Source of the DNA: Diadema antillarum
Lineage: Eukaryota
Direction of reading: 5' to 3'
Length of the DNA stretch: 64,000 bases
NCBI RefSeq assembly: GCF_040938485.1
Contig: NW_027271169.1
Span: forward strand, 62,001 to 126,000
Part shown: positions 1 to 64,000 of the stretch, in pieces
Layout of the letters: the number at the start of each line of letters is the position of its first letter
How positions within the stretch are numbered: the first letter of the stretch is position 1
Made by a program: the position numbers and the translations under genes
The notes under the pieces: model-generated
The model's input: only the letters and a program-made list of their open reading frames with translations
Databases searched by the model: none
What the model was told of the DNA's origin: nothing

Positions 1-1744
1 TTGGATTTGTCTGTCACCTTCTCTCTGTACTGGTCGGGGGTTAAATACTCACATAGACACCAATCATCACCAAAATTCCAAAAGTAGAAGAAACTAAATA
101 TTGTTCCACAATACCAAATGCAAAATGCGTTAGAATGATAAAATTTACATGGATAACACCAATGCTACTAACGGCATATTTATTCCAACGACCTGCCTTC
201 CTGTAGGTCTGAAACAAAAAACTTCTTCACAAACAAGTTTCTTTCCACACAACTTAGTTTAGCATTCCACTCATCACTTAGGAAAGTCTTTACGGCTTTT
301 GAGACCATTTCATATACCGTCTTATTCTATGGGAAATGGAGGGATTTAGTTAGTTGGGAGAAATGATGCTAGTGGGTGTGGTCACTTATCTCGACATCGG
401 TACGGTCGACGAATGAGGTCCTTGTCTGCATGTCATTGTCGATCTCGTCAGTGTGGCTGGGCCGTCCGTTGAGTGGTATGCTGTCGCGCTCTCAGTCGAC
501 TCTTCGTCACCATCACTGTCCACTTTGTATCAGTCTGACAGGGCGCTTCAACATCTCCGATGACACCAGTTGACTATTTGGAGTTTGTAATTGCACTCCA
601 AATTGGCGTAAACCAAAGTTTTGTCTTATCGTGACGCACAGTTTCTCCTCATGTGCTGCTGCTCGCCGATTCAGTTACGACAGTCAGATCCTCATCACAT
701 TCACAGCGTCGATAAAGATTAGTTGATTGACTTTGAGGGGGCATGATGTACCAAGGAAGGAGAACTCCTGTCTTTATCTCTGTGGTCTCCAACTATTCTC
801 AAAGTTCCTCAAAGTTCCAAAATGCTCTGCAGCCTTAGCTTCACTATATAGTGTGAAGCCGCTCCCATTGTGCTTGCCACTCTAACTGATTTCTCGGCTC
901 AGACATGTTTTTTATAACTGATTTACTAACAAACTTCCTTTCTCTATAGCATTTCATTGGCTCAATCTTATATTGGGGTGTGGTGTTCACTAGAAATTAA
1001 TTCCTTATTGGTCAAAATGTTCAATTTGCTCATCCTATTCGTTTCTGTGAGAATTCAATTTTCTAATGATTCATCTCAGTTTCTGATTAATTCGCCCACT
1101 GTCTTTTAGTTTCTTCATTCACTTCTTCTCTGTAACCACTGGTAAAGACTTTATTGTTTCTTTTTATTAAAATGACAAACCAAATGGATATTAGTGTCCT
1201 TATGACAACCAACGTCATCGTTGTTCTGGGTCGTTGTCCCTGAATTTGTCTTTGGAGTTCCTGTTGGACCCACTCCACTAAACAATGAATGCTAGAATAG
1301 AGGGATACATTTTGGCAGGAGGGCCACCTTCCAGCTCAGAGGGTCATTTATGTTTGGGGATCAGAGGGCAAAAACACGTCATCACGTTATTCCCCGTAAT
1401 TTGGTGCGGGGCTTTGGGGATGGAGAGTGCTGACCACTAGCGGGGAAAGTAGCCAATGTCAAACTCATAAATTCCTTTCACCATAGAATTTTCTTGGAAG
1501 AGGGGGGTTTGAAAAAAAGGGAACAGCTGGAAGGAAGATACTAGTAAACGGTTTTAAAAACTCCAGGAAGAGGAAAATACTTAGCATATTGGCGTCACAG
1601 GGTGTCTAGGAAAACGACTGCAGTGATCTGTTTTCTTTTGCTCTCTATCCTATTCTATTCTATTCTATTCTATTCTATTTTATCCTTTATGATAAACATG
1701 TGCTAGTAGCCATCTGGGCTACAATTGTGTTTGTTTTGTACATC

Positions 1745-2260
1745 CTCTAAAGATCACCAGAGGTCAAAGGTAGAGCCCTGTCTGTGCTCTTTGGAATATG
1801 AAGACAATTTCTTGTAAAACAGATATGCTTGTTTTGTACATCTTAACCATGTTTATCATTAACTAATGCCACCACAGATCAATATTATGATATTTTGAGG
1901 TCATTGACCTCTAAAGATCTCCAGAGGTCAGAGGTAGAAACCTGTCTTTGCTCTTTGGAATATGAAGACAGTTTCATTGTAAAACAGATAGCTTGTTTTG
2001 CACATCTTAATCATGTTTATCATTACCTAATAACATCACAGATCACTACTCTGGTATTTTGAGGTCATTGACCTCTAAAGGTCATCAGAGGTCAAAGGTA
2101 GAAACCTGTCAATGCCCTGTGGAATCAGAAGAATTATAGTACAAATGCATATTTAGTGCAGCGTAACCAACGTCTAGGTATCTTTCACAAATGCCTTCAA
2201 ACATCAATATTCTGATATTTGAAGTTCATTGACCTCTGGAGGTCATCAGAGGTCAAATCA
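1745..2260. repeat. ~164-bp tandem repeat rich in AGGTCA/TGACCT, about 3 copies
   Basis: CTCTAAAG anchor recurs at 1745, 1909 and 2073, and the units align along their length. Confidence 0.8.
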
Positions 2261-2380
2261 GACTTACCTCCCGATCTTAAAATGAATCTTATGGTATGTA
2301 CTAACACTGGTGAAAGTTTCATGCTTTAGTCAAATTTTGCACAATTCTCATGATTTTGAGGGCTTAACCGCTCTACTATT

Positions 2381-2433
2381 ATTCGTCCGTTCGTTCATTC
2401 ATTCATTCATTCATTCATTCATTCATTCATTCA
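2381..2433. repeat. (ATTC)n microsatellite
   Basis: Nine perfect ATTC units at 2397-2432. Confidence 0.95.
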
Positions 2434-2455
2434 TTTTTCCTCTGCTCTTTGTTAG

Positions 2456-2675
2456 GAATTGGTTGGGCCATGGTGATCATCTCTGGCATGGTAGCCATCT
2501 ACTACAACATCATCATGGCATGGAGCACGCTCTTCTTCTTACGTTCGTTTACTTACGACGTGCCGTGGAAGGCGTGCAACCACACGTGGAATACGGAGGC
2601 GTGTCAGGAGAATCAGACTGTTGCCTTGGAGCTCGGTCTCAACCGCACCCGACGCCCCTCCCAGGAATTCTTCTA
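2456..2675 (+). CDS. SLC6 exon (TM3-EL2)
   Basis: gttag|GA...TA|gtgagt; encodes [23 protein letters not shown]...[10 protein letters not shown]...PSQEFF. Confidence 0.92.
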
Positions 2676-5600
2676 GTGAGTTCATTGACCTTTCTTGTTT
2701 CACTCAGTGAAACGTCTTGGGTCAGAGTCTGCCTCTGAAATTTATAATAGTTGAGGGGTTTTTATTTCTACACCTCCGTGTTTAGTAGCTCCATGGTGTG
2801 TGGGGGGAGGGGGGTTACAGGGGTTTCGTTTGTTTGTGTCCTTATTTGTTTGGCAGATGGGGCAATGATGAAAGAATGGATGGATGAATGAATGAATGAA
2901 TGAATGAATGAATGAATGTATGAGTAAATGAATGAGTGAATAAGTGGATGGATGAATGAATGAATGAATAAGTGGATGGATGGATAAATGATTGATTGAA
3001 TGAATTATTAACAAACGAGTGGATGAATGAATGAATGAATGATTGATTGATTGGTTGATTGATTGATTGATTTAATTAATAAATAGATGAAAGAATTAAT
3101 GAAAGTAAATGATTGATTGATTGTGGCTGATTGATAAATTGATTAATTGATTAATTAGTTGCATGAATGAGTGAATAAATGCATGAATGAATGCATGATT
3201 GATTGACTGACTGACTGAATGAATGAATGAATGAATGAATGAAAGAAAGAAGTAACAAAGCTGGCTTCCCTGTTTCCCTGGCAGTAACTACATCCTGAAT
3301 GTGGACGGACACACGATGGATGACATGGGGGCGCTCCGGTGGGAGTTGGCTCTCTGTCTCCTCTTCACCTGGATCGTCATCTTTTTCTGCATCTTCAAGA
3401 GCGTCAAGAGTTCGGGCAAGGTGAGTATCGCAGCAACGCACTAACATGTGTGTCATTAACAGGGGCTCCCGCCTAGAATGTAAGTGTACGCGTACGAGTG
3501 CGTTGCAGATTTGTCATCATCAAAAGTGTGTGTGTGAGAATCTGACACCCCGTAACGCATGCTCATTCATGATTTGGTATTTGGTAATAAATTTGTTTTT
3601 GTTTTTGTTTTTCATCGTGTGAATAGAGACCTTTTGGGGAGCTGATGAACACAACAACTTCCAGCGCAATGATTTGAGGAATGATAATAAATGAAACTTG
3701 TAATTAGGATTATAGTAATGGTAATGGTAATGATATTTGTTTAAGTAACAGTATTTCATTCATAGAAAAATCACGCATGCAGCGACAAGCTTAAGACTGA
3801 ATTTTTACGTCTCGTTACAGTGGTAATAATGAGAGTTTACTGGCTTATTGCACTAGAGTACACGATGGTGACATGAGATAAAATCTTTACTCAAACTAAG
3901 AAACACCTGAATGAAACAAACGTCACTGTTACCTTGGAAACTGTCACAATGGAATTATTATCACCGAAATAAATTCAGAATTATTATGGACACAATTGAA
4001 ATTATCGAGAGACAGTTTTTCTCAGCACGACAGCAATAGACTGCGCAAATTGAGTGTGTGTGTGTGTGTGTGTTTGTAAAATAAAATGAGAAAGATATAT
4101 ACTAATAATGACAATGATAACCACAATGTAACCAAATGTTCGTGTCAATGTGCTGTTCATCGTTCCGCCCATTTTACATGTGCTCCTCTTTTGCGTCTTT
4201 TGTAACAGGTGGTCTACTTTACCGCTACGTTTCCGTACATCATTCTTACCATACTGTTGATCCGGGGAGTGACGCTAGAGGGCGCTCACATTGGGATCAA
4301 CTATTATCTCAGTCCGCGTTGGGAAGAACTCGCCAAACCCTCGGTCAGTATAACATGGGGATGATGAATGCTGACGGCGTGAACAAAATGCAAGAATGCA
4401 TTAACGAAGATTGAGTTTACGGTTCGCCATGTGGTAATTCCTGAAGGGGACTATTGGAAGAGGAGATAGTAGATAAAATGAAGAGGGAGGAGTGAGAAAA
4501 GGAGAGGCAATCAGATGGAGAGTAAGAGAGAGTAAATGTATTCTTTCTTGAAAATGTGTGAAGTCCTGGAAAGGACTGTGAACCATGTAGAGAGGGCGAA
4601 AAGAAGAGAAGGCTCGACGTTCCGGACAGCTTGGCTGTCCGTCCTCAGGAGTGAATAAGTACTGGGAGTGCCCAGGTATGAGAATGCATTACTAGTAATT
4701 AATCACCGATTAAAGCGTGGTACATCCATACTTTCGCATTTGACAAGATACGTTCATGCTATGAGTAAGCTATCTTACGCAGCTGCTATAAGGTACAAAG
4801 CGAGTGAGTAAGTTGCAAAGAAGCTTTAAATAAAGTGCAATGTGTGAAAACCGTAAGCATTACTATGACACAAGAATGATGGGCCCTCTTTTTATGTACA
4901 GTTTCTCTTTCACAGAGAACAGAGAAAATTAAGAATCTCCTCTTGATGTAGCTTTGCAACCATTGACGTATTGACAGAGTCAGAGTAAGATGAGGGAACG
5001 ACTTCCCAGCCCATCTGTACTTGGTGAATGAGCTGTCACACTGGTAAACGCTAAAATGCCACATTTGCAATTTTAGGTTCGTGTGCTTCTGATATTATCA
5101 TGGCAAACAGTGTTGTACATTTGTCGGTGCCATCGACTAATTTCAGAGTGGTCATTCTAAACCCTAGATAGCTGATATGCCTCGGGTGTGTCAGCGTTCA
5201 GTTCTTCTCAAAAAGTTCAAGAACAAAAATTAATTCGGTTCATGACGATACACCTCTTCTAACGCGATGACAACAAAAGAATAAAACATATATTTTAATG
5301 ATAGAGGGTCCAAAATGTAAGCTGCACTTCAAGTTCGCATGACAATTGTGTGAGAATCACTTCTGCTCACACTCGTCGTTGGCGCAGTGCCCACAATTTA
5401 CAACTAATGTTGGATCCGTTGCTAAGATACCAGAGATTGGTGTCACTGACCTTTGCACTGATTCCGCCTCACCCCTTCATCCTTTCAGGTTTGGAGCGCT
5501 GCAGCCACCCAGATTTTCTACTCTCTCGGCCCGGCCTGGGGTGGCGTGCTCACATTCGCCAGCTACAACAAGATCAACAACAATTGTTTGATGTAAGTTC

Positions 5601-8600
5601 TGGTGTATGTGATAGATTCATAGCTGTTTGAATGCGTTTTCATTCACTTATTTCACAAATAAAATGCGAAGATATGTTTGGACAAGACAAAGTAAATGGT
5701 ATTTTATTTTATGCAAGTAACAATAGAAAAGAAAACAGCAACAACAAATATCATATCGCAAGTGGTAGTTAAATATCAATCAGTGTTTGGATAATATTGA
5801 TCACGTGGTAGTGTAAACAGTGCCACACGATACCATTATGACACCAAGTGGTCGAGCAGTAATGCTCCTAAAGTGCTGTAACCATTCCGAATGATAACGC
5901 ACATGTTGCTCTTGGTGGCCGAGAAAACACAAACTGTTCCTACCTCAGGGTTTCAGAAGCTTATTAGGGGGTTATTGAGACCCTCAGTAACGTTTCAAAC
6001 CGGTCGGGTTGAACATTCTGCCTGCTCCCTACCCTGACACTAATCATCTATCAAACGTTTTGTGAAAAAAAAAAAGTCAGTGTATTGTCGCTCGTCAAGG
6101 ACCAGAGAGACTGACCCGACTCGGGTCCTCTTCGGGCTTTCAGACATTTCCGTGACTCACCGGCAAAAGCTATTGTTCAAAGTACACCACGTGTGAGAGA
6201 GCTCTCTCTCCTCCCAAGCAGAAAGTGCTATAAAGCGTTCGCTTGGGATTTCGTCTAATTTCGTCTCATTTTGCACACAGTCACTAATGAAGGTTATAGA
6301 ATCCATGCCCCACGAATCGCGACAATATGGCACTTGTGCGCTTGAAGGAAGTTCAATAGTTTAATCTTACAGTTTGAAAGTTTTCTGGCAATCAGACTAT
6401 GTAACTTGTACGACAGGCAGTCCAGAATACATGGTAGAAATGGAAAAAAAATACTAACGACTATAAAGAGACGGCTACATCCATCGACATCCATACTCGC
6501 GTACATATTTGCCAGCTCTTCTCTTCAAGTGGTAGCAATAATGATTGGAGTGTATTAATAGATGTAGTATGTCCTTGAATCACGTAACGATTTATGAACC
6601 GTTTGCTGTTCTTCTTTCAGTGACGCCATCGTGCTCCCGTTCATCAACTGTCTGAGCAGTTTCTACGCCGGCTTCGTGGTCTTCGCCACGCTTGGCTTCA
6701 TGTCCTACAAGACCGGCCTCCCAATCGATGACGTTGCCGTCGACGGTAAGTTGTCAGTCTCAGCTTAACACCATTTTAAGGTGCGTTTATAGCAAACTGT
6801 TCTGGCTAGAAACATGGTTTTGAACCCGTGTCTTATGGTTTCAATTTTTCTGTAAACGGTAATCGTGATTACAAACACGATTTCGAAACATGGTTTTGAA
6901 ACGCACTGTTTAGGTGCGATTGAAAACCATGTTTCACTAGAAACAAGGTTTTGCAAGTTTGAGGCCACCGTGATTAAAAAGAAAGAAGAAGAAGTTTATA
7001 TGACGTCACAGTTTCGCGCTCCCTTTTCGACCAATCAAAATGCCAGGGGTCAAGCTGCGCATAGTGCGATGCGCAATGGCGGAGTCCGAGAGAGCCGGAA
7101 ACACGCTCGGGGGGGACTCAGGATTATAAACGCTGCTCTGTCAAACCATGTTTCAAAACCGTGTTTCAAAACCATGTTTGAAAACCATGTTTGAAAACCA
7201 TGTTTCAAAATGGTGTTTCTTGGTACACTTAAAATTTTGAAACGCAGCCAAAGATGTAGACCACTGCCTCTGACTGACTACCCTGCATAATTATGATGAA
7301 CACATTGGTGATTGCTTTTTGTATTACATTACAAACCAAAATTTTTAATCTTGAAGGAGATGAATCATTTCCTCCTTCATTTTCAGTTTGTCGTGATGGC
7401 AGCTCTTTACGCATCTCCCGCTCTGAACACAACGCCCACTCTTACATCGTGAAATGGTCTTGTCAGCGTCTGTTTGCCTTTGACGAACGTAGGTCATTAT
7501 GTATTTATATTTTTTTTTTCAAACTTTAAATAAATTCCTCTGTTTGATCTGTTCTGTGTTAAACCCAAGGCCCCGGATTGGTGTTCGTGACCTACCCGGA
7601 AGCAATCTCCCAGATGCCCGTCGCCCCTCTCTGGGCCATTCTCTTCTTCTTTATGCTCTTCCTCGTCGGGCTCGACACTCAGGTAACCCTAAGACAGGAA
7701 CGGTGCCAGGAATTCCTTAAAGGGGGAGGGGATGCCTTTACAAAATTAAAGAGGGGCGCATGTGCCCCCCCCCATTTTTTCTTTTCATTTCTTTTGTTTT
7801 TAAAAAAATAAGAAAATTTTACAAATAAAGGGGGGGGGGGGTGCGTCCGGTGCGCCAGCGCATAGATCCTGTAGATTCTCGAAGATTCTGTAGAAGTGAG
7901 GAAAGCTTACATTGCAGGTGAAGCAAACTTTACAGATGATGTTAGCGTACTTTACCTTCATCTTATGTACCTGTCGACCCTCGACATGCAAATGCAACAA
8001 AGACAAATTCTTTATGAGTGGGGAAGTCTTCCTTGAAACAAACTTCACAGATGATGTTGGCAAACTTTGGCTCGATAAAAACAAAACAAAACAAACAAAC
8101 AAATGCTTTATGAATGGGGAAATCATTCTGGAAACAAACAACTCGTAAAAATTTAGGCAAACATTCAGCCTAATTTTGTGTACCTAGTGACCCTGGATAG
8201 TGCAAATAAAACTACGACAAATTCATAAAAGTGAGGAGATCATACCTGGCGCAAACAACATATGATTTTGGCAAACTAAAGCCTTACCTTATATCAATCA
8301 GCCCTGAACATATGAATAAAACCAGAACGAATTCTATAGGAATGAAGGAATCTTATTCAAAGCAAATGACACAGCAAATGCTAACGAAATTAAGTCTCAT
8401 CTTATCTACCTTTCGGCTTTTAATGTGCAAATAACCCAGAAATATATCTCGATAAGGACATGAAAGCTACACTGTATATTCACTCTTTGCAAGGGCTTGA
8501 TACTACAGATTGAAAAAAAAAAGAAAGATGTGTTATGAGTTGATTATGTTGATGTTACTGGCATGTTTGTTCAAGCTACTATAGTTTCAGCAGTTTGGTT

Positions 8601-11600
8601 CACAAGAGCGGAGAATGTGTCATAATCATCATGCTATAAGCATGCCAATCAGCTGTGAGGTATAAGCTTGATTTCATAATAGTTCAGTGGTAATAAGTTG
8701 TCCTATGAATCATCTGAAAATCTTTTTTTTTTTTGTCATTAAAGGATTTAGAGTATTAAAGGGATGGTATATTTTTTGTTGAGACCGAATTCAGGTTTCT
8801 AACATTTTTTTTGGTGAGATAATGAGAAACCTCGTATGAAATATGAAAGAGCATGTAATTCTATGAGGAATTCAATGTTTATTTGATGATAATTGGTTTT
8901 GAAATGGCTGAGATATCTAAAACAGATTCATTCTAATAAAGTGTGGGACCCACCTTTTATTACGATCGCTTTGTTTTACTTTGATGTTTCAGTCATTCCA
9001 AACCCGATTTTCATCAAATATACTTTGAATTCCTCTTTAAATGGTATGCTCTGCACTATTTCATAAGTGTTTTCTTGGTATCTTGCAAAAAGTTTAAAGC
9101 CTAATTCTCATCTCCACCAATACTGTACTATCCCTGTAAATAAAGCTAACAAGTTGGTTGAACGTGAGATGCTTATGTTCAGTAAGAGAAGAAGAGGAGA
9201 AATATCGAGATGAGAAGAAAGAGGGAAATGAAGGGAAAACCAAAGGAGGAGGAAGGAGAGGAGGATGAAGATAAAAATAAGAAGAAATTGAAAGTAAGGT
9301 TGGAGGAAATAGGAAGAGGTGGGTGAAGATATATTATAAAAAATGAAGATGAGAAGATGAAATGAAAGACAAAACAAACTGGAAGAAAGATATTCGCATC
9401 TGATGATTCAGAAGAAATAAGACCTCTAGGATATTATGAGGAAGAGTTTTGTATTTAGAATATAAAGAATTATGAGCTACATGACACGTACCACATTTTC
9501 TTTCCCAGTTTGGCATGGTAGAGACGGTCGTAAGTGGCCTGGTTGATTACTTCCCGAATCATCTCCGTAAACACGGAACGTTGGTGGCGCTCGCCGTCTG
9601 CATTTTGTTCTTCCTACTTGGACTTCCTATGGCTACTCAGGTAAACAAGATATTTATTATGCAGCGGTTTTTATATGATATATTTTGCTCATTGACTTGC
9701 TGATGTAGCTGTAGCTCACATCTTTGGTTATTTATCTATCATAATCTATCTATGATTTTACTGATGATGGAATATTTGTTTTGTCTAAACGCACATTTAT
9801 TGTACGATTTCGATATCTGCTTATACGGGAAGTCAAGTGGTTATTTCTCTATTATTTTTTTGAATGGATAAACTGAAAGCATTCGTACCCACGTTTCGTT
9901 GATGACTCAGTGATCAAAAATGAATTCCATGGAGAATGAAAGCCGTATTGGATGTCGAGAATAATCTCTTAAAATTTTACCCTGTTTCAAACGCTTTTTG
10001 ATATAGAGGTTTTTTCATCCAAGCAATATGAAACCTTGACTCTATGATTGGTGTACTGTTACTGGAGCCACTGTGGCAGTAGTGTGATGCACGTATTTGC
10101 AAAATCTATTGTGCTAGTTAATGTCCTATTTCGAATCCATGTGTGTCATTGTGCTAAAAGCGAAACAGAGTCACAAAGATTGTTTATTCCCTCTCGTCTT
10201 TGACTCCAAATGTAACTTTACAGCTGTGCTCAAGTTTACTGCCGTAAACTGAGTAAAATCAGACAAATTTAATTAGTTGACGGAAGTTTCATGAAAGTGA
10301 GACCTCAAATTTGATGAGATTGAGAGGGATATATATTTTTCCTTCCGATTTCCCTCAAAAGTAACGTGTAGTGGAGATTTTAGTGTTGTTCAATGAGGAA
10401 CTTGTTAGGCCATGATAGAAACTCGTAGAACGTGCGTACACTCGTGGTTTTGACTAGTATATCACTACATCGTGAAAACACGTTAAACTTTTAATATCTG
10501 AAGCACCGGAAAACCCCGCAGCCACTCTCCCGTGTGTATGGTGTGTGCGTATGCGTGTGCGAGCGTGCGTGCGTGGAGTGCAGGAGAGTGAATTTGTGTG
10601 TATTTCTGTGCACTGTTTTTTATCATCCCCGCGTCACATTACTCTGAAAGTTAATCTCTATGAAATATGTGAACAGTTTGTTAACATGTGTTATTACGGC
10701 GGTACACAATAGAGGAACCAGGAGAATTCCACAAAATTTCGTCCTGAATGAAAAGTGCACATTCACTCGACGTTTAATTACTGTAACTGACATAAGCTAC
10801 AGAATATTATTAAATATTATTCTGTATATTATTCCCCCTTCTTTCCGAAAGATAGTAGGTCAAAAGCTATGCCAGAAGCATGAAATTGAAATCTGGAATT
10901 CTCTCTGTATTTTCTCTATATTGATCCTCTACTGTTACACGGTACGACGCACTGTTGTCCCGCTAGTTTACATATTCGTGTATTTGGGGTAAATATCCCT
11001 TCAATATTTGTAAGTCGTATTTGCCGGTGCTCACGAATCGAAATGATTACAATTGTCACAGGGTGGGATCTACATGTTTGAGCTGATCAACTGGTACAGC
11101 TGTTGGATCTCCCTCATGCTTGTCGGTGTCTTCGAATGCGTGGCTGTGGCCTGGTTCTACGGTAAGACCTGGTCCAGGACCACAAGTCGTTCACCTCCTC
11201 GACTTCTCGTTAACTTTCATATTCAACTATTACATCGAATGTGTTCTTTGTACAGTTCTCATGATTTATTATTCCATCAATTTTAAGTTGTATAATGAAA
11301 ATTTGTTACTGTACTTTGTCTGTTTGACGTGATAGTTGGTAGAAATGAACAACAAATGTGATAAACGAGAGCGCAATCGGCCTAATGTTTTCCATGCTTT
11401 GCCAGTATTCCTTTACATCTTTCTAATTCCACATTCTTGAAGTTTTAAAAAAAAATGAAAGTGTGATACTTTCTCTCATCGGCAATAACGAATGAGTGAC
11501 GATAACGGACAATATTTGTTCACTTATTGATTCCCCCTTCTTTACAGGCAGGGTAGTCCCATTCATTTGTCTGTAATATTTTCATTTTTACGCACAATCT

Positions 11601-14600
11601 TGATTTGTCAAGGCAAGTGCAGCTTTATTTGAAATTTCCTGAATGACAAATCTGATAATCAGCAATGTAAAGGTATGGATATTTTCTTGCATGGTATGTG
11701 TATGGAATTCCACATGAGCGTGACAGGAAGACATCCATGTTCTTTTTGTTACTCTTTGATTTCACATCAGACTTTTTGAGCGGCGGCTGTAATGAAAGTA
11801 CAGAAGCATGCAAATACATGTAGGCCTATGTTGATAGGATAGAAAAAGGGAAGCTGTCCGCGCCCTATTATATATAACTCACGTTCACGACGTAGGAAGA
11901 AAGATTAAACAAGCGAAGCTTGGTGGGAGTGCTGTGGCACACGAGTTTTGAATGCGGGAACGGCACGTGTTTGAATCCAAGCCGGTCGAACGTTCAAAGG
12001 AGTAGAAGCGAGACATAATAACATCACTACAGTGACTGTGATAATATATCCCTCAAGCCCTTATAAATCTGGATCTTTATGTTTGTAATCAAACATACAG
12101 TGTATGTATTTTCAATCGAGACTGCCCAAAGTTTTCTGTAGCATTTGTATCAGACGTAGGATACTCATTATGATACTGATGTGGATAGATGCAAGAATTA
12201 AGTCTTTTATTTAAACTTACGCATTCAGATTTGAGTGCTTCGTGCGAAGAGAACAAAATAGCCATGTACAAGATCGTAAATCTTTGGCCAAAGTCGGCAA
12301 ATTAATCTATTGATATGCTGTAGAAGCTTTGATTGCGTCATGTGCATGGTCACGTCACAGGTGTGCGTCGCTTCAATGGCGACATCGAGTACATGCTGCG
12401 GGACTACAAGTGGATGCAGCCCGTCATCAAGCCGCTCCTCTGCTGGTACTCCGCCTGCTGGGTGGTCGTCACTCCCAGTATCATTATGGTGAGAAGCTCC
12501 CATAAAATGAATGAACACACAGCTTCAACAGCGCCCTCTATTTTAGCAGATTGTATTCTTCCCTGCAGTGAAGTCGTATGCATACATTGCACCCTTAAAT
12601 GTTTATGGCTTTATCTGAATAGAATTGAATTGAATCGAATTGTATTAAGTGGCCAATTAGGAACCAATGGATGCTTGTAAGCAAGTGAGTGACTGCTTAA
12701 ACGACTCCACAGTGAATATAAATTGTCTTGCTAAGGAGTACAACCATTGGTATTATGGGATTTGAAGCAGGGACCTCTTGATTGACAGCAGCCGTCTTTT
12801 TTACCGAGCCACAACAGCTACTTATCGAGAATCGTGATATTTAACACTTAATGATGAAGTCAGAAATATATAATACGATTTTATGATTGACTTAGTTTCT
12901 GCATGATTATACCAATGTAAGGATATACATGCCGCCGTAATTTTGATTCGAAACACATTATTTGGACATAATTACAAGAACCAAGGGTACCTAAGATCTG
13001 TCATCCGCGGATCTACCATCATCATTTAGTGTTCCCTTGTTCTTTTCCTCTTTACGTTTTGTTATAATAGTATTATTTTTAAAAAAAAATTACTGTGGCA
13101 ATGATTAGGTTTTGCTGTAATCAAAATCTTTATTGGAACAAGTGTTGCCAATTTTGTGAAGTTGGACAGGTATTGTCGTTATTCAGGATCATTGCAGTGG
13201 TAATTAGTTTGAAAGATTGACACTTGGTATTGTTCGTAATATCGTGACTCAACATCTATTTTTGTGAAGAAGCTGGTGATTACTTCGATTTGATTAAATT
13301 AATTTTTATTCATTGACACTTACAATTATGTTCTCCGTTTTGCCCCCCCCCCCCCCCCCCCAACTTGTCGCGCAGTTCATCTGTATCTTCGGCCTCATCA
13401 ACTACGTGCCCGTCTACTACGGCGACTACGTGTACCCGAAATGGAGCGAGGTCCTTGGCTGGTTGATGGCCCTCGCTTCCCTCATCATGATCCCTCTCGT
13501 CATGGTGATCAAGCTCATCTTCACCGCCAAAGGCGACACATTTGTTGAGGTGAGGCTGTACTTCCCACGTTTGTTTATTTGTTTGCTTTTTTTTTTTATC
13601 ATATTTGTGAGCGACTTTGTTTGCATGGCTGGTGAATACCCACTGCGATTAAGATAGATTATCATCTGCATAAAAGCTGAGCAGTCTTTCTGTTTATATG
13701 TGTGCGTTTCATATGGATTTTTCAAGAACGTTATAAATCAATCTTAGAACAATTAGTAGTGTATTTCTCATCTAAGAGAGATGACTTGACCGTGACTTTG
13801 TCAACCTTCTTGTCTATATTATAACTATTTTCACTCTCCCTGCCGAGTATCGGAAAATGGAAGTAGAATGCTCTAATTGATAGTGTAGTTTTCTTGATTT
13901 TTCACGAGTTTTGTAGATTTTAGAATCATGGAGATTCCAGCGACCAGTTGGGGAGATGTTTTCATGATACATTATATCTCTGTCTTCTTAGTCCCAAATT
14001 TGGGAGATTCTGACGTTCTCTTTTCTAAACATGAAGAGATATTAACCCTAAAGGGGCCGGGCTTTTTTGGCTATGCTCAGACCAGGGGGGGATGGATTCC
14101 GCCCCCCCCCCCCCCCCCCCCGAGATCTCGCCCATCGGTGGTGCGATCGCGATGAAATTTTGCATGCGTGAGACCCGCGTCATAATCTACAAGATTGTGT
14201 CATAAGATTTTTTGAAATAATCAATTTCTAATTTTAATTCATTAATTATGCAAATTAAGCTCAAGATGATATTTTAGCCTAATTGAAAGCATTGAGAGTC
14301 TAATTTTTGATCTGTAAATCTGTTTTAGCATATTCAACAATTGTACATCACAAAAACTTCCAAAACTCATTTCAATTCTAATGTATTTTATTGTTTTCAG
14401 AATTTCTTATGTATTTCCCTGTTTTTCAACTTTTGTTTTTTCCTTGTTTTTTCATTAAAAATTGTCACTGACCACTTTTCTACCATAATTAGCACAAAAT
14501 TAATCAATGAAAGTGATTAATTGTAAAAGTAATCAGGTTTTTATGACTTTCATGACAGAGCACTGTTTTCCAGAGGAAATGTACACAAAACACAAAATTG

Positions 14601-15509
14601 TACCCGTTTTGGGGCGACATTCCGTTACAAAAATGGGCGTGGCTTCGCAAAAGTATGCGCGGACGTTGCAAATTTGGTGTCAAAAGTTGCGCGAGACTTG
14701 AACAAAGAAAGTCAAGAAGCCTTGCGACGAGGCCTTCTCGCGTTACAGAATTATAGCGCGAAACGTCGGGGGGGGGGGGGGGGGGGCGGATTCCGCCCCC
14801 GGCCCTTTTAGGGTTAAAGGGATGGTATAGTTTTGGTTGAGATGGAGGATTCAAATTTTAGCTTTTTTGGTGATAATTACAAACCACTCATGAAATATTA
14901 AAGAGCAAACATTTAATTTGAGAGGTATTCAAAATACATTTGATGAAAATTAGTTTTGAAATAGCTGACATATCCAAAAACAAAGTTGAAAAAAATGGTC
15001 CTAATAAAAGGTTGATCCCACCTTTCATTAGGACCACGTTGTTTCTGCCATTTTAAAACCAATTGAGGTCTCTCATCATCTCTCAATAAAGTTGGAAACC
15101 TGAAGCCCCATCTCAACCAAAACTCTATCATCACTTTAAAGATAGAGGGCCTCTTGCATAATCCGGGAGCCCTGGGTTCCACAGTAGGAAAAGAGCGATT
15201 AGCTTATTGCTAGGCAGAATTCGAAAGAAAGAATAAGAATTTGCGCGTTAAAGCCGTGTTCCCGCCCTCATTGACCTTTGACCTGTTCATGCCTTCTTGA
15301 CCTTTGAGCCTCCTTTTTACCAACAAGCACCCGCCCTTTTCTCATCTCTCCACACGCAGCGGTTGTTCTTCCTGCTGCGCCCTACCCTGGACTGGGGACC
15401 CAAGGACCAGCGGGATGCTCAGCCGATCAGCAAGGGAACGGGACCGCCTCCCGATCAGCCCGATGTGGAACTGGAAGCCATGAAACCGAACGGCGCCGTG
15501 TCCGCATGA
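2456..15509 (+). CDS. SLC6 Na+/Cl- dependent transporter, glycine transporter-like (SLC6A5/SLC6A9 group); 5'-partial, 11 coding exons in window
   Basis: Exons 2456-2675, 3285-3420, 4209-4343, 5489-5592, 6621-6745, 7570-7682, 9509-9640, 11062-11161, 12361-12488, 13376-13549 and 15360-15509 all have AG/GT boundaries with compatible phases. They total 1517 nt (2 nt plus 505 codons, ending in TGA). SLC6 motifs: [78 protein letters not shown]1-TM2 exons are absent, so they lie upstream of base 1. Confidence 0.93.
2875..3245. repeat. (GAAT)n/(GATT)n compound microsatellite
   Basis: Directly visible, e.g. (GAAT)8 at 2886-2917. Confidence 0.95.
3285..3420 (+). CDS. SLC6 exon (EL2-TM4)
   Basis: gcag|T...AAG|gtgagt; [45 protein letters not shown]. 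Confidence 0.92.
4209..4343 (+). CDS. SLC6 exon (TM5)
   Basis: acag|GTG...TCG|gtcagt; [26 protein letters not shown]. Confidence 0.92.
4420..4660 (-). mobile_element. Penelope-like pseudo-LTR fragment with a minimal hammerhead ribozyme motif
   Basis: Minus strand reads CTC-CTGAGGA-C-GGACAGC-CAA-GCTGTCC-GGAA-CGTC-GAG. A homologous purine-rich segment recurs at 63853-64000. The family assignment is inferred from the hammerhead architecture. Confidence 0.6.
4613..4651 (-). ncRNA. Minimal type I hammerhead ribozyme motif, probably inactivated (GAAA changed to GGAA)
   Basis: CUGAGGA core, perfect 7-8 bp stem II, palindromic ACGU stem III, GUC cleavage triplet and 3-bp stem I (CUC/GAG). Confidence 0.6.
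5489..5592 (+). CDS. SLC6 exon (TM6)
   Basis: ttcag|GTT...AT|gtaagt; [27 protein letters not shown]. Confidence 0.93.
6621..6745 (+). CDS. SLC6 exon (TM7)
   Basis: ttcag|T...G|gtaagt; [26 protein letters not shown]. Confidence 0.93.
6779..7250. mobile_element. MITE-like foldback element with inverted subterminal AAACCATGTTT arrays
   Basis: AAACATGGTTTTG copies on the left and 13-bp AAACCATGTTT(C/G) tandem units at 7143-7210 on the right. Imperfect termini GGTGCGTTT / AAACGCAGCC; no clean TSD. Confidence 0.5.
7570..7682 (+). CDS. SLC6 exon (EL4-TM8)
   Basis: caag|GC...CAG|gtaacc; [38 protein letters not shown]. Confidence 0.92.
8760..9135. mobile_element. TTAA-flanked palindromic MITE (AGGGATGG family, Kolobok-like), copy A
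   Basis: TTAA|AGGGATGGTATA...TACTATCCCT|gtaa; homologous to 14818-15135 and 55992-56386. Confidence 0.7.
9509..9640 (+). CDS. SLC6 exon (TM8-TM9)
   Basis: cccag|TTT...CAG|gtaaac; [16 protein letters not shown]...[12 protein letters not shown]. Confidence 0.92.
11062..11161 (+). CDS. SLC6 exon (TM10)
   Basis: cacag|GGT...G|gtaaga; [34 protein letters not shown]. Confidence 0.92.
12361..12488 (+). CDS. SLC6 exon (TM11)
   Basis: cacag|GT...ATG|gtgaga; [12 protein letters not shown]...[11 protein letters not shown]. Confidence 0.9.
12690..12815 (-). mobile_element. Degenerate tRNA-derived SINE head
   Basis: Minus strand has A-box-like TGGCTCGGT, B-box-like GCTTCAAATCCC, then CTCCTTAGCAAGACA. 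Confidence 0.45.
13376..13549 (+). CDS. SLC6 exon (TM12)
   Basis: cgcag|TTC...GAG|gtgagg; [26 protein letters not shown]. Confidence 0.92.
14046..14813. mobile_element. Non-autonomous piggyBac-like element
   Basis: TTAA TSDs at 14042-14045 and 14814-14817; 16-bp TIR CCCTAAA(G/A)GGGCCGGG with 15/16 identity; internal poly-C and poly-G arms. Confidence 0.8.
14818..15135. mobile_element. TTAA-flanked MITE (AGGGATGG family), copy B
   Basis: TTAA|AGGGATGGTATAG...TATCATCACT|TTAA; homologous to 8760-9135. Confidence 0.72.
15360..15509 (+). CDS. SLC6 last coding exon (C-terminal tail)
   Basis: cgcag|CGG...TGA; [14 protein letters not shown], matching the SLC6 P..WGP tail motif. Confidence 0.88.
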   Translation, partial: RLFFLLRPTLDWGPKDQRDAQPISKGTGPPPDQPDVELEAMKPNGAVSA

Positions 15510-18345
15510 TAGAGGGCGCACGTTTGGTTGCTGAAGACCCCATTTTACTTATTATTTATTATTAGCAGTAATCAATTTTGGCATAGAACGGAACCACCAC
15601 AGTTTTTATCTTTCTTTCTTTCTTTTTTTCTTGTCGTTAAGCACAGACACCACTGTACTAACGGACAAGCAATTACAGTCAATTTGATTTTTGTTTGTTT
15701 GTTTATTCCACTACACAGTTTTACCCTCGTTCATGGAGCAAAGAAGTTAACACTTCCGTATATTATTATCACCAACATTCACAATTTTTTAGAAACTTTG
15801 AAAGACAAAAGAAAAATGAAAGAAGACAAAGAGAATGTTTATTTCCGATTGTGTACGTAGGATTGAGTTTACTATCACCCTGAATTCAAACGTAAAATAT
15901 TACTGAATTCAGTGTTACAGCACCATTATTCATTTTAGATATTTTGTCATGTTTTTTTTTTTCTAAGTGATATTCGTTGATTTGAGCACTCATGTAATCA
16001 TGTGGTTGATGTAAAATTTGGTGTGTTTCTTTTTTCTTTTTGTAGTTGCACGAGTGAAATTACCTTATCGATTGTAGTGTATAGTATCTGTATATTCGAA
16101 ACTTGGTGAAGCACATGCTTATATTACAGAAGTCACGAAGACAACGCAATCCTAAGCATTTGTGATGTGTGCTTGATGGTGCGGACAGCTTAATTCGTTT
16201 CTTATAACTAGTCTCGAAATGTTCTCTCCTTTGTATATTTGGTAGTTGGTTTACAATCAAGCTAGAAAGACAAACATCTATTATTTCCTAAATGCTCCGC
16301 CTTCGGAATAGTTCCAGTTATTTATTAGTAATAACCAGTGCTTCCGAAAGTTTGAAAGAAAAAAAAATCCAGCAGAATATCTCCCGGGATGTAGACTGTG
16401 GTACGGATCGGCTGAACTGGTTGTAAATGTGTTGAATACTACACAGCATTAAAAATGAACAAGCCCACAAGGAGATTAGCCCTGTGTTCCTTCGTACCTA
16501 TATGCATATGATAAGCGAGCAAAACATTGCTCGATAAACTGTGATTGCGTGTTTTACTTGTCCAGTAGGCCTATATTTTTCCCCACTTGTTCGTCGGTAT
16601 ACAGAAAATGTGAGTTTTGCTGTGAATGAACAAAAATACTAAGAGAGCTTAGAAAACAAATTGTATGTGTTCAACAGACGTCTGTAACCAATTGCCAAAG
16701 TGTAGCTATAAGCGGGGTGCAGTAATGTATAACTATTTATATATTTATACTCGTATACTGTCATATTATTTCTCCATGTCATTGTATTGTCATCATGATG
16801 GGCATTTTTTCTTTAGGTACACCACTATTCAGAACAAATAACACTGAAAATCTCTCCTATCTGTTCTTCCAACACAATCAATATATCTAAAAATACACCA
16901 ATCAAATAAACAAACACACACGGCAAAAACAGAACAAAAATATAGGAGTAGAACCTAGTTAAGTTTTCGAAACGGTACACAGTGGAATTAGATAAACCTC
17001 TCCTATCTACATACGTGGCGTAATCACAAGGGACAGTTTTTCGTCGTGCCCATTTCGTGTTGAAGGAGGAAGATGCAGGTTTTCTTCATGTAGACGTCAT
17101 GTAATTCAACGTCGGAGCAAAAAGCTATGAGCTATGCAAAACTAGGTATCGGAAAACGCTATAAGAAAGATTATTCGTCATTACTATATCAGTTATCTGT
17201 TGTATGCCAGTAGCATTCAGATGCGAACATCCAGAAGGGGTGGAACTGGAGATCACAGCTCCAATGGAGTCAGAGTCTTGGACGGTTCTATTTCGACTGA
17301 TGCGACCACCCTTATTGGGCAGTGGTTGTATTCATTCAGTAGCATAAGTAGAAGTTGTTTAATGCCATGCTTAACACTGGAAATGATGTAAGTTTATAAT
17401 CAGGCGAGCCCTGACTGCGGTGCAATTTAGATAATTGTGATATTTACTAGCTTCTGATATTGTTCACTTTTTGAGAACACTGACGATATGATTCGACGCT
17501 TTCACCAACTCTGTAAAGGCTAGTGACACTAAATGGCACTAGTGTTTTATGCAGTGAATGTAAAGTCTTTAAAAAAGATCATGCTTCTTCCACATTATGT
17601 CTGTGCTCGCTGATGTGCTGACCATTTACAAAATTACTATTAAAGGGAAATTCGGAAAATGTGTTTTCTTTACATACGACATTATGACGCTTAGGCCTAA
17701 GTAGTAATGATGCGTTTGATCGCAAAATGAATTAAATCTATTCTTGTCAAGAAGAGGTATTTGCAGCTAAACCTGCGAAAAAAAAACCAGCAAAATTATA
17801 AGAACATATGGGATATGTTAATCATAACTTTTCACGTTGTATCTCTTTTTATGCGGTAAGTGAAGTATCAGTGGACAGGTTTTGTATTGCTCTATCTGGT
17901 AGTAGACTTAGTTTGAAATGTTTGAAGATGGCCCTTTGATTAACTCGTTATGCGATCAAACCCTTTATATGTATCAGTAGGATGAATGTTTCTGCTAAAA
18001 AAAATGGCGTCCAACTAGGCAATGGTTCGTCCAGTTCTCTGAAATAATTAACAAATCTGATTTTGAAGGTACGTCACTTACTTCTTTCTGCCAGTGTTGG
18101 TCAGGGTGTATCACCGTAGGCCTACTGTCTGTTTCTAAAACTCGGAATAATGCTGAATGCAGAATATGAGTTTCTGTCAGGCTGACAGTGTGGAAGCTGT
18201 TTTGCTGATTCTTCGGATGCAATCGTTGTCGTAGATAAGTAAGAATCGTTTTACTATGACGTCATTGACAGGTTGTGTGATGTTCACTTGTACGTAAAAC
18301 TCCAATATGAAGGACAGTCCTGTAAGCAGAATGTGACGGAATAAG

Positions 18346-19657
18346 TTTTTATGCCTCCGCCACGTAGTGGTGCCGGAGGCATTATGTTTTCGGGTTGTCC
18401 GTCCGTCCGTCCGTACGTCCGTCCGCTTTCGTTTACGCGATAACTTGAGTAATATTTACTGGAATTTTACCAAACTTGGTCCAAGTATGAAGTATGATGG
18501 GGCAATGATTTGATTAGATTTTAGGTTAAATCGGCAAAAGGTCAAAGGTCAAAGGTCAAGGTCAAATCATGAAATTTATCCGTTTACGCGATAACTCAAG
18601 ACTGTATGGAGCAAATTTCACCAAACTTTCTTGGAGGATGATGTATGATGGGACAATTACTTGATTAGTTTTTCAGTGAAATCGGACAGAGGTCAAAGGT
18701 CAAAGATCAAGGTCAAATCCTAAAATTTATCTGTTTACGTGATAACTCAAAACTGGATGAAGCAGCTTTCACCAAACTTGGTCCAAGGATGATGTATGAT
18801 GGGACAATTAGTTGAGTAGATTTTAGTGACATTGACAAGAGGTCAAAGGTCAAAAGGTCAAGGTCAAATGCTAAAAATGTTGCTATTTCCCCCATATCTA
18901 TGCAATGCCCGCAGTTATTTTCTTGAAACTTAGTGTAGACATGTACTACTGCATAAAGATTCTCCAGAGAGAGTTTCATGTCATAAGGTCAAAGGTCAAA
19001 AGGTCAAAGGTTAGGTGAAAATGTTGCAATATCACATTTCTCACAAATGGTTCAATGTATCTTCATGGAACTTGGTACATATGCATGTACTGACTGGCAG
19101 GGATTATCTAGGGAATTTAGGGGTCATAGGTCAATAGTCAGGGGTCAAAGGTCAAGGTCAACTCCTCAAAATGTTACTATTTCCCTCATATATGCAATAA
19201 TTGCATTATTAGTTTTAAAATTTAATATATGTACATGTATTACTTAATGGAGATTCTCTTGGAAGTTTCCAGCCAGAAGGTCAAAGGTCAAAGGTTAAGG
19301 GTCACAGGTTAGGTTTAAATGAAAAAAAAGATATATTTTGTTCTGTAATTACACTCTTTCTTCATACCTTGAAAATTATACTCAATGCATAAACTTATAA
19401 TAAGGTCGGTCAGAAGTCAAGTAAAAATTTTCAATTCCCCAAATATGTGTACCTGTACTCTTAAATAGACAATTATAGCAAACCCAGTTCGTGGAAAGTG
19501 AACATTCAAGATATTTCTGATAAACCTGTTGTTTCGATATTTTGCCAGTTATGTGAAACTGTCATCACACATTGTGAAGACATTGTACTATACACCTATT
19601 GGGAGAATCATGCATTATGGCGGAGGCATCAGTCGCCGTAGCGACATTTCTAGTTTT
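18346..19657 (+). mobile_element. Helentron-associated non-autonomous element (HINE/DINE-1/Tsp-like)
   Basis: 5' T-run; subTIR ATGCCTCCGCC (18351-18361) with partial inverted copy (18374-18382); (GTCC)n microsatellite; 151-bp internal repeats; 3' subTIR GGCGGAGGCAT (19619-19629); hairpin GTCGC-CGTA-GCGAC (19632-19645); CTAG followed by TTTT. Confidence 0.8.
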
Positions 19658-22600
19658 CTTCTAATTTTCACTCAGCCTCGCAACTGTTTTGTCCGCTTTC
19701 AAAACTTTGAAGCTGTAACCAATATCGCACAAATATTTTCTCAGTGTACTTCGTTACATCGTGAAGAATTAACTGGAATAGTAGTGATGTTTTACTTTGA
19801 TGTGTGTGCCCCGTTTCAGCCGTCACGTTCACGTTACTTGTCACTGAGTCAATTTTATAGAGAGACGCTGAAATCACTTGATGTTATGTTTTTGATGTTC
19901 TCAAGAGCTTATCTTCATCCTGTGAAAGAGTGTCCGTCCAATTAGGCTTAACCTAATCGACTTCGCCTTATGTTAAGGCTTCATACCAGGGCACAGTCCT
20001 CTCATCAGCATTTTTCCCCTTTCATTTCTTTTGGCTTGCAAGAGCACTCCGACAAAGTTTGCGATCTTTTCGATTTCATGCTGCTGGGAGGCATGCAGGC
20101 TTGAATAACTTGTAGCAGGTCTCCACGCTGGTGTGAGAAGTGGCCATATATAATGGTGGGAGATCACTTGATGTGTGTGGACAGCTTAAAAATAATCACG
20201 CTTGTGTAAGAAAGGTGCAATGGAGTAGTTACGATTCGGGGGTCTAGGGGTGGATCCATTCTAAAGAAGAGGGGATCACAGTTTGAAAGAAAGTTTGATA
20301 AAGTTTTGATCCCAATGAGAGACGAGGGAACAAGCGATGTGTGCAGTCTAGTATAAATCACTGTGGCTAGAACTCTATGGTAACTCAATAAAGTAGTATA
20401 AGACAAACTGCTGATGAAATCAACTATCTTGCCGCAATGACTAATCTCTCTATCTCTTTCACGGGGGAGAGATCGTCTTGTTAATCCTTCAAGATTATCA
20501 GGAGGAGACAATATCATTGATTGCATGTCGATCTGTGTGAATAATTGTACGTCTTGTGGTTCGCAACTATATTAGTTGCAGCCACATGGCACATTGTGTT
20601 GGTGCCATTTTGTGATGTTGTTCGAATTTATTGTTTTACTGTAGTTAAGAGTTTGTTCACCAGTTCTAATCCTGCACCAGGCAAAGTTTGATAGATATGT
20701 GTGACTTTAGGTGTTCTGTGCGGCCGCCGCCTCATGGAACCGCGGCTGTAGGTGGTTTGCACGTATGAGGGCAGTGTTTCCATCAATTATGTTCTGTGAT
20801 TATCATCAGAGAGCTTTGCTATGTTTGCGCTCTCTTTGGCGTTTTGTTGTTAGTGTTATAAGCCAGTTTCAGCAATGTCGCAATGGTCATAGATATTGTA
20901 CAATTAGTCCACACGAATGATTTGAAATTGCAGAGCTTAGTAGATGTAGATGTGCGTTGCTGTTTTACAAAATGTCACATACACGTCACCTGACTGGACG
21001 GTCGTTTGTTTTTGTGTTGCTTTTATTTCAATTTACACTCTTGACAATTTCACATTGTCACCTTAAAGTAATTGTAGTTTTACAAGTATCAATTAAATCA
21101 ATATTTACCGATGCTTGTGCGTTTCATATCTGACCAAAATCACCCTTCCTCCCCCCCCCCCCAAAAAAAAAAAAAAAAAAAAACATCACAAACAAAAGTT
21201 AACAAAACGAGCTCTTTGTCCTGTTTGTTTGATTTAATAACTGGTTGGCTAGAAAAAAAAGGGGGGAAGAGAAAAAAAAAGATAGATAATATCACTCAAC
21301 ACTGACATACATGTAGCAACTTTAATTTTGGCTTATTAAATCATATTAAATCCTGGCTTATGTTCTGGTTTCCTTGTACTAGGTTATGTTGACATCTAAT
21401 ATTCTCACTTTGTGTTCGCTCTGCTGTTGTAATAGTTGAATTCGAGCTGAAAAGCAAACCCATTCCCGACTATGTACTACTAGGTGACATGGTGCATATT
21501 CTTGTCCATTTTGTGTGAAAGCTTAGTTCGAGGCTTTTTGTAAACTCACTGGTGCGTTTTCATGACCGACCTCCAGCCAGCTTACAGATGCAACTTATTG
21601 TAGATTTCGCTCTCAGGTGGTTTCGACAATAGACATCCCACGTCATCTCATTCATCTTAAATTCCTTCTCAGGATCGACCGCTTCACCCATTCATTTCTC
21701 CCTATATACATGATCGAAAAATAACATTCCTTACTCTCTGAAATAGACATCGATAGAATGCATGCCGATGACAACAATGTCCGGCATATTCTCCTAATTT
21801 TCACGCATTTTGTAAAGTTTAGTTAAGGAAAAAAAAAATGAAATGCGGCTTCATGTCCACCAACCTGCGGATTTTGCATGTAGTGGCCTAGACTTTTCCA
21901 TTATTTTTTTTTCTCCTACCATCAAACCAGCCCAATGCTTGCGCTGTACATCATGTTACAAATTAATACGCTCCTCGGCATATCAATGATTCGTTTCACT
22001 ATCTCTTTTACTTCAAAGAACGGTAGGTGTAATTTAAAGTAAAACAGAGATATTTCATAGATCTTACGTGCTGTCAACATTTTGCTAAATTTGTAGTGAA
22101 CAATTCTGCTATAAATGCTTGTACGGAAGGGGAACTACCATCCAGAAGAAGATAGATACAAAATGTTACATAAAATCAAGCAAATTTAAACAGGAAAGAC
22201 ACAATGTGGAGGTCAGCATGCAATGCGATATCTTCTCGCGCGGGAAATAATTTGTGTACTGAAATCATTTCTCATTAAAGCGATGGTGTACATCATGTTG
22301 TATTGGTTGCGGCAGAATGGTCGCGGAAAATGGTTAATTAATTTTATGGTTAATGACGTAAGGTAAAAACAGGAGCCCTCACGTGGAAATGACTGTTGAT
22401 ACAATGTAGTTGCGTATTGAGTCGAGTTCTTTCGCATCGTAACAACGCGAGGATATTTCCCGAGTTTTATATCATATTGTAAGTAGAGATATGAGTACTT
22501 AATAACGATTTGCTTTGACTAACATTGATTTACGTTAATAGTTTGATAACATTAACAAAGAATGCGTGTTATGTCGATAGCATACATCTTTACTACATTG

Positions 22601-23198
22601 GCTGGTTTCTACCATTTTTACTCATTACTTTTTTTTTTTTTTTGGATAGAGTAATAGCTTTGTACTATGCTGTATATCCAGTATATTTCGTTTTATTTCT
22701 AACATTCTCGAGTTGTTTTATGCACAAAGAAGACAAGACATTGTCCACTGACATTGTCTTGTCTTTAACCATGTAGACAATTTTGTTTTATTGTTATACT
22801 TTGCTAGAAACGCGATATTCATCTTTTTGTATAATTATGACATTGATGAGTTTGATTTTTTTTTTTTTTGCTTTGTATTTTCGTCGTTATAGCTTAGGAA
22901 AGAAATGTGGCTGTGACGATATCCGAGTTGTGTGAGGATGTGACGAAATAAACACGTCTTTCCAGACATTTGAACTGCACAGACAGGTTGTTATCCTTCT
23001 GATGATTTTAGTGTACGTGCCATATAGCGTTTATTGCATGCAAGATTTAAAAAGGCTTCAAGCTTAAAAAAAGAAAAGAAATTCCGCTTTGTATATTAAC
23101 CTTGACAAATACATTGCAAACAACAGAGAACGCCGACAATTCATTAACTTTTGACGAATAGGTAAAGAAGGTATGAGCATTGAGGGTTTGTAATTTAA

Positions 23199-23757
23199 AG
23201 GACAAGTTCACCGTCATATACATGTGGATTGAGTGAAGGCAACAATGTTAGTAGAACACATCAGTGAAAGTTTGGGGAAAATCCGACAATCCGTTCAAAA
23301 GCTATGAATTTTTAAAATATCTGTGCAATCACTGCTGGAGGAGAAGACTACTGCAGTGCATGATGTCACATGCGTACAACGATATAAGGAAAATAAAAAG
23401 AGAATTTCACAAAACTTGACTTTTTGAGTAAAGTGAACATTTCCTCGACTTGTTACTGACTTATGTTAGGGGTGATATTATTCCCCCTGACTTCTGAAAG
23501 AGAGAAGTCGAGTGTTCTTTTATTATGTGAGAAAAATGAGAATATCTTGAATTTTCTTTATACCTTCTTTATATAGTTGTACTCATATGACATCACAAGC
23601 TATAGTAGTCTTCTCATCCAGCCCTGACTGAGCAGAAACTTCAAAAATTCATAACTTTTGAACGGATCGTCCGATTTTCCTCAAACTCTCATTGATATGT
23701 TCTACTAATATTGCTGCACTCACTTAACCCACATGTCTATGAAGGTGAACTTGTCTT
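23199..23757. mobile_element. TTAA-type palindromic MITE (AGGACAAG family, Kolobok-like), copy A
   Basis: TTAA|AGGACAAGTTCACC...GGTGAACTTGTC; long inverted arms; homologous to 52380-52949. Confidence 0.75.
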
Positions 23758-24709
23758 GAGAGGCATACAAAAAGTACATTCACATTACAGTAAATCTTCA
23801 CTATTAAAGCGCTAAGTTCTCCTCCTCTTGATGTATCAGTAGCAAGAAGAATTTATGATTTACATGAATTATATTGTATCGAAGTAGCTGGTGGCTGACA
23901 AGAGAACCAAGGGGAAGGCAAGGGCAGCCTCAGCCTCGGCGCCAACAAACATCCGCTGCATGTGCTCCAGAGATTGCTATTCAAGAGTGGATGCGACTAG
24001 TCAGCCGCCCAAAGCGATGCGAACCATTATCTGGCGCTACACCATCGTCTACGTCTTTCGAGACGAATAGATGCCAACGACGAGAACGTCGACAGAAAGT
24101 AGCCGAATTATCACGGAATCATTCCATATAAATGACAATGTTATAAAAGAACGATTCCGTGTCATCTCTAATATTCAAACGAATGGAAGACGTTAAATCG
24201 TGATGCCGTCATTTTTTTTTTTCAGTTTACATAATATTGCCTGCGATCTGTTTTACTCAGCAGCGAAAAATCGGTTTTCTGTCAAATTTCATAATTCTTT
24301 TCTGTCCGACTTTAACTTGACTCGTTAGGCCTAAATGCTCTGCTTGTGTGATATTACACTTTTTTAATCAAAATGAATACATTTGACGTCCCTATTCAAG
24401 AAAGTCACACATTAAAATATCAGACTTGATCTCTAGATTACTTCATTATTCAAGAAAAAGAACTAGTAAATCACTGTTTTAATTCTAGACATAGAATATA
24501 ATGCCTGCATAGGAAAATACGTCGTTTGTATGTGATAATCAAGTTTCGACATGGTCGATAAATTAGTGTCACATAATCGCATTGATTGAGCACTCGGGTT
24601 TTTTTTATTCATGCACGCCATTTTCTTTTTTTTTTTGTCTCAAGCTTACCGATATTTTTATGCAATAAGATGAAAATATTGTAATATTAGCTATGAATAC
24701 AAAATGATA

Positions 24710-24861
24710 NNNNNNNNNNNNNNNNNNNNNNNNNNNNNNNNNNNNNNNNNNNNNNNNNNNNNNNNNNNNNNNNNNNNNNNNNNNNNNNNNNNNNNNNNNN
24801 NNNNNNNNNNNNNNNNNNNNNNNNNNNNNNNNNNNNNNNNNNNNNNNNNNNNNNNNNNNNN
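24710..24861. other. Assembly gap
   Basis: Run of 152 N. Confidence 0.99.
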
Positions 24862-26727
24862 AGTCTGCGACTGCAACCGTGGTGTAGACCTACATACTGC
24901 TGTCGCGCGATATGAGTTATCTGTTTACACAATCATGACATAAAATAAGGGTATTACCACAATGAAAATAGCAGGCAAAGTTGAGAACAGTTATCGTTCG
25001 TGCGACTGACAAACGACATAAAACGAAAATCAAATAAGCTCAGTGATCTTTTGAAATACATAGTCATGCGTTGGAATATCGCTTATGAGCTTCGAAGGAA
25101 TTCCAGGCCAGTTTATCGTTTTGTCTCTTTTTACGACTGTCATGAAAACTGTCATTAATGTTGCAATAACTGACAAAACTATTATTATTCAGTTGTTTGT
25201 ATCTGCCTCAATTCGAAAGAGTGAGTTATTAGCACGAGATCATTTAATTGCCATGTTTATGAATAGTTTTAGAGAAATCAATGTATTGTAACAACGGCAG
25301 TATGAACATAAGAGGTTGTAGTTTCAACCCAATTATTCACATCCATTAAACAAATAGACCGTTCTGCACGAAAGCTGGACAAAACAGTTCCTTTTACGAA
25401 AAAAAGAAGGTATTCGTTCTATCTAACATGGACAATTATTCTATTGACCTCAATGCAACATAGTAATTGAGTTGTGATGATAGTTTTAGATGACAAATGT
25501 ATTTGAATGATTGTTGTATTGATCTACAAATGTAAACGTCACCATTACAATTTTAAACAAGCACCTAAAGTTACAATACCTATACCTTATGAAATATGAA
25601 CACAAATTCTAAATACGGCAAAAGGGATTCAAAGGTTATAATTAATTGTGACCGTGCATCACCACACGCACTTAAGCGAGGACTCAAAACAGGTGAAACC
25701 GGTCAATCTAGTCAATCTTGAGTTTTTCATATTTTCTGAAAGAACAATCCTTCTACATTGTTCTAAGGTTTGGGTTCATAGAACGAACGGGAATTTGTGT
25801 TTTAAGCAGTTTTTCTAGAACATTGTCTTTTGTAGAATAGTGTGATTTACGTTAGGTAAATTTTAAAGGCCCCTTTTAATTTCTTAAAAACCGTTTACAC
25901 ACTCTTAACTTTCCACTCTAATAACTTTTGAAAGGATGATGCTACTGCCTTGAAAGCTGGTATTGATTATGGATATAATGTGTTTACAGAGCATATTCAG
26001 TTTCAGTTTAATATTATAATGCTTTCATTGTTGTTGCCATGTCGTTTTATACCCTTTTTTTGTCTCATACATTGCACAGAGCACGCTTGGTAAGATTAAG
26101 TGCTTGAATAGGCCTTGTATTTCAGAGCCTCTTTTGTCAGTATACACACTTCTCCATTTGAATTGATTTATACATAATTCTATAAAGCTTAAAGTCTGCT
26201 CTTTTAGAATCTGCCCATATATCATATTTCCTTTACTTTTACTTTACTTTTACTTTTCTCATGGAAGACTCTCATTGAAATATTTGTTGATATGTATCAT
26301 AATGTTTTCCATTCATGTATGCGCAGATGGAAAAGACTCCAATAGAGAACTTTAGAACAAAACAAGCCAAAACAATTTGAAAAATGTAAAGTCTACTTTA
26401 TATTTTTACAACACCAGGAGTACCAAAATGTCAATGTGGCTAGAATTAATTCTGGCCAATATAGCATGATGTGGAATGTGTATCCTGAGGTAGTTCCCCC
26501 TGTATAAGCGCAGAATAAATCTGAGGCTCCGGACTCTAAAAAATGAGGTCATGAATTCGAAACTTTCGTGGTGCTCCTATCCTCTGGTAAAGGATATCAC
26601 TCTTGTCCCTAGATGGTGTATCAGAAGGTACCTTAACTCGTCTATCAAGGTCCATTCGTATGATACATTGTACCTTTATGCAGAAATGCGAGCTCCTGCA
26701 ACAAGATCTCTGCAGGACTATATCACC

Positions 26728-27061
26728 TTGGTGAGTTGGCTCAGTCGGTAGCGCGTCTGCCTCACGATCCTAAGGACCAGGGTTCGAACCCGAGTCTGGA
26801 CTCAGCAAACATACCGTCCCCAAAAACACTCTGTCCCTCGGATAGGACATGAGTGTATGAGAGAGTCACAGCTCATGCACGTAAAAAATCCCGCTTCATT
26901 CATTGATCGCAAAGAGCAGGGTGTTTAACCCAGTGAAGTGGTCCCACCTCACATCCAACTGGACCCCATGGAAGACCAGCTTAGCATAGCTGAATATGGG
27001 CTATCCAGCCACCTTCTCAGATGGAAATGAACAAACACAAACAAACAAACAATCAAACAAA
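26728..27061 (+). mobile_element. tRNA-headed SINE with a Deu-like central domain
   Basis: A box TGGCTCAGTCGG (26737), B box GGTTCGAACC (26781), central TGTCCCTCGGATAGGAC...GCACGTAAAAAATCCC...AAGAGCAGGG resembling the DeuSINE core from memory, and an (AAAC)n tail. Confidence 0.75.
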
Positions 27062-27459
27062 CCTTCACCGTCAACGTTTATTGTCAAACTATTTCAATAT
27101 TCCAACCAAACTCTCCAGTGTTAGATTCCACTGCAGTGAGAGCTGATATTTATTTTGTTACAACCGATACATCACGTATTAAAAAAACCTGAACAAACAT
27201 TGGTTTTGGTGACAAGAATATGAATGTCACAAAAAATTCCTCCCTTTTCAGTCACTTAGATGATTGTCTTATGGTATTACAATCGATATCTGAGGATATC
27301 TAGACTTACAGGCTTTACGGAATATATAGCGAGATAAGAAAATTGATTAATGATAAGGATAAACAGATACTATGATGTAAAAAAACAAAAAACGAAGAAC
27401 ATTTTATTAGCTCCATTCCAGCAAAAACAAACAAACAAACAAACAAACAACACAAAAAC

Positions 27460-27920
27460 ACAAAAAAACAAACAAACAACTGTCGCGCAGTTCATAACAG
27501 AATCCTTAGGAATTTCCGGATGGCATCTCAGTAACAATGCTATGCAGTTCTTTGACGGGAAAGCGATTTAACCTTTCTAGATGGTACTAGGCCGAAGAAC
27601 ATAAATTCAGGATCGAATAAATGTCTCCTTATTTGCTGCCATGTGGCCAATAGAAATGATGCAGATTTGTACCATTATCAGATAGTCTTATTTTGTTTCG
27701 AAAATGTGGGTACAATGATTTTATTGAACTACCGAAACTTCTCGTATCAGTCGTATTCTTATCTATACTTCAGAATGCCGATAGGTTTGAGGAAATTATA
27801 AATTTGAAGGGAAAAAATCCCGTTATCATGTTGTCTACTTGTGGCTTCATTTTTCGACATCTCATATGAATCAAATTAAGTCTTCTTGAACTTTGAATCC
27901 TTTTTCATCAATTGTTTCAT
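27460..27920. repeat. Segment homologous to 41100-41520 (dispersed repeat or edge of the GPCR duplication unit)
   Basis: Shared AGAATCC..GGAATTTC.GGAT..CATCTCAGTAACAATGCTATGC and CATAAATTCAGGATCGA motifs. Confidence 0.65.
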
Positions 27921-28146
27921 TGAGCACGCCCTTTTACTTCTCCCGTATTCATGCTGTCTTCTATTATGAATAAGATAACAAAATGAAAGTACGGTGGGTT
28001 TTTTTCTGCTGGAAGGACGTTTCATACAAAGGGAGTAGTGTTCATCTCAGACAGTTACCAACACTCATAATTTTCTTCATTATCATTACTCTTGCCCTCT
28101 CTATAACCTGATCTTCTGCATGGTGAAATGGCTCAGCCGGTACTGT

Positions 28147-29828
28147 CCAAGCAAACACATAACGTTTTCAGAACGTTTCCCAAACGTTTTTTTTTTTAGG
28201 GTTTCCCACGTCTTCGTTTAAAATGGACGTTTTTAAAACGTACATATAACGTCAAGTTGGGACTTAGAATTTACCGCAACATTTTAAAAAAGTTAATGGG
28301 CGTTACAAAACGTTTTTATTATGTCTGCTACCTCTTCGTCATTTATAAATGTCCACAAAACGTTTTGACTTCGTCTGTAATGAACGTTTAAAAACGTTTT
28401 TATTTGGTCTGCTACGTCTTCGTCATTGGTTTCTTTATCATGAATATTCATGCATATTGATGAATATTTAAATGGAATATGTAAAATTTGAAAACTAGTG
28501 GAAATAGATAAAAGACATTGAATTCTAAAGTACTTACACTGGGTTCAAACTTTTTGTGTTAAAATTGTACCTACGTTATTGTTCAGTTATTCACAATTTC
28601 AAATTGTGTTATTAGGCCTGTGTGGTTTATTTTAAGTAACCATGTCTTCATGCATTAAAACATTTCTACCGGTTTATAAAAGAATGTGATATACATTCAT
28701 CAACTGGTAACGGGCTGACCCTATGTCAGAGAGAGGAGCTCAGCACCCTCCACCCCCCTAGCTGTCTGTTTTCTCTGTTCTGTCCTCACCCTTTCCGCTA
28801 TTCTTCTATCATCCCTTCTCTTCCACGATGTCTCTGCCTACTAGGCTAATAATAACTTAACACCTAGGCCGATAAGACAACTAGAGGCGCCTGCCCCCGG
28901 GAAAGGCCTAGACAACACCGGCGTCGACGGGCGGGTCCTATACCTGCTTTGCCGACGGGAACGGCGTAACCCTGCATCGCATCTCTCTCGATGCAGGAGT
29001 AGGCAGATGACATCATTTCCGGAACCCTGTCCCCTTTTCCTTCCTTTGTAAATATATCACTTGTAAATATTAAAATAAATGTGATTAGCTTTTTTGTAAA
29101 TAATTAGAAGTAGTATAGGTTTTGTAATTGAATTTAAAGGTGTATTTGAATAATTATATTTTTTGGAGCAAATTGCCCACCCGGCAGAGAGTTCCAACAA
29201 ATCTAAAACAACAACAACAACAACATCAACTGGGAATAGGATGTAGTAGGTATACTAAGTAGGTGATAGGACATTAGGAAAAAGTTCGGATAGGATTGTA
29301 GGATTAGGATTAGGGTACATTAATCCCAGATTGTGCCTGTATAACCTCACAACTGTACTTTTTTAATGCCCAATTAAAACTAAACAATAGACGTTCTAAA
29401 AAGGTTTTCTGGACGTTCTCATAAGTGGGCGTTTTTACATTTGTGGCTTCAACAATTACACGGATATGAAAGATGCTCTAAACGTTCCAAAAAGGTTCAT
29501 AAGACTTTTTACACATTCTTAAAACGTTTTTGAACATTCTAGACGGTTTTCAAATGTATTATGGACGTCCGCAGAACGTCTACAGAAATCTAAAATGTTC
29601 TCTGACGTCTATGATGTCCAAAAGGTTTTCTGCAGATCCTTAGAAATTCTGAAAGGTATTTTATTAGTCTTTTAAACGTTTAAAAGGCGTTTTTATCACG
29701 TCCATTTGAGATGTTTTAAATACGTCAAAAACCTTCCACAAAAACACGTTCTGAAAACATTTTTGAAAAAACTTCCAAATAACGAACTTGGAACGTTTCA
29801 AAAACGTTCAGACCAAATGTAAGCTGGG
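28147..29828. mobile_element. Foldback DNA element with AACGTT-rich subterminal arrays and CC(C)AGC/GCTGGG termini (CMC/EnSpm-like)
   Basis: Dense AAACGTT/GACGT motifs at 28160-28430 and 29390-29815; termini CCAAGC and GCTGGG; unrelated central segment. Confidence 0.55.
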
Positions 29829-29959
29829 ATCCAGCCTCATGCTGCGTTTACACCATGTTCCCGGCGGCCACAGCAGCCTCGCTTGCCCGAAACGCAATGC
29901 GCTGTGGGTAGGACAGTCCCTCTTCGTATTCTAGTCTTGTTCGTTCTCGTCCTCGCCCC

Positions 29960-32458
29960 CAGGCCCGTAGCCGGGGGGGGGGGGGGGGGGGGTGCGTCGG
30001 GTGCGTACGCACCCCCCCCCCCCCCCAAATTCTGAAAGGTCCACTTTTTCATAATAACGGTTTTTAGCAATTCTCAAGATAACAATCCAAATAAATATAA
30101 AGACACATTATATGCTACGTAAATGTGGAAGAGTATGTTTAACAATGTTAAAAACAATTGTACGAAACCCTTTTGTTGTATGAACCATCGAATCGTCCCC
30201 ATGCACACAAACACAAATATTATGTATCAATTTGTGCGAGCTATTACATATTGAAAACTTTCGGTCATCTGCGAAGCCGCGCTTCCGCGCGAACGCTACA
30301 ACACGTAAAACGGGTCAAAAATCGACGCATTTTTCCACAAAATCTGCCATAACTTTTAAATTGTTCAAGAAGCAAACTTGGGGCGCCCGGATTCTGAAAG
30401 TGGACACTTTAGGGATTATTTATGTGTATATATCTTTATTGTAACATTTGTAGCAATGACGCAAATTAGATCAGAAAAGTACCTTCTGAGTAGAATTGTC
30501 TATGGCGAACAGTCCAAATTTGACGAATTTGAGCATATTTTGCCGTCTTGCAATTCTTCCAGACGGGATATCTCGAGAACGGAAGATCGCACAAACTTGG
30601 GGCGCACGGTTTCAGAAAGTAGAGGTTCTGCCCATTTTTGTGACATAAGAATCTTGTCCATTGGTTGAGCAGTCCTGACGCTAGACTAAAGCTAGACTAC
30701 CCATTCACAATTGCTGTCATAGGGAACGTGTACAATCCATACAGAACTATCACGTGACGAGACTACCAACGAAAATTTGAGCCGTTGACCTTCACTGTCT
30801 GCCGTTGTCAGCAGTGTGAATTCCTGTGATTTCAAGCTTTTGTTTCTCGCCAAATATCATTTTCAACGCAATATCCAGATACAGTTGTATGTGAGATATT
30901 ATCTAGATACGTAGCAGCCTTATTGACAACATAACTGTTAAGTTTGGGAGCAAAAACGACCAAATACATTCCACATTCCATCTCATTTTTCGATGATGGC
31001 TGTAGTCGGACTGGTGCATTTCCTTCGGAGGTGGTAATAATGTAAGTAGTTGCAACGGTCACCTTGCCACCTGCTGTCTGCAATCGGGCGCTTATATACA
31101 CGTGTTGTACGCAGGTAATCAACTGAAATAATGTTGTAAATGAATGATATGCTACTATAATTTAATAAATAAGAAATAACCATTCCAGTATATATCTTAG
31201 TGTGCACAGTAAGACAGATCAAATCAAATAGGAAAACATCTGAGCACTAAGCCTGAGGTCTGAATTTGCACTCAACTTCTTCCAATGGCTAACGGATGTT
31301 TAATTTTTGAATTTCACTGACCTCCAAATTTCACAAAGAAAACCTTCTTAGCATGATGGTTAATATGACATTTGACTGATATTGGAGATGTTTGCGAATC
31401 GGATCTACTACCTTTAATATTATTAAATCTAAAATGATTATTTGAAAGTTCGGAAATGCTGGAAATATCCTACCACAAGGAGGCAAAACATAAATGGTTC
31501 ACATTTACAATTCATTTTGTTTTAAAAATTTTCTTATTTATTTTCGTTTTTGACAAACTCGCATACCAACGGCTGATATACTGTATAGTAAAGTGAATGT
31601 TTCATCTTCCAAACAGCATCCAATGGGATGGAAAACTCCAACTGAAAGGTGGACACCGTGACCATACTCGCTAAAGAAAACGCGTAATAGGGATCGTTTT
31701 TTCTCACGGATTAGATGGAAAGTGTGATGTACGAGCGTATATAATCAAAGGGTATCAAAAAGGCCGAAATTTGGGAAAATGGTATATTGTTCAATCATGA
31801 TGAAATACTTCTTTAAGGAGTAGGAAACATTTAAGGAACACTTGTTTTTAAGGCCCGAAAAAATCATATGATCATTACTCGTTTAGGGGCCATTTTGAAA
31901 GTCCATGTATGAGCATGGTGTCCACCTTTTAATTGTCGCTACCCCTCCCGGGACAGTATCAAAGGACCGTTTTGTTAATTAACGCAATCCCCCCTTCCTT
32001 TAAAAATCCTGGCTTCAGGCCTGCTAACGCGGGTATACAATAGAAAAAATAAAAGTTAAAAGAACACCAGGAAAATCACTATTCTCAATTTTGCGGCGCG
32101 CTACGCGCGCAGAGTCTCGAACACAATTAAACTTTGCAACTTCCTGGCAAAATGAGTTTATACTATTTCCTAGATGAAATACCGTAACGCGATTGCATGC
32201 AACAGACAAAAATACAAATTTCCTCGAGACTTTAAAACGTCATTAAAACAGTCAAAATTCACAATTTGCGGCGCGCTTCGCGCGCAAATTCTTATACAAC
32301 TTTTGTAGTTCGGTCGTCCAAAGAATATATATATATATATATATAAATAATTGTGTGTGTGTGCGTGTGTGTGTGTCATCACTGGTATTGGTACCGAAGG
32401 TCCGTTTTTTTAGTGACCGCACCCCCCCCCCCCTTGAAAAATCCTGGCTACGGGCCTG
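29960..32458. mobile_element. hAT-like TIR ends with poly-G/poly-C tracts, possibly several elements
   Basis: CAGGCCCGTAGCC (29960-29972) is the exact inverse of GGCTACGGGCCTG (32446-32458); a further right end lies at 32011-32023; no matching TSD found. Confidence 0.4.
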
Positions 32459-32534
32459 ACCCCGGTGAATATATGGCCATGATCAGACGCTATTCCCACT
32501 CCACGTGAACAGCAGGATGCAAATCTTACAACTG

Positions 32535-32573
<39 letters not shown>

Positions 32574-33760
32574 GGAATACTTTTAGTACCTTCGATATCT
32601 TTGACAATGATAGAAACTGTATACCTCATTAAGATTCTTATCACTGATTTGTCAAAAGTTTATCATGTGACTTGGTGCAGTTCCGTCTATCATTGCCTCT
32701 GGGTTTGACTTTCTATCTCTTGGCCTAAGGTCAAGTGATAGAAAACAAAAACCCTCTGATAGAAAGTCAAATCGTCTGATAGTAGGTCCTATACAAATAT
32801 TGACTGCTCGTGGGGATGAATAAGATGGTGTAAATTATCATTCCCAAGGTGCATTTCATACCGAAAAGAAAAGCACCGAGGGAGTGATAATATCCACCAC
32901 CATCCGAATACAGAGCAGTTAATTGGTTGATAACTCAACGTTTAAGACTAGGTCTAACTAGTAACTAGCTATGTCTATATCTGGGGCTAGTCAACTACGA
33001 ATTAGGCCTATCCTAGGCCTAAGCCTAGTTCTGGAACTAAACAGGCCGCCCGGAATCACTTACATCGTTTCTTACAGTATAGACTTAACTCCCTCAGCCT
33101 TCTGCGAGCTCCTGCATAAAATCTTGACAGAAGATTACAGTATCCAACTCCCCGTCGCTCGTGTTTTGATTCGATATTTCCAACATTGCATGTTGAGCAA
33201 ATAGAGACTGCATTTACTTAAATTTGTCTCTGTTTCATAGAGTATTAAATTGCTTCGAATCACGAAGTTGAATGCGGAGCCGGATGGTAAGGAGGATACG
33301 TTACTCGAGGAAGCAGAGACAAATCAAGTATGGGGTGTCTATTGAGAATTATTGCTCAACACGCAATGTTGAAACACGAGAGACGAGGAGTTGGATGATC
33401 TTCTGTCATCGCAATTCTGAGATCGCAATACATGCATTATGGCAAAATACATAGTTATGTTTTTTGAGAATAAAGAAAAAAAAAGGAATGGAGAGGTCCA
33501 CCAAAAAGCATGCTTGTATATTGTGATTGTATATTGCATATTACGTCGTTCTGAAACGTACATGCCTAATTGCCAATAGAAAGATGCTCAGCGCTTGCCA
33601 TTGAAAGGAATAAAGAGATGTCGGCAGAGAAAAAGAAAGGTAGCCAGATAAATTCACCAGCTCGATCAATCATCAGAACGGATTCTGTACAACACAAATT
33701 TCAATACCGTAGCGAGCAGCCAGTATATTTCTTTTTGAATGGCCTTATTTTATCCACTGA

Positions 33761-34032
33761 CGCGCATGCGCGCAGGAGAAGGAGAAGATGACTTTATTGT
33801 GTATGTCGTTCCATGGAACAGCCCCATAATGGTCGCTCATTGGATGCAACATGACCTAATTTTGCATGACAGCGAGAATTGTGGAATGGTGTCCAGATAT
33901 AAGGGTCCTGCACAACATGCAAAGATGAAGACGTCCGTCAAGCATAAACCGTAGCTTCAGGTTTGATTTCTTGTGAGAATATTATCTCGGCTTCTCGGGT
34001 TACTTAATATCCTGCTACGTCGTCAGGTGAGA
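33761..34032 (+). promoter_or_regulatory. Putative promoter and non-coding exon 1 of GPCR copy 1
   Basis: NRF1-type CGCGCATGCGCG (33761-33772), TATAAG (33898) and donor CAG|GTGAGA (34027); all conserved in the duplicate; matching acceptor at 38791. Confidence 0.55.
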
Positions 34033-35547
34033 ACAAGACTTTTTAAAAATTAGTTTTCGATTTTCTTCTTTGTGTTGACCATTCTTCAACTAAATGTAAT
34101 ATCACTGATTTGTTTAGTTCGCTCAATTTATTTTTATTTTGTCCCCCTTCCAGACAATATTCCATACAAAAGTCCCTTAAAAGTGAGGATATTGAACATT
34201 AAAAGAGTAAGAATGATCATCAAAATCTCAATAGGCCTACCCTGTTCTGTAAAATCCAGGAACATAAATGTTTGTGTTTTTTTTTTGGTGTAATTCCTCA
34301 GAATTTTGTCGAAAGAGATTCTGTTCAAACGTTGTCCTCACCCTAAAGATGTGTTCGATATGAAGTATTATATGTGACGTGTAATGGTTTTTGACGTCCA
34401 AGAAAGGTCCAGTGTTCGGGCTCTTTCTTGGGGTTACATTCTTTGGCAAATGGTGCCTTCAATTTCCTTCTTGAACCAGGTGTAGAAAATGGGTGTATAA
34501 CATGTTTTTGGACAATAACGTAGAGATAATTATATACATCTTTAATATTACATCTCTATGGGCAATTACAATGGTAGTGCTAGGTCCCACTGGTTTAGTG
34601 TAGGAAAAACTACAGAGATTGTCCGAAGGTAAGTTAGACCATGATATCAGGACTTTTTCTGAAAAAGAAAAAAAAAACAGACAAGAAGACAGAAATGTCG
34701 TGGCAGTACCTCAACCATTTCAAGCAAGCAAATTTCCTCGTGAGGAGGGTTCTCAACGTTTGTCTCCTCAAAGTTCTGATCCCTTTAATAGACACCGGCT
34801 TTTTAGGTTGTTGCACAAGCAATTTTTGTCGAAACTTTTCCTTCTTAGATCTTATACATAGTGTCTATTGAATTGTGACGAAAATTTCGTACAATTATTT
34901 ATTCACCAACATGTTCACAGGAAGACGTTTGCAGCGCTCTTATTTTGCATTTGTTTTCTCTTGGAAAGGGCAAAGAAAAAAATAATATACTTTCTAATAT
35001 TTTACGAATGGTATCACATATTTCACTTCGCTAACTCTTCAGTCAATCTGAATCGTATCATGCTTGTGGGTCTTGCCCTGTACATTGAAGCACCAATACT
35101 GTAGGGATTCTTTTTTTTCTCCCTCCCGTTTCACAATATGGGCTCATCATGTTCTGAAGCGTCTTCCATTAACTGGTTTGATTTGGCCTTTATGTTTCAA
35201 TCGCTCGCCTATTGTTGATTGTATTTACAACGATAATGCTCGTTTCCTTCGTTTGTTAGCATTCATTCTGCTTCTCAAATAAAGATAAAAATAAAATCAC
35301 ATTGTTGTGAAAATTAAACCAAAGTCTGAAAACGTAACACTTAAATCAAAGGAACAGTATAAAAGGGCCGTATTATAACATAATCATTATAAAACATTTA
35401 TGGCATCATATAGATAAAAAAAGGCAGTAGTCTACATTTGATTCAACAAGGAAGCAGGAGTCTGTAGGCATGAGCGTGACTTGACTGGACTGACTGACTA
35501 ATGTTGACAGTGAAATCACAATAATCGTAATTAATACAATTCATATT

Positions 35548-36618
35548 ACTGTTTGATAAATTGATAAATTGGTTTCATATCAATAAATTGGTTTTGAATT
35601 ATAAAAAGACAAAATTGATGGTTTTTACAAATCGACAAGTGAATACAGAAATTATTGAAATAAAGTTGGAAGTTATAATTTTATAAGAGTTTCTTCCGTA
35701 AAGTTTTTAGGAATTGTTATTGATGACAAATTATCTTGGAATGATCACATTGGTGTAATTTGCAATTTGAAGATTGCAAAGTGTTTGGGTGTTTTGAATA
35801 GGATGAAAGGTTCCCTCAAGAAATTTCATTAATTGTACCTCATTTAAATTATTGTTTACCTGCTTGGGGAAATTCAAGTTAGAAAAATATGAACAGGCTT
35901 TTTTAACTCCAAAAAAGGGCTTTCAGAATTATTTGCCATTCACCGTATCTTGCACATACAAGACCTTTGTTTTTAAAGTTGAAGTTTCTTAATATTTTAA
36001 TATGATATGTATAAATTTCAAGTTGCAATTTTTATGCTTTCTTGCCAAAACAACTTATTACCAAAGTCTCTTCTAGAGTGTTTTAAACTGAATAAAAGTA
36101 TTCACTGTTATATATGATACAAGAAATGTAAATAATTTCCATTTGCCACAAATTAGAACATCTGTGTACAAGAGATCTGTATTTTTCTCAGGACCGCACA
36201 TTTGGAATCATTTGCCAGAAACCATTCAGAAAAGTCAAAGTTTAAACTGTTTCAAAAGGAGATATAAACAATATTTGTTGAATAATGTGCAATAATTTTC
36301 ATAGAAAACTACATCATCTATATGATTAGAACATTGATTGTGTGTATGATCAGGTAATCTGTACATTCTAATTCTATACAGTTATACTGTCATGTGATTA
36401 CTGCGTCTGAGTTTGTGTGTGTGTGTGTTAAATGTATAATTGTTATGATTGTCTCAGGGTCTCAGCTTTTATATACGGCCTCGGCCTTTCTGCTGATTAG
36501 TTACAGCATAATTTCTTTACATGAAGTGTCATGATCTTTGTATTGTCTTATTTTGTAAGATGTATCTTTGTATGTTTTATGCCAAGTGTTTAATAAAAAC
36601 TTGAACTTGAACTTGAAA
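35548..36618 (+). mobile_element. 5'-truncated, degenerate CR1/L2-group LINE (3' end of ORF2)
   Basis: Frameshifted translation includes NKLVLNYKKTKLMVF, KFLGIVIDDKLSWNDHI, LQKRAFRII, GPHIWNHLP; ends in AATAAA plus an (ACTTGA)n tail. Confidence 0.85.
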
Positions 36619-36646
36619 TACAATATCACGCACAGCGTACATTATA

Positions 36647-37464
36647 TAGTGCGTATCAGAAAAAAAAAGCAATTCAACTTTGGAGAGCTACTATTTCATA
36701 ATTGTCGGCTATGTAGAGCATAATGTTGATTGTGGAAAAAGAGGAACTCTTCCTGTTTCCATTTATACCTAATTATGTTTACAAATGTCATGCATGACTG
36801 AGCGAATGAACTTCAAAGACAGCAATGACAAATAACACTTGTTCCAAGTTTGACTGTTATGAACGATGAATGTCTCACTGAATGGATGAGATCTGTCAAA
36901 AGAAAAGTGGCCAAATAAATAGGTCATCCTGTACGAGGGAAGGATTGTGTTTAGGGTTTGTGCATAGGGTTTCTTCTAACATTTTATGGTCCATAACCCT
37001 CAACATGTCCACCTTTCCGATAACTTATATAGCCCTTTTTTTTCTCTGTTCATGTTCAACACAATTATCATAGCTCGCAGCGACAAACCATGTGTTGAAT
37101 GTGAAAAGAGAAAATGGATAATGGGTTAGCCTTTGTGGGAGTGACCAAGTTATTGACAACTTGGCTATATGATGAAGGTTTATGGAACATAAAAGGTTAG
37201 GAGAAACCCTAAACACAAAACTAAAACTAGAGTTGTGCAGGCTGGCCTGTTAATTCATTGACAGATCTCATCCATTCAGTAAGGTAATTTCAATCGTGTT
37301 TTGTTTTTTCACGACAACGCTCAAACTTGAAAAAGTGCAATTTGTCTTTGATGTTCATGTGCTCAGTCATGCATGGCATCTGTCCACATGATTAGGTATT
37401 GCCGCTATGGGGAAAAAGTAGCCCTCCAAAGTTGGATTATCTTCTCCTTTTTTGATACGCACTG
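36647..37464. mobile_element. Tc1/mariner-type MITE
   Basis: TA TSD; TIR (C/T)AGTGCGTATCA; internal inverted repeats such as ACTGAATGGATGAGATCTGTCAA. Confidence 0.75.
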
Positions 37465-38290
37465 TACACTAGAGACATTAAAATCTTTTCTCAATAATAT
37501 ACAGGTCCAGAACCCTACAAATATTCATATACTACAAATTGTACTTTCACATGAAGAATAGCCAAGGATAACCACTGCTTCTTGAAGAATGAATACAATG
37601 CACAGTCTAATATTCAGGCTTTTTTATCGATTTTCCCCTTTACCTTTCCCAGCATCTCGACAAACCTTCCGCCTTTGACCATTTGAAAAGAATCAATGGC
37701 TATTGCAATAACAAAATATCAGCTTGATCAACTGTCAATGGGTACTAGGCACTTTCGACTGTGTGTACATGTCTCAGTTACTCGTGGCGTTACTGAAGAC
37801 TGATAACAAATGTCATCCCTATACAAAGTTGCTCGATCTTTAAGACAACTGCATTACATTCATTGACTGTAACCTTGCACGACTAAGTATCTACCCTACC
37901 AGTCTTGCAGTCGTTAGTTTATGATTATGAAGAGTCGTCATGCAATTTTAATGTGCACAATTCGTGGGCAGCAGAGAAAGATGTAACAAAAAGAGATATA
38001 AGTAGTCCTATGAAACTGAAAGAAAGAAAAATAGATAAATCCACTAAAGGTTACTTCAATTCATGTCCAGATTTATGACAAGCAAACCTATAGGACTATA
38101 GTGCTCAGATACACGTTAAACAAAGAACTCCAACCTATCCCATCCAATCACCCAGTGCAACTTTTATTAGCTCGGTAAGGCGGGGTGACAATCACATTGC
38201 GAATGTATCAGATTTTCACCATATCAAAATTTTTCATAAATGATCGATCTAAGTGACGTAAAAAAATTATCACTTGAGAAGTGAACTTAA

Positions 38291-38637
38291 AGGGGAAGGC
38301 TAGTAACTGATCAGTGGGAATCAGTGGAAATGCTGGGAGATGATTGTTCCAATCCTAATGGGATTCATTCTAGAGTTCATTGTATATCTATTGTTGTGTG
38401 AAAATGATTTGCTTCAGAACGGTCTCATATTCAAGTAATGTGCAGATTAATGCTCCGTCACTGACCAGGGACGCTAACCTGGAAGCATTAAACTGCACAT
38501 TACTTGAATATGAGACCATTCTGAAGCAAATCATTTTCACACAACAATAGATATACAATGAACTCTTGAATGAATCCCGTAAGGATTGGAACAATCATCT
38601 CCCAGCATTTCCACTGATCAGTTACTAGCCTTCCCCT
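38291..38637. mobile_element. Near-perfect palindromic TTAA MITE (347 bp)
   Basis: TTAA|AGGGGAAGGCTAG...CTAGCCTTCCCCT|TTAA; single TTAA empty site in the paralog at 47371-47374. Confidence 0.88.
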
Positions 38638-38808
38638 TTAATCACTGACTCACTGAAGCGTATATATTAGTTTTTATCCTATCGAATTTTCACATTCATT
38701 ATCGATCTCTGTGAAAAAAAAACCCTTGTCACTTGACAAGCTAGCTTTATCACTGACTTTCTAAACACGCCTGTTTATCGTTTTATTTCAGGAATTACAT
38801 TTGACATC

Positions 38809-39918
38809 ATGCCTACGATTAATTCAAGTCTTGATGTCTATGATCCATACTCTGATTCGACTCTGGTCATCAGTAACACGATTCTCGCCTCGATCGTCTG
38901 CCTCATCACCATCGTCGGCGTGCTCGGCAACAGTTTCGTCATCCTGCTCGTCTCCCTGTCCCGCCAGCTCCAGACAGTCACCAACGTCTTTGTAGTGAGT
39001 CTGACCCTTTCCGACCTGATCGGATGCGGCATGCTGAGCCTCGAGGCGGTGGCGCTAACGACGCTTGAGGGATGGCCATTACCTGATTGGGTGTGTCAAA
39101 TGGTGGGCGGGACCTGCCTCATCGCCTTCAAAGCGAGCATCGTCCACCTTGCCTTGATCAGTGTCGATAGATTCATCGTCATCACCCGCCCAAGAATCAA
39201 GTACAAGAAAATATACAGTAGCAGAAATGTGTTTTTCATGGTTTCCTTTGCTTGGCTAAGTCCGCTTTTGGGAATTGTCCTCCCGACAGCTCTAGGGTTT
39301 GGACGCCTAGGGTACAACGCAGATAACCATTTCTGTGCGTTTGATGGAACAAGGCTGCAGCTTAGGATTGTGTACATTATCGAGGAGGTACTCTTTGTTA
39401 CAACTTTCTCCATCATCAGCGCTTGTTATCTGAAAATCTTCATCTACGTCAAGGCCCAGCACCATAATCTTTTAAAGCTTTTCAAGAACAACTCCGGCAA
39501 GTCTACGGTACCAGAGCAGAGCGAGATCAAAATGCGTATGACCATCGATAAACGAGAGATCGAAATTACTAAGAACCTCTTTATCGTAGTTTGCGGGTTT
39601 TTCGCTTGCATTCTTCCCAACACGCTTTGCGTCTTGACGGAGAAATGCTACCTGAAGTATTTCAAATTCACCGCTGTTGTGTACTCCATCAATTCCTGCA
39701 TCAACCCATTCATCTACTGTTTCAAACAGCCACTTTTTCGTCAAATTTCCCTCTGTGTGTTCCGGTGTCGTTGGTCAAAGATTCCCAAACCATCTCCATG
39801 GTTACAGGGCCTAATAGCGAAGAACAAAAAGACAGAAGTGAGGAAAAATGATGACGTATCAAATAATGTGTCTGTGATTTCGACGGGCGAAATCTCAGTG
39901 TCGAAACAAACTACCTAG
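38809..39918 (+). CDS. Class A (rhodopsin-like) orphan GPCR, copy 1, 369 aa
   Basis: Seven TM segments; GN (TM1), LxxxD (TM2), C3.25, DRF, W4.50, CY (TM5), CILP (TM6), NPFIY; intronless CDS; splice acceptor at 38791. Confidence 0.95.
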   Translation: MPTINSSLDVYDPYSDSTLVISNTILASIVCLITIVGVLGNSFVILLVSLSRQLQTVTNVFVVSLTLSDLIGCGMLSLEAVALTTLEGWPLPDWVCQMVGGTCLIAFKASIVHLALISVDRFIVITRPRIKYKKIYSSRNVFFMVSFAWLSPLLGIVLPTALGFGRLGYNADNHFCAFDGTRLQLRIVYIIEEVLFVTTFSIISACYLKIFIYVKAQHHNLLKLFKNNSGKSTVPEQSEIKMRMTIDKREIEITKNLFIVVCGFFACILPNTLCVLTEKCYLKYFKFTAVVYSINSCINPFIYCFKQPLFRQISLCVFRCRWSKIPKPSPWLQGLIAKNKKTEVRKNDDVSNNVSVISTGEISVSKQTT

Positions 39919-42900
39919 ATGCAAGTTTTGGGAAATTATGAATTTTTGAGTCAAAAGTTGTTTTAATCATTTTCGTCACCTCGAAGCACATCTAATTGAA
40001 TATGATTCTGAATAGCCTCATTTAAACCATTGACAATATGATCAAGCAATAATCTGATGGTAAAAAAAAGAGAAAATTTGATGTCGTATATCCCACTTAG
40101 TGATCATACTTTTTTTTAAAAAACATTTTATGTTAAACGTGAGGAAAGGTAAATCCCTGTGAAATAGTTCTCTGAAAAATTATCCAACTTGTAGGATCCA
40201 GCGCATGCTCAGATATGAATGTGAGTACCCTTTCACTTACAGTGTTTGATTTTAATTTGATTTAATTTGTTAAAATTTACACGAACAACTGCGAGTACTG
40301 TGCAATATTTGTAAATTTGACTGTGCTGCTGTTACGGCTTATTCATTGTTACAAGTCAGAAAGAAAAATGCATGTTTTTGTTGTACATGGTATTCATTTT
40401 CACAAGAATGGTGTTTTTTCATTTTATACGGGAACACATTTTCAGGCACAAACCATGTTGAAATTTTCCGATTTCTCTTGTGCAAGTATATTTTCTGAAA
40501 TTTTCTACCAGGCACTCCTAGTTTGATAGCATATTAGACAAAAGCTAGTATGCGAATCTTGTTTATCTGTCGATCTATGAAATTAGCCTTCACAAAAAGC
40601 ACTACTTTCGGTGGTAGGTATGCGTAGTTCTTTCTAGCTTGCTAAGCATTATATTCCTGAACTTACAACAGGGCGAATTAAATTCCCATTTAAGATACTA
40701 GTAGTAAGGGGAAGGTTTTAGTAGTTTTCGTTACTTGACATTTTAGCCTTGTAATCAATTGTTGTTTATCTGTAATATTTCGAGATAGATATGCAAATAC
40801 ATACGTCCAATTGTAGGCGGTAAACCCATGGATATGAATGCACATACATATGAAAGTAGTATAGTTCTCTGAGAAGACGCTCATATACATCATAACTGGA
40901 AACGTGATGTAAACATATTATGTAATCATGGTGATTCATTCGATGTAACTCAAAGACACAAATTCTGTATGTAAATATGTAAAGATAAATACACATGTAA
41001 AATGCCTTTTTTAAAGAAATGAAGGAAATTTATAAGCTCTATTCCTGCAACACCCCTAAATGATGTTGCGTAGTTTGTTTGTTTGTTGTTGGTTGGTGTG
41101 TTTTTTTTTTTTGCCATGTTTGTAGAATCCTAGGGAATTTCAGGATCCCATCTCAGTAACAATGCTATGCAATTCTTGGGGGGGGGGGCGCTTTACTCTT
41201 TCCAGTAGTAGGCTGAAGGACATAAATTCAGGATCGAGTAAAAATGTCTCTGTATTTTCTACCCTGTGGATGGAAACAGTGTTTGGTAGATGCCAGATTG
41301 TAACATTCTCTGATTGTCTTATTTTATTGCGAAAAATGTGGGTGCAATGATTTCAGTAAATTACTCATTCTCTTTGTGTCAGTCGTATTCTTATACTGAA
41401 GAATACAGATACAAATCATAGCTTTGAGGAAGTAAATCTATCATCAATTTGAAGGGGAAACATCATTTTATCTATATTTGTGTCGTTATTTTTCACAACT
41501 CATTAGAATCAAAATTATTACAGTAAATGTAAAGGTTATATCTCATAAACAAAGAATTCACAATATAAAATACATCGACTAATGATTATGTCATTTGAAT
41601 AGAATTCAAATTCTTCAGAAGCGTAAAATAAGAATCATAACAAATTCAAGACCACATTAGTTTTCTACCCTTTGTTTGGAAAGCTGAATCTTTATTTAAA
41701 AAAAAAATGTTTGAAATTAACAAAACGGCACAATGTAGGCCTACACCCGACACTTGACAAGAACGAGGCACGATAATACGCTAGCGGCGGACTGTACATA
41801 ATGCAAACAGGCAGGAAGAAGAAGAACTTTAACTGCGTGTTCATGTATTTTGTATTGTGTATTGTGGAGATGCTCTCTTGTTTTCGATTTTGTAAAACAA
41901 ACAAACAAACAAACAAACAAACAAATATTGAGGTAAATGAGTACTGTACAAGACAGGCGGAAAATAACAAGACATCGAACTTCCAGTTATAAGTTTTCAC
42001 GCGATGCACATTGAGATATTTTGGCTCAACAATGTGGACCAGTCTCCCAAAAACTATTAAGAAAGATGCTTATAAATATGTCTACATGCATTCAAGGGAA
42101 AACATTGTGAATATCATAGTGAATTCATAAAGATGCAATGTAATGATGCTGTTCCTGTAATAGATCCATTAGTATTGATTAAAGTGCTACATTAATCAAT
42201 AGTTTTTGTTTTGTTCTAGTCCCACCTCAAGACACATGATCGTTATCTTTTTTTCATTATCAGTGAGCAGCCTTGACAGGTTATTAGGTTTTGCTTCTTC
42301 TTTGACACTTTGAACCTGCGTCCTGATTTGTAAAATAAATGAAATGAAATGAAAAAGTGAAGGGATGTTTCCCTTTGTGTTGTTGTTGTTGTTTTGTTTT
42401 TTCTTATCAACGCTCTCTGTGCAGGGAATCTAGACTGTATGTGCAACGCTTTAGGGTTTTGTGTCAGCTGGCAGTCCACGCATACAAAAACACGAATTCA
42501 CAAAGGGGGTTTAAATTGAAGAGGGTTTAAATCTAACCATGCATGGTTTTTTTAATCTAAACCATGGACCAACGTGAATCCGGCTCAAAGGGTTTCACCA
42601 TGTCACAAACTTACCATCCAAACCTTAGCATGACAGAAACTCGTGTTACAATAAATACAAGATAAAGATCAGCACAGTATAGTGTTGTGTGTTATGTAAC
42701 CATTCAGTATGTGCAGAAGCCAAACATTCCATTTTTTATGAATAAGATGGAAACATGTGGTTCCGTTCTATCCATAGGAATCACAGGTAGTGCACGTCCA
42801 AGTATGTCACGTCACTTCACTTGAACAGCAGGATGCAAATCTCGTCAACGAATAACAGGGAATTATAAGATACTATATCGCCCAGAATCCGTCATTCCAG

Positions 42901-43358
42901 TCAAGCAGGTTGCTCATCGATACCTTCATAATCGTGTATACAGGTATCACTAAATTTCTTCTAGTAGACCTACTCATTTATATTCTAATGTGAACATCAA
43001 TTATTTGTCGTAGTCATCGTGCACACCTGGAGAAATAAGGCAAACTGAAACTGACACTCAAACTGCAAGCAAAATCATTCGCTGTTTTGAAAAGATGTAT
43101 GTATTTTTATCATTATGAATGATTCAACGTCAACACGATCATGCCGTTCTAAAACGAACAGGTCTTGCCAATAAAAGGGGGAAAAAAAACCTATCCGTGG
43201 ATGTTCAGCGCTTGTCACTGACAGGAATACAGAGATGTAGGCAGAGAAAAGGAAAGGTAGCCAGATAAATTCACCAGCTAAATCAATCACCAGAACGGAT
43301 TCTATACAACAAAACGAGCAGCCAGTACACTTCTGTTTTACTTCAGTTCATCCACTGA

Positions 43359-43611
43359 TGCGCATGCGCGCAGGAGAAGGAGGAGAAGATGTCGTTCCAT
43401 GGCGCAGCTCCATGACGGTCGTTCATTGGACGCAACACGAATTAATTTTGCATGACAGCGAGAATTGTGGAATGGTGTCCAGATATAAGGGACCTGCACA
43501 ACATGCAAAGACGAAGAAGTCCGTGAAACATGAACCGTAGCTTCAGGTTTGATTTCTAGTGAGAATATTATTTCGACTTCCCGGATTACCCTGCTGGGCC
43601 GTCAGGTGAGA
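43359..43611 (+). promoter_or_regulatory. Putative promoter and non-coding exon 1 of GPCR copy 2
   Basis: TGCGCATGCGCG (43359-43370), TATAAG (43484), donor CAG|GTGAGA (43606); acceptor at 47406. Confidence 0.55.
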
Positions 43612-45075
43612 AGAAGACTTTTTAGAATTTAGTGTTCGAGTTTCTTCTTCGTGTTGACCTTTTTTCAGCTAAGGCTAATATCATAATTTGTTTAGTTTTC
43701 TCAATTTGGTTGTATTTTCCCCCTTCCTGACAATGTTCTGTACAAAACTCCCTTGAGAGGGAAGATATATGCAGACCAAACATTAAAAGAGTAATAATGA
43801 TCATCAAGATCGTAATAGGTATTCTGTGTTATGTTAAATCCAGGAACATAAATGTTTGTGTTTCTTTGGTGAAATTACTCAGATTTTCGTCGAAAAAGAT
43901 TTTGTTAAAACGTTGTCCTCGAACTTATACAGATGTGCTCGCCGTGGAGCATAATAATATGTGACGTGTAATGGTTTTTGACTTCCGAGAAAGGTCCAGT
44001 GTTCATTTTTAGGACCCTTTTGTCTTGTGATGATATTCTTTGGCAAAAATGTGCCCTAACTGTCCTTCTTTATTCAGGTGTAGAAATTGGGTGCACAAGA
44101 GTGTTTGGACAATAAAGTAGACATATAAAGGGCCTACCTCTTTAAAATTACATATGTATGGGCATTTATAACCAAAGTGCTAGGGCCCACTGGTTTAATG
44201 TAATAAAAAAATAAAGATTGTCCGAAGGTTAGGAAGACTATGATATCAGGACTTTTTTTCTGGGAAAAAACAAAACAAAAAAACAAACAAGAAGACAGAA
44301 ATTTCATGGCAGTACCTCAAACATTTCAAGCAAGCAAATTACCTCATTGTTTGTCTTCATGTGTCCTCAAAGCTCTGATCCCTTTAAAAGTCACCGGCTT
44401 TTCGAGGTATTAGGTTGTTGCACGAGCAATTTCTGTTAAAACATACAATTTATTCACCAACGTGTTCAATGAGAGACGTTTGCAGCACCCCCTTTTTGCA
44501 CTTGTTTTCTCTTGGAAAAGGCAAACAAAAACATTTTCTTATGTTTTAAGAATGGTATTTCCACTTCCTGGTGAATTTTCAGTCAATCTGAATTGTATTA
44601 TGCTCCGGGTTCTTGCTCTGTGCATTGAAACCCAAATGCAGTGCTGGGGATATTTTTTTTTTTGTCTCCTGTTTTCACAATCTGGGTCCATCATGTACTA
44701 TATAAAGGAGTCTTCTATCATCTGGTTTGATGTGGTCTTTACGTCCGAAAGATCTTTCAAAATTTAATCCCTCGCATATAATGCTGTTGATGATATAACA
44801 ACGATAATATACATGACTTATAATACAACGTGCAACACTCAAATTTTGTCTCGAATTGTATGATATACTACTCGAGAACCCTACAAGTATATTTGTAAAC
44901 TAGAAATTGTACTTTCCGCGGTAGAATGACTGAGGATAGTCACTACTTCTGAAGAATGACTACAATATCATGCAAGGTTTAATATTCAGGCTTTTTTATC
45001 GCTTTTCCCCTTCCTTTTCCGAGCAACTAATGCCTTCGGGCATTTCAACAGAATCAATTGTAATTACACTATCAA

Positions 45076-45122
45076 AAAGAAGAAGAAGAAGAAGAAGAAG
45101 AAGAAGAAGAAGAAGAAGAAAA
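45076..45122. repeat. (AGA)n trinucleotide microsatellite
   Basis: Directly visible; absent from the homologous position in copy 1. Confidence 0.9.
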
Positions 45123-46125
45123 AGAAATAGCCTGATCAACTGGTGCCAGGCACTTTCGTCTCTCTGTGTGTACCTGTCTCAGTTACTCATTGTGGGGCGT
45201 ACCATTATTGAGTAGAAAATTGGCATGAAAATCCGTGGAGGTGTAATCTAAATACCAGGTTTGACCTCTCGACAAGGGTCCTGTTATGTAATATATTCAT
45301 TAAACCTGTATTATAATGCTGGTAGCCTATTATACTCGGTCTCTGTGATAACCAATACAGTGACAACGCTTCCATGACATGTGAGTTTCATTGTTCACCG
45401 CTTTCTTCTGAAGAAGGGGAGTGCACAAAATCAAATAAGTCAATGCATACGTGCAACAAAATGTAGGTAATTCGGGACAACTTACCATGCATTCAAAGTG
45501 TCTCCTGACAAACAAACAAAAAAAGCCACTTTTGAAGTTATTTTCAGAGGTATACTTTAATGAAAGTATAGGTTTCTACATTCTTGAATGAACGAAAGAG
45601 ATCATAAATTCAGAGGATCCAATATGTGCCATGACAGATCTTTTTTTTAGGTGCAATTAACTGTACAAACAATGAAAATTCATGATCGGAACTTTCATAC
45701 ATTACGATGAACAGAAGGTGACAATTGATAAAAAAAAGAAGAAATCTGTCATAGAACATCGACATTCTTGTCTTGCTATGGGATTCAATCCGTAATGCGC
45801 ATTATAGGTCATGACACAAACATTACTGAAGATTAATAATACATGTATTTACAAAAAAAAAAATTATTTGATCATTAATACCATTATATTACATTCAGTT
45901 ACTGTAACCTTGCACAGCTGGATATTGATTCTACCCCCGAGTTGCAATCGTTGCAATCGTTGACCATTAAAAAAAAAACAGAGAAGAGTTGTCAATTGTA
46001 ACTGAGAAAGACATCACAGTAAAAAAGTATAGATTTACAAATCTAAAAAGAAAAGAAATCAACAGAACGGTACTTCCAGTTATGTTCAAATTTTTGACAA
46101 AAAAAACTTGAAGGACTACTTACTA

Positions 46126-47093
46126 GAGCGTGTTTCTACTGAGCGACGAAAATTCGAGGTGATGCCAGCCGATGTGTGGTGATACCGGCCGATGCCGGCC
46201 GATACCGGCCGATGCGTGGTGACACCTCGAATTTTTCCTCAGTAGAAACAGATCTGGTAGTGGCCGATGCCGGCTGATGCGAGGTGCTCCGTCGTCCATC
46301 TATTGAGGTGGTCGATGCGTGGTGACGCGAAGGACGATTCTCAGTAGAAACACACCGGGTAGCGAAATTCGTGGTGTATCGGACGTCTAGAATTTCTCCC
46401 CGCGCTTTTCAATCGGTTCATCGCACACATGTGTACAAAATACGTGTGTACACACAGCGACCGTGTTCGCATCATGCTTTGTTGGTACCAACTCGCCTGT
46501 GTATGTGTTATAGGCCCTATACGTTACGTTACATGTGAATTGTGGCATTCATCGCCTGTTGTTCGCGTGATTAACAGCCTAACTTATTGCATTTCTAAGC
46601 CCTCATCACTTACTTGATTTTACACCGCGTTATTTAATTTTATATTGTCTCGAATCGCGAGAGTACCACATTAGTATGTCGCAGCCTTGAGAAAATCTCA
46701 ACTGGACCCTCGATCTCCAAAGATTTCTCATCAGTCAGTGGCAGGATACCAGTATGTTAGTTCGGGGTATATTGGATGGGAAGACGAAGAGAAATGGTTA
46801 ATCAAAAAATAGCCGACGCAGTTGTAGCAAAGCAAGGAGGTACTAGGCAAGCTTCCTTGAGCAAAGCAGGCAGGGTTCGGATCGTATTAACAGGCAGTGC
46901 GCGCGTGACCCAAATCTGTGACTTAAAAATACCTGACTTCCGGAATCGCCGCATTTGCACGTCACCTTTGCATCACCTCGTATTTTATCGCTCAGTAGAA
47001 ACAGCTCGAATGGTCATAAAATACGAGGTGCTGCGTTGGACAAAATTCGTGGCGATGCCAGGGATGTGAGGTGCTCTCAGTAGAAACACGCTC
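46126..47093. mobile_element. Non-autonomous TIR DNA transposon (Harbinger-like ends, TA-flanked)
   Basis: Perfect TIR GAGCGTGTTTCTACTGAG; internal CTCAGTAGAAAC repeats and 10-bp GGCCGAT(A/G)CC units; absent upstream of GPCR copy 1. Confidence 0.82.
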
Positions 47094-47426
47094 TAAGATA
47101 AAGATACATGTTAAACGAGGAACTCAACACAGCTGACCCACAAACAATATACATGTTAAACGAGGAACTCAACACAGCTGACCCACAAACATAGCCAACC
47201 TATCCCAACAAATTTCCCAGTGCAACTTTATGGTTCTGCGATGCGAGATGATAATCACACTGCGTATATATCAGATTTTCATCCCATCGCAATTTTACAT
47301 TCATTATCAATCTATGTGAAGTAAAAAGAAAAAACAAACACGAAAACAAACACTCACTTGAGAAGCGAGCTTAATCACTGACTTACTGTTTATCGTTTTA
47401 TTTCAGGAATTTACATTTTTGACATC

Positions 47427-48542
47427 ATGCCTACGATTAATTCAAGCCTTGACGGAAGCATTTATGATCCATACTCTGATTCGACCCTGGTCATCAGTAA
47501 CAGGATTCTCGCTTCGATCGTCTGTGTCATCAGTATCGTCGGCGTGCTCGGCAACAGTTTCGTTATCCTGCTCGTCTCCCTGTCCCGCCAGCTCCAGACC
47601 GTCACTAACATCTTCGTGGTCAGTCTGACCACCTCCGACCTGATCGGATGTGGCATGCTCAGCCTCGATGCGGTGGCGCTAACGACGCTTGAGGGATGGC
47701 CGTTGCCTGATTGGGTGTGTCAAATGGTGGGTGGGGTCACCCTCATCGCCTTCAAAGCGAGCATCGTCCACCTTGCCTTGATCAGCGTTGACAGATACAT
47801 CGTTATCACCCGCCCGAGAATGAAGTACAAAGAAATATACAGTAGCAGAAACGTGTTTTTCATGGTCTGCTTCGCCTGGCTAAGTCCGCTTTTGGCAATT
47901 GTCCTCCCGACAGCTCTAGGGTTTGGACGCCTAGGGTACAACGCAGATAACCATTTCTGCGTGTTTGATGGAACGAGGCTGCAGCTGAGGATCGTGTACA
48001 TTATCGAGGAGGTACTCTTTGTTACAACTTTCTCCATCATCAGCGCTTGTTATCTGAAAATCTTCATCTACGTCAAGGCCCAGCACCACAATCTTTTGAA
48101 GCTTTTCAAGAACAACTCCGGCAAGTCTGCGGCACCAGAGCAAAGCGAGATCAAAATGCGTATGACCATCGATAAACGAGAGATCGAAATTACTAAGAAC
48201 CTCTTTATCGTAGTTTGCGGGTTTTTCGTTTGCATCCTTCCCAACACGCTTTGCGTCTTGACGGAGAAATGCTACCTGAAGTACTTCAAATTTACTGCTG
48301 TTGTGTACTCCATCAATTCCTGCATCAACCCATTCATCTACTGTTTCAAGCAAACGCTTTTTCGTCAAATTTCCCTCTGTGTGTTCCGATGTCGGTGGTC
48401 AAAGATCCCTAAACCATCTCCATGGTTACAGGGCCTAATAGCAAAGAACAAAAAGACAGAAGTGATGAAAAATGATGACATACCAAATAATGTGTCTGTA
48501 ATTTCAACTGGCGAACTGTCAATGTCAAAACAAACAACCTAA
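47427..48542 (+). CDS. Class A orphan GPCR, copy 2, 371 aa
   Basis: Same motifs as copy 1 (DRY, CILP, NPFIY); closest paralog of copy 1; acceptor at 47406. Confidence 0.95.
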   Translation: MPTINSSLDGSIYDPYSDSTLVISNRILASIVCVISIVGVLGNSFVILLVSLSRQLQTVTNIFVVSLTTSDLIGCGMLSLDAVALTTLEGWPLPDWVCQMVGGVTLIAFKASIVHLALISVDRYIVITRPRMKYKEIYSSRNVFFMVCFAWLSPLLAIVLPTALGFGRLGYNADNHFCVFDGTRLQLRIVYIIEEVLFVTTFSIISACYLKIFIYVKAQHHNLLKLFKNNSGKSAAPEQSEIKMRMTIDKREIEITKNLFIVVCGFFVCILPNTLCVLTEKCYLKYFKFTAVVYSINSCINPFIYCFKQTLFRQISLCVFRCRWSKIPKPSPWLQGLIAKNKKTEVMKNDDIPNNVSVISTGELSMSKQTT

Positions 48543-49607
48543 ATATAAGTTCGAGAACATTACAAATTTGGGGATGAAAAGCTGTTGTGATTATATCCAT
48601 GAACTAGAAGCACATCTAATTGAATTTGATACTAATTAGACTCATTCAAACTTCAATCAAAAATATGATCAAGCGATAATCTGATGATAAAAGAGAAAAT
48701 TGGATGTTATATGTCCCTATGACGTGATTATATTTTTATTCTGGCTTTGTAATATGTATGTTACACGTTAGAAAGGCTGATAAATTGTCAAACTTGCAGG
48801 ATCCAGAGCATGCTCATGATATAGACGTGAATATCTTTTTTTAATTAAACTTGATGAGAAAGTAAGGTATCAAACTTAGAAAAAAACAAACACTCCACAT
48901 ATCTTTGTCGTCAACCTATCATAAAAATGTCTAGTCTTGTTTAAGTGTTTGATTTTAACTTGATTTAATTTGTTAAACGTTACACGAAGAACTGTAAGGA
49001 GTGTGCAATATTGGTGAAATTGTCTTTGCAAAGCTTATTTATTGTTACGCGTCAGAATTAAATTTGTGGTAGAAAGTAATCATTTTCTCAGGAATAGTGC
49101 TTTTCTCCCTTTTATACGGGAAACCATTATTTTCAGACAATTTTCAAACCATGATGAAATGCCCCGTTTTCTCTTGTGTATGTATATCTTGAAATTTTCT
49201 ACTAGCTTTGATAGCATGTATTATACAAGAGCCAGTTTTCTATCGATCTATGAAATCATTCTTCACAAAAAGCAATACGTTCAAACATTAACACTTTATG
49301 TGAATAATACGTATACCTACTTCTCTCTAGCTTGCTAAGCATAACATATATTCCTGAACTAAACTTGTTTTGGGAACAATCGCTGCAGCAGATATTCCTG
49401 GCGCAGTAAATCATTATTTAATATGGTACGAGAAAGTGCTTAGTAGTTTTCTTTAGATTGACGTCGTAGCCTTGTAATCAATTGTTATTTATCTTCAATA
49501 TTTTAGGATAGATATGTTGATGTATACTTTCAATGTAGATGGTAAACCCACGGACATGAACTTCTGCACATAAAAATGCAATTAAAGTACTTATTAAAGT
49601 TTTCTAA

Positions 49608-51948
49608 GACCCCGTTTACAGTGCGGGGCTGGGCCGAGCCACCGCCGAGCCCAGCCTCAATTGCGGGGCCGAGCCTCGAAATTTTGTCCGTTTACACTGC
49701 TGGGCTCGGCCGCGCTTTTAATTCAAACCTTTCAATATTTTGTCGTAGTGGCGCTCTGCTTGTAAACAAACGCAATTTGGTATAGTCTGGTTTTCAGACC
49801 CTTTGCCAACTGGATTCCGTGGGGACGAAGTCGCCGTTCGGGCAAAGGCCTTTGCCGAAGGAAAAAATCCTTTGCAGGACAAAGCCACCTTAAACTATAC
49901 TAGTTTTCGACGTTGAGGGGGTTAATATCCTGAACAGCGAAACAGTACAGGCAGAGGGTTTGGAAGCCAGACTAAAATTGGCCGCGCATTTGGCCCAGTT
50001 TAGCTTACACTGAGAAAAGGCCGGGCTCCATGCAGAGCGAGGCCAAATGCGAGGCCAATCTTGGCCTCGCATTTGGCCTTTTGCGCATTTACACTGAAGC
50101 GGGGCTGGGCCGAGCCGCGGCCGAGCCCGGCCTCAATTCTCGCTATCGCCAATGACGTAAAAAGTACCCGGATGTTGATTTAAGCGTCATTTACGGTGCA
50201 TTATGGGATAGTCCGGTAGCAAAGTCACTTCCGTTCGTACGCGCGTGATACGTGACTAATGCTATTTACACACACAACCGACTGTATTCTACGTGTACTT
50301 CCGGTTTTCTCGACTTGAATTACAGCTTTAATATGATTTGAAATTTCTCCATTCTTAAGAAATTGCTGTTAATACGACTATTGGTTGTTGCTGCGAAGCT
50401 GCCATGTGTTGTTCGCACGACAATAAATGAAAAAAATCTGCAGAAATAGGACCCTTACTGGCATGCGAGACGTGACGTGGCCGCGTGGGTGAAGTTTGCG
50501 GGTGACTCCACAGCGCAGTACGTGCACGCGCGACTTACTGGTAGTGGTAGTTGCTAGTAGCACTAGCTAGGTAGTAGGCCTAGTGCCTACGTACATGTAC
50601 GTACATTGTACGTACTTACTCGGAAGAAATTGCTTCGGAGACAGGATAAGTTCGAGATCACGGTTCGTTCCCGATTGTGTTCGCGACATTTCGACAGAGA
50701 ACAAATAAAGAAAGAAGATGGGCATTCCATGACGATATACTGTATATCCAGGTGGGTGAATATTTTCCAGCATATTTTCAGCGTATGCAGAGATGACTTA
50801 TCTGTGATGTGCACATCGATCGCATGATCGCTGTACCGGTATGTGTTAGCTTATGCGCTGCGTGCATGCAGTGGCTAATGCAAAGCCGGCCGCCGCCGGA
50901 GGGGACTACAGTGTACGAGTATGACAGGCCTGGCCACACTCGCTGGCTCGGGCGGTACAGCGGCCTACTGTACTAGTATCCGTGGTCAGCGCTGCGCTAT
51001 AGGTAAGGTACACGTACGCGCACGCTAGCGTTGTGCAAATTATGCCCCGCGCCGGAAGTGCCCTTGCTACCAAGTGCACTAAATCTTGACGAAAAAGCCA
51101 CATCCGGGTACTTTTTACGTCATTGGCGATAGCGAGAATTGCGCGGCCGAGCCCCGCAATTTTGTCCGTTTGCGCTGCTGGGCTCGGCCGCGCTTTTAAT
51201 TCAAACCTTTCGACTTTGAGGGGGTTAATATCCTGAATAGCGAAATAGTACGGGCAGAGGGTTTGGAAGCCAGACTAAAATTGGCCGCGCATTTGACCCA
51301 GCTTACGTTTACACTGAGAAAAGGCTGGGATCGGCCGCGGCTCGTCCGCGGCCGAGACCACCTCCAGAGCGAGGCCAAGTTTGGCCCCCCATTTGGCCTT
51401 TGCGCGTTTACACTGAAGCGGGGCTGGGCCGAGCCCAGCCTCAATTGCGAGGCCGGGCCCCGCAATTTTGTCCGTTTACACTGCCGGGCTCGGCCGCGCT
51501 TTTAATTCAAACCTTTCAATATGTTGTCGTAGTGGCGATCTGCTTGTAAACAAATGCAATTTGGTATTGCCTGGTTTTCAGACCCTTTGCCAAATGAATT
51601 CCGTGGCGACGAAGTCGCCGTTCGGGCAAAGGCCTTTGCCGAAGGAAAAAATCCTTTGCAGGACAAAACCACTTTAAACTATACTAGTTTTCGACCTTGA
51701 GGGGGTTAATATCCTGAACAGCGAAATAGTGCAGGCAGAGGGTTTGGAAGCCAGACTAAAATTGGCCGCGCATTTGGCCCAGTTCACGTTTACACTGTTA
51801 AAAGGCCGGGCTCGGCCGCGGCCGAGACCACCTCCAGAGCGAGGCCAAACGCGAGGCCAATTTTGGCCTCGCATTTGGCCTTTTGCGCGTTTACACTAAA
51901 GCGGGGCTGGGCCGAGCCGCGGCCGAGCCTCGCACTGTAAACGGGGTC
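49608..51948. mobile_element. PIF/Harbinger-type non-autonomous element with internal tandem amplification
   Basis: TAA TSDs (49605-49607, 51949-51951); 18-bp perfect TIR GACCCCGTTTACAGTGCG; GTTTACACT subterminal motifs; empty site downstream of copy 1 near 40870. Confidence 0.9.
50139..51136 (+). mobile_element. Nested TIR element with a decayed THAP domain
   Basis: 37-bp perfect TIR CTCGCTATCGCCAATGACGTAAAAAGTACCCGGATGT, flanked by AATT on both sides; internal RRQDKF...RLCSRHF (50636-50692). Confidence 0.82.
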
Positions 51949-52379
51949 TAAGACACACAGACACATCATAACTGGAAACGTGATGTAAACACATTATGTA
52001 ATAATGGTGATGCATTTTGTGTAGCTTGAAAATAATTTGTGTGTGATCTGTTCTAAGAATTGGGCAGTCTGCTTTACATTCCAAATTGGTTGGATGGGGT
52101 TAGATGGTCGGATTAAAATTCATCTTTCATGGCAACGTACAGTAACATGAGTGTCATTTATTTATTTATTTATTTATTTTTTATCCGAGTTATGAATTGA
52201 AATATGAATTTATTCGATTCATACCCATTTCAATTTTTTTGGACCCCAAACAGGTATTTATTGTCTCCATAGTTCAACATTTCATATCACATACCTTTAC
52301 AAATTCATTACAAATACTCATTTTGAAATGCTGCTGGCTTGACAGTGTGATGCGGATATGTCGTGTTGTGGATCGTTAA

Positions 52380-52949
52380 AGGACGTGTTTACTCTGATAT
52401 GCATGTGGATTGAGTGAATGCATCAATATTAATAGAACACATCGGTGAAAATTTAGAAAAATCGGAAAATCCGCTTAAAAGTTATGAATTTTTGAAGTTT
52501 CAGTGCCGCCATCGCTGGATGTGAAGACTACTACAGTTTGTTATGTCACATGTGTAGAACAATACAAATAAAATATAAAGACAATTCAACATATTTTCAC
52601 CTTTCTCGCATACAAGCACTTGACCTGCCTGTCTCAGAAAGCAGGGAGGGGGGGGGGGGGGAATAATGTTACTCTTAACATACGTCAGTAACAAGTAGAG
52701 GGAATGTATACTTTTTCCGAAAAAAGACATTTTGTGGAATTCTCTTTATATTTTCTGTACATAGTGCTATGCATATGATGCATGTAACCTCACACACTGT
52801 AGTCTTCTCATCCCGCAATGACTGCTCAGAAACTTTAAAAATTCTTAACTTTGAATGGATTGTCCGATTTTCCTCAAACTTTCACTGATGTGTTCTACTG
52901 ATATTGCTACATTCACTCATCCACATGTATGTTAAGTTGATCTTGTCCT
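52380..52949. mobile_element. TTAA MITE (AGGACAAG family), copy B
   Basis: TTAA|AGGAC...CTTGTCCT|TTAA; homologous to 23199-23757. Confidence 0.78.
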
Positions 52950-53116
52950 TTAAGTAATGTTATGCAATTTTTATGTGCGTTTGTGTGAAATTCACTATGT
53001 GTTCAGTCCTTTTCATACCTGTGTCTTCAAACACAATATCTAATATCAGATTGGGGATTGTGGTAATCGCTCATTGGATGAATTTGCAGCGATAATGTAC
53101 AGACTTGCCATCCCAC

Positions 53117-53282
53117 TATAAATCGTCGATGCATTACGATCTAAACGTACTCTGTCTCAGAAGGACTCAGCACAAGACCGGTATTACACGTGATCATTTT
53201 ATCCCTACTCCGCTGTGTCATCATACATCGAGTAAGCTGCCGCCTTATTTTCTGGACCAGTCAGATAAGTAGCAAGGTGAGT
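53117..53282 (+). promoter_or_regulatory. Putative TATA box and non-coding exon 1 of GPCR copy 3
   Basis: TATAAAT (53117-53123), consensus donor AAG|GTGAGT (53277), strong acceptor TTTTGCAG (53782) 10 nt before the ATG. Confidence 0.55.
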
Positions 53283-53792
53283 TGTTGTTGTTTTTTTCCT
53301 TCAGTAATGCACTTCTTTAATCGAAGTGACTTATGTGAATGAGTTCTAAAGAACTATACAATATCACTTACATGAGCCAGAGAAAGAGAGGGAGAGAGGG
53401 AGAGAGAGAGAGAGAGAGCTTGAACTTTCTTTTCCAAGAGATCAGGAAGAAAAAATGAACTTTTACTGAATGGAAATGTGCTGACATTCTCATGAATATT
53501 TTTGGAGATGCATGTCCTCAAGATGTAAAGTCCAGTGTATCATAATCATGTGCTCCTTGAAACTTGACTCAATTCATCAGTGATTCCATATCTAGTATAT
53601 CTAACATCGAAAACTTAGTTGTGAGTGTTCTTAATATGATTCATCATTTCCACAGATTATTCAATGACAAGTACAAAAAAATGGTTTTAAGTGCATCTTT
53701 GTTTGATCGAAATGTTCAAAGAACAGTGTGATTGATGCTATCGACAATGTTTTTAAATGTATTTTTCTTCTTCATTTTGCAGGTGAGATCCA

Positions 53793-54947
53793 ATGGCTGT
53801 GTCTACCAGCATTAAAACAAATTCAACACTCATTGGGAGAGGAGATGATCCATACTCTAATTCAACTCTGGTAATTACTAACACGATTCTCACCTCGATC
53901 GTCTGCCTCATCACCATCATCGGCGTGCTCGGCAACAGTTTCGTCATCCTGCTCGTCTCCCTGTCTCGCCAGCTCCAGACAGTCACCAACGTCTTCGTGG
54001 TGAGTCTGACCCTCTCCGACCTGATCGGATGCGGCATGCAGAGTCTGCAGGCAGTGGCGCTCTTACACTTGAAAGGTTGGCCTCTACCAGAATGGGTGTG
54101 TCAAATGACAGGTGGAGTCCTACTTATCGCGTTCAAAGCAAGCATTGTTCATCTGGCGCTCATAAGTGTGGATAGATTCATGGTTATCACTCGCCCTAGA
54201 AACAGATATATGGAGATATACAACCGCAGAAACGTGTTTGTCATGGTCGCATCCGCCTGGTTATGTCCACTCTTCTTTATTGTTCTCCCTCCAGCTTTGG
54301 GATTTGGACGTCTAGGATACAACGCTGCTAATCACTTTTGCACGTTTGATGGTAACGAGTTCCAAGTAAGAATTGTATACGTCATAGAAGAGGTCCTTTT
54401 TGTCACGACTTTCTTGATCATCAGCACTTGTTATCTGAAAATCTTCATCTACGTCAAGACTCAGCATCACAACTTATTGAAGCTCTTCAAGAACAACTCC
54501 GGCAAGTCGATGGCACCAGAGCAAAGTGAGATCAAAATGCGTATGACCATCGATAAACGAGAGATCGAAATTACTAAGAACCTCTTTATCGTAGTTTGCG
54601 GGTTTTTCGCTTGCATCCTTCCCAACACGCTTTGCGTCTTGACGGAGAAATGCTACCTGAAGTACTTCAAAGTTACTGCTGTTGTGTACTCCATCAATTC
54701 CTGCATCAACCCATTCATCTATTGTTTCAAGCAGCCACTTTTTCGCCAAATATCTCTCTCTGTGTTCCAGTGTCGGTGGTCAGAGATTCCCAAACTTTCT
54801 CCTTGGTTACAGCGTATTATCACAGCAAAAAGGCCGACAGACGAAATCATGACGGGTGAGGACTTCCCGAACTCGTCATCAATGACAACCGACCGCTCGA
54901 CTTCAATGGCAGCCACCAGCTCGGCATCAATAGCACAGCTCCAGTGA
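53793..54947 (+). CDS. Class A orphan GPCR, copy 3, 384 aa (mosaic paralog)
   Basis: Seven TM motifs (DRF, CILP, NPFIY); distinct Ser/Thr-rich C-tail. Confidence 0.95.
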   Translation: MAVSTSIKTNSTLIGRGDDPYSNSTLVITNTILTSIVCLITIIGVLGNSFVILLVSLSRQLQTVTNVFVVSLTLSDLIGCGMQSLQAVALLHLKGWPLPEWVCQMTGGVLLIAFKASIVHLALISVDRFMVITRPRNRYMEIYNRRNVFVMVASAWLCPLFFIVLPPALGFGRLGYNAANHFCTFDGNEFQVRIVYVIEEVLFVTTFLIISTCYLKIFIYVKTQHHNLLKLFKNNSGKSMAPEQSEIKMRMTIDKREIEITKNLFIVVCGFFACILPNTLCVLTEKCYLKYFKVTAVVYSINSCINPFIYCFKQPLFRQISLSVFQCRWSEIPKLSPWLQRIITAKRPTDEIMTGEDFPNSSSMTTDRSTSMAATSSASIAQLQ

Positions 54948-55991
54948 TGGGTAGATTTGTGCTGCCTAATACATCAATGAAATAAAACATCTGTGTCATT
55001 TAAATGATAAATAAAGATAAATATTTGAGGGTATATAACGCCTCTAATATTGGACGCAAACTGTCAATTTGGTGATTAGTGGGAATATCAGTTGATACAA
55101 ATGAAAAGATAATTAAGGGTTCTTTTCTTTTCGTTGTTTAGATCTGAAGCACATATTTACACCCAAAAATGATTTTCACATGATCATGTCTTGATGAGAT
55201 GAATTATTGATTACGCCTTGTGTACTATGTAAGCTAATGCTGAAGTCACGAACGAGTACATGTGAAAGTATGTTTCTTAACTGAGCAAAATCCTTGTTTC
55301 TCAGACAAAAAAAAAAAAAAAATCTGCGTGATGATCCTTCCATTTCACTATAAATCATATTCTTGTAATATGTGTAATGAAATGTTTTTTTTTTTTTTAT
55401 TCTGCCATCAGCTCAAATATCTTACTTAGCAGAGTACAAATTTTTTGCTCCCCTCAGATCTAAGTGCAATTGGGTAAATCGTGAGAACACCTGTGAATTT
55501 AATTCTTTGTATATGCGAGCTTTGGCAATCTTCTCATACTAGATACCCCACTCTCAGTTTTTGTAAGTATAGGGTTAATATCAGGGATGTAAATTGACAC
55601 CTCCAATAGCCATTGATGATAATGGTTTAGCAGTAATGTGTGGAAAATGGGAGAGGATTTGTCTGAACGCAAAGCTGCAAGATTGCCTACATATTGTCAC
55701 TGTAATCTAGAATGAATGCGGAAACGGAGTTTAGTCTAGGTTGAACCATTGACAATATTTCAGATGATTATGTTTCAAATGGATGATTTCATCTGGTCAG
55801 CAGACGGCAATTTAGGAAAAGAAATCGGGATAACACAAAACAATACAAACAAGAATATTCACAGCATTCAAATTTTGTTACTACATACCATGTATAGTAT
55901 GACTTTTTTTCAAGAAATCTGACGTCCCGAAGCATTATCATAAAGATAGATGAACCTAGAGAAGGAAAAAAAAAAACATTCACGGTTTTAA

Positions 55992-56386
55992 GGTCATGGA
56001 ATAGTTTTGGTTTGAGGTGAGAATTCAACTTTTAACTTTTTGCGAGATACTTAGGAAGCGCTTTATGAAAATAAAGAGCATGCAAGAGGAATTCAAAGAT
56101 TATTTGATGAAAATGGGTTTTAAAATAGCTGAGACATCCCCCCTAAAAAAAAAATGTTAAAAACAAAGCGATGTTCATGAAAGGTGGGACCAACCTTTTA
56201 TTACGATCGCTTTGTTTTCGATATCTCAGCCAATTTAAAACCAATTTTCATCAAATAAACTTTGAATTCCTCTTAGAATTTATATGCTCTGACATTTTTA
56301 ATAAGAGGTTTCTCGTTATCTCCATAAAAGTCATCAAAAAAGGTAGAAACCTGAAGCATCATCTCAACTGAAACTGTACAATCCCT
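55992..56386. mobile_element. TTAA MITE (AGGGATGG family), copy C
   Basis: Homologous to 8760-9135; right end TGTACAATCCCT|TTAA. Confidence 0.7.
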
Positions 56387-56578
56387 TTAATGGAAGAACT
56401 CTTTGCTTCACGAGCTTACATGTTATTAAGATACGTTTCTATGATTCACTTTATACCACTGCTAACGATTTTCTAATTAAATTATATCAAAACAAAATGC
56501 CTTGTGGAATTTTTGCTTTGTATATTGTGTTTTACATTTTTTATGTTATTTCATTTCAATTGACTTGAAATGAATTAA

Positions 56579-56650
56579 CCCGTTCTGTACGGGAACTTGG
56601 TGGCCTGCGTGTTAAGTCTATGGGCATGTCAGAATTCAGTATGGAACGGG
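56579..56650. mobile_element. 72-bp piggyBac-like micro-MITE
   Basis: TTAA|CCCGTTCTGTAC...GTATGGAACGGG|TTAA; 10/12 TIR identity. Confidence 0.65.
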
Positions 56651-58091
56651 TTAAGTTAAATTGAATTGAACTGAACAGACTCATCATTTGTTGACTAGAA
56701 GCAATATGAACCCAGCATGATGTCAAAAAAAAATTCTTCTACAACAGTCCATAGTACTGTAATGATAATATATGAATTGCAGCATTAAATCATATCAAAT
56801 CATACAATGAAGTGGACTGGCAATAGCCAAGACGTGTCATACCATCTTACACCTAGCCATTTCCCCCTCACATTAGTCAAAGGCGAACCTCGGCCATACA
56901 CAAAGTGTCACGTGGTTCTCAATCTCTCTCGATTTCTATCGAGATCTCTCCCTTCCTCTTTTTCTCCCGTGCGATCTGTTTTTGAAAAGTTTGTAGTTGA
57001 GGAATAGCTCTTTGTTAAATGTGGCGTTAAGTTCTTTTCACAATTTTTCTTCCACAGTGACTATGCTTTCAAGTCATTTGATTCAAGAAGTTCACAGTTT
57101 CCGTGTGTGTACAGATAAAGCTAGTTCGCGTATTCAAATTACATGCGTCACTGCCAAGAGCCAATCGTATGTCTTCGGGAACGCGGCTTATAATTATTCA
57201 GGTTAACAGGAGTTGGAAATTCAGACTTGCAGCAATTGTGAGAGCAACTGCTGGGGATCAAACAGCTCATCAGTTGATTTTCCATCATTTTCGATAATAT
57301 TGTTACAGCTGATCATCTGCCCGAAAACTAAGAAGAATCTTTAGGTAAGGAGTATGCTTCAGTGGTATTCACAGCACCAATAATGAAAGCTATTATTCAT
57401 TAAGAGACCATTTTAAGAAAGGAAATAAATTGATAAAGAGTACCTCAAGTAGAATTTGGAGAGAGTTACGGATTTGGCTTTTCAAGATTCAATATTTCAT
57501 TGCAAGTTACTTAATATTTCTGTGATATATGTATCAAAATCTCGAAATCGCTGTGATCAGTTTGTGGACAATGACCTTTAGAATTTTAGAAATGTTTGAA
57601 TTTCTTATACAACATTACGTTTTTGATATATTAACTAAACTTATCTTTGAAAATGCTGGAAATACTTTTTTTCATAGTTTTCTCTGTAAAAAGGGAGCGC
57701 TTGAACAGTGCTGATATGCTTCCCTGATAAATTTGCTGTGTAAACACCTGCTGAATTTTCTTCGTCATGAATATGATATCACCAGACTTTCATTGATTAA
57801 TATGATATGGATGGTCTATAGATTTTTGAGGTGCTTTAAAGCTACAAATAAAACGACCAAATTTTGTTGGATGGAGACTGTTGTGCATTTTCACGTCCAG
57901 TTTCGAGGGTTTTTTTCTGTTATGATATATCACATGGATTATCAGTTTTTGGTGGTTAAGATAATAATGCTCAACTTTCAACTGGCTTAAGGACATGATG
58001 TGAAGTGCCATAGTAATTGTTTTGTTTCCTGTCTTCTAGATTCGAGTGCATTTAAGAAAAGTTAACGGGTTTAAATGTTTCATATACAGGG

Positions 58092-59189
58092 ATGGCAGAG
58101 ATCACGGTGAATTCAACCTTTATCGGCAGCATCTACGACCCGTATGATGACTTGGAGTTGGTTATCAGCAACAGCGTTTTGGCCTGTGTAGTCGCCTTAA
58201 TCACAATAACGGGCGTGCTCGGCAACAGTTTCGTCATCCTGCTCGTCTCACTGTCTCGCCAGCTTCAGACCGTCACCAACGTCTTCGTGGTGAGTCTGAC
58301 CCTCTCCGACCTGATCGGATGCAGCATGCTGAGTCTTGAAATTGTGGCATTATTAAACCTGGATGGTTGGCCTTTGCCAGAATGGGTGTGTCAAATGACA
58401 GGTGGGGTATGCGTTATAGCGTTCGTTGCAAGTGTGGCCCATCTTGCACTGATCAGCGTTGATCGGTTTGTCCTCATAACCCGTCCCAAAACGAGGTACA
58501 TGCGGCTGTACAAGGGACGAAATATCATCATGATGGTAGCGTTTGCGTGGCTGGCGCCGCTTTTGTCGATTGTCCTGCCAACATCCTTAGGCTTTGGACG
58601 TCTCGGGTACAACGCCGCCAACTACTTCTGTGTGTTTGATGGAACCAAGCTCCAGCTCCGCATGGTACACATCTTCGAAGAGGTTTTGTTTGCCACGACT
58701 TTTTCCATCATTATATCTTGCTATGTGCGGATCTACCTGTATGTCAGGAGGCAGCATCGCAACCTCCTCCAGTTTTACGACGACAAGCCTGAAAGCTCCC
58801 AGGAACCACAGTCTTCTAGCATGCGAATGACTATAGATAAACGTGAGATTGAAATCACAAAGAATCTTTTTATGGTAGTTTGTGGATATTTCATCTGCGT
58901 CCTCCCAAACTCTTTTTGTGTGCTCTTTGAATCTTGTTACGTGAAATATTTCAAATTCACGGCCGTCGTGTACTCCATCAATTCTTGCATCAATCCCTTC
59001 ATCTATTGTTTCAAACAGCCACTTTTCCGTCAAATCTCCCTCTGCGTATTCCGACGTCGGTGGGCAGATATTCCGAAGCCATCTCCATGGTTACAGGGTT
59101 TGGTGGATGTGAAGGTGAAGAAAGGTACAACTGGAAGAACAGAAATCCCGAATACGGTCTCCATCTCCGCATCGCTGCAAGATGTATAA
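58092..59189 (+). CDS. Class A orphan GPCR, copy 4, 365 aa
   Basis: Seven TM motifs (DRF, CVLP, NPFIY); candidate acceptors at 58039 or 58089. Confidence 0.95.
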   Translation: MAEITVNSTFIGSIYDPYDDLELVISNSVLACVVALITITGVLGNSFVILLVSLSRQLQTVTNVFVVSLTLSDLIGCSMLSLEIVALLNLDGWPLPEWVCQMTGGVCVIAFVASVAHLALISVDRFVLITRPKTRYMRLYKGRNIIMMVAFAWLAPLLSIVLPTSLGFGRLGYNAANYFCVFDGTKLQLRMVHIFEEVLFATTFSIIISCYVRIYLYVRRQHRNLLQFYDDKPESSQEPQSSSMRMTIDKREIEITKNLFMVVCGYFICVLPNSFCVLFESCYVKYFKFTAVVYSINSCINPFIYCFKQPLFRQISLCVFRRRWADIPKPSPWLQGLVDVKVKKGTTGRTEIPNTVSISASLQDV

Positions 59190-59640
59190 GGAACAAGAGC
59201 TCCGACGCCCACACATTTATAATCAGACGGCGTACAAGCAAAGATCAGATCGAAATAACAAATACCCTTTTTATTGTAGGTTGAATAATGTTTTCGTTTT
59301 GAGGACTATTCTAGTCAATTTTCTCACAGAAAGACAGGGGAAGGGGTTGACCTTTTTGTTCTTCTTTAGAAAAATGCAATGACTTTGTCATGATATACAT
59401 GTTTTATTTGTAATCGTCCGAAGGATAATGAATCATAATTTGAGATGATTAATTGTTTCAAAACTTTTCCTATTTTGAACATTAATCGCATGCCATTTCG
59501 TTGTTATACTATTTTTCCCCCTTCTGGCTTGCAAGGAGGGGGAAAACAGATTAAAAAAACTAATCAAACAAACGCATGTGCATATCTGGCATATGATAGT
59601 TTAGTAGTATCTTTAAAATTGTGATATCTTAAATTCCCCA
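59187..59640. repeat. 3' UTR/flank duplicated downstream of GPCR copies 4 and 5
   Basis: Aligns closely with 63348-63800. Confidence 0.88.
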
Positions 59641-62255
59641 AGTCACTTCATGGAATGGAAAATAAGACTTTTTGTTTGACATATTATGTGAGGTGACATC
59701 TACTTCTCCTACACAGTCGTTTTGAGGAGTGAATGACATCGTTTAGTAGTGGTGGTTGTATCACGAATCTGAGGTTAATGATCATACATGCATACTGTGT
59801 CTCGGAAATAAAAACGAAAATGCTGTCGAGAATTCTCGTTAGATATGAAAAAAGTAAAAACTGAATATGGTCGAATTTACCATACTCGTTAGTTAGATGA
59901 ATTGAAACGAATGATTTTTTTAAAATCCATCCTCAGAATATTTGTGATGAGACAAGTAAATTCGAAATGGTTTAACAGTAACATAGTGATATTGTTCACG
60001 ATGTCTTAATAGTCCCTTTGTGCTGACTAATTCTCGATTTCTTTTTTGAAGTTTGAATGTTCTCTAATTATTTCAACATTACCGCATGTATAATGTTAGA
60101 CAGGGTGTATAATATAACGAGAAAAAATAATCGTTTGGCATTTGTGCAATATTCAAGAATTGTCTTTGTGCGAAATATTGAATACATGCTCAAGAAATGG
60201 AGATGACTTCAGGTTTAGAGACAAGTGTCATAAATTGGGCGTTCAATTTTATTACCGGGACACTAGATAAATGTCTGTTATGGACATTATACAGTGGAAA
60301 GGATCAATTAACATTTATATCTATTAAGTCCAATAATCAGTCATCGACTATATTATTTAAGTAGACACCTATATTTCGAATATGTTCATTCAATCTACAC
60401 TTTCTTGATCAGGTTAGCTTATTCAGAGTCATGTAACAGTTCTAATCTTTGTTTTGTGTTGTATATGAGTGCGGATTTTTTCACCGAAAACATATTAATG
60501 GTAAGATAATTTCCAATGTACCGCTGTTTAACTCTCCACGGAGGTTTAAAAGCTAAATTCAGATGATAAACACCTCTTCTAGCCTATATTTTTCTCATTT
60601 CCACAACTATTTGCAAAACCTAATCCAAACATGGCACATGACTACATTCAATTGTGGAAAAATCAGTAGGCTAAGTATAAGAAATAGAACAGAGAAGTTT
60701 GGGAACTTAAGGGTAGAATCATAGTCGCGTGTAATCATAGAACAAAATTAATAAGTAACGTTGTGAATAATACGGAAAAGTACACCACTATGACTGCTTT
60801 AGGGAGCGCCCATGTTGTTGACACAACGCAACATGTTGGGGAATATATGGGATATTGACTTTTATGGGAAGATGGATCGTTCAAATGATATACTTTAATG
60901 GAAGGAAATGTATATGAATGATATTATGATAAATCCATGAGTTATGTTATGATAATAATAATAATAATGAAAACAATAAAAATAGTAGCTGCTACTATGT
61001 ACACCTGCTATGTTCCTCCCAGTAAGGTTCATGACTGTGAGTGCGCACTTTAACCATATACAATAAACCACATGATTCTTTACAATGATTTCTCATCCTC
61101 TCTCTTCCTTCGTTTTTTCTCACTGGCGATGTATTTTCCCGGCAAATAAGTTGAGTCAATGTCAATGTCAGTTTATGAATGTGGTGAAGGGGTATTCTTT
61201 ACGGTTTTTCAGTAGTGGCAGATCTTATACGAGAGTATGATCAGATGATTAAGTGGTTGTGGGTATGTATTCTCGAAATGCTCTTTTAAGCGAACTCAAA
61301 AAGAGGCGGAGTGATTGTTACATATTTCATATAATGCGTCACGACCAACAGCCAATGGCCTGGCTTTCGTAGAGCATTTTATAATCGGCAATAAGTGTTG
61401 AGAATTCAACACATGTCATTATCGTCTGGAGAAAGCTCCAAGGACACTGAAGGATATACAGTTACAGCTTGATAGTCAAATTCCTACGACCAAATAACAT
61501 TCTTCGGTCCTAGAGGGTGCTCGAAAACTGGAAGGAAACATTTCATCGGTAAGAAAACTGTTTCAATCATATTTTTTTCCTCACAACAAAATCCACAACG
61601 GTTTTAACTGAAATTTGCAAACCAATGGTTGCGCTTGAGAGTCAATTTCGCAAACTGTTGAAAAACAGACACGAAAATTTATAACTGAACACACAAGACA
61701 TCAAACACCGTAATTGTAATGATATCATGCCTAATTTATCGAAAATGTATTTCAGTTCACAATTCATAATATTTGTATTTCTTTTGACTGTACTTTAATA
61801 ATTTTATTCTGTTGCTCTTTCAAGAAATTTCAAATTAGTGATCAATTCTCGTTTGAATTCTGATGAGAAATGATAACATTTAACTGTTTTGGAGTAATTT
61901 GGCATAGCATAATAACTCTATAATGTTGTACATTGTACAAACATCAGGATAACGTTTTTGGGAGAATCATATCTTAAACCTCAATTTCATAACCAATTCA
62001 TAACATTTTCTCATCAATGTTGAATTGATTACTAAAGAAATAGTGATATCTGCTAGAATGAGCTCACATGTTGGCAATACAAGGAAACATCAAGTGTTTC
62101 AACATCTTTACTATAGTTGCAAATATTATCCGATGATTCGAAAGTGTTAAAATCAGTGTCTTTCTTCCACATAAGACTTACCCTTTAAAGTAATTAATTC
62201 GTTATCTGCTTTCATCCATTCATTCCCTGAATGTCCAGTATTGGCAGATGTCAGG

Positions 62256-63350
62256 ATGAACACCACATTGGATGTCAGCATCTACGACCCTTATGAGGAC
62301 TTAGTGTTGGTAATCAGTAACAGTGTTTTGGCCTGTGTAGTCGCCTTAATCACGATCACGGGCGTACTCGGCAACAGTTTCGTCATCCTGCTCATCTCAC
62401 TGTCCCGCCAGCTCCAGACCGTCACCAACGTTTTCGTTGTGAGTCTGACCCTCTCCGACCTGATCGGATGCGGCATGATGAGTCTTGAAATTGTGGCATT
62501 ATCAAATTTGGATGGTTGGCCTTTACCAGAATGGGTGTGTCAAATGACAGGTGGGGTGTGCGTTATAGCATTCATTGCAAGTGTAGCCCATCTTGCACTG
62601 ATAAGCATTGATCGATTTGTCCTCATAACCCGTCCCAAAGCCCGGTACATGCGACTCTATAATGGACGAAATATAATCATCATGATAGCCTTTGCCTGGC
62701 TGGCGCCGTTTTTGTCCATTGTCCTGCCAACATCCTTAAGCTTTGGACGTCTCGGGTACAACGCCAAAAACCATTTCTGCGTGTTTGACGGAGATAAGTT
62801 ACAGCTCCGCGTGGTGAACATTTTTGGAGCGGTTATCTTTGCCACAGCTTTTTCCATCATTATGTCATGCTATGTGCGGATCTACCTGTATGTGAGGAAA
62901 CAACATCGCAATCTTTTAAAATTTTACAGGGACAAGCCCGTTAAGTCTGTGGCACCACACAGAAATGAGTCTTCGAACATGCGAATGACTATAGACAAAC
63001 GTGAGATTGAAATCACAAAGAATCTTTTCTTTGTTGTTTGTGGATATTTCGTCTGCGTCCTCCCGAATTCTGTGTGTGTTCTGACAGAATCGTGCTATCT
63101 GAAATATTTCAAATTCACGGCCGTCGTATATTCCATCAATTCCTGCATCAACCCCTTCATCTATTGTTTCAAACAGCCACTTTTCCGTCAAATCTCCCTC
63201 TGCGTATTCCGACGTCGGTGGTCAGATATTCCAAAGCCATCTCCATGGTTACAGCGTTTGGTGACTGTGAAGATGAAGAAAGAAGTTACAACTGGAAGAA
63301 CAGAAATCTCGAAGACGGTCTCAATCTCTGCATCGGTGCAGGATGTATAA
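62256..63350 (+). CDS. Class A orphan GPCR, copy 5 (first in-frame ATG at 62256; the ORF track starts at TTG 62241)
   Basis: Seven TM motifs (DRF, CVLP, NPFIY); closest paralog of copy 4; acceptor at 62238. Confidence 0.93.
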   Translation: MNTTLDVSIYDPYEDLVLVISNSVLACVVALITITGVLGNSFVILLISLSRQLQTVTNVFVVSLTLSDLIGCGMMSLEIVALSNLDGWPLPEWVCQMTGGVCVIAFIASVAHLALISIDRFVLITRPKARYMRLYNGRNIIIMIAFAWLAPFLSIVLPTSLSFGRLGYNAKNHFCVFDGDKLQLRVVNIFGAVIFATAFSIIMSCYVRIYLYVRKQHRNLLKFYRDKPVKSVAPHRNESSNMRMTIDKREIEITKNLFFVVCGYFVCVLPNSVCVLTESCYLKYFKFTAVVYSINSCINPFIYCFKQPLFRQISLCVFRRRWSDIPKPSPWLQRLVTVKMKKEVTTGRTEISKTVSISASVQDV

Positions 63351-63852
63351 GGAACAAGAGCTCCGACGCCCACACATTTAAAATTAGACGGCGTACGAGC
63401 AAAGATCAGATCGAAATAACAAATACCCTTTTTATTATAGGTTGAATAATGTCGTTTTTGTTTTAAGGACCATTCTAGTCAATTCTTTCTTAGAATGGAG
63501 GGGAAGGCGTTGACCTTTTTGTTCTTCTTTAGAAAAATGCAATTAATTTGTCATGATATACATGTAGTATTTATAATTCGTCCGAAGAAATTATGAATTA
63601 TAATTTGAGATGATTGATTGTTTCAAAACTTTGCCTATTTTGAACACTAATCGCATGCCATTTCGTTGTTATTATATTATTATTTTTCCTTCTGGCTTAC
63701 AAGTAGGGAAAAACAGATTTAAAAAAAAAAACCCAATCAAACAAACGCGTATGCATATCTGGCATATGATACCTTAGTAGTATCTTTGATATTCAGATGA
63801 TTCTTTAAGGAAGGCGTTTGCATGGTGTTGCACATAGCATATGCTCGGTTTT

Positions 63853-64000
63853 CGGTTCACCATGTGTGAGTCCTTAAAAGGACTGTTAGAATGACAGGAG
63901 GAAAGAAAAAGGATAGGATGAGAGGCAAGAATTGAGTAAGAGTATTCTTTCTGGAGTGTGTGTAGTCCTGAAAATGACTGTGAACCGGAGAGGGATAGAA
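63853..64000 (-). mobile_element. Second copy of the Penelope-like fragment, truncated by the window end
   Basis: CGGTTCACCATGTG...GTATTCTTTCT...AGTCCTG.AAA.GACTGTGAACC aligns with 4420-4600. Confidence 0.55.

What the first reader, a model, noticed from the sequence alone, without database searches (positions are those of the whole stretch)
54528..54731. GPCR3 is a chimera: ICL3-TM6-TM7 copied from GPCR1/2 onto a divergent TM3-TM5
Seen: 82 nt (EIKMRMT...VCGFF) are identical in copies 1, 2 and 3. Over 68 codons copy 3 differs from copy 2 by one synonymous and two non-synonymous changes, yet 8 of 9 codons of HLALISVDR differ. Its ECL1-TM3 start (CCAGAATGGGTGTGTCAAATGACAGGTGG) matches copies 4 and 5, and its C-tail and flanks are unique. 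Inference: the G-protein-coupling half is shared while the ligand half and promoter are private, giving many inputs to one output.
Basis: partly seen in the sequence, partly recalled or inferred. Interest (0 to 1): 0.7.

Follow-up and report, generated by a model that had tools for sequence, protein, structure and literature searches.

The report
Gene-conversion mosaic in urchin GPCR cluster
One receptor gene in a tandem cluster of sea-urchin (Diadema) G-protein-coupled receptor genes is a patchwork whose back half has been kept nearly identical to its two neighbours by gene conversion while its middle stayed old and different, which is a real but ordinary pattern for tandem receptor families.

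Summary
There is an 82-nt run (54528-54609) identical in three paralogs. Over 68 codons G3 differs from G2 by 1 synonymous and 2 non-synonymous codons. Eight of the 9 HLALISVDR codons differ.

The window lies in Diadema antillarum, in a cluster of at least 10 single-exon class A orphan GPCR genes.

G3 (53793-54947) has at least five segments:
- a private N-terminus
- TM1-TM2, G1-like
- the outer half of TM2 plus ECL1, like G10 (about 40 kb away)
- a private ECL1-end-to-upper-TM5 segment, with synonymous sites saturated against G1/G2
- lower TM5 to helix 8 (54385-54781), G1/G2-like, with core dS 0.03-0.15, at or below ortholog dS of 0.1-0.3
- a private tail and private flanks

The same mosaic is in the second haplotype contig and in an independent D. 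setosum assembly, so it is not mis-assembly and it predates that species split. Haplotype-specific variants shared by paralogs, and a polymorphic G1-type tract in G2, suggest that exchange continues.

The best reading is interlocus gene conversion. The direction of transfer is not established. The "one output, many inputs" idea is untested and is weakened because ICL2 is private and TM6-TM7 also line the pocket. Bird gamma-c odorant receptors and opsins already show the same pattern.

The parts
38809..39918 (+). G1, single-exon class A GPCR ORF (369 aa)
   Evidence: ORF list; Pfam 7tm_1 E 2.9e-37
47427..48542 (+). G2, single-exon class A GPCR ORF (371 aa)
   Evidence: ORF list; translation and alignment
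53793..54947 (+). G3, single-exon class A GPCR ORF (384 aa); the mosaic gene
   Evidence: ORF list; Pfam 7tm_1 E 1.3e-38; 99% identical to a D. antillarum RefSeq protein on the other haplotype contig
53853..54004 (+). G3 segment N-term end/TM1/ICL1/inner TM2: G1-like. From 53922 onward it is nearly nucleotide-identical in all 10 paralogs
   Evidence: 10/160 differences to G1, dS 0.16. Family-wide third-position diversity 0.12-0.23 and GC3 0.86
54005..54084 (+). G3 segment outer TM2/ECL1: like G10, the last gene of the cluster, outside the window
   Evidence: 1-5 mismatches per 60 nt to G10 against 19-23 to G1/G2. dS 0.17. Segment tree groups G3 with G10 at 96/97. Holding G1+G2+G3 as one clade gives p-AU 0.039. 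Run test p<=2e-4
54085..54384 (+). G3 private segment: ECL1 end, TM3, ICL2, TM4, ECL2, upper TM5
   Evidence: 27% nucleotide divergence from G1/G2, with 47-51 of 67 synonymous sites changed (saturated) and dN 0.15-0.16. No closer copy anywhere in the 1.75-Gb assembly; best non-allelic match 73-74%
54385..54781 (+). G3 tract shared with G1/G2: lower TM5, ICL3, TM6, ECL3, TM7, helix 8
   Evidence: 8-9% divergence from G1/G2 against 27% in the private segment, Fisher p about 1e-10 to 1e-11. G3 stem branch 0.027 against 0.38
54525..54696 (+). Most recent core of the shared tract; contains the 82-nt three-way identical run 54528-54609
   Evidence: 3/172 differences to G2 and 6/172 to G1, against 9 to its own D. 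setosum ortholog. dS 0.03 and 0.15. Run test p<=2e-4
54782..54947 (+). G3 private C-terminal tail
   Evidence: 45-47% divergence from every paralog; 5% from the D. setosum ortholog
39380..39776 (+). G1 counterpart of the shared tract
   Evidence: Column-to-coordinate map; distances
48004..48400 (+). G2 counterpart of the shared tract. Its 3' part (from about 48173) differs between the two haplotypes by a G1-type tract
   Evidence: Coordinate map. A2 and B2 show 0 differences in columns 1-642 but 15 in columns 643-1000 and 12 in the tail. The B2 states match G1 sequences
58092..59189 (+). G4, paralog of the second subfamily (365 aa)
62256..63350 (+). G5, paralog (364 aa from the ATG at 62256; the ORF list starts at a TTG at 62241)

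Best explanation
G3 is an old member of a tandem, same-strand cluster of at least 10 single-exon rhodopsin-type orphan GPCR genes in the sea urchin Diadema antillarum. It is the sister lineage of G1/G2. Repeated short-tract interlocus (ectopic) gene conversion with its neighbours has made its coding sequence a mosaic.

- The lower TM5-ICL3-TM6-TM7-helix 8 tract (about 54385-54781) is exchanged among G1, G2 and G3.
- The TM1-ICL1-TM2 tract is exchanged with G1, and partly with the whole family.
- The outer TM2-ECL1 tract is shared with G10.
- The ECL1-end-to-upper-TM5 segment, the N-terminus, the C-tail and both flanks have escaped conversion and keep the old divergence.

Shown: the mosaic, its statistical support, its presence in two haplotypes and in a second species, and variation between haplotypes.

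Inferred: the mechanism (heteroduplex repair between misaligned tandem paralogs), and the reason the middle segment escapes. That reason is either selection for a distinct receptor or simply that 27% divergence no longer supports heteroduplex formation. Direction of transfer is not resolved.
For: 1. Synonymous divergence. G3 versus G1/G2 is saturated in 54085-54384 (47-51 of 67 synonymous sites changed). In the core it is dS 0.03 (G2) and 0.15 (G1). Ortholog dS between D. antillarum and D. setosum is 0.1-0.3 in the same segments.

2. Control pairs. G1-G4, G2-G4, G3-G4, G1-G10 and G3-G10 have a core/TM3-5 divergence ratio of 0.82-0.87. G3-G1/2 pairs give 0.06-0.43, in all three genomes. The region is therefore not intrinsically slow.

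3. Internal control. MTIDKREIEITKNLF is amino-acid-invariant in all 10 paralogs, yet its third-position diversity is 0.39-0.43. G1, G2 and G3 are nucleotide-identical there.

4. Sawyer-type run test on 566 polymorphic sites. A1-A3, A2-A3 and A3-A10 each give p<=2e-4, the floor of 5000 permutations.

5. Partition trees. The G3 stem is 0.38 in TM3-TM5 and 0.027 in TM5e-H8. The TM2e-ECL1 segment groups G3 with G10. Holding G1+G2+G3 together there gives p-AU 0.039.

6. Assembly independence. The same mosaic is in the second haplotype contig C587, which is colinear and 92.7-99.5% identical including non-coding DNA. It is also in an independent D. setosum assembly.

7. Signs of continuing exchange. 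At column 779 the derived A is present in G1, G2 and G3 of haplotype A, and T in all three on haplotype B. G2 of haplotype B carries a G1-type tract of at least 340 nt that is absent from haplotype A. D. setosum G1 keeps outgroup-like states at 6 sites where D. antillarum G1 has the G2/G3 states.

8. GC3. It is 0.86 in the family-wide homogenised block, 0.61-0.68 in the G1-3 tract, and 0.44 in G3's private segment. This fits GC-biased conversion.
Against: The core-tract tree is unresolved. It does not reject monophyly of the three G3 sequences (support 74/73). Conversion of G3 itself after the species split therefore rests on small counts (3 versus 9 differences; one shared haplotype-specific site).

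The two large partitions give the same broad topology, so the case rests on branch lengths and dS rather than on a topological conflict there.

The run test does not model rate heterogeneity along the gene.

That C587 is an allele rather than a very recent segmental duplication is inferred from colinearity and from an assembly size about twice a haploid genome. It is not proven.

No read-level data were available.
Confidence: 0.85

Rival explanations
1. G3 is a young duplicate of G1/G2. Its middle (ECL1 end to upper TM5), ECL1 and tail were overwritten by conversion from divergent donors. On this view the middle is the import and the 3' half is the original backbone.
For: G3 groups with G1/G2 in both large partitions. 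The outer TM2-ECL1 piece does look imported or shared with G10.
Against: No sequence in the 1.75-Gb assembly is closer to 54085-54400 than G1/G2 themselves at 73-74%. The tail and both flanks are also private, as expected of an old gene. G1 and G2, a real younger pair, still share 65-77% similarity in their flanks.
Confidence: 0.07
2. There is no exchange. The 3' half is simply under very strong constraint, including at synonymous sites (an RNA element, codon bias or a mutational cold spot), while TM3-TM5 of G3 evolved fast.
For: TM7/NPxxY and TM1-TM2 show reduced third-position diversity family-wide. An unlinked paralog on contig C18 is also less diverged in TM1-TM2, at 10-15% against about 35-40% elsewhere.
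Against: Control pairs show the core is about as diverged as TM3-5, ratio 0.82-0.87. Third positions differ at 0.4 across the family in the amino-acid-invariant MTIDKREIEITKNLF stretch. Paralog dS of 0.03 is below ortholog dS. Haplotype-specific states are shared by paralogs. dN/dS in G3's TM3-5 is low with saturated dS, so this is old divergence and not fast protein evolution.
Confidence: 0.03
3. Assembly or polishing artefact: reads from G1/G2 were used to polish G3, or the tract is a collapsed repeat.
For: Near-identical tracts in tandem paralogs are where such errors occur. No reads could be inspected.
Against: The same mosaic, with its own private differences, appears in two separately assembled contigs of this genome and in an independent D. 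setosum chromosome-scale assembly. G3-specific diagnostic sites persist inside the tract in all three, for example column 891 G.
Confidence: 0.02
4. A single unequal crossover produced a Lepore-type hybrid gene between a G2-like and a G4-like parent.
For: G3 sits between G2 and G4. Its 29-mer at the start of TM3 matches G4/G5.
Against: There are at least 4 breakpoints, not one. Both flanks and the tail are private, not parental. The middle segment matches neither neighbour.
Confidence: 0.02

Closest known systems
Bird gamma-c odorant receptors: 'partitioned gene conversion tracts' (bioRxiv 10.1101/2025.11.14.688425, read)
   Same: These are single-exon class A GPCRs in tandem clusters. Their ORFs are mosaics of homogenised and non-homogenised subregions. 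Homogenisation includes synonymous third positions. Trees from the two kinds of region have very different branch lengths. The authors propose that conversion keeps the scaffold uniform while pocket regions stay diverse.
   Different: Here the family is small (at least 10 genes) and belongs to an echinoderm orphan lineage. Exchange is structured in sub-groups: G1-3 for the 3' half, G3-G10 for ECL1, and all copies for TM1-TM2. The mosaic boundaries are shared by two species, and two haplotypes show polymorphic tracts. No ligand or expression data exist.
Gene conversion between tandem opsin paralogs (fish LWS and RH2a opsins, PMC11291592 and PMC3514295 listed; primate L/M opsins from general knowledge)
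   Same: These are adjacent GPCR paralogs homogenised over most of the coding sequence. A few functionally decisive segments or sites stay distinct.
   Different: In opsins the escaping sites are known spectral-tuning residues and selection is demonstrated. Here the escaping segment is 300 nt of unknown function, and a neutral homology barrier explains it equally well.
Phylogenetic mosaicism across human rhodopsin-type GPCRs (Allaby and Woodwark 2007, PMC2684142)
   Same: They report segment-wise conflicting ancestry within class A GPCRs and attribute it to frequent recombination.
   Different: That work concerns ancient events inferred at protein level among distant receptors. This case is recent, at nucleotide level, within one tandem array, and datable against a sister species.
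Echinoderm lineage-specific GPCR expansions ('surreal-GPCRs' of S. purpuratus; PMC7042368)
   Same: Both are single-exon rhodopsin-type receptors in tandem arrays that expanded independently in an echinoderm lineage. In one search, Lytechinus and Strongylocentrotus each gave only one protein at 62-64% identity.
   Different: Membership in the defined surreal-GPCR groups A-F was not tested. NCBI names these genes 'melatonin receptor-like' or 'allatostatin-A receptor-like'. Those are automatic names.

Membership tests
Rhodopsin-type (class A) GPCR, Pfam PF00001 7tm_1 | Match to the 7tm_1 profile above the gathering score over the seven helices | tested here: met
   G3 133.4 bits (cut-off 30.5), residues 47-310, profile 1-260/260. 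G1 129 bits, G4 133.9 bits
Rhodopsin-type (class A) GPCR, Pfam PF00001 7tm_1 | Hallmark motifs: N1.50, D2.50, C3.25-ECL2 Cys pair, D/ERY, CWxP, NPxxY | tested here: inconclusive
   Read directly from the translation: GN (N48), LSD (D76), C103 and C183, DRF (R128) and NPFIY (P307) are present. CWxP is replaced by C-I-L-P, so there is no W6.48
Interlocus gene-conversion mosaic (concerted evolution of tandem paralogs) | Region-specific collapse of synonymous divergence between paralogs, relative to the rest of the gene and to control pairs | tested here: met
   dS 0.03-0.15 in the core against saturated in TM3-5. Control pairs have ratio 0.82-0.87
Interlocus gene-conversion mosaic (concerted evolution of tandem paralogs) | Significant runs of concordant polymorphic sites (Sawyer/GENECONV-type test) | tested here: met
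   My own permutation version gives p<=2e-4 for A1-A3, A2-A3 and A3-A10, and for several other pairs in the cluster. GENECONV itself was not run
Interlocus gene-conversion mosaic (concerted evolution of tandem paralogs) | Incongruent genealogies between segments | tested here: inconclusive
   The TM2e-ECL1 segment places G3 with G10. Holding G1+G2+G3 together gives p-AU 0.039 on 80 columns, with the group named after the data were seen. The two large partitions share topology but differ 14-fold in the G3 stem
Interlocus gene-conversion mosaic (concerted evolution of tandem paralogs) | Paralogs within a species closer than orthologs between species in the tract | tested here: inconclusive
   In the core, A3-A2 is 3, A3-S3 is 9 and A2-S2 is 5 differences. 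The core tree is unresolved and G3 monophyly is not rejected. The G1 pattern at columns 819-866 implies one event after the split, in one lineage or the other
Interlocus gene-conversion mosaic (concerted evolution of tandem paralogs) | Partners linked, close together and in the same orientation | tested here: met
   G1, G2 and G3 lie on the + strand within 16 kb. The whole cluster spans about 59 kb on C281
Melatonin or allatostatin-A receptors (names given by NCBI's pipeline) | Orthology to characterised melatonin or allatostatin-A/galanin-type receptors | tested here: not met
   The best solved-structure matches are muscarinic M4 (E 3e-20), 5-HT4 and squid rhodopsin. MT2 and GALR1 score weaker, at E about 4e-15. 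There is no clear affinity to any one family, so I treat these genes as orphans. No proper orthology tree was built
Aminergic receptors / opsins (top structural neighbours by sequence) | D3.32 amine counter-ion; K7.43 retinal-binding lysine | tested here: not met
   Counting from C3.25 (C103) and P7.50 (P307) in the translation, 3.32 is Leu110 and 7.43 is Ser300
Unequal-crossover hybrid gene (Lepore type) | One breakpoint, with 5' and 3' flanks inherited from the two parents | tested here: not met
   At least 4 breakpoints; private flanks
Sea-urchin 'surreal-GPCR' chemosensory expansions | Placement in groups A-F of Raible et al. and expression in tube feet or pedicellariae | not tested
   Only the general features were seen: single exon, tandem array, lineage-specific expansion

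The most novel reading that the evidence does not exclude
The tract boundaries are held by selection and not only by a homology barrier. On this reading the cluster evolves as modules. Conversion keeps a common TM1-TM2 and TM5-ICL3-TM6-TM7-H8 scaffold and transducer interface across receptors. Selection protects a private TM3-ICL2-TM4-ECL2 cassette in each gene. The boundaries are stable across the D. antillarum-D. setosum split. This would be an invertebrate parallel to the 'partitioned conversion' model proposed for bird gamma-c odorant receptors.
Probability: 0.2. Interest if true: 0.5.

Novelty: new member of a known kind. Interest (0 to 1): 0.3.

Why it matters
The locus is a clean, datable example of short-tract concerted evolution inside a receptor gene. 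It offers two haplotypes, a sister species and an internal control stretch that is invariant in protein but variable in DNA.

It carries three practical warnings. Whole-gene trees and orthology calls for echinoderm GPCR clusters will mislead. Automatic names such as 'melatonin receptor-like' should not be trusted. dN/dS scans on such clusters need partitioning.

If the escape of TM3-TM4-ECL2 were shown to be selective, the locus would support modular evolution of chemoreceptor-like GPCRs outside vertebrates. As it stands, the finding adds a case and no new principle.

Tried and rejected
- Whole-genome search for a donor of G3's private middle segment found nothing closer than G1/G2 at 73-74%. 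This rejects 'imported middle' for this genome.
- The core-tract tree and clade test, meant to show conversion of G3 after speciation, were unresolved and G3 monophyly was not rejected. I therefore do not claim that the main event postdates the species split. The shared mosaic in D. setosum shows it predates it.
- Flank comparison looked for a duplication unit including G3. Only dispersed or foldback repeats matched.
- Comparison with the unlinked paralog on C18 asked whether the TM1-TM2 block is purely constraint. The result was intermediate (10-15% divergence), so both constraint and conversion probably act there.
- The solved-structure search gave no specific receptor family.
- I did not run structure prediction, complex prediction, the big representative search or the protein-atlas search. 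The question is one of nucleotide genealogy, and the family scans left no doubt about the fold.
- The D. setosum G3 ortholog was compared as aligned nucleotides. The 8 inserted columns dropped out because G3 has gaps there. No mended version was made.
- The N run at 24710-24861 was left untouched.
Full report
**Observation.** The window holds five same-strand, single-exon ORFs of 364-384 aa: G1 38809-39918, G2 47427-48542, G3 53793-54947, G4 58092-59189 and G5 62256-63350. All are rhodopsin-type GPCRs (7tm_1, E about 1e-38).

- The 32-mer starting at 54528 recurs at 39523 and 48147 with no mismatch.
- The three-way identical run is 54528-54609, 82 nt.
- Over 54528-54731, G3 differs from G2 by one synonymous and two non-synonymous codons.
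- Eight of the nine HLALISVDR codons differ between G3 and G2.
- The 29-mer at 54087 recurs in G4 and G5.
- The tail and 3 kb of each flank of G3 match no other paralog, apart from dispersed repeats.

**What the locus is.** Protein hits identify the organism as the sea urchin Diadema antillarum, at 99-100% identity.
- The window is C281:62001-126000 of a 1.75-Gb assembly.
- The cluster continues beyond the window to at least 10 paralogs, G1-G10, over about 59 kb.
- A second contig, C587, carries the same genes in the same order. It is 92.7-99.5% identical, including non-coding DNA with indels.
- I read C587 as the other haplotype of a highly heterozygous animal. This is an inference, resting also on an assembly about twice the size suggested by the roughly 40-Mb D. 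setosum chromosomes.
- D. setosum (GCA_964275005.2) has the syntenic cluster.
- Its G3 ortholog is unannotated. It lies at L034:5080-6242 and carries one 8-nt insertion in TM2 that shifts the frame. The frame is otherwise open.
- Lytechinus and Strongylocentrotus each gave a single protein at 62-64%, so the cluster looks like a diadematoid expansion.
- The closest solved structures are muscarinic, 5-HT4 and squid rhodopsin, at only E 1e-17 to 1e-20.
- Position 3.32 is Leu and 7.43 is Ser, so these are orphans. The NCBI names ('melatonin receptor-like', 'allatostatin-A receptor-like') are automatic.

**Anatomy of the mosaic.** I aligned 26 nucleotide sequences: two haplotypes of G1-G10 plus six D. 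setosum genes. I then slid 60-nt windows along G3.

| G3 coordinates | Receptor part | Affinity |
|---|---|---|
| 53793-53852 | N-terminus | private |
| 53853-54004 | TM1 / ICL1 / inner TM2 | G1-like (10/160 differences); from 53922 nearly identical in all ten paralogs |
| 54005-54084 | outer TM2 / ECL1 | like G10, 40 kb away (1-5 mismatches per 60 nt against 19-23 to G1/G2) |
| 54085-54384 | ECL1 end, TM3, ICL2, TM4, ECL2, upper TM5 | private (27% from G1/G2, 33-39% from the rest) |
| 54385-54781 | lower TM5, ICL3, TM6, ECL3, TM7, helix 8 | G1/G2-like; core 54525-54696 has 3/172 differences to G2 and 6/172 to G1 |
| 54782-54947 | C-tail | private |

**Why this is gene conversion.**
- Nei-Gojobori estimates for G3 against G1/G2 give saturated dS in the private segment (47-51 of 67 synonymous sites changed, dN 0.15-0.16). 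In the core, dS is 0.03 to G2 and 0.15 to G1.
- Orthologs between the two species differ by dS 0.1-0.3 in the same segments.
- The contrast is not regional constraint. Control pairs (G1-G4, G2-G4, G3-G4, G1-G10, G3-G10) have a core/TM3-5 divergence ratio of 0.82-0.87. G3-G1/2 pairs give 0.06-0.43 in each of the three genomes, with Fisher p from 5e-5 to 1e-14.
- MTIDKREIEITKNLF is amino-acid-invariant in all ten paralogs, yet its third-position diversity is about 0.4 across the family. G1, G2 and G3 are nucleotide-identical there.
- A Sawyer-type permutation of 566 polymorphic sites gives p<=2e-4 for G1-G3, G2-G3 and G3-G10. It also flags other pairs (G5-G6, G6-G7, G7-G9, G8-G9), so exchange is general in the cluster.
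- In ML trees G3 sits beside G1/G2 in both large partitions. Its stem is 0.38 substitutions per site in TM3-TM5 and 0.027 in TM5e-H8.
- In outer TM2/ECL1, G3 groups with G10 (96/97). Forcing G1+G2+G3 together costs 7.2 log-likelihood units, p-AU 0.039. This is a short segment, and the group was chosen after the data were seen.
- GC3 is 0.86 in the family-wide homogenised TM1-TM2 block, 0.61-0.68 in the G1-3 tract and 0.44 in G3's private segment. This is as expected under GC-biased conversion.
- No sequence in the assembly is closer to the private segment than G1/G2 at 73-74%. The middle is therefore G3's own old sequence and not an import.

**Artefact and other rivals.**
- The mosaic is present, with private differences, in both contigs of this genome and in the independent D. 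setosum assembly. G3-specific sites persist inside the tract in all three. Mis-assembly is very unlikely, though I could not inspect reads.
- A single unequal crossover is excluded by at least 4 breakpoints and private flanks.
- Fast protein evolution of TM3-5 is excluded by saturated dS with low dN/dS.

**Timing and direction.** D. setosum G3 has the same mosaic, so the main homogenisation of G3 with G2 predates the species split. The core tree does not reject G3 monophyly.

Later exchange is suggested by four observations:
- In the core, G3-G2 on haplotype A differ at 3 sites. That equals the allelic G3 difference and is a third of the 9 differences to the ortholog.
- At column 779 a derived A is carried by G1, G2 and G3 on haplotype A, and T by all three on haplotype B.
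- G2 alleles are identical over columns 1-642. They then differ at 27 sites downstream, where haplotype B carries G1-type states, some shared only with D. setosum G1.
- D. setosum G1 keeps states shared with G4/G10 at six sites in columns 819-866. D. antillarum G1 has the G2/G3 states there. This needs one conversion after the split, in one lineage or the other.

None of this shows that G3 was the recipient. 'Copied from GPCR1/2' is not established.

**Function.** No data bear on ligand or coupling.
- The shared tract contains ICL3, the inner ends of TM5/TM6 and helix 8, all of which contact G proteins.
- The private part contains ICL2: RNRYMEIYNRR in G3 against RIKYKKIYSSR in G1. The tail is also private.
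- The shared tract includes TM6, ECL3 and TM7, which normally line the class A pocket.
- G3 differs from G1/G2 mainly in ICL2, TM4, ECL2 and positions 3.28/3.31/3.32. TM5 is nearly the same.
- 'Many inputs, one output' is thus a possible but untested and over-tidy reading.
- The middle segment may persist because of selection. Equally, at 27% divergence it may no longer offer the homology that heteroduplex formation needs.

**Comparison and novelty.** A bioRxiv preprint on bird gamma-c odorant receptors describes the same picture. It reports mosaics of homogenised and diverse subregions, similarity at third positions and longer branches in diverse regions. [quoted passage not shown]

Conversion between tandem opsins, and recombinational mosaicism among human GPCRs, are also on record. 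Echinoderm single-exon GPCR arrays are known.

Two earlier notes of this scan on the same cluster (TM1-ICL1-TM2 homogenisation; coding regions as conversion mosaics) agree with what I measured.

**Verdict.** This is a new member of a known kind: well supported, tidy and ordinary. I score interest at 0.3. The most novel reading not excluded is that selection maintains the module boundaries, at probability about 0.2.

Noticed in passing
L034:5080-6242 (D. setosum OZ188196.1, between the genes for P0060 and P0064): The D. setosum ortholog of G3 is unannotated. It carries a single 8-nt insertion (ACCAATTG, like an imperfect local duplication) in TM2 that shifts the frame, and is otherwise open to the normal stop. 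Overall dN/dS against D. antillarum G3 is roughly 0.2, so this is either a very recent pseudogene or an assembly error.
   Followed up: partly
G000:C587:2350953-2352044 (haplotype-B copy of G6, outside the window): This copy has two in-frame stops (1 TGA, 1 TAA). The C281 allele is intact, so it appears to be a segregating pseudogene in the cluster.
   Followed up: no
window 53922-54046 and the same block in all ten paralogs: The TM1 end-ICL1-TM2 block is nearly nucleotide-identical in all ten paralogs and both species (0-5 mismatches per 60 nt), with GC3 of 0.86. An unlinked paralog on C18 is 10-15% diverged here against about 35-40% elsewhere. Constraint and family-wide, possibly GC-biased, conversion probably both act. 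Another note of this scan already covers it.
   Followed up: partly
window 49644-50127 and 51137-51929: A GC-rich stretch (51.6% GC against about 38% background) between G2 and G3 contains tandem or dispersed repeat copies that are 83-93% identical.
   Followed up: no
window 38280-38646, 36765-37399, 52376-52953 (copy at 23195-23755), 55985-56391 (copies at 8753-9139 and 14814-15139): Several foldback (self-inverted) elements of 370-640 bp lie in the intergenic DNA of the cluster, some with copies elsewhere in the window. They are probably MITE-like transposons.
   Followed up: no
window 53774-53792: A polypyrimidine run ending in ...ttttgcag lies 10 nt before G3's ATG and looks like a splice acceptor. 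This suggests a separate 5'-UTR exon upstream of the single coding exon.
   Followed up: no
window 24710-24861: A run of 152 N (gap or mask); left untouched.
   Followed up: no
window 54782-54947 vs L034 (G3 tail, D. antillarum vs D. setosum): In the private C-tail the orthologs differ by 8 non-synonymous changes and 1 synonymous change (dN 0.068, dS 0.027). The counts are small, but this is the only segment with dN above dS.
   Followed up: no
window 62241-62256: The ORF list starts G5 at a TTG at 62241. The first ATG, and the start that matches the other paralogs, is at 62256.
   Followed up: yes
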